From Desulforamulus reducens MI-1 (GTDB taxonomy: Bacteria; Bacillota; Desulfotomaculia; Desulfotomaculales; Desulfotomaculaceae), in NCBI RefSeq assembly GCF_000016165.1, contig NC_009253.1, positions 2,893,484 through 2,925,483 on the forward strand: 32,000 nt of DNA. The letters are read 5' to 3'. Both the position numbers and the translations under genes were made by a program. Of the stretch, positions 1 through 32,000 are shown piece by piece; position 1 is the first letter of the stretch, and every line of letters starts with the position of its first letter. The notes below the pieces were generated by a model. It did not search any database, had not been told where the DNA came from, and saw nothing but the letters and a program-made list of their open reading frames with translations.

Positions 1-1012
1 TTTCAAAATCTTCCTTTTCTAACAGGCCAACGCTAGGTAGGAAAATCAAGGGTAAAATTAGTACAAAGACCCAGTCTGGGGCAAAGGTAAAGTTTAAAAC
101 TGGTTGTAAAAGATACACACCAATAATAGCAACCACATAAAGCAGCACTCTTAATTCCCTAACATTAAAGGCACCCAATTGCTGGTACTGTTCAGTAACC
201 TTTTTGCGAATAGCTTCGTTTTGATTGGCTTGGTTAATATTTTTTTGAGGTCGATAAATGATAATGGCAGATATTAATGAAAAAGTAATCCAGAATAATG
301 AAGGAATAAAGTTATGTGCAGCCCACTCCACCCATTTGATGGGATGACCTACAGCTTCGGTGTAAAGGCTGTTCACCATGATGTTTTGTGATGCACTGGT
401 AAGAATACCGATTCCGGAAGCAGCCCCGGCAAAGAACGCCACCAGCATTAAGACGGTAGCCTCTTTACTTTTAGGCTGATAACCCATGATCTGGCAGATA
501 CTAATGGCAATGGGAGCAAGTACAGCGAATCGCGCCAAGTTATCAGGACAAATAAACATAAGGACAACACCAATAATCGTAATGGCTACGGATAAGGAAA
601 ACACTGTGTAATTTTTCATTCGTAAAAGTGTCCAGAAAGCAATCCTTTTCCCTAAGCCGGTTACCATAATGGCTAAACCAATCAGCATGGCACCGGGAGT
701 TGTCCAAACAGGAATAGCTCCAAAGGCATCGAAGATAACGTTAGCCGGTGCAAGACCAGAAACTAAATAAAGGACTGGCAGTGTCATGGCTACCATTTCG
801 TTAGGTAATACCTCAACCACCCAGGTAACAACGGCCCACATGGTAAGTGCTAAAAATAACTTGTGATTAGACTCCAAGGGTATCGGTGAAAGCCAAATTG
901 CCAAGGGTATTAAAATAGTTACGGCCCACTTTAAGAGTAATGTACTTATACTTGATGCATTTTTAGTTTTGTTTTCTGCTGATTCAATGGGTGTACAGGT
1001 CACTTCACTCAT
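1..1012 (-). CDS. DASS/SLC13-type anion:cation symporter, N-terminal ~337 codons (3' end lies beyond window start)
   Basis: Absent from the ORF track because it is open to the window edge. My translation starts at ATG 1012..1010, with a GGGGG SD-like run 6 nt upstream. It gives MSEVTCTPIESAENKTKNASSISTLLLKWAVTILIPLAIWLSPIPLESNHKLFLALTMWAVVTWVVEVLPNEMVAMTLPVLYLVSGL...VTGLGKRIAFWTLLRM...APIAISICQIMG and stays open to position 1. The multi-TM pattern resembles CitT/SdcS-type permeases from memory. Confidence 0.65.
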   Translation of the reverse strand, partial: MSEVTCTPIESAENKTKNASSISTLLLKWAVTILIPLAIWLSPIPLESNHKLFLALTMWAVVTWVVEVLPNEMVAMTLPVLYLVSGLAPANVIFDAFGAIPVWTTPGAMLIGLAIMVTGLGKRIAFWTLLRMKNYTVFSLSVAITIIGVVLMFICPDNLARFAVLAPIAISICQIMGYQPKSKEATVLMLVAFFAGAASGIGILTSASQNIMVNSLYTEAVGHPIKWVEWAAHNFIPSLFWITFSLISAIIIYRPQKNINQANQNEAIRKKVTEQYQQLGAFNVRELRVLLYVVAIIGVYLLQPVLNFTFAPDWVFVLILPLIFLPSVGLLEKEDFE

Positions 1013-1206
1013 ATTAAGCCCCCACTCTCTATAATATTTCTAATGTCGTGATTATGTTTATTTTCACTAAATGAATCCTAGAAAACTACATATACCTCCC
1101 CCTGATCACTTTTTGGCGTTCTTTGTCGCATCGCCGACTATGTTTTTATTTTAATTCAGGGATAAATGTCATGTAAAATACACACTAAGTATAATGGTAT
1201 AGGCAA

Positions 1207-1226
1207 AACCTATATGTTTATAAGTT
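1207..1226. promoter_or_regulatory. Imperfect inverted repeat AACCTATA-N4-TATAAGTT, a candidate LysR-type operator in the divergent intergenic region
   Basis: 7/8 complementary half sites, read directly. It lies between the divergent permease (start 1012) and the LysR gene (start 1291). The AT-rich dyad is compatible with a T-N11-A LysR box. No experimental support. Confidence 0.3.
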
Positions 1227-1290
1227 CTTTTGCGTTATAATAAAAAAGATTTCTGTTATTAGTAATAATCATCACAAAGGAGCGAACAAA

Positions 1291-2202
1291 GTGCGATTAG
1301 AGCAGCTGTATTACATCGTAGAAGTTGACAAACAAAAATCCATATCCAAAGCTGCTAAGCAACTTTATATTTCACAACCTTCCCTTAGTTCTGCCATCAG
1401 CAACCTGGAAGATGAATTAAATACTAAAATTTTCATTCGATCTCAAAACGGTGTTGAAGCCACCGAAGCGGGCCGAATTGTTGTTGAAAAAGCCTCCCGA
1501 ATTGTACAGGAGGCTGAGGAAATTAAAAATATGTTTACCGAACAAACCGTAAAGGGTAACATAAACGTTACCACCATGCCGGCCATCTGTAATTTTATTA
1601 TCCTGGAGGTATTCTCCAGTTTTAAGGAAGAATATCCCCATATAAATATTCATATTCGAGAAGAGGACAATACAAATATCCTACGGGAACTAGACAGCGG
1701 TGACACAGACATCGGAATAATTGGCCTATGTGATTATGAAAAAAAAGATTTTCTGGTAAAAGCCAGAAAAAATAATATTTATTATGAAGATCTGTTTTTA
1801 GATGAGTTATGCTTCTATGCAGGACCTAATAACCCTTTATCCTATAAGCATCAGGTGAGCATAGAAGAGATATACAATTATCCTTTGGTTATCTATAAAA
1901 ATAACGTATCAGACAAGGACTTAGAGGAGTTTGGTAATACTAAACATCTAAATATTTTACGTTTTAACGACCGGGAAAGTATTAAAAGAATGGCATCTCA
2001 AGGAAATGGGTTGGCATTGTTACCCCGTGTTATGTCGTTAAATGACATCTATGTACTCTCGGGAAAATTGGTACCGTTAGATATTGCAAACCTAAAGATA
2101 CCTCTCTCTATCGGTATTGTATATAAGAAGAGTTATTTACCTGTTATACAAAAGGAATTTATTTTGTACTTAAAAAACATTATTGCAAATATAATAAAAT
2201 AA
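1291..2202 (+). CDS. LysR-family transcriptional regulator
   Basis: 303-aa ORF with a GTG start preceded by AAAGGAG. The N-terminal wHTH (MRLEQLYYIVEVDKQKSISKAAKQLYISQPSLSSAISNLEDELNTKIFIRSQNGVEATEAG) is typical of LysR, followed by a substrate-binding-type C-terminal domain. Divergent from the permease. Confidence 0.9.
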   Translation: MRLEQLYYIVEVDKQKSISKAAKQLYISQPSLSSAISNLEDELNTKIFIRSQNGVEATEAGRIVVEKASRIVQEAEEIKNMFTEQTVKGNINVTTMPAICNFIILEVFSSFKEEYPHINIHIREEDNTNILRELDSGDTDIGIIGLCDYEKKDFLVKARKNNIYYEDLFLDELCFYAGPNNPLSYKHQVSIEEIYNYPLVIYKNNVSDKDLEEFGNTKHLNILRFNDRESIKRMASQGNGLALLPRVMSLNDIYVLSGKLVPLDIANLKIPLSIGIVYKKSYLPVIQKEFILYLKNIIANIIK

Positions 2203-2243
2203 GATTTTTTCCGTTTAGGTTGATACCGATATTTGACCAACAG

Positions 2244-2289
2244 ATATCCCCCTCTATACATAGTAAAAGATATGTATAGAGGGGGATAT
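2244..2289. terminator. Bidirectional intrinsic terminator hairpin between convergent lysR-type gene and adh
   Basis: Perfect 19-bp stem (ATATCCCCCTCTATACATA / TATGTATAGAGGGGGATAT) with an 8-nt loop and AT-rich flanks on both sides. Confidence 0.7.
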
Positions 2290-2347
2290 TTAATATTACT
2301 CAATAGATTTTAGCTAAGTCATTCATGGGCTGCAGGAGATTATTTAT

Positions 2348-3463
2348 CTACACAAGTTCCACCAGGTTGCTTCTCCTCAGCATTTCATAAATATCCTTCT
2401 CCTCAGGCCTTCTGGGACAGTTGGTCAGGTTTTTGGCCTGCAGGGTTTTTTCCACAAACCTTGCCTGTTCTTCGGCGGTTAGCTTAATATCTACAGCCGG
2501 CAACACTTTATTGAACAAGTTTCCTACTTCTGCAAGGTCATGACAGCCCATTGCTTTTATTACCTGTTTCACCCTGTCGGGGGCATCCTGAGCCATAAAC
2601 TCCAGAGCGGCTTTCGTGGTCACACCGTTGGCCAAGCCGTGGGGCAGATCCTTATAATAGGTTAATGGATAGCCCAGGGCATGAACTACACTTGTGCCAG
2701 TTTGAGCAATGACGATGCCTGCCAACGTGGAGGCGTAGAGCAATTCTTCCCTCTCAGCCAGGGAAATACTATCAGGGTTTATAGTTCTCAACAACTGGCC
2801 AAGGATACGGATGCTTTCCAGGGCCAACAGGTCGGAATAAACTGTGGCACGGTTGCTGATATACCCCTCGATACTATGGGACAGGGCATCCACCGCAGTA
2901 TTGGCAGTGATACTCCATGGTAGGTTCAGCATATATCTGCCATCAAGGAAGGCTAGGGTTGGAAACAGCTTCTCCCCGGCAATGGACATCTTGGTTTCTG
3001 CCCAATCCACCGTCAATACGGCATAGGGAGTTACCTCACTGCCGGTACCGGCAGTGGTGGGAACTGCTACCGTTGGCAGAGGTTCATTGGTCCATTTCTT
3101 GGCCATTAAATCCTGCTGGCTTATCTCGTTAATCGCCATGACAGCTATGGCTTTGGCAGCATCCAGGGGACTGCCCCCGCCGATACCAACGATGAAATCA
3201 GCTCCCATTTCCTTAGCCCGCTGCCCCCCTCGTAATACGGTGGCAAGGCTGGGGTTTTGTTCTACCTCATTAAATATTTGATATTCAATTCCTTCTTTAT
3301 GTAGGGCAGTAGTCATGTCCTCCAGGGAACCATTCTTTTTAGAAGAACTACCTCCGGTGACAATCAAGGCTCTCTTACCTAAGGCCGCCAGTTCACTGCT
3401 GTTTTGTTCTAGGCAGCCCTGGCCAAAGAATAACTTGGTGGGACAGTAAAAATTGAATTGCAT
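2348..3463 (-). CDS. Iron-containing (group III) alcohol dehydrogenase family protein
   Basis: 371-aa ORF, ATG with GGAGGG 6 nt upstream. Fe-ADH hallmarks are present: GGGSPLDAAKA glycine-rich NAD(P) motif and the metal-ligand histidine region (ALSHSIEGY, VVHALGYPL). Confidence 0.85.
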   Translation of the reverse strand: MQFNFYCPTKLFFGQGCLEQNSSELAALGKRALIVTGGSSSKKNGSLEDMTTALHKEGIEYQIFNEVEQNPSLATVLRGGQRAKEMGADFIVGIGGGSPLDAAKAIAVMAINEISQQDLMAKKWTNEPLPTVAVPTTAGTGSEVTPYAVLTVDWAETKMSIAGEKLFPTLAFLDGRYMLNLPWSITANTAVDALSHSIEGYISNRATVYSDLLALESIRILGQLLRTINPDSISLAEREELLYASTLAGIVIAQTGTSVVHALGYPLTYYKDLPHGLANGVTTKAALEFMAQDAPDRVKQVIKAMGCHDLAEVGNLFNKVLPAVDIKLTAEEQARFVEKTLQAKNLTNCPRRPEEKDIYEMLRRSNLVELV

Positions 3464-3618
3464 AGGATACCCTCCTGTATCAGTAAAGTAATCAGTACTT
3501 GTTCCCTATTTTATCACCTATTTCCTTAAATTTTTCAACTCATAACATGATTTATCAAGCCAAAGGAGCAGTTTTTTGATACACCACAGTAGAGTCTAAT
3601 ATCATGCAATACTCGATT

Positions 3619-4344
3619 CTATGACCATGGCTCCACCCTCAACCGCCGAGCAAATCGCCGCAATATCTGCGTAAACCGTTCTCCAAAAAATAGGTAAAAC
3701 ATGCTATTGCCTATTGCATGCATGGCATCAATGGAAAAGCTGGCTGCATAAGTAGCCAAAAAGGTTTGCCACGTGTGGGGATATACAAACCCCAGCCAAT
3801 GCCAAAGATTCATAATCCAACCATATAGGAAACCCCAACTAAAAAGAAACAAAACCATTGCCCAACGCTGTATATGAGGAAATACTTTGGACAGAAAACT
3901 GCCTGAGGCTCCAGCCAACCCCCAGGCCAGCATCTGCCAGGGAGTCCATGGACCCTGTCCCAGGAAGAAGTTGGAGACCAATGCTGCAGAAGCACCCACC
4001 ATGAATCCGGCCCGTAGACCGAAAACATACCCGCTTAAAACCGTCAAAAAGGTGACAGGCTGAATGCCAGGCAAAAAAGAAAAGGGGACCCTGCTGGCAG
4101 CAGCAAGGGCTCCCAAGGCGGCAATTATAGCCAGTTCCCGGGAGGAAGCCTGCTTTTGTTCAAAGGCTATAAACAACAAGGCCAAGATCAAAAAGGCCAC
4201 ACCCAGACCCAGCAATCCCCAGTTTTGCCCTCCAGCTACCTGGTTACTGAAGCTACCAGCGGTTATCCATAAAATCGCTGCCACAGCCAGCCCTAGTGCC
4301 CATCTCCCCCATTTTTTACGTCTAAACAGTTTTCCTTCTCCCAC
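3619..4344 (-). CDS. ECF-transporter substrate-capture (S) component, putative corrinoid-specific; unusually long (241 aa)
   Basis: All-hydrophobic multi-TM protein. GTG start with AGGGGGA 6 nt upstream, overlapping the ATPase gene by 23 nt. It is the last gene of the riboswitch-controlled operon, directly after ecfT and ecfAA'. Substrate assignment rests on context only. Confidence 0.6.
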   Translation of the reverse strand: MGEGKLFRRKKWGRWALGLAVAAILWITAGSFSNQVAGGQNWGLLGLGVAFLILALLFIAFEQKQASSRELAIIAALGALAAASRVPFSFLPGIQPVTFLTVLSGYVFGLRAGFMVGASAALVSNFFLGQGPWTPWQMLAWGLAGASGSFLSKVFPHIQRWAMVLFLFSWGFLYGWIMNLWHWLGFVYPHTWQTFLATYAASFSIDAMHAIGNSMFYLFFGERFTQILRRFARRLRVEPWS

Positions 4345-6085
4345 TTATAATCCCCCTGCCTTTACTCCGCAACAATTCCCACCGGGCCAACGCTTCTTCT
4401 ACCGTAAGAAGGGGATTGGTAAATCCCTGGCTCAACCTGCCCAATTGGGTGGTATAAAAAATTCCATTGCCCATTACATCCAAGGTTGACCCCTTACGGA
4501 CAAGCCTGCCCCGATGAAGCACAGCCACATGGGAAGCAGTCCGGGCTGCAAATTCTATATCATGGGTAATCATGATAACGGCAGCACCGCCTTGAGTGTA
4601 TTCTCGAAGTCGCATGGTCAACTCTTCTTTCAAGCGCACATCCATGCCCCGGGTCGGTTCGTCCAGCAATAAAAGATCCGGACGGGTAACCAGTACCGAT
4701 GCAAGGGCAACCCTCTGGCGCTGACCACCGCTTAAGTCCCGGGGATGACAATGTCGGTACTCGTCTAAGTGAAAACCTTGCAGCAATTGCTCCACAATGC
4801 CATCGTCTGGCAATCCATATTGTTTCAAGCTAAAAGCAATTTCTTCTTGTACCGTATCCTGAAGCAAGTAGTCATTGGGGTTCTGGGCCAGATAGGCCAG
4901 ACGCCCCGGTCTCCCTACTAGGCCATGTTTCTTGTGGCCTTTATCAACCACAGTAATACAGCCCCGACCCGGTTTCAATAACCCGGCGATCAGTTTGAGT
5001 AAGGTGGATTTCCCGGCCCCATTGGCACCCAAGATCACGAGCAATTCCCCCGGAAAAATTTTCAGACTCAAATCCTTAACGGCCTCATGACCGTCAGGAT
5101 AAGCATACCACAGCCGGTCCAAGGACACCGACGGTTCTCGCCTTGGTTCCTGATCAGTCCTATGTACAGTTTCTGACAGGATGGGACCACTTATTTTCCT
5201 CTGTTCTGTAGTCCGAGAAAGACCCCGGCGAACCCCTTCCTGCCCAGAGAGCTCTTTTTGTCTATCCATGAACTGGCCCATGAACTTTCGCCCCGCCGCA
5301 ATGGTGATGGGAAGTGGCTTTATCCCTATTCTGGCAAAAAAGGTGGCCACTGGCGGCAAAAAGGGAACTCCTCGTTCCACGGCCCACTCCGCCATCCTGT
5401 CCGGTGGATCATTGAAGCGCACCTGTCCTTTTTCCATGTATAACACCCGATCGGCTAGATGAAAACACCTCTCCAAACGCTGTTCTACCAAAATGATGGT
5501 CATGCCCATCTCTTCATTCAACCGCCGAAGAAAAGCAAGTATTTCTTCGGCTGCCACCGGATCTAACTGGGAGGTGGGCTCATCCAAAATCAAAACCCTT
5601 GGGCGCATGGCCAAAACCGCACCCAAAACCAAGCGCTGTTTCTCCCCACCAGAGAGTTGTTGCACTGCTTTATGAGTTAAAGAGGATAAGTTTAAAAAAT
5701 CCATGACCTCTGCCATGCGCCAGCCCATTTCTTCTTCGGGCATACCCAGGTTTTCCAGACCAAAGGCCAGTTCAGCCTCCACATTGGTCATCACCAGTTG
5801 TTTTTCCGGGTCTTGAAAGACAATACCCACTTCCCTGGCCATTTGGCCTGGCTCCATTTGAGGAATGGATTGATTGCGGTAAGTTAATTGACCGCCAAAA
5901 CGTCCTCCATAAAATCGGGGGATTAAACCGGCCAATGCCCGGGCTAGAGAAGATTTCCCAGACCCCGATCCACCCAAAACCAGTACGAACTCACCTTCCT
6001 CTATGTTCAAATTGATTTGATCCAGAGCCGGTTGCTGGGAATCCGGGTAACAATACATCAAATTTTTGATCGTAAAGATGGCCAT
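4322..6085 (-). CDS. ecfA: ECF-transporter ATPase, fused tandem A-A' (two ABC domains in one polypeptide)
   Basis: Two full ABC cassettes. Walker A: GGSGSGKSS and GANGAGKST. Signature: LSGGEKQRL and LSGGQRQRV. Walker B: LILDEPTS and LLLDEPTR. I place the start at ATG 6085 (MAIFTIKNLMYCYPD, GGGGGTGG SD 6 nt upstream) rather than the ORF-track 6220, whose first 45 codons overlap ecfT. Confidence 0.9.
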   Translation of the reverse strand: MAIFTIKNLMYCYPDSQQPALDQINLNIEEGEFVLVLGGSGSGKSSLARALAGLIPRFYGGRFGGQLTYRNQSIPQMEPGQMAREVGIVFQDPEKQLVMTNVEAELAFGLENLGMPEEEMGWRMAEVMDFLNLSSLTHKAVQQLSGGEKQRLVLGAVLAMRPRVLILDEPTSQLDPVAAEEILAFLRRLNEEMGMTIILVEQRLERCFHLADRVLYMEKGQVRFNDPPDRMAEWAVERGVPFLPPVATFFARIGIKPLPITIAAGRKFMGQFMDRQKELSGQEGVRRGLSRTTEQRKISGPILSETVHRTDQEPRREPSVSLDRLWYAYPDGHEAVKDLSLKIFPGELLVILGANGAGKSTLLKLIAGLLKPGRGCITVVDKGHKKHGLVGRPGRLAYLAQNPNDYLLQDTVQEEIAFSLKQYGLPDDGIVEQLLQGFHLDEYRHCHPRDLSGGQRQRVALASVLVTRPDLLLLDEPTRGMDVRLKEELTMRLREYTQGGAAVIMITHDIEFAARTASHVAVLHRGRLVRKGSTLDVMGNGIFYTTQLGRLSQGFTNPLLTVEEALARWELLRSKGRGIISGRRKTV

Positions 6086-6987
6086 CGGTTCCACCCCCAA
6101 TTTAAGAGCATTGGTACAGAAAGTCCTGAAAACAAGGCTATGAATATCCCCAGCCCCTTTTTGTCCATCAGCAGGGGATCCAGTGCCGGATAAAAAGTAA
6201 AAAGCAAGCTGCCTTCCCAAATTCCATAGAGGAACACCGCCAAGACGATAAATATACCGGTCAGGCAGATACTATCCCGGGGCCGCCAAAGATCCCGGCG
6301 GTAGCGGGTGCGGGGACCACTGTTAAACCCTCGGGCCTCCATGGCTTCCGCCGTCTCCAATGCGTCTTCCAAAGACGAATACAATAGAGTTTCCACCAGA
6401 CCACCATACTTGCCTAGCCGTTCCCGTCGGGATCCCTGTTCAAATTGGACACCCCTCAGTCGCTGGATTTCCTGGATACTCTTCAGCCTTTGGGCCACGG
6501 TGGGAAACAAACGGGTGGCCAAAGATAGCACCAAGGCGGAGCGAAAAAGAGTCCCTGAAAACAGAGAGAGAATCTGATCGGGATGAACCATACGACTAAA
6601 GAGAAAAAATAAACTAAAGGCATTTAACAATTTTAAACTCATGGCAGCTCCATAACAGATGGCCTCCAAAGTTATGAACATGTGTCCCAACAAGGGTAGT
6701 TTTGGCCCCCACCAGAGGATAGTTTCCCCTGCTCTGACAAAAAGCGGGTTGACAAACAGCACAATGACACTCATCATCAGGCCAAGCCGCATATAATTAT
6801 TCCAGTCTTCGACGCTTCTAAGCCCCTGGGCCATGGTGGCTGACAAACAGAGCGTGCCTACCAAAAATACGGGATGGTCCAGGAGCATGATGAGAATAAG
6901 CATGCAAAGGAAATAACTCACTGCAACTCCCGGATGAAAGCGGGTTAACAGCGGCGTTAAAGTAAAGGTGTTTTCCCCATTCCCCAT
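6058..6987 (-). CDS. ecfT: ECF-transporter transmembrane (T) component, CbiQ/EcfT family
   Basis: Multi-TM protein with the characteristic C-terminal coupling motif (LEDALETAEAMEARGF). Start placed at ATG 6987 (MGNGENTF..., GAGGA SD, 10 nt after the upstream stop) instead of 7053. Overlaps the ATPase gene by 28 nt. Confidence 0.85.
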   Translation of the reverse strand: MGNGENTFTLTPLLTRFHPGVAVSYFLCMLILIMLLDHPVFLVGTLCLSATMAQGLRSVEDWNNYMRLGLMMSVIVLFVNPLFVRAGETILWWGPKLPLLGHMFITLEAICYGAAMSLKLLNAFSLFFLFSRMVHPDQILSLFSGTLFRSALVLSLATRLFPTVAQRLKSIQEIQRLRGVQFEQGSRRERLGKYGGLVETLLYSSLEDALETAEAMEARGFNSGPRTRYRRDLWRPRDSICLTGIFIVLAVFLYGIWEGSLLFTFYPALDPLLMDKKGLGIFIALFSGLSVPMLLNWGWNRWPSLRSKI

Positions 6988-6997
6988 ATGTTTTTCC

Positions 6998-8422
6998 TCA
7001 AGGACGGATAATAACCGCCTGTTCCCTTTCATCCCAAGATACTCTATAGCCAAAACCCTCGGCTACGAAACGAGCCGGGAGAAAAATCCTTCCCTGTTGC
7101 AGAACGGGTTCCACATCCATCTTCCTTTTCTGTCCGTTGACTAGGTTATATTTTTCTCCTAGCACCAATTGCACCTGCTGTTGTTCATGTTCTAGAGAAA
7201 CCCTTTGCGTCTGTTGGTCCCATCGGATACCGTTGTCCCGAATACCCAAGGCCTTGGCCATGTATCTCACCGGAACAAAGATACGTCCTTCTTGTACAAG
7301 GGGGGCCACGTCCATCGGCTCCTTTAGGGTGCTTCCTTGTCTGCTCACCCCATAGGTTGCTTCACCGGGCTGAAAGCGTACTTCATCAACCAAAGCAAGG
7401 ATTGACGGGGAGAGACTTTCCTGGTTGTTACGTTCTTGAGACAATCCCCTAAAAAATGGTTGGGAAGTTGCTAGGCTGTATAGCCCAAGGGCTCCCTGGG
7501 CTGTGGCCAGGGTATTGGCCCCGCCTCCTTGGAGATGGGCAAAGGCACCATCGGGGAGTTGAAAGGATTGTAACGCCTCCAGCAGTCCGCCTTTTTTTTG
7601 CCAGGGTTTATCTGCAGGATCGGCTCCTACCGCCAACAATCCGCTGATAACCATAAAGGTGCTTTCGGGATTCTCCACCCCCCAGGATTGGAAGCCGCCT
7701 GATTTCTGTTGTGCCCCTGCCAGATAGGCCAGCGCCTTATCCACCACGGGACTGCCGACCCTTTCTCCCAATGCGCCCAAAGCTATCAGGGCCATGCCAG
7801 TGGAATCCACATCAGCGGTCTCTCGATTCTGAACATCCCAGTTAAAGGAACCATCGGCATGCTGTTGAGCAATTAAATACCCAAGGGCCTTTTTGCGGCT
7901 TTCTGCCGCCCAGGGTTGACCATGGGCAGCCAGAAGAACTGAAACCCACATGTGGGTATTGTTAAGTCGGCTACCGCCCTCCACCAAATTGTCAGGAAAC
8001 TTGCCACTGGGCAGTTGGGATTGACACAACCTCTGAAACAGATCATCCCCCTCAAAATTACCGGGATCCTTTCCGGCGGCCAATAGGAGGAAAACCAAAT
8101 TTACATAATCATTGGTTTCCCCAGACTCACGGGTATAGGCTGCCTGTTCTGCAATGGCTTTATGGATGGATGTCTCTTCCATGGCTCGGCCGCTCAACTT
8201 TAAGGCCATGTACCCCCAATGTGGCAGGCTCCCCTGCCTTTTTTCCAGAGCAGACAAGTAGGCAGTGGCCTTAGAGAATGACTCCTGGGCCTGCGTATTT
8301 CCAATAGCCAAGGCTGGCACCATGGCATTCACTAACATAATAAACGTGGTCAATATAGCAATATATCTGGCTTTTAGAGATTTTCTAACATAATGCATCC
8401 TATGATTGGTATGTTCATTCAA
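6998..8422 (-). CDS. Secreted protein: N-terminal prenyltransferase/terpene-cyclase-like alpha/alpha-toroid repeats plus C-terminal copper-amine-oxidase-N-terminal-like 'stalk' domain
   Basis: TTG start with AAGGAGG 9 nt upstream. Signal-like N-terminus (KARYIAILTTFIMLVNAMVPALAIG). Repeated Q-x-x-DG-x-F/W motifs: QLPSGKFPDN, QQHADGSFNWD, QQKSGGFQSWG, FQLPDGAFAH. The C-terminus has duplicated 'EGRIFVPVRYMAKALG / QGRIFLPARFVAEGFG' motifs typical of the Cu_amine_oxidN1 fold. Confidence 0.7.
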   Translation of the reverse strand: MNEHTNHRMHYVRKSLKARYIAILTTFIMLVNAMVPALAIGNTQAQESFSKATAYLSALEKRQGSLPHWGYMALKLSGRAMEETSIHKAIAEQAAYTRESGETNDYVNLVFLLLAAGKDPGNFEGDDLFQRLCQSQLPSGKFPDNLVEGGSRLNNTHMWVSVLLAAHGQPWAAESRKKALGYLIAQQHADGSFNWDVQNRETADVDSTGMALIALGALGERVGSPVVDKALAYLAGAQQKSGGFQSWGVENPESTFMVISGLLAVGADPADKPWQKKGGLLEALQSFQLPDGAFAHLQGGGANTLATAQGALGLYSLATSQPFFRGLSQERNNQESLSPSILALVDEVRFQPGEATYGVSRQGSTLKEPMDVAPLVQEGRIFVPVRYMAKALGIRDNGIRWDQQTQRVSLEHEQQQVQLVLGEKYNLVNGQKRKMDVEPVLQQGRIFLPARFVAEGFGYRVSWDEREQAVIIRP

Positions 8423-8462
8423 AATAACGGTCCTCCTTTCCCTCTTAGAGCTAACTTTAACT

Positions 8463-9167
8463 TCAATCAGTTTTTTTCTGAACCAATTCTTCCCACTGGG
8501 GTCCGTTGGAGTTGATATCGGTACTGTACCACCAGATCACCCGATCCCCTGGCTCCACCTTTTGTTCTGTTGCCGCCACCATAGGTACTTGACCGTTTAC
8601 CTTATACATCCAGCCGTTCATTCCTTTGTTATGCTGACCGGCAATACTGCTTACAAAGCTACTAGTCTGCATGCCATAGCGTAACCCGGTGGCATGGAGC
8701 ACTCCCATGGCCGTCATGCCCCACGGGTTATCCTGGTTGATTTCCAAATCCTGAGGTCCAAAAAGCACCTCCCCCTGTTGACCAACCACGGCGATACCAA
8801 TGAGAAGATTTTTCACAGGGGTTGTCGTGGCTGGTGGCGTAGGGGAAGTACCCCCTTGAACTGGGGATGGATCCTGTTTGTCAATATTATTTTTTTTATC
8901 TAGAATCTTTTTTTGCCCATCAGAAGTTACCTTTGACTCCTGTGACTCCTGCTTTTGCTTTTCTTTCGGTTGTGGGTCCGTTACTTTATCACCCGCGGGA
9001 GATGCCAAAGGGGGTTGACTCATTTGTTCCTTTTGAACCGGGGGCGGGTGACCAGTGCCACCCGCTTGACGATTATCCTGTTGACTATAGATGATTGAAC
9101 CGAACAAAACAGATACCACAACCGCCAGGATTACCCAGTGCCAACCAAATAGACCTGCTTTTTTCAC
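8463..9167 (-). CDS. Membrane-anchored DUF4430 (transcobalamin-like C-terminal domain) protein
   Basis: GTG start with AGGTGGA SD. It has an N-terminal TM anchor (WHWVILAVVVSVLFGSIIY), a P/Q/K/T-rich linker, and a C-terminal ~100-aa domain clearly paralogous to residues ~647-745 of the 1174-aa protein (shared WGMTAM, GW MY.VNG, PMV, GD.VIWWYS.DIN). Confidence 0.7.
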   Translation of the reverse strand: MKKAGLFGWHWVILAVVVSVLFGSIIYSQQDNRQAGGTGHPPPVQKEQMSQPPLASPAGDKVTDPQPKEKQKQESQESKVTSDGQKKILDKKNNIDKQDPSPVQGGTSPTPPATTTPVKNLLIGIAVVGQQGEVLFGPQDLEINQDNPWGMTAMGVLHATGLRYGMQTSSFVSSIAGQHNKGMNGWMYKVNGQVPMVAATEQKVEPGDRVIWWYSTDINSNGPQWEELVQKKTD

Positions 9168-9178
9168 CCTTTATCCAC

Positions 9179-12100
9179 CTACTTCATAGATACTAAACGA
9201 TGGAGTAGCACAGCGACTTCTGCCCGGGTAGCCGGGTTTTTGGGTCGAAAGGTATTATCTTCATATCCCTTGATTACGCCCTGGTCCAACATGGTCGCAA
9301 CACTTTCGGAAGCCCAGGGTCCAATGGTCTCCCGGTCGTTAAAGGTCACCGGTTTTTCCCCTCCGGTCAATTGGAAAGCCCTCACCAGCATCACCGCCAT
9401 CTCTTCCCGGGTCACCGGATGATGCGGGTCAAAGGTACCATCCGGATACCCGCTGACAATCTTAGCCTTAGCAGCAGCGCTTACCGGAGAGGCAAACCAG
9501 TCGGTGGGAGAAATATCTGAGAAGGGGTACATATCACTGGCAGAGAGATTTTTGATGCGAGCCAATAAGGTAGCCAGTTCGGCCCGGGTAATGGTACGGC
9601 CCGGTTCAAAACGCTCCTCAGATACGCCGCTAATAATCCCCTGACCAGCCAACGATTCAATGGCGTCCCGGGCCCAGTCAAAGCCGGTTAAATCAGCAAA
9701 AGTCTTTCTGGCTGGTTGAGGATCCATGGTTGGCGTAGTTGTTTTTCCTGTCACCATATAGCGGGAGAAGTGGGAAATACGAGCCATGATAAGGCTTCTC
9801 TCTGCATCAAAAACAGCAGGCAATGCCACCCAGGTTTTTTCTTGGGGATTGTACCAAGAAAAAACTAGGTTTTCTGGCTGAACATTTTCGGGCAAAGCCA
9901 CTTGAATGGCCACCGTTACCGGTTCGCTAAAAGTCAACCCCTCAGGTCCCATGTGGTAAACCGGAGAAACAGCTCGGAATCCTTCGGGAAGTTTCTCCCA
10001 GCCTTGGATACTGCTGTTGATGTCGGATGGTGACATAGGCAATGGTGTTTCTTCACGGACGGTAATTTGCGCACTAGCACCAAGGGCATTGGCCGGGATC
10101 ACCAGAGCCATTTCTTCTCCTGCATCGGAGACAACCGCCCCTTTATTGGCTTCCACCTGTTGCTCAATCTCTACTCGATTAGCTTGCAGCTTTTTTTGCC
10201 GTTCTTGGGCTTCTTCCCCCTTCATCAGTTTATCAGGGGCAACCACCGCCACCGCCTGCTTTACATCACTTAGCGACCCCAAAACAGAAGTGCTGCCTGC
10301 AATGCCAAGTACCTTCTGAATATCCTCCAAGGTTTTTGCAACACTGCTTGTAGGTTGTAAAGAGGACGGGAGTAAGTCCACTTGTTCTTGCACAGATGAG
10401 GGGATGTTCGAATTAACCGCCGGCTGATTGGACCAACTTCCATCAGTTGCAGTTTCCCAGGTAGGGCCGGGATTATTGATGTCCAAGCTGTACCACCAAA
10501 TAACCTTATCCCCATCCTTAACAGGCTGATCCTTAGCCATAACCATGGGGGTTCGTCCGTTAACCATATACATCCAACCCGTCATACCCTGGTTGGCTTC
10601 TCCTTCAATGGCCGTGACGAAACCGTCTCGGTCACTGTAACTAAGCCCGGTCTGGTGTAAAGCTTCCATAGCAGTCATGCCCCACTGGCCAGTTTTTTCT
10701 ACAGTGACATAGGAGGGGCCAAACAGCTTGCTACCTGTTTTTCCAACCACTATCACACCTACACTGGCAGTATCTACCCCAGGTGTGTTACCGCCGTCCC
10801 CTGGGGTAGAACCGCCGGAGGAGGGAGTAAAACCTAACGTGTGAAAGGCATTTAGGGCTATGGTGGCGCCAAAAACATTTTTGCTGTCACCAAAGCTACC
10901 ATCATTGTTTAGGGATTTTTCCAGCAGCCAGTCCACGGGGCTTTTGCCCTCACCACTTTTTAATTCCCGGGGATCCTGGTTCAAACGCTTCATGGTTAGG
11001 ATCATCTCGGAAGTGTCTACCACCGCATCGTCCCAGCCAGTTTGATAGCTGCCATCATTCCTTTGCTTTTCTTTAAGATAGTCCACCCCTTTTTTGATAC
11101 TGGCAGCAACATCTGCATCGGTGGCATAGCCCTTTAGGTAGGTTAAGGATCGAACCGCCTGGGAAGTGGCCATAAAGTCGGGATAATCTGGGTATGTACT
11201 ATCCCATGCTCCCATGTTGTCCCCATCACTAATCTGCCGATCGAGCAGGAAGATCCTGGCATCGTCCTTAATGGCATCTATCTGTCCCTCTGTCCCCAGG
11301 GCCAGATACGCCCATACATCACCAAAGAGGTTGTTGGAAAAGCCCTGAGACGAATGCTGATCATGTAATAAAAACGTCAGCTTCTCCACACGCTCGGCCT
11401 CTTCAAATCCCTTCATGGCCAATAGGTTTAAACCTACGGACTTAGCCTGGGGAACTTTGGCCCAAAGAGCATTTTCACCTGCGTACTGGTCATAGGTAAG
11501 TCCTTGTTTTTTTAAGGCAATTAGCAACTCGGCTGCCGCGGTACTGCTATCTCCGCTGACAGGTAGGGCTGCCGTATCCTTGTCTTGTACACTCTTTAGG
11601 TAGGTTAAGGCGTCATCGATGGCTTCCCCTGCCACATCGGAATCAAATTTCGATAAAGCAGTCACCGCCTGGGCGGTCAACTCCGAATCCTTGGGTGTAT
11701 ATGAAGTACCATAGGCTTTGCCTGCCGGAGTGCCCCACTCATCATGGTCTCTTTGGAATTCATTAAGGTAGGTCAGGGCATTAACCTGATCCACACCGGT
11801 TAGTTGGTTGGTTTCCCCCAAGGCTCTTAACACAGCCACCTGGTCAAAGACGCCAAAATCTCCGCCTGAACCGAAATAAACCTGCCCTTCTTCTGTAACA
11901 GAAGCTTTGCTACGTATAGCATCGCCCAGTTGACTCACCTTTTCATGGGTTGGTTCAAGGGCATATAGAGCACCTAAATGTTTAGCCAATTCAGTGGCTG
12001 ATTTATCGTTGGCATTTTCTGCAGCATATACGGCTTCGGCTACGGCTTTGTCTTGTAAGGAAATTCCGTTTTTTACCCAGCCATCCTGGGTTAAGTCTTC

Positions 12101-12703
12101 TCCGGCAGTTTTTAATGCTACAACTGTTCGAGCATCAAAGGCGGCAAAACCGCTGTTACTATAATCCTCTGAAAGGGGATAACGGCTTTTCAAAAAAGCA
12201 ACGGCCTTGGTGATAGCCTGTTCCACTCTTTCTTTTAAGGCTCCGTCCAAATCATCTTTGATCAGAGCCAGGGCTTCTAAGGCTATTTTGGTTCCATATT
12301 CGTTAGCATAAGGCCCAAAGCTACCATCCGGATTCTCGTGAACCAGAAGGTAAGTAATCAAGCTGTTTTTTTCCAATCCCAGTTCGTGTCCGATGGTGAT
12401 GGCGTCCGTAGCCTTAACCAAGTCTTGTTTGGCCGACGGGCAATATGGTTTTGTCCACTTGTCAGAACCCAAATCTTCCCCAGCTAGGGTTAAAACATAA
12501 GCCGTATAGCCGTCCAAACTTTCCCCGGCCATATATTTTTCATGTATGAACTCTACGGCTTTGCCAGCTAATTCTCCTCCACTGGCTGTTGTAGGTTCGT
12601 TGGCAAACGCAGAAAAAGGAAGTAGCAGATTGGTTAAAAAACATACCATGAACAACAACACGATTCTCTTGCCAATCGATGAATTAAAAAAGAGGTTTCC
12701 CAT
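9179..12703 (-). CDS. Large S-layer-homology (SLH) anchored surface protein: signal peptide, extended alpha/alpha-toroid repeat region, DUF4430 domain, unknown domain, three C-terminal SLH modules
   Basis: 1174-aa ORF, ATG with AAGGAG SD. Signal peptide ends ...LLPFSAFANE. Toroid-type repeats: HENPDGSFGPY, RQISDGDNMGAWDS, KQRNDGSYQTGWDD, LNNDGSFGDS. It also carries a G/S/T/P linker, a DUF4430 domain and three SLH repeats. Confidence 0.8.
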   Translation of the reverse strand: MGNLFFNSSIGKRIVLLFMVCFLTNLLLPFSAFANEPTTASGGELAGKAVEFIHEKYMAGESLDGYTAYVLTLAGEDLGSDKWTKPYCPSAKQDLVKATDAITIGHELGLEKNSLITYLLVHENPDGSFGPYANEYGTKIALEALALIKDDLDGALKERVEQAITKAVAFLKSRYPLSEDYSNSGFAAFDARTVVALKTAGEDLTQDGWVKNGISLQDKAVAEAVYAAENANDKSATELAKHLGALYALEPTHEKVSQLGDAIRSKASVTEEGQVYFGSGGDFGVFDQVAVLRALGETNQLTGVDQVNALTYLNEFQRDHDEWGTPAGKAYGTSYTPKDSELTAQAVTALSKFDSDVAGEAIDDALTYLKSVQDKDTAALPVSGDSSTAAAELLIALKKQGLTYDQYAGENALWAKVPQAKSVGLNLLAMKGFEEAERVEKLTFLLHDQHSSQGFSNNLFGDVWAYLALGTEGQIDAIKDDARIFLLDRQISDGDNMGAWDSTYPDYPDFMATSQAVRSLTYLKGYATDADVAASIKKGVDYLKEKQRNDGSYQTGWDDAVVDTSEMILTMKRLNQDPRELKSGEGKSPVDWLLEKSLNNDGSFGDSKNVFGATIALNAFHTLGFTPSSGGSTPGDGGNTPGVDTASVGVIVVGKTGSKLFGPSYVTVEKTGQWGMTAMEALHQTGLSYSDRDGFVTAIEGEANQGMTGWMYMVNGRTPMVMAKDQPVKDGDKVIWWYSLDINNPGPTWETATDGSWSNQPAVNSNIPSSVQEQVDLLPSSLQPTSSVAKTLEDIQKVLGIAGSTSVLGSLSDVKQAVAVVAPDKLMKGEEAQERQKKLQANRVEIEQQVEANKGAVVSDAGEEMALVIPANALGASAQITVREETPLPMSPSDINSSIQGWEKLPEGFRAVSPVYHMGPEGLTFSEPVTVAIQVALPENVQPENLVFSWYNPQEKTWVALPAVFDAERSLIMARISHFSRYMVTGKTTTPTMDPQPARKTFADLTGFDWARDAIESLAGQGIISGVSEERFEPGRTITRAELATLLARIKNLSASDMYPFSDISPTDWFASPVSAAAKAKIVSGYPDGTFDPHHPVTREEMAVMLVRAFQLTGGEKPVTFNDRETIGPWASESVATMLDQGVIKGYEDNTFRPKNPATRAEVAVLLHRLVSMK
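9194..9703 (-). other. Three tandem SLH cell-wall-binding modules (domain-level annotation inside the 1174-aa CDS)
   Basis: Residues ~1001-1170: FADLTGFDWARDAIESLAGQGIISG...TRAELATLLARI; FSDISPTDWFASPVSAAAKAKIVSGYPDGTFDPHHPVTREEMAVMLVRAF; FNDRETIGPWASESVATMLDQGVIKGYEDNTFRPKNPATRAEVAVLLHRL. Confidence 0.85.
10469..10765 (-). other. DUF4430 / transcobalamin-like C-terminal domain inside the 1174-aa CDS
   Basis: Residues ~647-745: SVGVIVVGKTGSKLFGPSYVTVEKTGQWGMTAMEALHQTGLSYSDRDGFVTAIEGEANQGMTGWMYMVNGRTPMVMAKDQPVKDGDKVIWWYSLDIN. It aligns by eye along its whole length with the C-terminal domain of the 234-aa protein. Confidence 0.7.
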
Positions 12704-12718
12704 TACACATTTCTCCTT

Positions 12719-13444
12719 CTAGTTATCTGATATTGCTTGACAATATTTTTGAATAGCTCCGGTTAGAGTTCTTTGAACGCCGTTGGCCAATAGACAGCCG
12801 GTTACAGTAGTGGGGCCGGCATAATCCGCCAAAGGTCCTTTGGGATTTCCCGCCACAATGACAGCATCGGTACCCGTACCAGTGGCCGGAAAACCCGACT
12901 GAAGACATCGAACCCCCATCTCTCCCAGAGTTCTGGTCTTGGCTTCAGTAATGGTTTGCACCGCATTAACCAATCCTCCCGGTGTCAACGAATGGGACAA
13001 AAAGGCCATGATGTTGATGGTTCCCGGACAGGGCTTGGTTTGAGAAAAACAAACCGTTAGGCCTGCCGCACAAGCATTGCTCAAGCCAGCGGTGGTGATG
13101 ACCACAGCCTCCTGGGTTCCACAAGCCAGTTGAGCCCATACGCCATGACTAACCCAGGCGGCTGTCATTAGAGCAGAGCAAGCGTCTATTTGACAAAAAG
13201 GCAGGGTTGCCTCTAACCATTTTGTCATTTCCTGGTTTGGGTTGCAGGCATCATAATTTTTGGACACCTGTCGATTTAGAAAAAGAAGTTTAGTACCAAT
13301 ACCCCCACCCAAGACGCCGGAGCCAATGGAAAGCCAAGGTTCATTAGCCTCTACCAGAATACACTTTGAAGTTACCCGGCCTCGCAATCCAGACAGCAAA
13401 TGGATTGGCGTGTCGGGCTTAGGCGAAAACATATTCATCTTCAC
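12719..13444 (-). CDS. cbiZ: Adenosylcobinamide amidohydrolase (corrinoid salvage/remodelling)
   Basis: 241-aa ORF, GTG start with GGAGGG 6 nt upstream. Motifs I associate with the CbiZ family: LSIGSGVLGGG, MTAA, GTINIM, LVNAVQTITEAKT, ATGTGTDAVIVAG. It is the first gene downstream of the cobalamin riboswitch. Confidence 0.8.
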   Translation of the reverse strand: MKMNMFSPKPDTPIHLLSGLRGRVTSKCILVEANEPWLSIGSGVLGGGIGTKLLFLNRQVSKNYDACNPNQEMTKWLEATLPFCQIDACSALMTAAWVSHGVWAQLACGTQEAVVITTAGLSNACAAGLTVCFSQTKPCPGTINIMAFLSHSLTPGGLVNAVQTITEAKTRTLGEMGVRCLQSGFPATGTGTDAVIVAGNPKGPLADYAGPTTVTGCLLANGVQRTLTGAIQKYCQAISDN

Positions 13445-13534
13445 GGACAGCCCTCCATAGATTGTTTTTCCTCAGTGATAAAAAAACAATACATCTCCTT
13501 TGCTATAAAATAATTGTTTGTACTAAGCACAAAT

Positions 13535-13561
13535 AAACCTTACCCAAAAAAGGTAAGGTTT
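13535..13561 (-). terminator. Putative riboswitch expression-platform terminator hairpin
   Basis: RNA sense: AAACCUUACC-UUUUUUG-GGUAAGGUUU followed by AUUUGUGCUU. It lies between the aptamer and the cbiZ start. The U-tract is only moderate, so control at the translational level is not excluded. Confidence 0.45.
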
Positions 13562-13628
13562 ATTGAAGTAAGCCACTGGCTTAGTGCCTCTCACCTTCCC
13601 ATCGACCGTGGGTATATTCTGGTGAAAC

Positions 13629-13805
13629 AAACAGGTAGGTCTCCTGACTTAGAATCATCAAAACTTCACGTCTTCCCAGTTGATTACCTCATCGGCTTAA
13701 ACCAGTGACACAGGTGTGAAGATTTTCATCCATACAGTGGCGGGACCGCGCCGGCTTTGCACCGGTCTTCCCTTTTAACGCTTCTTAATAATAAGCGGCC
13801 TGTTT
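13629..13805 (-). promoter_or_regulatory. Cobalamin (B12) riboswitch aptamer
   Basis: Minus-strand RNA reads ...AAAAGGGAAGACCGGTGCAAAGCCGGCGCGGTCCCGCCACTGTATGG... (GCCACTG core at 13741..13735) and ...AAGTCAGGAGACCTACC (B12 box, 13650..13634). A closing helix pairs AAACAGG (13805..13799) with CCTGTTT (13635..13629). It matches the conserved cobalamin-riboswitch core from memory. Confidence 0.9.
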
Positions 13806-13830
13806 CTTCTGTATAAAATTGTATAAATTG

Positions 13831-13859
13831 ATATAACTTGGATATTAATCTTTATTCAA
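13831..13859 (-). promoter_or_regulatory. Candidate sigma-A promoter for the riboswitch operon
   Basis: Minus strand: TTGAAT (13859..13854), 17-nt spacer, TTATAT (13836..13831). This predicts a start ~20 nt upstream of the riboswitch P1 helix. Sequence match only. Confidence 0.35.
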
Positions 13860-13910
13860 TATATTTCTATAAAATCCTCTAACTTATATTTATTTTTGTA
13901 TTAAGTTAAA

Positions 13911-13954
13911 CAAAAAAGAAGCATAACGTATCCATAGCGGATATTTATGCTTCT
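13911..13954 (-). terminator. Intrinsic terminator downstream of tRNA-Gly
   Basis: Minus strand: stem AGAAGCATAA / TTATGCTTCT (13954..13945 and 13926..13917) followed by TTTTTTG. It separates the tRNA/rph transcription unit from the riboswitch promoter. Confidence 0.6.
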
Positions 13955-13968
13955 TTATATAAAATAAA

Positions 13969-14042
13969 TGGAGCGGGTGAAGGGAATCGAACCCTCGTAA
14001 TCGGCTTGGAAGGCCGACGCTCTACCATTGAGCTACACCCGC
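13969..14042 (-). tRNA. tRNA-Gly (anticodon UCC), 74 nt with genomically encoded CCA
   Basis: Reverse complement GCGGGTGTAGCTCAATGGTAGAGCGTCGGCCTTCCAAGCCGATTACGAGGGTTCGATTCCCTTCACCCGCTCCA folds as a cloverleaf. Acceptor GCGGGTG/CACCCGC, D arm GCTC/GAGC, anticodon stem TCGGC/GCCGA with loop CT-TCC-AA, and T arm with a TTCGATT loop. Confidence 0.95.
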
Positions 14043-14199
14043 ATAATCTTATGGAATCATACTTTTCACCGGAACGAATATTATTATATCAAACTCACAG
14101 CAATTGTCAACAGTATTTTTACCCTTTGTTTTTTAATTTCAACAAATTATCAATCAGGCCACAGTTTTTTCCGCGGCCTGATAAATTAAAGACTACTTC

Positions 14200-14688
14200 T
14201 TAGGGATAAAAGTAATCAATATGGAAAATTTCTGTATTTATCTTATTGCCTTGTATTTCAATAAGACCCACTGAGGGTCTTTTCCTACCCCTTGGCTGTA
14301 CCGGACTTCCCGGGTTGATGATCATAATATTATCAATAACCCGAAAATCAGAAATATGAGTATGTCCATAAATGGCCACCTGAGCCCCTAATTCCTTTGC
14401 CCTTTCCAAAATGGAATTGGTACCATACTTTACACCATGCCGATGCCCATGGGTTATGAATATTTTAAAACCTTCCACCTCTAGTAAATCTTCAATGGGG
14501 GCATCACCAGGATAATCACAGTTACCCATGACTCCCTTGGCAGGTACCTCCAGGGTAAAGGCCAATTCATTGCAATCCCGATAGTGATCCCCAGCATGGA
14601 GAATGAGGTCCACCTTCCCTATATGTTTCATTATATGATAAATGGGACCCAGCCTACCGTGGGTATCCGCTAAAACCAAAATACGCAA
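14200..14688 (-). CDS. YfcE/MJ0936-family metallophosphoesterase
   Basis: 162 aa, TTG start with AGGAGG SD. Calcineurin-like motifs are present: LADTHG, GDH, GNCD, HGH, GHTH. Confidence 0.85.
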   Translation of the reverse strand: MRILVLADTHGRLGPIYHIMKHIGKVDLILHAGDHYRDCNELAFTLEVPAKGVMGNCDYPGDAPIEDLLEVEGFKIFITHGHRHGVKYGTNSILERAKELGAQVAIYGHTHISDFRVIDNIMIINPGSPVQPRGRKRPSVGLIEIQGNKINTEIFHIDYFYP

Positions 14689-14691
14689 TCC

Positions 14692-15297
14692 TTAAACCTC
14701 CTGGTGAATGTAAAGGCGGTTTAGAATCTCCATTGCTTTTTTTAGAGCTTTCCCCCGGTGACTAATGGAGTTCTTCTTTTCCATATCCAATTCTGCAAAG
14801 GTTTGTTTATATTCCGGCACGTAAAACAGGGGATCGTAGCCAAAACCACCCTCGCCCTTTAATTCTCTTAAAATAACCCCCTCACAGCTTCCTTCCGCTG
14901 TGTGAATCCTACCATTAGGTTCCGCAATGGCTATGACACACCGGAATCTGGCTGTCCGATGATCCTGGGGAACTCCTTCCAACAGACTTAATAATTTAGC
15001 ATTGTTTGCCGTATCGTCCTTGGGTTCCCCAGCAAAACGGGCTGAGTAAACCCCCGGCGCACCCTTTAATGCATCCACCTCTAAACCCGAATCATCGGCC
15101 AAAGCCAATTCTCCGGTAAATTCTGCTGCGGCCAGAGCTTTTTTAATGGCATTGTCTGCAAAGGTATTTCCGTCTTCCTCTACCTCTGTAAAACCCGGAA
15201 ATTCGCCGATGGAAACTACCTGATACCCGCAGGGTTTTAATAGCTCGGCCAACTCTTTCACTTTGCCTTTATTGTTGGTTGCTAAAACTAACTTCAA
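14692..15297 (-). CDS. rdgB: Non-canonical purine NTP pyrophosphatase (XTP/dITP diphosphatase), RdgB/HAM1 family
   Basis: 201 aa, TTG start with AGGTG SD. Family motifs: LATNNKGKVKE N-terminus, DDSGLEVDAL, GFGYDPLF, SHRGKAL. Confidence 0.9.
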   Translation of the reverse strand: MKLVLATNNKGKVKELAELLKPCGYQVVSIGEFPGFTEVEEDGNTFADNAIKKALAAAEFTGELALADDSGLEVDALKGAPGVYSARFAGEPKDDTANNAKLLSLLEGVPQDHRTARFRCVIAIAEPNGRIHTAEGSCEGVILRELKGEGGFGYDPLFYVPEYKQTFAELDMEKKNSISHRGKALKKAMEILNRLYIHQEV

Positions 15298-15306
15298 AAA
15301 TTACAC

Positions 15307-16044
15307 CTACCCTATCTTAGCTGCTATATCTCCCAGTACCTGGCGCTGAACCTTATTTAATTCTTCAATACCCGCTGCGGCTAAATCCAGAAGTTGATTC
15401 ATTTCTTCTCTGGAGAAGGTGGCTTCCTCCCCGGTACCCTGAATTTCAACAAATCGCCCTGTTCCAGTCATAACCACGTTCATATCCACTTCAGCAACAG
15501 AGTCCTCTGCGTAGCACAGGTCAATAACCGGTCTGCCCTTGACAATCCCTACACTGGTAGCAGCTATAAAGTCACTGACGGGTATTTTCTCTAGCATACC
15601 CTGTTCAACCAATCTGTTCAAGGCAAAAATCATTGCCACATAGGCTCCGGTAATGGATGCCGTACGGGTACCCCCATCGGCCTGAATAACATCACAATCC
15701 ATTGTTAGGCTACGTTCACCCAAGGCTTCCAGATTCACCACTGAACGAAGGGCACGACCAATCAGTCTTTGAATCTCCATTGTTCTACCACCAAGTTTTC
15801 CTCTGGCTGCTTCACGGATGGTACGGCTACCGGTGGCCCGGGGAAGCATAGAATATTCGGCAGTTACCCAGCCTTTGCCTAATCCCTTCAAGAAGGGCGG
15901 TACCCTTTCTTCCACGGTGGCAGTACAAATAACCCGCGTATCTCCTACTTCAATCAAAACAGAACCCTCAGCGTATTTGTTATAATTAGGTGTCATGCGC
16001 ACTGGACGTATTTGTCCCTGCTTTCTTCCGTCAACTCTGTCCAA
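15307..16044 (-). CDS. rph: Ribonuclease PH
   Basis: 245 aa, TTG start with AAGGAGG SD. Motifs: [62 protein letters not shown]. Confidence 0.95.
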
Positions 16045-16057
16045 ATGGATTGCCTCC

Positions 16058-17029
16058 TTAAGTAATCTGTTTGGAACGCCTGCGTGCCCTCCGCATAAGC
16101 TGGAACTGATCCGGTGGGGTTACGAGGCTGTCTCCTTCTACCACAGGTCCCACCAGACCCACCAAAACGTACAACTGGTCAATGGGGTCCCATTTAAATT
16201 CTTTCACCAGTCGGAAGTTCATAATCTCACTGGTTCTCTTTACGTGCAGGCGTGGCCCTGTACAGGGAAAAACAAGACTTTCCCCTATTTTAATATTTGT
16301 CTCATCGTGATAGTAAATACAAATATCCTTATCAATAACTTCTTTAACTCTTTTTTCCAATGAATTAAGGTCGATATTGGGTATTTCTTCAAATTCTAGC
16401 ACAAAACCATGCTTAATATCGCTGTGAACTTTGGGTCTCTTAATCCCAAATTCATGCTCCAAGACCAGCCCTGTGATATCCTCGGCGGTATGGGCCATTT
16501 TTCTATAAATCAGGGATTCATAGACAATATCGACAATCTCCTGGGGCTCCGGCCCAAAAATATTGGGTCTGGTTACAATAACCTCTTCTCCGATACCAAT
16601 AAGAATCTGAGCATTCATTTTCAACATAGAATAAAGAAGGTCAAAATGCTCCACAATAACCCGTCGATCATGCTTAATGGCCTCCTGTACAGCTTCTACA
16701 ATGATCCATGGTTGCGTAAAGGCCATTTCAAAACGCATATCCAAATGATACGTCCGACTACGAAAATGTTTTTTTTCAAAATCATCTAGTAATGGCAATG
16801 GACGAACATTGATTCCATCATCATCATTAGTAAGCTCCAAACCCGGAAACATTCCCCGTATGAGTAAGGATTTACCTGCCCCGGCATCCCCCACAAAACC
16901 AATTAAGTGATCCTCCGGACTGAGGTAGCGATGGGCTAAGTTGCCGCCCAGGGCCAGTAAACGGTAGCGTCCCCTGGGCGCAAAATAGACCGCATGCATT
17001 AAATACTCGTGAATAATCGATACTGGCAA
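16058..17029 (-). CDS. Uncharacterised P-loop NTPase
   Basis: 323 aa, TTG start with GGGGGAG SD. It has a Walker A motif ([13 protein letters not shown]) and a candidate Walker B (RRVIVEHFD). I recognise no further family. It is tightly packed between the MBL hydrolase and rph. Confidence 0.6.
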
Positions 17030-17043
17030 CGCTTCTCCCCCTT

Positions 17044-17790
17044 TTATATCACGATGGTAGCTCCTTCCCTGGCTAGTTCTGTGGTCTTACCAAATCCCTC
17101 CTCCGCCTGTCTTTGCAATTTTGAGAGAACATATTCGGGGTAAAAGTGAGTGATCATTAAACGTTTTGCACCGGCTGCCGCAGCCACTTGCCCTGCTTGA
17201 CGGGCAGTTAGGTGCTTTTCTTTTAGATAATCGGCATCCTGCTCTAAACCACTGGCCTCACAAAGTAATAGGTCTGCCCCGATGGCCAGTTCAATTAAGC
17301 CTTCATTGAAAGCGGTGTCCCCGGAGAATATAAACCTTTTGCTTCCCTCAATGGAAATGCTGTAAGCCGGCAAATTATGTTTTGCCGGAACAAACCTGGC
17401 TTTTAGCCCTGCCATTGTTATTTCCCGAGGATCAGGTATTTCATCAATTATATGAATTTGAAAGGCTTTCGTAAAGTCTTTAATCCTTTGAAAATCCTCC
17501 GCGGGGCCCGTTGGCATGTAAAGGGGCACCAACCTATTCATCCGCCCCTCTCGATTAGCGGCCTCGATGGCATGTCTCAGGGAGTAAATATCCATGATAT
17601 GATCTGGATGCAGGTGGCTAAGAAATACCGCATCCAGGTCCTCAATGTTAATGTGCTGTAGCATTTTACTTAATATGCCATTACCCGCATCAATAAGCAG
17701 ATTACACCCGTTATCCTGCAATAAATAGCCGGAGCAGGCACCGCTGACCCGGGGGTAAGGCGCCCAGCAGCCAAGGACGGTAAGTTTCAA
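17044..17790 (-). CDS. MBL-fold metallo-hydrolase (YhfI / RNase Z-like short form)
   Basis: 248 aa, TTG start with GAGGTG SD. It carries the HLHPDH zinc motif (SHLHPDHIMD) plus a downstream H (PAKH), a D (SGDT) and an H (ITHF). Confidence 0.85.
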   Translation of the reverse strand: MKLTVLGCWAPYPRVSGACSGYLLQDNGCNLLIDAGNGILSKMLQHINIEDLDAVFLSHLHPDHIMDIYSLRHAIEAANREGRMNRLVPLYMPTGPAEDFQRIKDFTKAFQIHIIDEIPDPREITMAGLKARFVPAKHNLPAYSISIEGSKRFIFSGDTAFNEGLIELAIGADLLLCEASGLEQDADYLKEKHLTARQAGQVAAAAGAKRLMITHFYPEYVLSKLQRQAEEGFGKTTELAREGATIVI

Positions 17791-18002
17791 ATTTTATTGC
17801 ACCTCACAGTTGTTAACTTTCAGTCATTTTTTAATCGTTCGTTGTTAGCTTTGAGCAGTGTACATTTAGCCATGAGCCGTGGGCCATGACTTTTGGGTAT
17901 TCCTTTGGGGTCAACCTTGGGCCTTGCCGTGAGTTTTTAGTCTTCAGTGTAAGTCCTTAGGCTAATAACTCATGGCCGACCCCGAAGACCATCCCTTAAG
18001 CC
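17791..18002. repeat. Structured intergenic element, copy A (related to 22565-22750)
   Basis: 212 bp non-coding. It begins (minus sense) right after the activase stop with GCTTAAGGGATG (plus 17990..18001 CATCCCTTAAGC). It contains a degenerate heptad run CCGTGAG TTTTTAG TCTTCAG TGTAAG TCCTTAG (17927..17960), the palindromic block CATGAGCCGTGGGCCATG, and an internal complement CTTTGGGGTC / GACCCCGAAG. Confidence 0.5.
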
Positions 18003-18767
18003 TCACCCCAAAGCAAAGGCACAGCACCCAATGGCTCCATTGTACTGGGGGTGTTGCGGTACCACCACGGGTACCTTCATTTCATTCTCTATGATTTTAA
18101 CCAATGCCTGGCTATGGGCAACCCCACCGGTAAAAACAATGGTATCCGTCAGCAATTTGCTAAGCATCGGTTTAATTCTCTTAAAAATGGTATAATTTAC
18201 CCCAGCCCCCAGAGCAGAAATGGGGTGACCTTCCACCACTTTGCCAATTAATTCTGTTTCTCCAAAAATAGCGCAGGTAGAGTTCAGGTCCACCGGGTTT
18301 TCATCATAATAGGCCAGTTCATCCATATCAATATCAAGCACCGCTGCCATGTTCTCCAGATAACGGCCAGTGCTGGCCGCACATTTATCGTTGGTTTGGA
18401 AATCCATCATTCTCCCCTTGGACACTAAAACTACCTTACTATCCTGCCCCCCGAGGTCCAGCAGGGTGAATTCAGAAAGTCCCGTTTGGTGTATGGCCCC
18501 TAGTACATGGGCTTTTATTTCAGGTAAAATGTCCGCCCCTTTTAAATTAATGGTCTGTCTTCCATAACCAGTGGCTACAATCTTTTCAGGTAACCCTATC
18601 CCCAGAGCCTCCAGATCCACCAGTAGTTCCCCGTTTACGCTTTTACCGTGTTTTCGGTAAAAAGATACTGTGTCAAACTTACGAAAAGAGAGGCCGCCAT
18701 CCTTATCCATTAAGGCCACTTTTACATTCCGGCTGCCTAAATCAATACCGCAAATCAATGTTATCAC
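18003..18767 (-). CDS. 2-hydroxyacyl-CoA dehydratase activase (BcrAD/BadFG/HgdC-type ATPase, [4Fe-4S] archerase family)
   Basis: 254 aa. The N-terminus GIDLGSRNVKVAL is the ASKHA phosphate-1 motif, followed by DLGGQDSKV and FTGGVA. The GTG start overlaps the upstream stop (GTGA); a TTG three codons downstream is an alternative start. Confidence 0.85.
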   Translation of the reverse strand: MITLICGIDLGSRNVKVALMDKDGGLSFRKFDTVSFYRKHGKSVNGELLVDLEALGIGLPEKIVATGYGRQTINLKGADILPEIKAHVLGAIHQTGLSEFTLLDLGGQDSKVVLVSKGRMMDFQTNDKCAASTGRYLENMAAVLDIDMDELAYYDENPVDLNSTCAIFGETELIGKVVEGHPISALGAGVNYTIFKRIKPMLSKLLTDTIVFTGGVAHSQALVKIIENEMKVPVVVPQHPQYNGAIGCCAFALG

Positions 18768-19726
18768 CTCAACATATCCAAAAAGGCATCCAACCGCATG
18801 CGCGTGCGGGCATCCAACTTATTGGGTTTATCTCCCTCCAATGTTAGAATGGGATATTTTAATTTCTGCCGAACAATTAAGTCTTCTATTTGACGGTAAC
18901 AGAAACTTTGGGCGTAGTGAATTACCCCATCCACTTGCCTTTGCTCCAGTTCCCGGCTGATATCTTGCAAACGATAAAAAATGCCGTAGGGATAACTGTA
19001 AATTCTGTACTGCTCTACGATGTCGTCCGTTGCAAAGGGCATGGTAAACTGTCGCTGTACCTCGTTAAATACCACCCTGGCACCCCGTTCCTCCACATAA
19101 TCATACAAATCATCCATAATAGGAGGAACGCCAATATAAGCCAGACGTACCTTTGCCTTGATGGGTTCCTTTGCGGGTAGCTCTGCCAGGTATTGGTCCA
19201 CCCTGCGGCCAAAATCCTCTGGGTCTCCCTCCAAGTCACTGCAGCAGACTTGATATAAATGATTATCCCAACCCCGCACCCTATCCCCCTGCCAAGTTAA
19301 GCGATCCAATTCATGTACTTTGCTCCGAATGGCATCCAATCTTTTTTTGGCGTGATAAACTTCGTCCCAGGTGGTTCCCAGGGTATTAATCAGCTTTTCC
19401 ATCTGCAATTTTAACAAATCATAGTCTCGATCAAAGGGAAAAGCAAAGGGTATAACATTAACTCCGGCCATTTCCAGCGTTTCCATTAGGGCATGGGTGT
19501 TACTACAATCACCCTGGGTTACTGCGATAAGGGTCTGAATATCATCATTCTGAAGAATAGTGGAATAAAGCCCCTTTATCCAGGCACAGAGATTGCGGGG
19601 ATAACCCGCCATCTCTGCCTCCTCTACCAGACTCTGTGGATTTTCATGGGTCACAAAAATATTATTAAGATCCACCGGTATTAACCCTGCAGCATAAACC
19701 ACTTCCACTGGGATGGTGGTGGTCAT
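18764..19726 (-). CDS. 2-hydroxyacyl-CoA dehydratase family protein (HGD-D-like, single short subunit)
   Basis: Start placed at ATG 19726 (MTTTIPVEVVYAAG, GGAAGG SD 5 nt upstream) rather than GTG 19741. Features are typical of the family as I recall it: the TTIPVE N-terminus, conserved Cys (NLCAW, GDCSNTH, SFCYRQ) and a C-terminal ...LEGD...D.R...R...F. Only one subunit gene is present. Confidence 0.75.
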   Translation of the reverse strand: MTTTIPVEVVYAAGLIPVDLNNIFVTHENPQSLVEEAEMAGYPRNLCAWIKGLYSTILQNDDIQTLIAVTQGDCSNTHALMETLEMAGVNVIPFAFPFDRDYDLLKLQMEKLINTLGTTWDEVYHAKKRLDAIRSKVHELDRLTWQGDRVRGWDNHLYQVCCSDLEGDPEDFGRRVDQYLAELPAKEPIKAKVRLAYIGVPPIMDDLYDYVEERGARVVFNEVQRQFTMPFATDDIVEQYRIYSYPYGIFYRLQDISRELEQRQVDGVIHYAQSFCYRQIEDLIVRQKLKYPILTLEGDKPNKLDARTRMRLDAFLDMLR

Positions 19727-19741
19727 TCCAACCTTCCGCAC

Positions 19742-20992
19742 TTAGGAAATAACCCCCTTAGCTCGCAGCACTGCCAGGGTCCGGTTCATCTCATTAAAAG
19801 TGATCATCAGTCCTTCATCCACACCCATGCCTGGTTTGGCCAACATTTGATCTGGTTGTGTGGCAATACCGATATGTACGCAAACCTGTGCTGAGCGATC
19901 CGTTTCATTACAGGTGCCGCCCAAGTAGGCCCCGATACCACGTTCCTTAGCATATAGAATAGCCTCAATGGTATTATTAATTCCACCCAAATCTGGGGTT
20001 TTAATCTGTACCATATGCCCTGCCTTGGCATCCACAAACTCCCTGATATCCTCTAGGGTGTTGCACCATTCGTCCGCTACGATTTCAACATTGGTACCCC
20101 TTTTTTCCAAGAGTTGCCGTAATTCTGCCAGAGCTTCAATTTGAGCAGGCTTATTTCCCCGGTCCATGGGCCCCTCAATACGAAGCTTTAAAGGTGCAGC
20201 AGCTAATTCTAACTGGGCTAAGTAATCGGCCATGCGATGGGTGTTTTCATCAAAGGCCTGTCCGATGGTGCCATAAACATCAATATGTAAAATGGGGGTA
20301 TAATCCTCTCCACCCAGCTTAAGGGCACGTTCCTTTAACCACGTCACATAATCCAACAGCTTCTCACCTTTACGGCCAAGCTTTTCTTCAACATTGTTTA
20401 TTAAACCATGGGGCAATACATCGGCCCTTTTAATTATAATTTTATCAGCATTGGTGTAACGTTCGTCTCCAGTTTGGCAGAAAATTGGCACCCGGTTTCC
20501 CACCAGACTGCAGTTGTATTCTCGCGCCACAATCTCCGCCATTGTACATTGAGCAGCCTTAGCTGCAGCATCCAGTAAAGCCTGGGTAATACCATAACGA
20601 ATGGCTGTGTGGTAACGGCTGCCGTCTGGCCGGGTTAGCTGATCAAACTCCTCTGCCAATGCCCGAAAGCCGTTGACATCCCGCCCAATTAGCTGAGGCA
20701 AAATTTCTTTTTCCAAAACGGGTATAAAGTCGCTGGCCAGAAATAAAGGGTCCCGTCCACCAGCACCGGAATACTGTACAGCAGCACAATCCCCATAGGC
20801 CACTAGGCCGCTCTCCAGCAGTAGCAACACTGAAATAGACTCCCCCCGCTGACGAACCATTGAAAAACCAGGGGTAGCTGGTTCACCCAAATAGGCAAAA
20901 CCATCATGCTCTCGTCCCATCTTAATAGCCTTTTGATCATCAAAGTAAAAGCCGGTTAAGCCCGGCGAAACAACAGCACCGGTTATTTTCAT
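19742..20992 (-). CDS. mal: Methylaspartate ammonia-lyase (beta-methylaspartase)
   Basis: 416 aa, ATG with GGAGGA SD. The N-terminus MKITGAVVSPGLTGFYFDDQKAIK matches the conserved MAL N-terminus. It shows an enolase-superfamily layout (KIKTPDLGG, GGTCNETD). Confidence 0.9.
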   Translation of the reverse strand: MKITGAVVSPGLTGFYFDDQKAIKMGREHDGFAYLGEPATPGFSMVRQRGESISVLLLLESGLVAYGDCAAVQYSGAGGRDPLFLASDFIPVLEKEILPQLIGRDVNGFRALAEEFDQLTRPDGSRYHTAIRYGITQALLDAAAKAAQCTMAEIVAREYNCSLVGNRVPIFCQTGDERYTNADKIIIKRADVLPHGLINNVEEKLGRKGEKLLDYVTWLKERALKLGGEDYTPILHIDVYGTIGQAFDENTHRMADYLAQLELAAAPLKLRIEGPMDRGNKPAQIEALAELRQLLEKRGTNVEIVADEWCNTLEDIREFVDAKAGHMVQIKTPDLGGINNTIEAILYAKERGIGAYLGGTCNETDRSAQVCVHIGIATQPDQMLAKPGMGVDEGLMITFNEMNRTLAVLRAKGVIS

Positions 20993-21048
20993 CTTCGTTC
21001 CTCCGTTCTGTGATACATGGTGATATATATAACAACAGTATCGGTAAA

Positions 21049-21097
21049 GGCACGGATGTTATTTCCTAGCATAATAAGAGGGAAATAACACCGTGCC
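21049..21097 (-). other. Long near-perfect hairpin between glmE and mal (possible intra-operon attenuator or mRNA stabiliser)
   Basis: Arms GGCACGGATGTTATTTCC (21049..21066) and GGAAATAACACCGTGCC (21081..21097) form a ~17-bp stem with one bulge and a 14-nt loop. On the minus strand it is followed only by UUUACC, so it is not a strong terminator. Confidence 0.5.
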
Positions 21098-21103
21098 ACT
21101 CCA

Positions 21104-22564
21104 TTATCTGACCTTACCCACCAGCATTCCTTTGCCAATGGCATAAATATCATCAATGACCATTTGAAAGCTGGGTTCCCTGCCTTCAGTCTTTCCTCTT
21201 TGTGCTATTTTTTCCCGGTGAATCTCTTTTATATCTTCACCAAAGGGCAGGTTTCCAAAATCCAGCAGGCGAACCGCTCCATAATAATCCCTGGCCGGTA
21301 ATAATTTACCTGCATTATAACGACTGGGAGCAAAGGGGACATCAATCACACCAGCCTGGAAACCCCGAACGGTACCCACAGCAATGTCTCCCTCACCAAA
21401 TTCCAATAGTTTTTCTAAGATAGCCCTTGTTTCTGCTTTAATAAGTTCTTTCTCCTCGGTCAATTCTTGGGACTGCATGAGAGGCTGATCCTTCAGCATA
21501 TTTAAAATCTGCTTGGTTGCTTTAATTCCAGAAGCATTGGCTTCCTTAGTAGGAATACCCATTGCTTCATGTGGCGTTTTGACAATGACTTTGGTAGCCT
21601 TCGCCAGAGCAGCGGTTGCCGCACCCCAGCTAATTACACCAAAGGCTTTACTCTCATCCTGGGGAAAGCCACCCATCCATTGGTGGAAAACCGTGGTAAC
21701 AACGGTATCTTGATACCCGAAACGGGAAAGATATTCATCGGCCAGCTCTTCCAGGGAACGGATAGCCGCCACATCCTGGGTTAAGTTGCCGCACTGACCA
21801 TAGCCAAGGGTTAAACTTTTTACACCCTGTTCTGCTGCCAACAGTGCTTCTAGGATAGCAATACTATGTGAAATACAGGGTGGTACCAATGTTCCGGTTA
21901 GTGGTCCAAAGGGTTCTCGGTTAATGGAGATACCTCTCTCTTCATAGTACCCTACCAGTCGGTCGGCATATTGCCAATCCCGGATGGAACGCTCCAGAGG
22001 AACATCCTTGGCATAGGGAATGTTGTAGGAAATACCGCCACCCTCGTAGGCTGTGAAACCGCCGGCCAGTGAAATCTCGGTCAGTAGCCGAGCATCAGGT
22101 GTCCCATGCCGTACCTGTACCGGAGATATTACCGATTCAACCACCTGGCGGCAGGCTACAACACCGTGGTTTACAGCAGGAAAACCATTTAACATAGAAC
22201 GTCCTACGGACCGACTCTCGTCAATACCCGCTTGGGCTTCGTTATAACGATTTTGCCGGGTATAACTATCGATGGTGGTGGGTAATAAATCCGCCTCTCC
22301 TTCGGTTTCCAGGTAGCGCAGAAGCTCAATGTGTTCATTTACCAGTGCAACTCCAGCTCTGGGTTGCGCTAGGGTAATACCTTCTTGTTTAGCGGTTTCC
22401 AGTTTTTTAGCAAAGCGGCGATTGTCAGGTATCTTCGATTGGTATGCAATGGCCTCTTCCAAATCTACTTCCTGCCCGGTGGGCCAGCTGTTTAATATTT
22501 CCCTACGAATTTCGAGGAATTGATCCCATTCCAACCTCTTATTGGTTAATTGCAAGTATCTCAC
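21104..22564 (-). CDS. glmE: Glutamate mutase epsilon (E, catalytic) subunit / methylaspartate mutase
   Basis: 486-aa ORF. ...[34 protein letters not shown] resembles the GlmE N-terminus from memory. It sits between glmL and mal as in clostridial mut/glm clusters. GTG 22564 lies only 1 nt from the SD AGGAG, so TTG 22555 ([10 protein letters not shown]) is the more likely start. Confidence 0.9.
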
Positions 22565-22750
22565 ACTCCTGTTAAGCCCTCAGCCGTCAGCCTTCAGTCC
22601 TCAGCTTTTAAGGACTCAGCTATTGGCTCTTGACTTTTGTTTTCGGTAAAATTTCTTAATGGCAACGCTTTGGACCATGAGCTTTAGGTTAATGGCACAT
22701 GGCTCACGGCCAACCCCATAGGCTGAAGGCTTGACCCCCAAAAGCATCCC
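22565..22750. repeat. Structured intergenic element, copy B (related to 17791-18002)
   Basis: 186 bp non-coding between glmL and glmE. It shares CATCCCTTAAGC (22745..22756, overlapping the glmL stop) and the flanking GACCCC(C/G)AA(A/G) region with copy A. It has four perfect-register heptads CCCTCAG CCGTCAG CCTTCAG TCCTCAG (22577..22604), a long-range complement AGCCTTCAG (22589..22597) / CTGAAGGCT (22723..22731), and CATGGCTCACGGC, related to the copy-A palindrome. Confidence 0.5.
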
Positions 22751-24139
22751 TTAAGCTTCAACCATATATTTTTTTGCCAGTCGTAGGGCTGCGGTTGGTT
22801 TTACTTCTGCCAAGAGACCCACTGCAGCCAGAATATACTCTTTATCCAACAAAAATTTAGGCTGCTTGGGTCGGAGAACCGTAGGTTGGTCCTGTTTATA
22901 AAGTGCACCCTCTAGGATTTGTCTGGGATGAGGATGATTAACAATGACACCCCCTGTACCAATTAAATAGGGTACTTCTGTAAGATCCTTGCCATGTTGA
23001 ATATACATAGCCCCCATGGGTGTCCAAACATTTTCCAGGGTACCGGCATGTCTTTCCATTGCCAGATCTGTGGCCAGGCGAGCCATTGCCGTATCAATTT
23101 CCCATTGTTTTCCGTTCTCTGGCAGTAATTCAACACGATTTTGTACATATTGAACATAGGATTCCACTTCCGACTCCGGTAATCCTGTTACAGAGGCCAG
23201 TCGTCGAGATCCGATGGATTCCAATAGCGAAAGGGCACTAACCCGCATGCCCAGATCCCCTTCCACCGTGCGTTTTGTGAAGGGTTCCGGTAAACCTTTA
23301 TAGGTAACCCCAGAGCGGGTGGGATGCCCTTCGGCCACTGAATGTATATCAGTGGTGGCACCTCCAATGTCTACGACGATTAATTCTCCCAACCCTGCTT
23401 CATCTTCTGTGCCTGTGGACAAGAGTTTTGCTGCATTTAAAACCGCCGCCGGGGTTGGCATCAAAACCCCTTGTATGTAGGTTTCCGCCCTTCGTAATCC
23501 CTTGGCCTCCACAATTTTCTCCAGGAAGGTGGCTCGAATAGCATCACGGGCCGGTTCTACATTTAATTTATTTAATTCCGGCAGTACATTGGCCGTTACT
23601 CGTACATCCTTACCCGCTTTAAGAAGAATATCCTGAACTTCATCAGCGGCGGATTTGTTACCGGCAATAATAATAGTATTACCGTACTTGGTTTTAGCCA
23701 ACATTCTGGCATTGTGCAGAATGGTTTCTTTATTGCCTCCGTCAGTACCACCGGCCAGTAGTATGATATCTGGACAACTTCCATCGATTTGTTCTATCTC
23801 CGAGGATGTAAGTTGATGGGCGTAGACACCCAGTATTCTAGCCCCTGCTCCCAAGGCCGCCTGTCTTGCTGCTTCCACCGTCAGTTCCTTGACCAGTCCA
23901 ATGGCTACCATTCGCAGTCCGCCAGCTGCACTGCTACAGGCCAAACGGCTTTGAAATTGAGGTAACGTACCACCAAAAAAAGGTTTTATTTCTTCCAGTG
24001 CTTTGTTTAAACCTTCCAGGATATTGGTTTCCACTGTGGTAAGACCTTTGGCTGTGGCAATAACTTCCGTAGCTTCTACATCCACGGCTGTGATCTTGGT
24101 ATAGGTACTACCAAAATCAATTAATAGGGCCAGTTCCAT
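22751..24139 (-). CDS. glmL: Glutamate mutase-associated protein GlmL/MutL (ASKHA-fold putative reactivase/chaperone)
   Basis: 462 aa, ATG with AGGGGGGA SD. The N-terminus LLIDFGSTYTKITAVD and VVDIGGATTDIHS are ASKHA ATPase motifs. It sits between glmS and glmE as in Clostridium mutS-mutL-mutE. Confidence 0.85.
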   Translation of the reverse strand: MELALLIDFGSTYTKITAVDVEATEVIATAKGLTTVETNILEGLNKALEEIKPFFGGTLPQFQSRLACSSAAGGLRMVAIGLVKELTVEAARQAALGAGARILGVYAHQLTSSEIEQIDGSCPDIILLAGGTDGGNKETILHNARMLAKTKYGNTIIIAGNKSAADEVQDILLKAGKDVRVTANVLPELNKLNVEPARDAIRATFLEKIVEAKGLRRAETYIQGVLMPTPAAVLNAAKLLSTGTEDEAGLGELIVVDIGGATTDIHSVAEGHPTRSGVTYKGLPEPFTKRTVEGDLGMRVSALSLLESIGSRRLASVTGLPESEVESYVQYVQNRVELLPENGKQWEIDTAMARLATDLAMERHAGTLENVWTPMGAMYIQHGKDLTEVPYLIGTGGVIVNHPHPRQILEGALYKQDQPTVLRPKQPKFLLDKEYILAAVGLLAEVKPTAALRLAKKYMVEA

Positions 24140-24151
24140 GCCGGTCCCCCC

Positions 24152-24586
24152 TTAGCATTTCTGGACAAACCCAAAATCCATTAACAAATCATCAATGGCT
24201 TCCTGGGGCATGGTTCCCGGAGGATAGGCCCGGTCAAAGCCCATGGCCAGAAACTTTTTCTCCACTGCCTGCCAGTCCTGTTTGCCAACCACTAGGTTAC
24301 CACCTACATATAATTTGATGTCACCAATACCGGCTTCCACAGCCTTTTCTCTTAGACCACGGCAGTCAATTTCTCCGTGTCCATAGAGTGAGGAAACCAA
24401 GATTGCATTGGCATTGGTTTCCACCGCAGCGTTGATAAACTCCTCTTGGGACGCCATCACCCCAATGTTTACCACTTTAAAACCTGCTTCTGTAAAAGCA
24501 TATTCCAGAATTCGGTTTCCCACCGCGTGAACGTCTGCCCCTATGACGCCCAGTACTAAAGTTAATTGTTTCTTTTCCTCAACCAC
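24152..24586 (-). CDS. glmS: Glutamate mutase sigma (S, B12-binding) subunit
   Basis: It has the B12 base-off/His-on motif DxHxxG (GADVHAVGN) in a Rossmann-like small subunit. I place the start at GTG 24586 ((M)[23 protein letters not shown] 6 nt upstream), not the ORF-track TTG 24607. Confidence 0.9.
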
Positions 24587-24714
24587 ACGGAAGACCTCCC
24601 AGTTCAATTCGCTTATTAATAAATTGCTTGATTTTTCTTAGTTTCTCCCATTTTGGAAATTCTTCCTCCTTAATAGAGAACGATTTTACTTTTATTTTTC
24701 CATTATACAATAAT

Positions 24715-24744
24715 AAAACTCGGCAAACTTCTTCACCGAGTTTT
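24715..24744 (-). terminator. Terminator hairpin downstream of the amidase gene; overlaps the probable glm-operon promoter region
   Basis: Stem AAAACTCGG (24715..24723) / CCGAGTTTT (24736..24744) with a 12-nt loop. On the minus strand it is followed by AUUAUUGUAUAAU. A TATAAT box (24707..24702, minus) lies immediately downstream. Confidence 0.55.
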
Positions 24745-24752
24745 AGCTTCAT

Positions 24753-26603
24753 TTATTGTCCATAAAAATATGCATTAATCCCTTTAACAATGGCTTCTGC
24801 TGCTTTTTCTCTAAAGTCTTCGGAACTAAGCAACGCTTCTTCGTCGGAGTTTGAAATAAAGGCTGTCTCAATGAGAATACTGGGCATCATACTGGTACGC
24901 AATACGGCAAAATTTGCTTGTAGTACGCCAATATCACGCCTTCCTAGGGCAGCCGTCAGCTCATTTTGAACATTCCTAGCCAGCCGGTAACGATCATCCT
25001 TTTGTTCGTATAGATTAGGCATGTTGTTAGGGGCATAATAATAGGTAGATGTTCCATCAATCGATCGGTTTAGATTAGCATTGCTGTGAATACTTACAAA
25101 AATATCAGTACTTTGCTCATTGGCCAACCGGGTAATTTCATACAGGTCAACAAACTTGTCATCGGAACGGCTCAAAAATACATTGGCCCCTTGTTTTCTC
25201 AGTAATTCAGCTACTTTTAAAGTAATGTCCAGGTTTACATCCTTTTCTTTTAAACCATTCTGACCAGATGCGCCGCCATCGTGACCACCATGACCGGCAT
25301 CAAGAAATACTGTTTTACCCTTTATGCCATCGCTGTAGGAGATTTTGCTAATATCTAAGGTTAATGATTTTTTATCCTCAGACAGACTCACCTTTACCCT
25401 GGCCCGTTCCTTTAGATCAACGACCAACCGTGAGTAATAGGGGTCCTGATTATAGCCGGTTCTTATTTGACCAACCAGTTCAGTATTAGCAGAAATGGTT
25501 TCCGGAGTATTGTCTAGATAAACATCACTTAAATTTACCACATAGCGAGAAGGGCTGGATAAAGGAAAGGTATTATAATTAATTTTCTTGTCACTGACAA
25601 TATTTATGTAGGTGTGATCTTCTTTTTCTTTTACCTCTATATCCACCAATTTTGCCTTGGGAACATTTTTGTTTTCCTCCGTATCTGAACTTCCACCGGT
25701 TTGTTCACTGCTAGCTGGTGTTAAGCCTGGTAGCCAGCTATTATCCTCTGTACTGGGTTGAGAAGGTTGGGATGGTTGTTGAGGTTTCTGGGGTTCCAGA
25801 GGTTCCGGTTGATCCACCACCGATACCAACCAACCTGCCACCCATGCCGTTGAACCATTGGCCTGTCGTACTTGTAACCATTGGCCAGATCGGCTGATGA
25901 TAGGTAAGCGAATCCCCCTGCTGACCTGACCTGCCACACTGTGGCTAGTTCCTGGGCCACTACGCAAATTCAAATTATCTGAATTGATGACCACAACTTG
26001 ACCAGCGGGAGCAGGCTTGGCAATTGTTGGCGAAGTAACCGATGCCGGAGCAGTGGGCTTGTTTTCTACTGCTACTAACCAACTAGCCACCCAGCCGGTA
26101 ACATTGGCCCCTTGTACTTTAATCCAGTCGCCCTTCTGAGTCAGAACAGTAAGCCGGTCACCCTTTTTTACTTTTCCTGCAATACCATACGTGGTACCGG
26201 GGCCACTTCTTATATTCAGATTATCCCCCTTCACCACTGCCACTTTGCCACTGTTTACGGCAGGGGTTCCTTCAGGGGCTTTCGCCGGCGCAGATTTCCC
26301 CGGGGTATCCTTTACACTCACCAGCCAACCAGCGGCCCAGGCAGTTTTCCCGCCTATCTGGACTTTATACCAATCCCCGTTTTTAGCTAAAACAGGTAAT
26401 TTCGTTCCCTTAGTGGCCTGACCCATCATGGCTGTATTGGTATCAGGGCCGCTTCTCAAATTTAGCTTATCAACATTTACAATGACCACTTGGGTTGCGT
26501 AGGCCGGTTGATTCACACCAACAGGATTAAACATAATTGAAAAAACTAACCCCGCTAGAACGGCATATCGAAAAAAACGCTTATATATTAGATTAAGAAT
26601 CAT
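24753..26603 (-). CDS. N-acetylmuramoyl-L-alanine amidase (Amidase_3) with three SH3b repeats and an AMIN-like domain
   Basis: 616 aa. It has an N-terminal signal/anchor, three ~80-aa SH3b repeats, a P/Q/S-rich linker, an AMIN-like segment (LVDIEVKEKEDHTYINIVSDKKINYNTF) and a C-terminal catalytic domain (VFLDAGHGGHDGGA, FVSIHSNA, ETAFISN). Confidence 0.9.
   Translation of the reverse strand: MILNLIYKRFFRYAVLAGLVFSIMFNPVGVNQPAYATQVVIVNVDKLNLRSGPDTNTAMMGQATKGTKLPVLAKNGDWYKVQIGGKTAWAAGWLVSVKDTPGKSAPAKAPEGTPAVNSGKVAVVKGDNLNIRSGPGTTYGIAGKVKKGDRLTVLTQKGDWIKVQGANVTGWVASWLVAVENKPTAPASVTSPTIAKPAPAGQVVVINSDNLNLRSGPGTSHSVAGQVSRGIRLPIISRSGQWLQVRQANGSTAWVAGWLVSVVDQPEPLEPQKPQQPSQPSQPSTEDNSWLPGLTPASSEQTGGSSDTEENKNVPKAKLVDIEVKEKEDHTYINIVSDKKINYNTFPLSSPSRYVVNLSDVYLDNTPETISANTELVGQIRTGYNQDPYYSRLVVDLKERARVKVSLSEDKKSLTLDISKISYSDGIKGKTVFLDAGHGGHDGGASGQNGLKEKDVNLDITLKVAELLRKQGANVFLSRSDDKFVDLYEITRLANEQSTDIFVSIHSNANLNRSIDGTSTYYYAPNNMPNLYEQKDDRYRLARNVQNELTAALGRRDIGVLQANFAVLRTSMMPSILIETAFISNSDEEALLSSEDFREKAAEAIVKGINAYFYGQ
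25818..26492 (-). repeat. Three tandem SH3b-coding repeats inside the amidase gene
   Basis: The protein repeats are: VVIVNVDKLNLRSGPDTNTAMMGQATKGTKLPVLAKNGDWYKVQIGGKTAWAAGWLVSV; VAVVKGDNLNIRSGPGTTYGIAGKVKKGDRLTVLTQKGDWIKVQGANVTGWVASWLVAV; VVVINSDNLNLRSGPGTSHSVAGQVSRGIRLPIISRSGQWLQVRQANGSTAWVAGWLVSV. Confidence 0.85.
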
Positions 26604-26816
26604 ATCTACCTTCCTTTTCGGGAAAAATATACCATAAGATTTTTCTATTTATATGACGAAATACCTCTAATTTTTGTTACGGAAATCATATGGAAATTTA
26701 AGGATTAAATTCTACAACATTTAACTATGATAGAAAACACGCATAAGAGTAGTTCATAAGGTAAATATTTTAATCAGTATCAACCATTTTTATAAAGTAT
26801 TATAAAGGAGGGTTCT

Positions 26817-27764
26817 ATGCTCAAAGTTACTATTTCACTGGTGTTTTTTTTTACTTTATTTATCTTTCACCCATCTGCCGCTCTGTCAGTTGGATATGAT
26901 TCAAGTCAAAGTTGTTGCCCCATGAATGAGGATATTGACCGAACATTGCTACCTGCTAACCCTCCAATGCAAGGGAAGGATGTTGTAGATTTGCAGGAAG
27001 AACTAAAGGCCCTGAATTACTATAACGGCCCTACCAACGGTATTTATGACTCCCTTACCCAAAGAGCCCTACGTAAATATCAGCAAGACCATTACTTAAA
27101 AAATGACGGGGTAGTTGATTGGGAAACTTGGCACTCTCTGGCCCTCAATCTGGAAAAACCTGTTACAAAATCAGAAAAAACTCTTCCGCCAACTGGTGAT
27201 ATGGCCATTATTATTGATACAACCACCCGTAAACTTACCGTACTATCTGATGGTAAACCCTATACACAATTTAATGTAGCCTGTGGTAAACCTTCCACCC
27301 CCTCACCGGTTGGCAGTTGGCAGGTTGTACATAAAGCTACCAATTGGGGCACTGGTTTTGGTACCCGCTGGCTGGGATTAAACGTTCCCTGGGGAAAATA
27401 TGGTATTCATGGCACTAACAAACCCTTTTCCATTGGTAGCTATGCCAGCCACGGCTGCATTCGCATGCATAATTCCAGTGTAGAAAAGCTTTATCCTTGG
27501 ATTCCTAAGGGAACACCAGTGTATTTAATCGGCAGCCCCTTTGGTGTTCCAGGCCATGGACATAAAAAGTTAGTTCGGGGTGACAGAGGTGCCGATGTAT
27601 TTGAAGTACAACGCACTTTAAAAAGGCTTGGCTATTATGAAGCCCAGATAGATGGCATCTTTGGTTACAGTATGGAAGCAGGTATTAAGAAGTTTCGAAA
27701 GGCCAATGGCTTGCCAATGGATAATTTTGTGGATAGTAAAATGTACAAAGCCCTTGGGTTATAA
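26817..27764 (+). CDS. L,D-transpeptidase (YkuD domain) flanked by two peptidoglycan-binding (PG_binding_1) domains
   Basis: 315 aa, ATG with AAGGAGGG SD and a signal peptide. It has the catalytic motif SHGCIRM, an N-terminal PG-binding repeat (VVDLQEELKALNYYNGPTNGIYDSLTQRALRKYQ) and a C-terminal one (VFEVQRTLKRLGYYEAQIDGIFGYSMEAGIKKFR). Confidence 0.9.
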   Translation: MLKVTISLVFFFTLFIFHPSAALSVGYDSSQSCCPMNEDIDRTLLPANPPMQGKDVVDLQEELKALNYYNGPTNGIYDSLTQRALRKYQQDHYLKNDGVVDWETWHSLALNLEKPVTKSEKTLPPTGDMAIIIDTTTRKLTVLSDGKPYTQFNVACGKPSTPSPVGSWQVVHKATNWGTGFGTRWLGLNVPWGKYGIHGTNKPFSIGSYASHGCIRMHNSSVEKLYPWIPKGTPVYLIGSPFGVPGHGHKKLVRGDRGADVFEVQRTLKRLGYYEAQIDGIFGYSMEAGIKKFRKANGLPMDNFVDSKMYKALGL

Positions 27765-27797
27765 AAAAAACCCGGTGCATTGCACCGGGTTTTTTTT
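27763..27797. terminator. Bidirectional intrinsic terminator
   Basis: AAAAAAAA-CCCGGTGCA-T-TGCACCGGG-TTTTTTTT: a perfect 9-bp GC-rich stem with an A-tract on one side and a T-tract on the other, between convergent genes. Confidence 0.85.
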
Positions 27798-27807
27798 AGT
27801 GTGAAAA

Positions 27808-28761
27808 CTATCCAATTTTTTCAACCTGTTGCATATCTCCAGCGGACTCTTTCTTAAAGCGAATTACCTTTGGCTGCCAATTTAACTCCCTTAGCAATTG
27901 GCTATAATCTTCAGCCGAAACATCTTCCCAAGCTTTTTTTAACAATACCAGGAAAACGGCCTCCATAACATTGGTACCAAAGGTACGCCCCTGAAATTCT
28001 GGCGTGGTGGTGATCAATGCACTGGCTCCACGGTCCATCAATTCTTCCACATCCTCCCGGGTAGTGGTATTAGTCAGAATCATTTGACCCTTTAATTTTT
28101 TCGGCAGGTACTTCCGAATAAAATGGTAATCCCCGGCCACCACTTCCGCCTCGTCATAGTATTTAGCATATTTCTTACTGTTGAACCGATGCTGTTTTTC
28201 CTGACTTTGTCCTGTAGGATACAGCATCCGAAAGGGTAATCGTGAAATCACAGGCATTAGTTTTGAAGCAATGTTGTGCAACTTCTCTAAACTGTACAAA
28301 GGTAGGCGAATACCCAAGGAAAACATCAAGTCCCCAAGTGTTAGCTGGCAACCGATCTTGGCAAAGGCCTCTGCCATGCCAAAGCGGTCCATTGCACTGA
28401 CCATTAGTACCCGTGTATCTTGCTTAACCAAACCTTGGGCACCCATATATTCCACGGCTTGCCGTTCCAGGGTATTTTTTAACCCACTACCATCAACCAC
28501 TGGCGTCTTTTTTACTGTTTCTAACAAGCGTAGACCGTCCTGTAAAACATAACGGGTGTTTCCTGCATACAAGTAGACATCAATACCGCCCAGCCCAATG
28601 GCATCTACCTTACCGTCTAATTCTTTTAGAATGGAGATGGCTTTATCCATATTTCCGTCGGTACCAGTACGGCTAATTTCAAATTCCTCACCCAAAATCT
28701 CGACCCTTGCCACATGGTTTCTTCTGGAAGATCCTAAACTGACACTGACAACCTTTTTCAT
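27808..28761 (-). CDS. Conserved protein of unknown function (possibly the family often auto-annotated 'quinate 5-dehydrogenase-like'; not verified)
   Basis: Start placed at ATG 28761 (MKKVVSVSLGSSRRN, GGAGGG SD 6 nt upstream) rather than 28806, giving 317 aa. It looks soluble with an alternating beta-alpha pattern. I cannot assign a function from sequence alone. Confidence 0.55.
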   Translation of the reverse strand: MKKVVSVSLGSSRRNHVARVEILGEEFEISRTGTDGNMDKAISILKELDGKVDAIGLGGIDVYLYAGNTRYVLQDGLRLLETVKKTPVVDGSGLKNTLERQAVEYMGAQGLVKQDTRVLMVSAMDRFGMAEAFAKIGCQLTLGDLMFSLGIRLPLYSLEKLHNIASKLMPVISRLPFRMLYPTGQSQEKQHRFNSKKYAKYYDEAEVVAGDYHFIRKYLPKKLKGQMILTNTTTREDVEELMDRGASALITTTPEFQGRTFGTNVMEAVFLVLLKKAWEDVSAEDYSQLLRELNWQPKVIRFKKESAGDMQQVEKIG

Positions 28762-28848
28762 ACCAGCCCTCCGTAAAAACTCTAGATATAGCCAGTTTAA
28801 CCACATTTTAAAAAACTAGACACCCTGCTAAAATAAAAAGAATCACTT

Positions 28849-29052
28849 TTAGTGGTTCTTCCATTTGTACTTACCTTTATTATTACTCCTTTTTACAGTG
28901 AGGTCGTGCTTCTCCAGAAGCTGCATTGCCTCATCATAACTATCAACATAGCCGGAATGAAAAGTACCTATTTGGGCATCAGTAAAGGTGCTCTTCAAAG
29001 AACCTTCTCTGGGGGCAGTAACTTCTACAAGGTCTTTCACTTCTCTTTCCAT
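28849..29052 (-). CDS. Small hypothetical protein (67 aa), lysine-rich C-terminus
   Basis: ATG with GGAGGTG SD 7 nt upstream. It lies 27 nt downstream of the preceding gene on the same strand. No family recognised. Confidence 0.5.
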   Translation of the reverse strand: MEREVKDLVEVTAPREGSLKSTFTDAQIGTFHSGYVDSYDEAMQLLEKHDLTVKRSNNKGKYKWKNH

Positions 29053-29079
29053 AAAACAACACCTCCGAAGTTAGAAAGA

Positions 29080-29469
29080 TTAGAAGGAACCTTCATATTT
29101 TTTCAATACTTGAGAAGCTTTATCACCCATTTCATCGCTTGTCACTACCGTTACTAAAAATGCTTTACCCCCTGCAATGCCATAATTATCAGCAGCCATG
29201 CCGGAATTAGAAGGATCAGCACCCATTAAAACTCTTGTATCGTTATTCTCCAATGGGCTGGTATTAGCTGAATATATGGTTAAACCTGTTAAAGTCTCTG
29301 CATTCAATCCATTATTAATTGCCGCATCATTACTAACCCCGTAACGGGAAATTCGGTCCAAAGATACCTCATTAATTCCCATTTGCTTTAGTTCTTTTAC
29401 TGCAGCTTCCGCTTTGGTACTGGAAGGGAAATAAGCAAGAATGGAACGCATGCCCTGGGGTAATGTCAT
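29080..29469 (-). CDS. Hypothetical protein (129 aa); N-terminus faintly reminiscent of YflT/GSP17M-type general stress protein domains
   Basis: ATG with AAGGGGGA SD. The segment AYFPSSTKAEAAVKELKQMGINEVSLDRIS has the 'F.s...A..A...L...G' pattern of that family. The similarity is weak and from memory only. Confidence 0.5.
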   Translation of the reverse strand: MTLPQGMRSILAYFPSSTKAEAAVKELKQMGINEVSLDRISRYGVSNDAAINNGLNAETLTGLTIYSANTSPLENNDTRVLMGADPSNSGMAADNYGIAGGKAFLVTVVTSDEMGDKASQVLKKYEGSF

Positions 29470-29667
29470 TTTTTAAATCCCCCTTGTTTTATTTTTTTTA
29501 TTTTTCCCTTAAACCAGGTAAATAAGTATTATTATCGCTGTAAAAATATGTTTTTTTAGAAATAATTCAAAATTGTCTCGCCTGAAGATTTTACTTTACT
29601 GACTAAACTATCACTTAAGGGGAAAATATGGTAAACTGGAGGTAAATATTATGGGGGGTGACCACAT

Positions 29668-30009
29668 TTGAGCAACGATAACACCCAGCTTCCTACATTG
29701 GAACAATATATTCTTGTGGCTCTGATGGATATTTGTCGAGGCTTAAAGGTTAACCTGCCGGTGGACCTAGATAAAGAAACTCAAAACACTGTATTGAAGG
29801 ATGTTTTATCATCAGCTATCAGTTATGCAGAAAATCAGGAGAGTATGCAAGTTATCAGTGAAGAATTGTTCCGTTGCTCCAGGGAAGGATGTACGCTGCA
29901 GGATCAAATGGAACTAATCCAAAAACAAAGCCCGGATGTTATTAATGCCAAAATGGTGGCAGCTGCTTACCTTTTAAAACTTATCAATAAAGAACAAAAT
30001 CTAGTATAA
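29668..30009 (+). CDS. Hypothetical protein (113 aa)
   Basis: TTG start with GGGGGTG SD 7 nt upstream, followed by a strong terminator. No family recognised. Confidence 0.5.
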   Translation: MSNDNTQLPTLEQYILVALMDICRGLKVNLPVDLDKETQNTVLKDVLSSAISYAENQESMQVISEELFRCSREGCTLQDQMELIQKQSPDVINAKMVAAAYLLKLINKEQNLV

Positions 30010-30013
30010 CGTT

Positions 30014-30050
30014 AAAAAGCCACCGGTTATTTAAATCCCGGTGGCTTTTT
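30014..30050 (+). terminator. Intrinsic terminator after the 113-aa gene
   Basis: AAAAAGCCACCGG-11 nt loop-CCGGTGGCTTTTT: a 13-bp stem including the A/T runs, followed by T-rich sequence. Confidence 0.8.
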
Positions 30051-30187
30051 AATACTTTAACCATTAAATTCCTGTACAAACATCTTGCCATATTTGCCGC
30101 CGCTCACAACCCCAATTGCTATTCAATAATATACGTCAAATAACTGACAGGTGGGTTATTTTAGCAGACATTAGCTTATTTTTAATT

Positions 30188-30216
30188 TTTAAAAAAGACA
30201 GGTATAAAACCTGCCT
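30188..30216 (-). terminator. Intrinsic terminator after the helicase gene
   Basis: Minus-strand RNA: AGGCAGGU-UUUAU-ACCUGUCU (one G.U pair) followed by UUUUU. It begins 6 nt after the helicase stop codon (30222..30224). Confidence 0.6.
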
Positions 30217-30221
30217 TGAGT

Positions 30222-31811
30222 TTAAAAGACTACAGCCGCTTCATCCCGGTCAATTATTCGACGCATTTCCCGTATTCTTTCCCGGAGGGAAGGGTTGCTG
30301 TGACTGGCGTCATCAATTTGCCGAAGTAAATCAATCAATCTCCTGATGATAGAAACAATATCACCTTCCTGGAGACTGGTATTTTCCAGCAGGAAGTCAA
30401 GTCCCTGTCCGGTATACCAGGCATGGGCCACAAACCCAGGGGTGCTGGACCAAACCACAAACTGTGGGGGCACACCGGCATTCAACAACTCTTCCGTGAT
30501 CTCTTGCACTGGTGTGGGGTCATAGGGTGGTGCGGGCACAAACTCACGGCGCCCAGGTATATAATCAACCCCTGCCAGAATCCCTGCCACCACCTCCAGG
30601 GGCAAATCCTCAAGTAAACCTGAGAAAGCCAGTTCCGTTACCAAAATCTCCTGCACATGAAGTTCCAAAGCAAAATTACCCCTGGGGTAGAACTCTCGTT
30701 CCTTGATGTAGCCCAGACTTTCCAAAATACTTTTTACATGATGATATTCATTGATATATTTTTGAGACTGCTGCTTAATCACGTTCATCTGCCCCACCAG
30801 ACCAGCCCGCTGATAGCCCAAAGCGTCCAACTGGTCCCTGGCATCCACGCAAACCTCATGTAAGCATCTTTGGGTCTTCTGTTGACCAAGAATTTGTTTT
30901 ATTTCAGCGATTCTTTCCTGAGAACCCGGTCTATTTTTATATTTGGATGAACTCAGTCGTTTCTGCTCCCGTATCAGCTTCCGTCGCTGCAAAGGACAAG
31001 TGGCATCTTCCCGGAACTCACAGAAATAACTTTTAGACTCTGCCACCTGCCGGTCGATCTCCTCCAGGAGGGTTTTAATCTCTCGCTCAGACCGCCGTTC
31101 CTGATAGGCGGAAAAGTTTTGGGTTAGAAATTGGTCAATCTCCTGATCGGTTTTCCATTTTAACAGGCTTAAAACAGTATTGGGGGAAATGGTTAATCGG
31201 CCATAAACCGATTCAACCTCGGCTTCATCAAAGAAACCTGTTTGGTCAGGAAATTTATCATCAATACGAATATAAACATGGCCCACCCGATCGAAGCCCC
31301 GGCGACCAGCCCGACCAGCCATCTGGAAAAACTCCCGATTCATTAATGTTCGAAATTCCTTGCCATCCCACTTGCGGCAGGAATGGAACAATGTGGTGGC
31401 TGCCGGAAAGTTTACCCCGGCGGCAAAGGTTTCAGTACAGAACAATACCCAAAGAAGTCGATTCTCATAAAGGCGTTCCACTAAGTTTTTCAGCACTGGC
31501 GACAGACCAGCATGGTGATAGCCAATGCCTTGTTGTAATAGTTTCCTCAACACCCGGCGGTGTCCCCTTTGGAAGATTTCCGGGTGTTCTTTCTCTGTAT
31601 CCGTAATGGCTTTTAATACCTCATTCTTTTCATCGGGGAATAAAAAATCCCACTCCCGCCCCACTTCCGATGCTAATTCTTCTGTACGGGCCCGACCAAA
31701 AACAAAGTACAGCGCAGGCAGGTTATCCTGCACAGCCTCAATGGCGATGGATGGGTTTTCTGCTTCGGCGCGCTCCACGTCTCTTCCACCTCCCGTTTCC
31801 TTGCTCCACAT
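30222..31811 (-). CDS. Ski2/HelY-like DEAD/DEAH-box helicase, RecA2 plus C-terminal (DSHCT-like) portion
   Basis: The 529-aa ORF contains the helicase C-terminal domain (LPALYFVFGRARTEELA, GIGYHHAGLSP, TETFAAGVNFPA, QMAGRAGRRGFD) and a Ski2-type C-terminal domain (ELAFSGLLEDLPLEVVAGILAGV...GDIVSIIRRLIDLLRQI). Its 5' end overlaps the next fragment in another frame. Confidence 0.8.
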   Translation of the reverse strand: MWSKETGGGRDVERAEAENPSIAIEAVQDNLPALYFVFGRARTEELASEVGREWDFLFPDEKNEVLKAITDTEKEHPEIFQRGHRRVLRKLLQQGIGYHHAGLSPVLKNLVERLYENRLLWVLFCTETFAAGVNFPAATTLFHSCRKWDGKEFRTLMNREFFQMAGRAGRRGFDRVGHVYIRIDDKFPDQTGFFDEAEVESVYGRLTISPNTVLSLLKWKTDQEIDQFLTQNFSAYQERRSEREIKTLLEEIDRQVAESKSYFCEFREDATCPLQRRKLIREQKRLSSSKYKNRPGSQERIAEIKQILGQQKTQRCLHEVCVDARDQLDALGYQRAGLVGQMNVIKQQSQKYINEYHHVKSILESLGYIKEREFYPRGNFALELHVQEILVTELAFSGLLEDLPLEVVAGILAGVDYIPGRREFVPAPPYDPTPVQEITEELLNAGVPPQFVVWSSTPGFVAHAWYTGQGLDFLLENTSLQEGDIVSIIRRLIDLLRQIDDASHSNPSLRERIREMRRIIDRDEAAVVF

Positions 31812-32000
31812 CTTCCGCCCTTGCTAATTCCCTGGCCATTTCTCTGGCAACTCGCTCGGCCTTCCTCTCTTGGGAACGCTTGCGAATAGCCTCTTCAATA
31901 TATTCTCTGGCTTCATCCTCGTCTAGAATGATACCCTCGGAATTGAGCCAATTAATAGCCAGCGGCACAGCCCGATTGGTTTCCACCACAACCTCTACCT
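31738..32000 (-). pseudogene. Upstream fragment of the same helicase in a different reading frame (frame break or sequencing error); continues beyond the window end
   Basis: The frame is open from the window edge (..VEVVVETNRAVPLAINW...; 'RxVPL' is the Ski2-family element after RecA1). It is followed by a charged linker and stops at 31738. This is 74 nt past the first ATG of the downstream 529-aa ORF, which lacks a properly spaced SD. Confidence 0.5.

Follow-up and report, generated by a model that had tools for sequence, protein, structure and literature searches.

A bacterial system for scavenging vitamin B12 or its precursors was predicted on computational grounds by Burroughs, Balaji, Iyer and Aravind in 2007 (Biol Direct 2:4, PMC1796856), its parts being secreted proteins with SLBB and alpha/alpha-toroid domains, present as paralogous pairs and encoded in CbiO/CbiQ operons. 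One example given there of an N-terminal toroid joined to SLBB is a Desulfotomaculum reducens protein, which is probably Dred_2680 of the operon described here. For passage through the membrane, ECF-CbrT has been proven to import both cobalamin and cobinamide at the expense of ATP (Santos et al. 2018, eLife, PMC5997447). The separated TC-alpha and TC-beta parts of transcobalamin (TC) come together only when cobalamin is present, and the beta part by itself binds CNCbl and cobinamide (PMC5599065). A first-pass annotation of the present locus had regarded such surface systems as lacking experimental characterisation and, by implication, as novel; this does not stand, given the 2007 prediction and the deletion and complementation of Lactobacillus sakei lsa1836-1840, reported for haem uptake.

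The window, a 32,000-nucleotide stretch of Desulforamulus (Desulfotomaculum) reducens MI-1 DNA with positions counted from its first letter, contains Dred_2675-2681, an operon of seven tightly packed minus-strand genes. The canonical B12 riboswitch that had been placed upstream of cbiZ at 13629-13805 was recovered by Rfam as a cobalamin aptamer (RF00174, full model 1-189) at 13617..13818 on the minus strand, scoring 113.5 bits (E = 5.7e-28; gathering score 31.5). Between aptamer and cbiZ, at ~13532..13564 (minus strand), the minimum free energy fold gives a terminator-like hairpin with a 14-bp stem (AAUAAACCUUACCU/GGGUAAGGUUUAUU) and a U-rich tail after the stem, the fold of 13500-13640 having z = -3.6 relative to shuffles; this putative element would fit an expression platform that works by terminating transcription. 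Behind the riboswitch come cbiZ, a 1174-aa SLH protein, a 234-aa DUF4430 protein, a 474-aa toroid/stalk protein, ecfT, a fused ecfA-ecfA' and the S component. The seven open reading frames lie where they had been reported, and the junctions, recomputed from coordinates and translations, are likewise +15, +11, +40, +10, -28 and -23 nt. An internal terminator had not been seen, and minus-strand terminator-like sites are indeed only weak stems of 5-7 bp that fall within coding sequence; within 2500-15500, 17 such sites against 16.0 +/- 4.3 expected amount to chance frequency.

We take Dred_2681-2675 to be an operon for corrinoid scavenging, under repression as long as B12 suffices, and would put the probability of this reading at about three in four. 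The first gene, cbiZ (Dred_2681, 12719..13444, minus strand; GTG start, GGAGGG 7 nt ahead), encodes an adenosylcobinamide amidohydrolase (PF01955, 172.9 bits). At the other end of the operon, likewise on the minus strand, are the genes of a dedicated ECF importer: ecfT (Dred_2677, 6058..6987; ATG at 6987, behind the +10 junction) for the T component (CbiQ, PF02361, 59.4 bits; partial match to TIGR02454), and ecfAA' (Dred_2676, 4322..6085; ATG at 6085, behind the -28 junction), whose product holds two ABC ATPase domains in one chain (PF00005 twice, 203.5 bits; TIGR04520, 375.6 bits). The S component (Dred_2675, 3619..4344) scores 29.0 bits with PF12822, below the 30.7 cut-off, and has a sole PDB match, to CbrT of L. 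delbrueckii (6FNP_A; E = 3.7e-11, 165 residues). A B12-dependent glutamate mutase is encoded 8-11 kb from the operon within the same window, and represents local B12 demand.

More than half of the coding capacity, 1882 of ~3260 codons (58%), is given to exported proteins, as had been estimated, and all domains predicted for them were present in the domain scan. The largest, Dred_2680 (ABO51186.1, 9179..12703, minus strand), has a signal peptide, toroid repeats of the SQHop/prenyltransferase type (aa ~35-640), a DUF4430 or transcobalamin-like beta-grasp (aa ~655-750, 10454..10741, minus strand; PF14478, 57.3 bits), a ZU5-like domain (aa 854-934, 9902..10144, minus strand; PF00791, 21.0 bits, and 24.6 bits with E = 3.1e-5 in a scan of this region by itself) and three SLH repeats (aa ~1000-1174, 9182..9706, minus strand; PF00395, 144.2 bits) that form a cell-wall polymer anchor. 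About 20 aa ahead of the first SLH repeat is the tripeptide H-F-S (aa 978-980, 9764..9772, minus strand), singled out by conservation: HFS or HFT occurs in 22 of 24 syntenic homologues, and 156 of the 167 hits obtained from the best 150 cluster representatives have it too. With the HF/S site of PIDD as precedent, this HF[S/T] is a candidate ZU5-like, autoproteolysis-type motif.

The 234-aa Dred_2679 (8463..9167, minus strand; PF14478, 62.4 bits) consists of an N-terminal transmembrane anchor, a ~95-aa linker rich in P, Q, K and T, and a C-terminal DUF4430 beta-grasp (8466-8792) that is 55% identical to that of Dred_2680. In Foldseek searches with the AF2 model of this domain (pLDDT 95.3), the top 19 PDB matches were the beta-domains of transcobalamin, haptocorrin and intrinsic factor together with the bacterial DUF4430 structure 3U7Z (E = 1.5e-4 to 3e-3, TM ~0.6, rmsd ~3 A), followed by SUMO/ubiquitin at E > 2e-2. 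The DUF4430 profile matched nothing among PDB sequences at E <= 10, and the case for homology to the TC beta-domain thus comes from the fold and from profile searches in the literature. The model supports a B12-carrier beta-domain fold for DUF4430, and the supposition that the exported proteins were built from unrelated parts has to be given up, as DUF4430 corresponds to the beta-grasp of these three carriers and a toroid followed by a beta-grasp is the domain order of transcobalamin. The 474-aa Dred_2678 (6998..8422, minus strand; TTG start at 8422, GGAGG 9 nt upstream) has a signal/anchor helix, an alpha/alpha toroid (aa ~45-335) and a Cu_amine_oxidN1 "stalk" domain (aa ~345-474, 113 bits). 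Its toroid (AF2 model, pLDDT 89.8) comes closest, among solved folds, to terpene cyclases and the beta-subunits of prenyltransferases; the first 50 Foldseek matches do not include transcobalamin, so that the link to the alpha-domain of the carriers is at the level of fold class only.

Surface placement of these proteins, proposed earlier, agrees with the published D. reducens surfaceome (PMC4137172 supplements), in which Dred_2680, labelled "prenyltransferase" by the authors, was found in surface-protein extracts, under fermentation only and not Fe(III) reduction, and Dred_2679 was recovered by cell shaving. Neither Dred_2678 nor the ECF subunits were found in the same supplements.

The first-pass annotation had asked whether the gene set recurs behind RF00174 in other genomes. 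It does: the cluster is found in Moorella/Neomoorella, Pelotomaculum, Desulfovirgula, Syntrophomonas, Desulfotomaculum, Thermacetogeniaceae, Brevibacillus, Paenibacillaceae, Tumebacillus and Wukongibacter, and the operon design is widespread in Gram-positive bacteria. A same-strand cobalamin aptamer heads the surface-protein genes in 39 of the 40 homologous loci that could be evaluated, that is, those with the 5' side present, and Rfam confirmed the aptamer in 15 of 15 loci submitted. Surface and ECF genes are constant, cbiZ is optional and varies in position (it is co-operonic in about nine loci), and the Dred_2680-type protein is found in most loci directly behind the riboswitch. Two loci (L028 and L035) are without this protein and have the riboswitch (Rfam-confirmed), beta, alpha-stalk, T, AA' and S genes. 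In some actinobacterial-type homologues (P0060, P0064) a CbrT-like S component is fused through an extra transmembrane segment to a toroid, a "Rosetta stone" arrangement. Riboswitch-controlled corrinoid acquisition by extracytoplasmic proteins and a dedicated ECF importer, the central proposal of the earlier annotation, is strongly supported by the distribution of the aptamer, the CbrT homologue, the beta-domain fold, these S-toroid fusions and the detection of Dred_2680 and Dred_2679 at the cell surface.

When intracellular (adenosyl)cobalamin is low, the aptamer would be empty, the terminator hairpin unformed and all seven genes transcribed. The three Sec-exported proteins are then predicted to display a transcobalamin-type binding site, in its two halves, on the outer side of the membrane: Dred_2680 would hold toroid(s) and beta-grasp in one chain at the S-layer/wall, Dred_2679 would tether a second beta-grasp to the membrane by its long flexible linker, and Dred_2678 would provide a free toroid with a wall- or protein-binding stalk domain. 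By analogy with transcobalamin, the corrinoid may be sandwiched between toroid and beta-grasp, split alpha and beta parts assembling only around the ligand. Toroid-bound ligand could pass to the CbrT-like S component, powered by EcfT and EcfAA', a delivery suggested by the ECF-CbrT homology together with the natural S-component/toroid fusions. CbiZ, whose chemistry, the salvage of corrinoids to cobyric acid, is established, would here act on cobinamide brought in by the importer, or on cobamides whose lower ligand is unsuitable, so that they can be rebuilt. Equally good as an ordered relay is an arrangement in which the beta part of Dred_2679 and the alpha part of Dred_2678 close around one corrinoid, with Dred_2680 as the fused alpha-beta version further out.

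A possible but less likely explanation is that the surface proteins bind corrinoids with no ordered relay, Dred_2680 being an independent reservoir or competitive sequestering agent while the beta and alpha pair close to the membrane alone feeds the transporter. That L028 and L035 retain riboswitch and core suggests that the large protein is dispensable for a working core, its two binding-site halves in a single chain would favour tight retention over hand-off, and surface reservoir proteins are described in the Bacteroides literature (a role proposed for BtuJ); its presence in most loci immediately behind the riboswitch argues the other way, however, and the conserved HF[S/T] between binder and anchor hints at a regulated connection and not a static store. 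Import of haem or another tetrapyrrole is very improbable. It is the reported function of the homologous L. sakei cluster of five genes, deletion of which impaired haem accumulation, restored upon complementation (Verplaetse et al., bioRxiv 10.1101/864751), and ECF-type haem uptake exists in S. lugdunensis. The L. sakei S component is, however, without the residues conserved in cobalamin binders according to its authors (bioRxiv 10.1101/864751), and that system may therefore be a diverged offshoot; the D. reducens S component matches CbrT, and hemin was not a competitor for CbrT (PMC5997447). The almost universal cobalamin-specific riboswitch, minimal five-gene versions included, and cbiZ within the same operon at about nine loci also speak against haem. 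That the toroids are terpenoid cyclase/prenyltransferase-like or glycoside-hydrolase-like enzymes remodelling the envelope or processing a substrate under B12 limitation is likewise very improbable: the class II terpene cyclases and prenyltransferase beta-subunits that head the fold and sequence matches of the Dred_2678 toroid, the invariant acidic and polar residues of the family alignment (including D204-V-D206-S-T-G-M-A) and the surfaceome label of Dred_2680 would allow it, but the proteins lie outside the cytoplasm and at a distance from prenyl diphosphate pools, the sequence matches span SsDMS 402-484 and SHC 446-534, outside the catalytic DxDD of squalene-hopene cyclase (which we take to be residues 374-377), D-x-D-[DST]-[TS] is absent from the whole Dred_2680 sequence, and the toroids are fused or paired with a B12-type beta-grasp and, in some genomes, with an S component.

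Compared with known systems, the proposed corrinoid scavenging by Dred_2681-2675 resembles transcobalamin, intrinsic factor and haptocorrin in having an alpha6/alpha6 toroid and then a beta-grasp, which in the carriers together sandwich one corrinoid, and the separate 474-aa and 234-aa genes are mirrored by the TC halves that join only with ligand. Unlike the eukaryotic carriers, to which no sequence similarity was detectable in the PDB and whose uptake uses an endocytic receptor, the bacterial proteins are tethered to wall or membrane, would feed an ECF transporter, and have a toroid structurally closer to prenyltransferases/terpene cyclases. ECF-CbrT of Lactobacillus delbrueckii (6FNP) shares the homologous S component and an EcfT/EcfA/EcfA' energising module, but its module is a shared general (group II) one without extracellular partner proteins, whereas D. 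reducens has a dedicated module, fused ATPases, a ~60-aa N-terminal extension of the S component and three exported proteins in the operon. L. sakei Lsa1836-1840 has the same five-part core of S, fused ATPases, T, transcobalamin-beta-like and toroid (alpha-like) proteins, corresponding to the minimal loci L028 and L035, and differs in its reported substrate, haem, and in being without the SLH protein and cbiZ (Verplaetse et al. 2019/2020). Bacteroides BtuG/BtuH/BtuJ and staphylococcal Isd similarly put several surface binders before a transporter in the membrane, with control that responds to the nutrient, but their folds are unrelated: in Pfam scans, none of the three exported proteins gave a DUF4465, NEAT or other Btu/Isd domain, the only match to a NEAT-protein model being confined to the SLH region. 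Unlike Btu, the present system belongs to a Gram-positive envelope and has an ECF importer instead of a TonB-dependent one. The systems of Burroughs et al. (2007) have the domain pair, secretion signals, wall anchoring, a second paralogous SLBB protein and CbiO/CbiQ-type linkage in common with this operon; the riboswitch, the CbrT-type S component, the SLH, ZU5-like and stalk modules and S-toroid fusions are not mentioned in that paper, which gave no quantitative survey. New here are the riboswitch statistics, the S-toroid fusion and, ahead of the SLH anchor, the conserved HF[S/T] as a candidate ZU5-like motif of the autoproteolysis type.

The operon headed by the cobalamin aptamer most likely serves riboswitch-controlled corrinoid scavenging and import, an overall function given a probability of roughly 0.75, and its parts are directly observed in the window. 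Rfam places an RF00174 aptamer at 13617-13818 on the minus strand (113.5 bits against a gathering score of 31.5, E = 5.7e-28), and the full-length match, covering model positions 1-189, bears out the canonical B12 riboswitch recognized in the first-pass annotation. Seven tightly spaced minus-strand genes had been described behind it, and the recomputed junctions of +15, +11, +40, +10, -28 and -23 nt agree. Six proteins of the window are identical to GenBank entries of D. reducens MI-1. In published supplementary tables the operon is flanked by Dred_2674 (Fe-ADH) and Dred_2684 (RNase PH), so that the seven genes are Dred_2681 to Dred_2675: cbiZ, the 1174-aa SLH protein or "giant" (Dred_2680, GenBank ABO51186.1), the 234-aa membrane-anchored DUF4430 protein (Dred_2679), the 474-aa toroid and stalk protein (Dred_2678), ecfT, the fused ecfAA', and the S component. 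Every domain predicted for these proteins was returned by Pfam and NCBIfam, CbiZ matching PF01955 with 172.9 bits over profile positions 2-190 of 191. The absence of an internal terminator was also upheld, with 17 terminator-like sites against 16.0 expected and those on the coding strand weak and within genes.

Between the aptamer and cbiZ, at about 13532-13564, lies a hairpin of 14 bp with a U-rich tail, whose fold beats all 200 shuffles (z = -3.6). It is absent from the sites listed by a consensus terminator scan, and is plausible as a candidate terminator arm of the expression platform. Directly upstream of the riboswitch, a tRNA gene (13972-14042, minus strand; 77.3 bits) with anticodon UCC, read from the sequence as Gly, marks the 5' limit of the operon. 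This tRNA has its own sigma-70-type promoter (14083-14110; a perfect 12/12 with extended TG) and its own hairpin terminator (about 13915-13955), which places the start of the riboswitch transcript within about 13915 to 13818.

The importer genes are encoded together, with overlaps of 28 and 23 nt, and supply a T component, two ATPase domains and an S component. Assignment of EcfT (PF02361, 59.4 bits) and of the fused EcfA-A' (PF00005 twice; TIGR04520 at 375.6 bits, cut-off 315) from these profiles is unambiguous. The S component falls under the PF12822 cut-off of 30.7 with 29.0 bits; its sole match among all PDB sequences is 6FNP chain A, the CbrT subunit of L. delbrueckii ECF-CbrT (E = 3.7e-11 over 165 residues, with residues 69-233 aligned to residues 10-174). 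ATP-dependent import of cobalamin and cobinamide by ECF-CbrT has been proven biochemically, and hemin is no competitor (PMC5997447); through the match to CbrT the transporter half of the operon is predicted to be a dedicated CbrT-type corrinoid importer. Haem as the substrate would find its precedent in L. sakei, where deletion of lsa1836-1840, encoding S, AA', T, beta-like and alpha-like proteins, impaired haem accumulation; for the D. reducens family, however, the riboswitch, cbiZ and the similarity to CbrT all point to corrinoids, the L. sakei authors themselves report a diverged S component, and a haem importer is considered highly improbable.

Among the exported proteins, DUF4430 (PF14478, cut-off 23.8) occurs twice in the window, in the 234-aa protein at 62.4 bits and in the giant at 57.3, and the two domains are paralogues with 55% identity. 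Background for this domain comes from its description as a C-terminal domain that vertebrate transcobalamins share (PMC4350170) and from the work of Burroughs et al. (2007, PMC1796856), who placed it in the SLBB beta-grasp superfamily as the transcobalamin-like clade. The domain of the 234-aa protein was modeled with AlphaFold from a 19-sequence alignment (pLDDT 95.3), and a PDB search with the model gave as ranks 1-19 the beta-domains of transcobalamin, haptocorrin and intrinsic factor together with 3U7Z, a crystal structure of a bacterial DUF4430 domain (E = 1.5e-4 to 3.2e-3, TMq 0.57-0.65, rmsd about 3 A over about 104 columns); generic SUMO/ubiquitin beta-grasps followed from rank 20, at E >= 2.5e-2. 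Sequence searches of the PDB gave no match at E <= 10 with either a 29-domain profile or the single 234-aa sequence, so the link between DUF4430 and transcobalamin is visible at the level of fold only.

The alpha half is less specific. The confident model of the 474-aa protein (pLDDT 89.8) shows an alpha/alpha toroid with a beta-rich Cu_amine_oxidN1 "stalk" domain behind it, and in the PDB the toroid comes closest in fold to class II terpene cyclases and prenyltransferase beta-subunits. None of its top 50 fold matches is transcobalamin, which limits the modeled likeness of the operon's alpha half to B12 carriers to fold class only. An invariant DVDST motif in the 474-aa family was considered as the DxDD catalytic motif of terpene cyclases and rejected, the matched SsDMS/SHC stretches lying outside the catalytic motifs and the giant having no motif of this kind. 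That the toroids are enzymes instead of binders, as the cyclase matches might suggest, is accordingly most unlikely, since these matches miss the catalytic motifs, the giant lacks any D-x-D-type motif, and the toroid proteins are extracytoplasmic.

In the giant, toroid-type repeats extend over residues of about 35-640 and DUF4430 comes next, an alpha-then-beta order that is also that of transcobalamin; a homology search with its residues 331-761 returned only 3 matches. The SLH anchor matches PF00395 with 144.2 bits in 3 stretches. The earlier description of the exported proteins as built from unrelated parts thus has to be given up, as DUF4430 folds like the beta-domain of transcobalamin, haptocorrin and intrinsic factor and the domain order is that of transcobalamin. 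The operon is predicted to encode one fused alpha-beta binder, anchored by SLH repeats, and one split pair, in which a beta-grasp sits on a membrane tether with a low-complexity linker of about 95 aa and the toroid, with its stalk domain, is free. Separately expressed halves of transcobalamin offer a precedent for such split genes: TC-alpha and TC-beta expressed apart assemble only after addition of cobalamin, and TC-beta alone binds both cyanocobalamin and cobinamide (PMC5599065).

Surface location of two of the proteins has direct experimental backing. A signal peptide or transmembrane anchor is visible in the sequences of Dred_2679 and Dred_2680, and the published D. reducens surfaceome (PMC4137172) lists Dred_2680 as a 127 kDa protein with PF13249, PF13243 twice, PF14478, PF00791 and PF00395 three times, predicted to be Sec-secreted, classed CW(SL) and present in surface-protein extracts. 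Its scores were 12.2 and 9.7 in two pyruvate-fermentation samples and 0 in four Fe(III)-reducing samples, and Dred_2679 (25 kDa, N-terminally anchored, PF14478) was obtained by cell shaving in the same study. The authors labeled Dred_2680 a "prenyltransferase" and made no connection to B12 (PMC4137172). Supplements to the 2016 comparative proteome of D. reducens hold no entries for Dred_2675-2681.

Recurrence of the gene set behind B12 riboswitches, put forward in the first-pass annotation as a check, was confirmed by a comparative survey. One genome per species was scanned with an alignment of the 474-aa family, giving 48 loci; two further loci came from exact-protein look-ups, all were annotated with domain-level queries from the window proteins, and aptamers were found with an iterated nhmmer profile validated against Rfam. 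A genome contains at most a few tens of cobalamin riboswitches, and a linked aptamer in 39 of the 40 loci with their 5' side on the contig therefore cannot be due to chance. In 35 of the 40, a same-strand aptamer precedes the first cluster gene by no more than about 1.8 kb, most often by 50-400 nt; in the two Wukongibacter loci it separates the ECF genes from the surface genes, two actinobacterial loci (Streptomyces and Dactylosporangium) have weaker RF00174 matches of 44-45 bits that are above threshold, and the sole locus without one is a haloarchaeal toroid-only match. Rfam confirmed the aptamer in all 15 loci submitted, including confident nhmmer calls (8/8 in one batch, plus L048, L001 and L003) and, likewise, weak nhmmer matches in L049 and L051.

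Linkage of the genes to each other was observed as directly. The canonical order is riboswitch, (cbiZ), toroid-DUF4430-ZU5-like-SLH giant, TM-DUF4430 protein, toroid-stalk protein, ecfT, ecfAA', S component, (cbiZ), and it occurs in Moorella/Neomoorella, Pelotomaculum (including P. thermopropionicum SI), Desulfovirgula, Syntrophomonas, Desulfotomaculum, Thermacetogeniaceae and several MAGs. Rearranged versions, with toroid and DUF4430 on separate SLH proteins, are found in Brevibacillus, Paenibacillaceae, Tumebacillus and Wukongibacter. Two loci (L028 and L035) consist of the five-gene core alone, without the giant, and cbiZ, present in about nine loci at either end of the cluster, is thus an accessory. 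A second cobalamin aptamer was seen a few kb downstream of the cluster, before another gene set containing an ABC ATPase, in five loci (L005, 11399-11617; L007, 15995-16213; L011, 18198-18424; L034, 12979-13206; L014, 9064-9198), and as judged from these elements corrinoid uptake loci are clustered in those genomes. Separately, a second full-length CbrT-like S-component paralogue is flanked by the genes for the SLH giant and the small DUF4430 protein in L016 (8422-9057), L017 (8468-9103) and L019 (8555-9187), with E = 1e-55 to 1e-59 to that of the window, giving those systems two S components.

Two proteins from other genomes bear on how toroid and importer may cooperate. P0060 (L052, 2026-4011) and P0064 (L053, 1025-3016), each encoded directly after ecfAA', are single chains of about 660 aa comprising an N-terminal CbrT-like S component, a seventh TM helix and a toroid (against the window proteins, E = 5e-32 for the S part and about 1e-13 for the toroid part). 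The Streptomyces locus L049 (about 7620-10789) shows the same adjacency, with its RF00174 aptamer upstream. Natural fusions of this kind are an argument for direct physical action of the toroid on the S component. The fusion genes are followed by a small ORF and a nitroreductase-family gene.

Taken as a corrinoid scavenging and import system, the operon would be opened at low cobalamin, when the empty aptamer would allow read-through. At the S-layer or wall and at the membrane, the exported proteins would then present transcobalamin-type sites as separate toroid and beta-grasp halves, a corrinoid would be clamped between the two halves, and the toroid-bound ligand would be handed to the CbrT-like S component, with transport energized by EcfT/EcfAA'. 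CbiZ would trim cobinamide or unsuitable cobamides to cobyric acid. A strict three-layer relay, as proposed in the first-pass annotation, is one possibility, with the odds leaning clearly against it. Loci without the giant suggest that the membrane-proximal pair and the ECF importer form a self-sufficient core, and the giant, being dispensable there, may serve as an outer antenna, as a reservoir or as a sink that excludes competitors.

A further feature of the giant lies between binder and anchor. Its ZU5 match reaches the cut-off exactly at 21.0 bits, and the region alone gives 24.6 bits (E = 3.1e-5, profile positions 8-79 of 97). At the end of this ZU5-like domain, about 20 residues before the first SLH repeat, is an H-F-S motif (9764-9772, within 9704-10453, minus strand; context ...ARIS-HFS-RYMV). 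HFS or HFT is present in 22/24 syntenic giants. An exhaustive HMMER search found the module in 988 cluster representatives, and among the best 150 of these H-F-[S/T] stands at the aligned position in 156 of 167 matches; SLH repeats come after the motif in 117 and DUF4430 is present in 114, so that proteins with both DUF4430 and SLH are its usual setting. A similar HF/S serves for autoproteolysis in PIDD and Nup98; in PIDD each ZU5 domain is directly followed by a conserved HF/S at which the protein cleaves itself, and the fragments stay together (PMC3210808). By analogy with this precedent, the conserved motif makes self-cleavage between the binder and the SLH anchor a concrete possibility. 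The fuller proposal, in which the giant would be a self-cleaving, non-covalently tethered corrinoid trap whose loaded binder is released or repositioned and passes its ligand to the membrane-tethered beta-grasp and the free toroid, both of which would clasp it and dock on the S component, is speculative and rather unlikely. If true, the trap would be, on the Gram-positive side, the equivalent of a haemophore/transcobalamin hybrid, employing an autoprocessing module otherwise known from animal death-fold signaling proteins.

Elsewhere in the window, 6-11 kb from the scavenging operon, a B12-dependent glutamate mutase cluster on the minus strand represents a local adenosylcobalamin consumer. It comprises MutS (24152-24607), MutL (22751-24139) and MutE (21104-22564), followed by methylaspartate ammonia-lyase (19742-20992) and then 2-hydroxyacyl-CoA-dehydratase-like genes (18003-19741). 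Two minus-strand ORFs, of 323 aa (16058-17029) and 332 aa (27808-28806), gave no Pfam match at E <= 1e-4.

With regard to known systems, Pfam returned no Isd/NEAT, BtuG beta-propeller, BtuH or DUF4465 domains in the three exported proteins, and a match to the NEAT-protein model NF033190 is restricted to the SLH region (aa 1002-1168). Operon-2 of Dehalobacter restrictus, induced 346-fold under corrinoid starvation, was considered as the same system and set aside, as it encodes BtuFCD/Fep-type transporters, two CbiZ and chelatases and lacks toroid and DUF4430 surface proteins. According to a 2026 review, the capture of cobamides outside the cell by Gram-positives is "entirely uncharacterized", and the literature searched contained neither corrinoid-binding or uptake data for any bacterial DUF4430/toroid protein nor a paper joining a cobalamin riboswitch with S-layer homology. 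The system had nonetheless been predicted, and the novelty implied in the first-pass annotation is not supported. Burroughs, Balaji, Iyer and Aravind (2007, PMC1796856) described bacterial SLBB proteins, secreted or wall-anchored and fused to alpha/alpha toroids, with a second paralogous SLBB protein in the operon and linked CbiO- and CbiQ-like genes; noting that many hosts lack B12 biosynthesis, they concluded that B12 or its precursors are scavenged. The protein with which they illustrate an N-terminal toroid comes from Desulfotomaculum, is labeled "Dred" in the figure legend and is probably Dred_2680. The importer half was characterized in 2018.

In summary, the system was known before as a prediction, and it offers a well-defined target for experiments. 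As a candidate for corrinoid capture outside the thick Gram-positive wall, the operon is compact, well delimited and conserved widely, and its beta-grasp domains (two), toroids, CbrT-type importer and riboswitch can each be tested separately. Its value lies in making the 2007 prediction concrete for experiment, the design itself not being new, and two leads are added, namely the fusions of S component and toroid and the conserved motif of autoproteolysis type. As for the animal B12 carriers that its domains resemble, the operon bears on the proposal that those proteins came from Gram-positive bacteria (Burroughs 2007, PMC1796856).

Follow-up and report, generated by a model that had tools for sequence, protein, structure and literature searches.

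The 234- and 474-residue products of two adjacent genes of Desulforamulus reducens MI-1 are best explained as accessory extracytoplasmic corrinoid-handling proteins of a riboswitch-repressed, CbrT-type ECF importer, with the membrane-tethered DUF4430 domain of the shorter protein as the core acceptor and the toroid of the longer one as an optional cap acting in trans, a reading to which we give about an even chance of being correct. Computation, centered on a 32,000-nucleotide stretch of the D. reducens genome (hereafter, the window), provided the operon and its riboswitch, the identity and fold of the domains, the conserved side-by-side placement of the two genes, the natural fusions of their modules and the finding that the toroid gene is dispensable. 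The original prediction had been of a two-piece binder that assembles in trans from these two proteins. Membership of a riboswitch regulon, the transcobalamin (TC)/intrinsic factor (IF) beta fold of the 234-aa protein, the adjacency and the fusions all speak for such a binder, but the pairing proved not to be obligate and the toroid did not prove to be TC-alpha-like.

Both ORFs were found at the positions given in Table 1, inside a single minus-strand operon that runs from the cobalamin riboswitch through the genes for CbiZ, the 1174-aa SLH protein, the 234-aa protein, the 474-aa protein, EcfT and EcfAA' to the CbrT-like S component. Riboswitches also lie upstream of related cassettes at nine of nine diverse loci, and the assignment of the pair to a cobalamin regulon is supported. 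A scan of the operon for promoters and terminators returned counts at the level of shuffled sequence. The start assigned to EcfT is supported by the length of its homologs (309 aa) and by the position of its ATG, 10 nt past the stop codon of the 474-aa toroid gene. The sole PDB match of the S component was 6fnp chain A (E 3.7e-11), which we take to be ECF-CbrT of Lactobacillus delbrueckii; with the CbiQ match of EcfT and the double ABC_tran match of EcfAA' alongside, the operon has the CbrT-like S component, EcfT and EcfA/A' of an importer of this type. The L. delbrueckii importer was reportedly characterized without extracytoplasmic binding proteins, and to such an importer the D. reducens operon adds three extracytoplasmic proteins. 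CbiD and CobS are also present in the D. reducens genome.

Table 1. Features of the D. reducens operon, in the order of transcription (positions are those of the window).
Feature	Position	Strand	Basis
Cobalamin riboswitch, heads operon	13617..13818	(-)	Rfam RF00174, 113.5 bits, E 5.7e-28
CbiZ (adenosylcobinamide amidohydrolase), first cistron	12719..13444	(-)	Pfam PF01955, E 9.8e-51
1174-aa SLH-anchored protein, fused counterpart of the split pair	9179..12703	(-)	Pfam SLH, DUF4430, SQHop_cyclase_C
234-aa membrane-tethered DUF4430 protein, whole gene	8463..9167	(-)	ORF; orthologs in 55/60 complete cassettes
N-terminal transmembrane signal anchor, residues 4-27	9087..9158	(-)	Kyte-Doolittle 19-residue mean 2.08; KK on N side
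Low-complexity P/Q/K/T tether, residues 28-118	8814..9086	(-)	Composition
DUF4430/SLBB domain, transcobalamin-beta-like, residues 119-229	8481..8813	(-)	Pfam, AF2 and Foldseek
474-aa secreted toroid-stalk protein, whole gene	6998..8422	(-)	ORF; at least 45 orthologs at 40-51% identity
Signal peptide region, residues 1-41	8300..8422	(-)	Basic stretch, then hydrophobic stretch ending ALA
Alpha/alpha toroid, 12 helices, residues 45-335	7418..8290	(-)	AF2 pLDDT >90
Cu_amine_oxidN1 "stalk" domain, residues 345-473	7004..7390	(-)	Pfam PF07833, E 8.2e-33; beta-rich in model
EcfT (CbiQ family), 309 aa from probable ATG start at 6987	6058..6987	(-)	Pfam CbiQ
Fused EcfA-A' ATPase	4322..6220	(-)	Two ABC_tran domains, E 2.4e-60
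CbrT-like ECF S component	3619..4344	(-)	Pfam ECF_trnsprt

The 234-aa gene starts with a GTG codon located 11 nt past the upstream stop, with GGTGGA ahead of it. The only hydrophobic segment of its product spans residues 4-27; we interpret it as an N-in signal anchor because two lysines lie on its N-terminal side, and it is followed by a tether of ~90 residues that is 15.6% proline, 14.4% glutamine, 12.2% lysine and 8.9% threonine. A transmembrane segment and a low-complexity tether are present in 72 of the 75 members of the small DUF4430 family, the tether having a median length of 98.5 residues (interquartile range 85-114). The Pfam family DUF4430 (PF14478) matched residues 150-215 of the 234-aa protein with 62.4 bits, relative to a cut-off of 23.8. 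The AF2 model of the domain had a pLDDT of 90.4, and its top 19 Foldseek matches were all TC, TC-beta, haptocorrin, IF or the bacterial DUF4430 structure 3u7z, with a sharp drop thereafter; query-normalized TM-scores against the top matches were 0.54-0.65. The model therefore supports assignment of the TC/IF beta-domain fold to this domain, as a prediction. When anchor and tether were left in the DUF4430 profile, a PDB search gave spurious matches to ATP synthase b only.

The DUF4430 domains of the 234-aa and 1174-aa proteins are the only two in the genome and, judged from their sequences (49% identity, E 3e-38), are true paralogs, so that the original description of the 234-aa protein as a transmembrane anchor, a P/Q/K/T linker and a DUF4430 domain paralogous to that of the 1174-aa protein was accurate. 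Small and large copies fell into separate clusters in a domain tree, as long-lived separate lineages; the tree was weakly resolved, with 14 of 41 branches well supported, and was used solely for this small/large clustering.

The 474-aa gene follows after a gap of 40 nt and starts with a TTG codon 8 nt past a GGAGGA sequence; the methionine at residue 9 is a possible alternative start. As had been claimed, its product has toroid repeats (Pfam SQHop_cyclase_C at 41.9 bits and Prenyltrans at 30.6 bits, both above cut-off) and no DUF4430 domain by Pfam. The Foldseek matches of the toroid were prenyltransferase beta subunits and class II terpene cyclases, and its profile matched squalene-hopene cyclase (SHC) with an E-value of 6.4e-36. 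Neither TC nor IF was among the PDB profile-search matches or the Foldseek top 50 of this toroid, PDB sequence searches with the 234-, 474- and 1174-aa proteins and their family profiles also returned no TC or IF match, and Cobalamin_bind (PF01122), the TC alpha family, had no match at E-values up to 10 in any of the three toroids of the window. The conserved residues of the toroid (N155/H157/W159, D204/D206/T208, W247/N251/E253 and H296) cluster in every other helix, at its N-terminal end, and would share one face if the helices are arranged as is usual in alpha/alpha toroids. The histidines H157 and H296 are nearly invariant and are candidates for axial ligation. The stalk domain is presumed to be an envelope anchor; toroid relatives have SLH, a transmembrane segment or nothing in its place.

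The 1174-aa protein, which has orthologs in nearly all cassettes, is made up of two toroid regions, one DUF4430 domain and three SLH repeats, and the window as a whole has three toroid regions vs. two DUF4430 domains. Sequence similarity between the 474-aa toroid and the toroids of the 1174-aa protein is marginal (E 0.008 and 0.043). Consequently, the idea that the same two modules occur both fused and split holds for the DUF4430 domains as paralogs, and for the toroids as a shared fold class and not as close paralogy.

Wherever the toroid-stalk gene was found in named genomes of other species it lay directly downstream of the small DUF4430 gene (25/25), and they adjoined in 24 or more of the 30 genomes surveyed in the class, the remainder being unlisted or split by contig ends. 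Conversely, 25 of 60 complete cassettes have the small DUF4430 gene without any toroid-only gene, several whole genomes are without any toroid of the 474-aa type, and the presence of the toroid-stalk gene on the EcfAA' tree entails at least six, and up to 12, changes (losses or gains). Even close relatives differ in this respect, as with the cassettes of Neomoorella carbonis or N. stamsii compared to that of Moorella thermoacetica DSM 21394. We consider an obligate two-piece binder to be ruled out by these absences and by the number of gains and losses. The co-occurrence that was expected of the pair is thus one-sided: it extends to the riboswitch and to the toroid-stalk gene, which keeps to the side of the small DUF4430 gene, but DUF4430 is found without the toroid, and the reverse never. 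This asymmetry mirrors the behavior of the human fragments, of which TC-beta alone retains cobalamin (Cbl) and TC-alpha does not (PMC5599065).

In ~86 of the 156 closest toroid representatives, DUF4430 is in the same chain as the toroid, and in 55 of these 86 fusions the toroid is C-terminal to DUF4430, which is the same order as that of the genes. The protein P0055 has the two joined via a transmembrane hairpin and is encoded beside ECF genes, and in P0063 and P0100 an ECF S component is fused to a toroid of the 474-aa type. A rule of one toroid per DUF4430 per cassette was rejected: the toroid:DUF4430 count is 3:2 for the window, many cassettes have 2:2, and at least 14 have 1:2. Also rejected was the idea that the toroid-only gene compensates for a large protein with a single toroid, there being no anticorrelation among cassettes.

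We propose that the 234-aa protein is the core of the system, its TC-beta-like domain being tied to the outside of the membrane through the N-terminal anchor and the flexible tether. This domain most likely binds corrinoid alone and would ferry it between the 1174-aa protein, which is anchored in the wall, and the S component. The 474-aa protein would be an optional partner, a secreted alpha/alpha toroid kept in the envelope by its stalk domain, that probably closes in trans over the ligand-loaded DUF4430 domain, as TC-alpha does over TC-beta with cobalamin only, and this closure may make binding tighter or more selective before the importer takes over the ligand. We infer the corrinoid binding, the ligand-dependent assembly and the order of transfer in this scheme. 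A more elaborate form of it, which we put forward tentatively, is a ligand-gated two-piece extracytoplasmic binder throughout a large clostridial ECF group, in which a beta-grasp domain on the ~100-residue tether would shuttle corrinoid across the wall zone and the free toroid, besides clamping it in trans, would dock on the S component, producing a directional relay from S-layer to membrane. Docking of the toroid on the S component is hinted at by the EcfS-toroid fusions. Besides the cassettes and genomes without the toroid and the lability of its gene, two observations count against the proposal as a whole: the 1174-aa protein already provides toroids in cis, and the 474-aa toroid has no detectable likeness to TC-alpha, its nearest relatives being terpene cyclases and prenyltransferases.

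It is feasible, although we are doubtful of it, that the two proteins are independent stations in the envelope and form no heterodimer, with DUF4430 binding corrinoid alone and the toroid-stalk protein serving separately, either for another corrinoid or precursor or in docking to the S component. The cassettes with a small DUF4430 gene and no toroid-only gene and the evolutionary lability of the toroid gene on the EcfAA' tree would fit such independence, as would the variable anchor of the toroid (stalk, SLH, transmembrane or none), the variable place of its gene (ahead of the gene for the large protein, behind that for the small one, or between those for EcfAA' and EcfS), the existence of EcfS-toroid fusions without DUF4430 and the long-lived separation of the small and large DUF4430 paralogs. 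It is harder to reconcile with the strict adjacency of the toroid-stalk gene to the small DUF4430 gene, with the very frequent occurrence of toroid and DUF4430 in one chain, and with the precedent of ligand-dependent alpha/beta assembly in TC and IF. We think it improbable that the in-trans partner of the small DUF4430 domain is instead the surplus toroid of the 1174-aa protein, leaving the 474-aa protein as a spare or competing cap. Such a partner is available in the window, where the large protein has two toroid regions and a single DUF4430 domain, almost every cassette has both a large and a small DUF4430 protein, and the 2:2 count in many cassettes without a toroid-only gene reflects a two-toroid large protein; but at least 14 cassettes without that gene have a large protein with one detected toroid, and possession of a second toroid by the large protein shows no anticorrelation with presence of the toroid-stalk gene.

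The relatives of the toroid raise the question of whether it is an enzyme, class II terpene-cyclase-like or six-hairpin hydrolase-like, acting on the envelope or on ligand-bound substrate, and not a cap. Its SHC profile match and the terpene cyclases and prenyltransferases that are its top structural matches would be expected of such an enzyme, and the invariant D204-V-D206-S-T208 aligns with DVDDT of the squalene-hopene cyclase chain, presumably the catalytic DxDD motif. However, the third aspartate of the motif is replaced by serine (DVDST), the motif repeats as a structural element elsewhere in the cyclase chain (PDLDTT), the signal peptide would take the protein away from isoprenoid diphosphate substrates, and the genomic context is exclusively that of B12 uptake, and we regard an enzymatic role as very unlikely. 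Least credible of all is that the ligand is heme or another tetrapyrrole, as has been proposed for a split alpha-like/beta-like pair beside an ECF transporter in Latilactobacillus sakei (lsa1836-1840; bioRxiv 10.1101/864751), given the cobalamin riboswitch here and in all nine relatives, the CbiZ gene in the operon and the CbrT-like S component.

The concept of such a binder is already in print, for bacteria since 2007 (Burroughs, Balaji, Iyer, and Aravind) and for L. sakei Lsa1839/Lsa1840 since 2019. In L. sakei, a tetrapyrrole-clamping heterodimer of Lsa1839 and Lsa1840 that passes its ligand to the S component of the ECF transporter Lsa1836-1838 has been modeled (bioRxiv 10.1101/864751). 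Compared by its published description, that system has, like ours, neighboring genes for a DUF4430/TC-beta-like protein and an alpha/alpha toroid, both exported, within a single unit that also encodes ECF T, fused AA' and S. The two differ in that the ligand claimed for L. sakei is heme, whereas riboswitch, CbiZ and S component point to corrinoids in D. reducens; in that export signals only are described for Lsa1839 and Lsa1840, whereas D. reducens has a membrane anchor and long tether on the beta protein and a stalk domain on the toroid; in the third, fused SLH protein of D. reducens; and in the reported HHpred match of Lsa1840 to the TC alpha domain, where the 474-aa toroid matched only terpene cyclases and prenyltransferases.

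The clade of bacterial TC-like SLBB proteins delineated in 2007 is predicted to consist of surface proteins fused to or associated with toroids, whose operons also include CbiO/CbiQ genes and, in many cases, the gene for a second, paralogous SLBB protein, with B12 scavenging as their role, and a Desulfotomaculum protein is cited as an example (PMC1796856). The D. reducens operon agrees with this description in having a transmembrane-anchored SLBB protein, CbiQ and ABC genes downstream and an adjacent toroid gene. A toroid-only partner acting in trans, a membrane tether and dispensability of the toroid are not described in the available part of that paper, which states that carriers of the clade are usually without B12 synthesis; D. 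reducens, in contrast, has CbiD and CobS.

Animal TC, IF and haptocorrin share with the D. reducens proteins the beta fold, the Pfam family DUF4430 and the two-module logic of alpha/alpha toroid plus beta-grasp domain. The cited reassociation of IF fragments around cobalamin is a real precedent, as the IF halves reassemble as IF30.Cbl.IF20 (PMC6257451), and TC-alpha and TC-beta assemble with Cbl only (PMC5599065). The animal carriers, however, have alpha and beta in one polypeptide, compared to two separate ORFs in D. reducens; their alpha domain is PF01122, to which the D. reducens toroid has no match, as it has none to TC in the Foldseek top 50; and they feed an endocytosis receptor, whereas the D. 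reducens proteins are envelope-anchored and feed an ECF importer. The 474-aa toroid resembles those of class II terpene cyclases and prenyltransferases in sequence and fold, and departs from the class II terpene cyclases in having no intact DxDD and in having a signal peptide.

Extracellular capture of scarce corrinoids by Gram-positive bacteria has been little described, and in the literature we came across no assay of B12 binding by a bacterial transcobalamin-like protein. The ectodomains encoded here, a DUF4430 domain of 115 residues and a toroid of 290 residues, are small and separable and could be expressed and assayed in the same manner as human TC-alpha and TC-beta. The comparison predicts that the tethered beta domain would be the constant core, binding alone, and the toroid an optional, ligand-dependent cap. 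To our knowledge, ECF importers are generally described as operating without substrate-binding proteins. In the more elaborate form of our proposal, the large clostridial group would depart from this pattern. If the prediction of a constant core and an optional cap is true, a class of extracytoplasmic binding partners would be added to the ECF vitamin importers, and the two-module logic of the animal B12 carriers would also be at work in bacterial uptake.

Gene calling and domain searches identified a compact minus-strand operon in the window, in which the genes of the 234-aa DUF4430 protein and the 474-aa toroid-stalk protein are neighbors. The intergenic spacing is 11 nt ahead of the 234-aa gene and 40 nt ahead of the 474-aa gene, both genes have a Shine-Dalgarno-like sequence, and a consensus scan of the operon found no internal promoter or terminator signals above shuffle level. 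The longest ORF for EcfT begins with a TTG at 7053, within the toroid gene (window 6985-7053). Its start is most likely the ATG at 6987, 10 nt past the toroid gene stop, giving a product of 309 aa, because the homologs have 309 aa and GAGGA lies upstream of this ATG.

Features of the uptake operon, in order of transcription (window positions)
Feature	Position	Strand	Remarks
Cobalamin riboswitch	13617-13818	-	113.5 bits; heads operon
CbiZ	12719-13444	-	Next after riboswitch
1174-aa SLH protein	9179-12703	-	Toroid and DUF4430 domains
234-aa ORF	8463-9167	-	DUF4430; after 1174-aa gene
474-aa ORF	6998-8422	-	Toroid-stalk; after 234-aa gene
EcfT/CbiQ, then fused EcfA-A′ ATPase, then ECF S component		-	Operon end; domain search

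The only PDB match of the S component was 6fnp chain A (E 3.7e-11), which we take to be the structure of the B12-specific ECF-CbrT. Since genes for CobS and CbiD lie close to the uptake operon (G000:C1:2931322-2932011 and 2940435-2941199 on the host contig, 6-16 kb past the window end), Desulforamulus reducens MI-1 probably makes cobamides itself; the uptake system would therefore supplement rather than replace corrinoid synthesis, consistent with the presence of CbiZ in the operon. The host genome has seven cobalamin riboswitches, and one was also found upstream of the related ECF cassette in 9/9 diverse loci tested, sometimes in tandem (two or three aptamers at L033:4240-5227, L054:5085-5851, L099:1448-3519, and L091:1775-2494). 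Downstream of the complete cassette of another locus, a separate cobalamin riboswitch immediately precedes the gene for a 632-aa toroid-DUF4430 protein without SLH repeats (L065:14143-16354). Besides the S component closing the cassette, several loci have a second S-component-like gene (~190-225 aa) that adjoins the small DUF4430 gene (L038:9626-10246, L043:9626, L058:9684, L069:6611, L064:3806, and L092:4048); in the first four it separates the latter gene from that of the large SLH protein.

The 234-aa protein has the architecture originally described for it: its only hydrophobic segment lies at the N terminus and is preceded by KK, and a 90-residue linker rich in P, Q, K, and T connects this segment to the DUF4430 domain. 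That this domain is paralogous to that of the 1174-aa protein was also borne out (49% identity, E 3e-38), these being the only two DUF4430 domains in the host genome. The AlphaFold2 model of the domain, built from 28 family sequences, had a pLDDT of 90.4, and its best 19 Foldseek matches in the PDB were to transcobalamin (TC) and the isolated TC beta domain (5no0, 5np4), haptocorrin (4kki), intrinsic factor (IF; 2pmv, 3kq4), and 3u7z, a bacterial DUF4430 structure; past the 19th match the E-value jumped and ubiquitin-like folds followed. In Pfam, TCN proteins likewise have their C-terminal region assigned to DUF4430 (PMC4350170). The TM segment and low-complexity tether are kept in 72 of 75 small DUF4430 proteins (median tether 98.5 residues). 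The small and large copies form separate clusters (2 label changes vs. ~15 expected from shuffling) and are old paralogs rather than recent duplicates.

The 474-aa protein, as originally described, is of the toroid type and has no DUF4430 domain by domain search: a signal peptide is followed by a toroid matching SQHop_cyclase_C and Prenyltrans and by a C-terminal Cu_amine_oxidN1 "stalk." Its AlphaFold2 model (49 sequences, pLDDT 91.5) comprises 12 helices (residues 68-335) and then the beta-rich stalk domain. The best structural matches of the toroid by Foldseek were prenyltransferase beta subunits and class II terpene cyclases (target-normalized TM-score ≤0.66), with no transcobalamin or intrinsic factor among the 50 matches listed. 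In a PDB profile search the family profile matched squalene-hopene cyclase (E 6.4e-36) and gave no TC match, and Pfam Cobalamin_bind, at E up to 10, matched neither this toroid nor either toroid of the 1174-aa protein. From these structure, profile, and Pfam comparisons, the DUF4430 half is a genuine relative of TC-beta, whereas the toroid has the fold class alone in common with TC-alpha. The claim that the same two modules recur in split form holds for DUF4430 but less so for the toroid, whose similarity to the 1174-aa toroids is marginal (E 0.008). The N-terminal ends of alternate helices usually form the ligand-binding face of alpha/alpha toroids, and in the model conserved residues at such ends (N155/H157/W159, D204/D206/T208, W247/N251/E253, and H296) would lie on this presumed face. 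The invariant D-V-D-S-T (residues 204-208, window 7799-7813) aligns with DVDDT of squalene-hopene cyclase, presumably its catalytic motif, with Ser replacing the third Asp; a similar motif, PDLDTT, is repeated elsewhere in the cyclase chain.

Among 162 genomes of the same class, 96 carry DUF4430, usually as exactly two copies separated by ~2 kb, of which one belongs to a protein of 900-1400 aa and the other to a protein of 220-300 aa; 474-aa-type toroids are present in 64. Of 30 class genomes with a clear ortholog, at least 24 have the toroid gene downstream of the small DUF4430 gene at a distance of no more than 0.5 kb, the rest having contig breaks or falling outside the matches listed. A survey of named genomes (one per species, annotated with purpose-built profiles) gave 78 loci with 60 complete cassettes. 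The layout of the window (small DUF4430, toroid-stalk, EcfT) was found in 19 of the 60; in 10 others a toroid-SLH gene instead preceded that of the large protein or had some other place in the locus, and such a gene lay between EcfAA′ and EcfS in 5 and after EcfS in 1. Co-occurrence of the two genes, originally proposed as a check, held in one direction: the toroid-stalk gene, partial loci included, immediately followed a small DUF4430 gene in 25/25 cases, but 25/60 complete cassettes had the large and small DUF4430 proteins and no toroid-only gene, with 3.8 kb or more of the upstream region in view for 19 of these. Several whole genomes had no toroid of the 474-aa type at E < 1e-6. On the EcfAA′ tree of 59 cassettes, toroid-stalk presence takes 12 changes, at least six forced by well-supported branches; for instance, Moorella thermoacetica DSM 21394 is without the gene, which Neomoorella carbonis and N. 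stamsii possess. In the surveyed cassettes the toroid-stalk gene was never found without the tethered DUF4430 gene, whereas the latter often occurs without a toroid-stalk gene, and we conclude from adjacency, layouts, and tree that the dependence is one-way. A different type of cassette has a "small" DUF4430 protein of 390-410 aa with additional, unassigned sequence (L026:5463-6623, L027:6528-7721, and L028:8785-9960), and a toroid-only gene without stalk (325-404 aa) follows the S component or directly this protein.

With an E-value limit of 0.001, 5328 representatives were found to be related to the toroid. Among the best 156, ~86 have at least one DUF4430 in the same chain, most commonly in the order toroid, DUF4430, toroid, SLH, and 45 have a single toroid and no DUF4430 (19 bare, 17 with SLH, 9 with stalk). 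In 55 of the 86 fusions the toroid most like that of the 474-aa protein is C-terminal to DUF4430, the order of the two window genes. A metagenomic protein of 600 aa (P0055, L008:1400-3202), encoded directly upstream of EcfT, EcfAA′, and the S component, has a signal peptide, toroid, S/T-rich linker, two TM helices, and DUF4430; the sole example of this architecture seen, it is in effect both window proteins fused via a membrane hairpin. Two further proteins, P0063 (L006:2026-4011) and P0100, join an ECF S component and a 474-aa-type toroid in one chain, which has a TM helix at its C terminus in one case and SLH repeats in the other; these fusions hint that the toroid acts directly at the S component. 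Also seen were giant surface proteins (P0129, P0091, and P0152; 2000-3400 aa), mostly SLH-anchored, with up to ~10 DUF4430 repeats or at least six toroid matches.

The precedent of IF fragments reassembling around cobalamin is sound, as IF30 and IF20 form IF30.Cbl.IF20 (PMC6257451). Human TC-alpha and TC-beta, expressed separately, co-eluted only with cyanocobalamin; TC-beta lost bound cobalamin only after extensive washing, and TC-alpha came out cobalamin-free (PMC5599065). The genomic asymmetry of the DUF4430 and toroid genes mirrors this biochemical asymmetry. By that parallel, the tethered DUF4430 protein would be a constant, autonomous corrinoid acceptor near the importer, and the toroid-stalk protein an optional cap assembling on the ligand-loaded beta domain, with the SLH-anchored large protein placed further out in the wall. 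Ligand binding, assembly, and order of transfer are all inferred, and we regard the trans-cap model as having about an even chance of being correct. Its main rival, that the two proteins act independently, seems to us rather unlikely.

A capping toroid on a tethered DUF4430 protein would belong to a kind already known and predicted. Burroughs et al. (2007; PMC1796856) predicted TC-like SLBB proteins at the surface of bacteria, with a role in B12 scavenging, described their fusion to or association with alpha/alpha toroids and their CbiO/CbiQ operons, and noted that a second SLBB paralog is often in the operon, with a Desulfotomaculum protein as example. In L. sakei, the adjacent Lsa1839 (beta-like) and Lsa1840 (alpha-like) were modeled as forming a heterodimer that supplies an ECF transporter, the claimed ligand being heme (bioRxiv 10.1101/864751). 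To these the present analysis adds that the DUF4430 and toroid genes are asymmetric, that the toroid gene was lost or gained repeatedly, that the tether is conserved, that EcfS-toroid fusions exist, and that the 474-aa toroid is closer to terpene cyclases than to TC-alpha.

Follow-up and report, generated by a model that had tools for sequence, protein, structure and literature searches.

Gene arrangement at the locus

The analysed window comprises 32 kb of the genome of Desulforamulus reducens MI-1. On its minus strand the genes glmS-glmL-glmE-mal are followed by a lone gene of the HGD-D family and then by an activase gene. The features of this gene string are:

24753 to 26603, minus strand: SH3/AMIN/Amidase_3 cell-wall amidase, conserved upstream backbone gene (Pfam)
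24714 to 24745, minus strand: terminator-like 14-bp hairpin, 3' of the amidase gene
24152 to 24607, minus strand: glutamate mutase subunit S (glmS), B12-binding (NF002612, 222 bits)
22751 to 24139, minus strand: glutamate mutase accessory protein GlmL/MutL (glmL; NF040745, 665.2 bits)
21104 to 22564, minus strand: glutamate mutase subunit E (glmE; TIGR01503, 786.8 bits)
19742 to 20992, minus strand: methylaspartate ammonia-lyase (mal; TIGR01502, 618.6 bits, cut-off 286; Pfam MAAL_N and MAAL_C)
18764 to 19726, minus strand: HGD-D-family gene, 320 aa from ATG 19726 (Pfam PF06050, 129.4 bits)
18003 to 18767, minus strand: archerase-type activase of the BcrAD/HgdC/HadI/DCCP-R family, 254 aa (TIGR00241, 183.1 bits, cut-off 125.4)
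14200 to 17790, minus strand: conserved downstream backbone as a whole (Pfam/NCBIfam), consisting of the next five genes
17044 to 17790, minus strand: MBL-fold hydrolase (Pfam/NCBIfam)
16058 to 17029, minus strand: P-loop protein unk323 (Pfam/NCBIfam)
15307 to 16044, minus strand: RNase PH (rph; Pfam/NCBIfam)
14692 to 15297, minus strand: RdgB/Ham1 (rdgB; Pfam/NCBIfam)
14200 to 14688, minus strand: YfcE-type phosphoesterase (yfcE; Pfam/NCBIfam)

The products of glmS, glmE, glmL and mal all exceed the equivalog cut-offs; these genes of the methylaspartate pathway are present. An earlier note on this DNA had described an HGD-D-family gene of about 320 aa, 15 nt behind mal and overlapping the start of the activase gene, and both observations were confirmed. 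The ORF lister places the start of the HGD-D gene at GTG 19741 (325 aa). ATG 19726, with GGAAGG ahead of it, begins 15 nt past the mal stop. The stop codon TGA (18764-18766) and the activase start GTG (18767) overlap in GGTGA, a 4-nt overlap, and the activase gene is predicted to be translationally coupled to the HGD-D gene. An alternative activase start, TTG, is located about 12 nt further downstream after GAGGTGA. The hairpin at 24714 to 24745 likely delimits the glm-mal-HGD-D-activase transcription unit on its upstream side. No comparable terminator was detected between glmS and the activase stop. Given this and the short distance to mal, the HGD-D gene is probably co-transcribed with mal in D. 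reducens.

No match to the fumarase/mesaconase, citrate/citramalate lyase or CoA-transferase families was found among the window's ORFs of at least 100 aa, as the earlier note had stated. Likewise, citDEF with citCXG and class I fumarase alpha/beta were not found in the 32 kb, nor were the substrate-supply genes CoA-transferase and 2-hydroxyacid dehydrogenase among the ORFs. A B12 riboswitch-controlled salvage cluster is located 4.5 kb downstream.

Properties of the HGD-D protein and its activase

For comparison, 167 related loci were used, 80 with orthologues (60-91% identity) and 87 with more distant relatives. The AlphaFold2 model of the HGD-D protein (pLDDT 94) had its top Foldseek matches with DCCP (6ENO), HadB/HadC (3O3M) and the MbdON/BzdNO subunits, with TM values of about 0.8. 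The three cysteines C47, C74 and C276 form a [4Fe-4S] signature, are invariant in 79/79 orthologues and align with the three ligand cysteines of HadC and with three of those of DCCP. The protein is therefore predicted to hold one [4Fe-4S] cluster ligated by three cysteines, as in HadB/HadC. When the 80 related loci were searched with the family HMM, none contained a further HGD-D gene. This bears out the description as a lone, short family member with its own activase, and the protein is presumably homomeric like DCCP, with a homodimer predicted.

The activase matched HadI (4EHT, 6e-36), DCCP-R (7YYL_E, 4e-34) and HgdC (1HUX, 2e-30) in the PDB, and both of its cluster cysteines, in the motifs NDKCAASTG and STCAIFGE, have counterparts at the aligned positions of HgdC and HadI. 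The gap between HGD-D and activase genes was at most 24 nt in 41 of 64 pairs from related loci. The genes overlapped in 21, and the commonest spacing was an overlap of 4 nt. Natural fusions of both proteins (about 600 aa) exist as well. Overlaps and fusions together point to a partnership of HGD-D protein and activase.

Members of the family are acidic (pI of about 5-6), in keeping with a substrate that is a small molecule. Between bacterial classes they are at least 60% identical. At E<=1e-3 the family yielded 360 hits, corresponding to several hundred sequence clusters at 50% identity, in which more distant HGD-D relatives may be counted.

Comparison with known enzymes

The closest PDB entry in sequence and fold is DCCP (profile E 9.5e-19, Foldseek E 2.6e-12, TM 0.79, 20% identity). 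DCCP/DCCP-R of Carboxydothermus hydrogenoformans (CHY_0487/0488; PDB 6ENO, 7YYL) resembles the pair in having one HGD-D-fold gene and one archerase gene, but no second subunit. However, DCCP has 421 aa compared with 320 aa and possesses the 7-Cys motif CX19CX18-19CX29CX166-170CX32-34CX32C, of which six cysteines bind an [8Fe-9S] double cubane. In the D. reducens family only three of these cysteines are conserved, and there is no counterpart to the N-terminal and the two C-domain cysteines of DCCP. Assignment as a double-cubane protein was rejected, because DCCP's extra cysteines are missing and the NCBIfam model double_cubane (NF040772) scored 46.4 bits against a cut-off of 350.

The 2-hydroxyacyl-CoA dehydratases HgdAB, HadBC and FldBC share the Pfam HGD-D fold (Foldseek TM 0.78-0.82 to the 3O3M chains). 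As with HgdAB/HadBC and HgdC/HadI, the pair has a three-Cys site, which aligns with that of HadC, and an adjacent, predicted ATP-dependent activator with both cluster cysteines. These dehydratases differ in being alpha-beta heterodimers of two paralogous subunits of 375-480 aa. Their substrates are CoA thioesters supplied by a CoA-transferase encoded nearby, whereas the D. reducens window contains no CoA-transferase gene. With one 320-aa gene and no paralogue in 80 loci, the protein was not assigned to the heterodimeric dehydratases.

Class I benzoyl-CoA reductases (BcrABCD, BzdNOPQ, MbdONPQ; PDB 8S02, 9GAI) have the catalytic subunit fold and the family of the electron-supplying ATPase in common with the pair. 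They are, however, built from four subunits, namely two distinct ATPases and two distinct HGD-D-type proteins, and the HGD-D protein resembles them only marginally in sequence (profile E 1e-5 to 3e-6). This assignment was rejected as well: there is one gene per type, and the scores of the benz_CoA_red NCBIfam models are far under the cut-offs.

Judged by sequence and model, the D. reducens protein matches no characterised enzyme. On this point the earlier note is supported, although it overlooked the precedent of a homomeric HGD-D protein with activase (DCCP, PDB 6ENO/7YYL). What appears to be new is the single three-Cys cluster in homomeric form. The co-localisation of the pair with glm and mal had also been depicted before: 'HgdBC' is drawn, uncommented in the legend of Fig. 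4, in glutamate-fermentation clusters by Kronen & Berg (2015, PLoS One, PMC4682846). Going by this legend, these are probably the same MurI gene and HgdB/HgdC-like pair with glmSLE-mal, mesAB and citDEFCXG, for example in Desulfitobacterium hafniense or Thermosinus carboxydivorans.

Gene neighbourhoods and the methylaspartate pathway

In the survey of neighbourhoods, mal or glmE was found directly upstream of the HGD-D orthologue in 26/80 loci. Thus, the adjacency is not due to chance. In the other 54 loci, glm/mal was absent within 10 kb, while murI upstream and/or MBL-rph-rdgB downstream were kept. None of the 87 more distant loci contained glm/mal. Hence the association on which the earlier note had built does occur, but adjacency to glm/mal is not the rule for the HGD-D gene. 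The HGD-D tree follows taxonomy; glmSLE-mal is found upstream patchily, in four separate clades.

The common backbone is amidase-gerM-murI-[HGD-D-activase]-MBL-rph-rdgB-yfcE. Near the HGD-D gene, rph was detected in 43, rdgB in 47 and the MBL gene in 33 of the 80 loci; an amidase gene is located upstream in 34. MurI is encoded 29-219 nt upstream of the HGD-D gene where glm is missing, and upstream of glmS where glm is present. In Desulfosporosinus the order is GntR-murI-glmSLE-mal-[pair]-citDEFCXG-fumAB, and in related clusters, too, the pair is immediately followed by class I fumarase alpha/beta and citDEFCXG. Three loci (L053, L149, L160) have fumAB behind the pair or behind pair-MBL, but no glm. 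In Carboxydothermus islandicus (L077) glmSLE is followed directly by the pair. The distance between mal and the HGD-D gene ranges from 9 to 1069 nt, with insertions between them. An adjacent activase gene is present in only 27 of the 87 distant loci. Many neighbourhoods consist of plain housekeeping genes, for example those of FBPase and GAPDH; TBP genes and a histidine kinase gene also occur.

A dehydratase replacing mesaconase had been suggested as one reading of the locus. Since the citramalate-lyase and class I fumarase (mesaconase) genes are present behind the pair in Desulfosporosinus, the pair replaces nothing. In addition, classical clostridial methylaspartate clusters work without the pair (PMC4682846). 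This also weighs on the broader explanation that the pair, where linked, is a true accessory of the pathway, which acts on a thioester derived from mesaconate or citramalate or on the free acid, or keeps a labile enzyme active. In the redox variant, this oxygen- or redox-labile enzyme would be class I fumarase or glutamate mutase. Several observations agree with an accessory function: the 15 nt behind mal in the window, the 26 loci from four clades, the position between mal and citDEFCXG/fumAB in Desulfosporosinus, the arrangement in C. islandicus and the clusters with 'HgdBC' in the legend of Kronen & Berg. The recurrence in four clades and the pathway genes on both sides of the pair are equally expected of a true accessory, which counts against a passenger. 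On the other hand, the 54 loci without glm/mal hold orthologues of 60-75% identity, and glm/mal is likewise missing from all 87 distant loci. Moreover, a CoA-transferase or ligase making the thioester was not found in the window, organisms without the pair have a biochemically complete pathway (PMC4682846), and the gap to mal is variable. We therefore regard an accessory function as unlikely. From its occurrence, the pair does not appear to be a conserved member of the methylaspartate pathway, and it probably adds no new step to glutamate fermentation.

The second suggestion was a reductase that supports glutamate mutase, specifically by ATP-driven rescue of inactivated cob(II)alamin beside GlmL. 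The pair adjoins the B12-dependent glmSLE, a B12 salvage cluster under riboswitch control lies 4.5 kb away, and the RACE proteins set a conceptual precedent for the reductive activation of corrinoid proteins driven by ATP (PMC7317905). However, the corrinoid activators known so far come from another family, the cluster already encodes GlmL, the salvage cluster is not kept beside the pair in the close relatives L001-L004, and glm is not nearby in most loci (54/80 orthologous and 87/87 distant ones). This role seems very improbable.

The module could also cooperate with MurI or with further enzymes that handle glutamate, and act for instance on a derivative of D-glutamate, 2-hydroxyglutarate or 5-oxoproline. 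MurI is encoded immediately upstream in 38/79 loci, glutamate is also used by glmSLE, and in Negativicutes genes of a CofE-like gamma-glutamyl ligase and of the hydantoinase/oxoprolinase family surround the pair. But the murI-rph linkage is an old gene order of Bacillota even without the module; in B. subtilis the order is gerM-racE-ysmB-rph-rdgB-ysnB. Furthermore, murI was found in only 5/87 distant loci and is missing at the locus in D. reducens and its close relatives. A connection with MurI is thus rather improbable.

Association with queuosine genes

In 13 of the 87 distant loci the HGD-D gene is located beside queC/queD/queE/folE2 or queA-tgt. These loci belong to nine lineages with mutual identities below 60% and show several gene orders. 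The HGD-D gene is one to four genes away from queC/D/E/folE2 or directly upstream of queA-tgt, and 4-nt overlaps with queE were observed. The arrangement also occurs in cultured Acetivibrio thermocellus. A cluster of folE2-queD-queE-queC with the pair was found at locus L141, and queF was not detected on the stretch examined there. Other lineages pair the HGD-D gene with RtcA or rph, likewise RNA enzymes. Neither the window nor the 80 Bacillota loci showed queuosine genes in the vicinity of the pair, and a preQ1 riboswitch was looked for and not found. Both results, as well as the small share of distant loci with an adjacent activase gene and the many housekeeping neighbourhoods, count against the explanation favoured below.

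The heterogeneous neighbourhoods, with FBPase, GAPDH, TBP and histidine kinase genes, would agree with a general small-molecule reductase or detoxifier without fixed pathway, whose surroundings reflect inherited gene order only. No physiological substrate is known for DCCP itself (PMC7317905). However, the recurrence of que genes in nine lineages, in varied orders and with overlapping reading frames, is not explained by inherited gene order, and the identity of at least 60% between bacterial classes suggests a single specific core function. Such a general reductase is accordingly given little probability. The synthesis of 7-deazaguanine/queuosine appears to be the best functional lead for the family.

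In the pathway whose remaining genes adjoin the family in the nine lineages, the reductions are carried out by QueF (preQ0 nitrile reductase) and by QueG and QueH (epoxyqueuosine reductases). QueF has a tunnel fold and depends on NADPH; QueG is of the B12/[4Fe-4S] type and QueH of the DUF208 [4Fe-4S] type (in part after PMC5372742 and PMC5175355). Any relation to the HGD-D family would be one of functional analogy only, with no homology. Tentatively, the three-Cys homomeric family of about 325 aa, with its archerase where present, may be an unrecognised 7-deazaguanine/queuosine enzyme of strict anaerobes, most likely a preQ0 reductase, alternatively a third type of epoxyqueuosine reductase. 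Our guess is an Fe-S enzyme for the ATP-energised reduction of free preQ0 from nitrile to amine, a non-orthologous substitute for QueF. The NADPH-dependent QueF is cheap and widespread. The gain from an ATP-driven substitute is therefore doubtful, which counts against a queuosine role.

Proposed origin and function of the pair

We infer the function of the HGD-D family from homology and synteny, which were themselves observed. On balance we lean towards an old, vertically inherited and self-contained module of two genes, which is not a methylaspartate step but a passenger at this locus, with 7-deazaguanine/queuosine synthesis as its most likely role. By homology, the activase would be a homodimer with a bridging [4Fe-4S] cluster, and by hydrolysing ATP it would supply the HGD-D protein with one electron of low potential. 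The three-Cys cluster there would leave one iron free for an oxygen or nitrogen of the substrate, and the iron-bound small molecule could undergo radical or reductive chemistry.

In the Bacillota surveyed the module resides in the housekeeping string amidase-gerM-murI-[module]-MBL-(fumAB)-rph-rdgB-yfcE. Around it glmSLE-mal would have been inserted in some lineages, and citDEFCXG too in others. Where the string carries fumAB, the class I fumarase already encoded there was probably taken over as mesaconase through the insertion. The module would then be carried as a co-transcribed passenger of glm-mal.

Archerase-dependent enzymes, namely 2-hydroxyacyl-CoA dehydratases, benzoyl-CoA reductases and DCCP, perform some of the hardest reductions in biology. 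To our knowledge, only three architectures have been characterised. The HGD-D family would be a fourth, minimal one with a single subunit and a single three-Cys cluster. For annotation it follows that 'HgdB/HgdC' genes within glutamate-mutase clusters are not evidence for a hydroxyglutarate or hybrid pathway. If the queuosine lead is true, it would bring a new kind of chemistry into a textbook tRNA-modification pathway, and a homomeric protein of this superfamily would for the first time have a physiological substrate. In D. reducens, the pair downstream of mal would then act in tRNA modification and have no more than the transcript in common with the genes for glutamate fermentation.

Gene order in the window

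An earlier note had described the methylaspartate ammonia-lyase gene (mal), followed after 15 nt by a lone 2-hydroxyacyl-CoA dehydratase-family gene (HGD-D) that overlaps an activase gene, in a window lacking genes for mesaconase, citramalate lyase and CoA-transferase. Since gene identities, junction sequence and the absence of these pathway families were all checked, the description can be regarded as confirmed.

Genes and features of the locus (window coordinates, strand)
24753-26603, minus: SH3/AMIN/Amidase_3 cell-wall amidase
24745-24714, minus: terminator-like hairpin, 14-bp
24152-24607, minus: glmS, far above the NCBIfam equivalog cut-off
22751-24139, minus: glmL, far above the NCBIfam equivalog cut-off
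21104-22564, minus: glmE, far above the NCBIfam equivalog cut-off
19742-20992, minus: mal, far above the NCBIfam equivalog cut-off
18764-19726, minus: HGD-D-family gene, Pfam PF06050, 129 bits
18003-18767, minus: BcrAD/HgdC-type activase, TIGR00241, 183 bits (cut-off 125)
17044-17790, minus: MBL-fold hydrolase (MBL), 212-nt gap from the activase
16058-17029, minus: P-loop protein unk323, without Pfam family
15307-16044, minus: RNase PH (rph)
14692-15297, minus: RdgB/Ham1
14200-14688, minus: YfcE-type phosphoesterase

The stop codon TAA of mal is followed by 15 nt containing GGAAGG and then by the ATG of the HGD-D gene, whose own stop lies together with the activase start inside GGTGA. Among the remaining ORFs of the window, no fumarase/mesaconase, citrate-lyase-type or CoA-transferase proteins were detected with Pfam and NCBIfam.

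Three further features were recorded. The product of unk323 (323 aa) carries the P-loop motif GDAGAGKS, belongs to no Pfam or NCBIfam family and showed no PDB relative by sequence search; NCBI labels it 'alanine-tRNA synthetase second additional domain-containing protein'. It was present in 9 of 10 rph-linked loci with glm/mal and in none of 34 without, and its homologues are widespread (4171 matches). A tRNA gene (13972-14042, minus, 77 bits) is located between yfcE and a cobalamin riboswitch. A 332-aa ORF without Pfam family (27808-28806, minus) precedes the amidase gene and is conserved in this place in 27 related loci.

Fold, cysteines and activase

The AlphaFold2 model of the 320-aa HGD-D protein was confident (pLDDT 94, pTM 0.90). 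[quoted passage not shown] The family profile gave its best alignments to DCCP (E 9.5e-19) and to HadC (E 2.6e-15). C47, C74 and C276 are invariant in 79/79 orthologues as well as in distant members. The three cluster ligands of HadC align with these residues, as do three cysteines of DCCP, whereas the rest of the 7-Cys motif of DCCP is unmatched. Cysteine content and an NCBIfam score of 46 bits (cut-off 350) both spoke against membership in the double-cubane family, which was rejected. The alignments and the lone gene suggest a protein that is homomeric like DCCP and carries a single three-Cys cubane like HadB/HadC.

No second HGD-D gene was found across the 80 related loci, in agreement with the lone subunit plus activase noted earlier. 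A hidden second subunit was rejected on this result from the 80 loci. Degenerate second HGD-D-like genes or domains are confined to other lineages. In one lineage linked to RtcA (L091, L095, L098, L100, L106 and L108; L numbers denote related loci), a very divergent second HGD-D-like/DUF2229 gene (e.g. L091:3019-4128) precedes the HGD-D gene, as does a SPASM radical-SAM gene. The long proteins P0198 and P0176 are fusions of a degenerate HGD-D C-terminal half, an HGD-D domain and an activase. Some branches of the family may thus be heteromeric.

Both cluster cysteines of the activase are kept in the alignment with the activators HgdC and HadI. HGD-D and activase genes are separated by no more than 24 nt in 41/64 gene pairs and overlap in 21; natural proteins of about 600 aa fuse both domains. 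Because of this spacing and these fusions, the two form a real unit. By homology, the activase dimer would hydrolyse ATP to transfer a single electron at low potential to the three-Cys cluster, and the substrate would bind to the free iron of this cluster (PMC7317905, PMC11574389). As judged from sequence, the pair is an uncharacterised, probably homomeric, archerase-dependent enzyme. To this extent the earlier proposal of a new archerase-dependent enzyme stood. The tie of the pair to the methylaspartate pathway is most likely one of position, for the following reasons.

Linkage to the methylaspartate genes

A genome scan with one genome per species yielded 80 loci with HGD-D proteins 60-91% identical to the query; the window proteins were mapped onto them and all their ORFs clustered. 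Directly upstream of the HGD-D gene, glm and/or mal were present in 26/80 loci; in 54/80, both were missing within a distance of 10 kb. The shared backbone was amidase-gerM-murI-HGD-D-activase-MBL-rph-rdgB-yfcE. Neighbours were counted in the 79 loci whose HGD-D ORF is intact (that of L012 is frameshifted): activase in 62, rdgB in 47, rph in 43, murI in 38, amidase in 34 and MBL in 33. A tree of the HGD-D proteins (neighbour joining) mirrored taxonomy and the glm/mal state was patchy on it, with glm/mal in Desulforamulus, Thermincola/Carboxydocellales, Desulfosporosinus plus acidophilic relatives, and Carboxydothermus islandicus. Thus, the pair is inherited vertically, and glm-mal is what varies around it.

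When 1.84 billion representatives were searched exhaustively with HMMER, 360 clusters passed E<=1e-3 and 134 clusters passed E<=1e-30. Seven distant members were found in unrelated settings, e.g. in Spirochaetota or between TBP genes of an archaeon, with an adjacent activase only in some. Together with these seven look-ups, a metagenome scan seeded with six divergent members (80 further loci) provided 87 distant loci. Of these, 27 had an adjacent activase, five murI and none glm/mal. Adjacency to mal/glm is hence not the rule and the pathway membership considered earlier was not borne out; we somewhat favour the model of an independent module that is not a step of the methylaspartate pathway. 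By full-text literature search, no functional study of the HGD-D family and no paper on the D. reducens glm cluster was found.

In C. islandicus (L077, 6735-11725), the pair comes immediately after glmS-glmL-glmE, and the locus lacks mal. For C. hydrogenoformans, Raj et al. described a MAL gene not adjoining glutamate mutase.

Replacement of the mesaconase step by the pair had also been considered. In Desulfosporosinus the order is GntR-murI-glmS-glmL-glmE-mal-pair-citD-citE-citF-citC-citX-citG, followed by class I fumarase alpha and beta genes (Pfam), and in the CEB3/Acididesulfobacillus group fumarase genes lie directly behind the pair. With both functions directly behind the pair in relatives, a substitute for mesaconase or citramalate lyase was discarded. 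Class I fumarases are known to act promiscuously as mesaconases (PMC4682846). One already resident could have drawn in the pathway genes, leaving the pair enclosed as a passenger; fumarase genes behind the pair or pair-MBL in loci without glm (L053, L149, L160) fit this model.

Alternatively, the pair could be a true accessory of the methylaspartate pathway. Pathway genes flanking the pair on either side, and its distance of 15 nt from mal in D. reducens, are the best arguments for this role. Genes named HgdBC already feature in glutamate-fermentation clusters in Fig. 4 of Kronen & Berg (PMC4682846), but the classical clostridial clusters shown there are devoid of them. We consider an accessory role rather unlikely.

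A different, recurrent companion of methylaspartase is AtuA/DUF1446 with a small DUF4387 gene, which accompanies mal/glm or fumarase genes in L024, L027, L034, L037 (17362-18756), L063 and L071. For E. coli O157:H7 and Dictyoglomus, Kronen & Berg (PMC4682846) reported DUF1446 behind mal.

Further alternatives

A B12 rescue of glutamate mutase by the pair is very improbable. An apparent B12-regulated corrinoid salvage/uptake cluster (3619-13818, minus) lies 4.5 kb from the B12-dependent glutamate mutase; it was dismissed as a link to this enzyme, as it is not kept at this position in the close relatives L001-L004.

Corrinoid-related run in the window (window coordinates, strand)
13617-13818, minus: cobalamin riboswitch heading the run, RF00174, 113.5 bits
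12719-13444, minus: CbiZ
9179-12703, minus: SLH/DUF4430 surface protein, 1174 aa
8463-9167, minus: DUF4430 protein
6998-8422, minus: prenyltransferase-like/Cu_amine_oxidN1 protein
6058-7053, minus: ECF CbiQ
4322-6220, minus: double ABC ATPase
3619-4344, minus: ECF S-component-like protein

In loci without glm, 29-219 nt separate murI (Pfam Asp_Glu_race) from the HGD-D gene behind it; where glm is present, murI precedes glmS. A link of the pair to MurI or glutamate handling has a low probability. Negativicutes (Pelosinus/Sporomusaceae; L036, L044, L051, L057, L067 and others) have their own gene set of glutamate-related flavour around the pair: thioesterase-murI-(185-aa protein)-CofE-like F420_ligase family gene-pair-hydantoinase/oxoprolinase-family gene-HDAC-like gene-rph. 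That the pair is a generic small-molecule reductase is similarly improbable.

Queuosine genes as neighbours

Queuosine genes were identified one to four genes from the HGD-D gene in 13/87 distant loci (ORF clustering, NCBIfam, Pfam, tblastn).

Arrangements of queuosine genes and HGD-D genes
L112, L131, L141, L161, L167: HGD-D-activase-queC-queD-queE, then two family-4 UDG genes; folE2 in L141
L089, L093: queD-queE-HGD-D
L090, L162: DUF366-queE-HGD-D; queD-queC precede in L162
L088: queE-queC-HGD-D
L086, L103, L157: HGD-D-(DUF2065)-queA-tgt(-yajC-secDF)

QueC and QueD scored above their equivalog cut-offs, and QueA and TGT of L086 have their own Pfam domains. In L089 and L090, queE and the HGD-D gene overlap by a few nucleotides. 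One arrangement occurs in cultured Acetivibrio thermocellus (ABN54298.1; CP013828.1, within 735541-754527), where the HGD-D and activase genes precede queC-queD-queE, another in Pseudobacteroides. The 13 HGD-D proteins represent nine lineages with mutual identity below 60%. Each shares 45-54% identity with the D. reducens protein, which is therefore related to each as closely as the 13 are among themselves. E8, C47, C74, D164, E222, R252 and C276 are kept in all 13. DUF366, encoded just ahead of queE-HGD-D in two lineages not related to each other (L090:1417-1938, L162:5335-5889), may be a further component of 7-deazaguanine metabolism.

The lead is limited, as neither the window nor the 80 Bacillota loci had que genes in the vicinity of the pair (tblastn), and many neighbourhoods consist of ordinary housekeeping genes. 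Searches of ten loci at gathering threshold, and of two intergenic regions at E<=1, gave no preQ1 riboswitch before the pair or queC. Full-text literature search gave no paper linking HGD-D proteins to queuosine.

In another lineage, RtcA (RNA 3'-phosphate cyclase) was encoded directly downstream of the HGD-D gene in 11 loci. The theme common to these neighbours, i.e. que genes, RtcA, rph and the RNase Z-like MBL in Bacillota, is RNA or nucleoside metabolism. The queF, queG and queH families were not found in the loci searched (tblastn; domain scans, best 25 of 49 families). HGD-D proteins are acidic (pI about 5-6; window protein 4.95), a property more in keeping with a free base than with tRNA as the substrate. 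A function of the HGD-D family in queuosine metabolism, suggested by gene neighbourhood, is tentatively proposed. As to the specific role, our guess is that the pair might be an ATP-energised preQ0 reductase or, alternatively, an epoxyqueuosine reductase.
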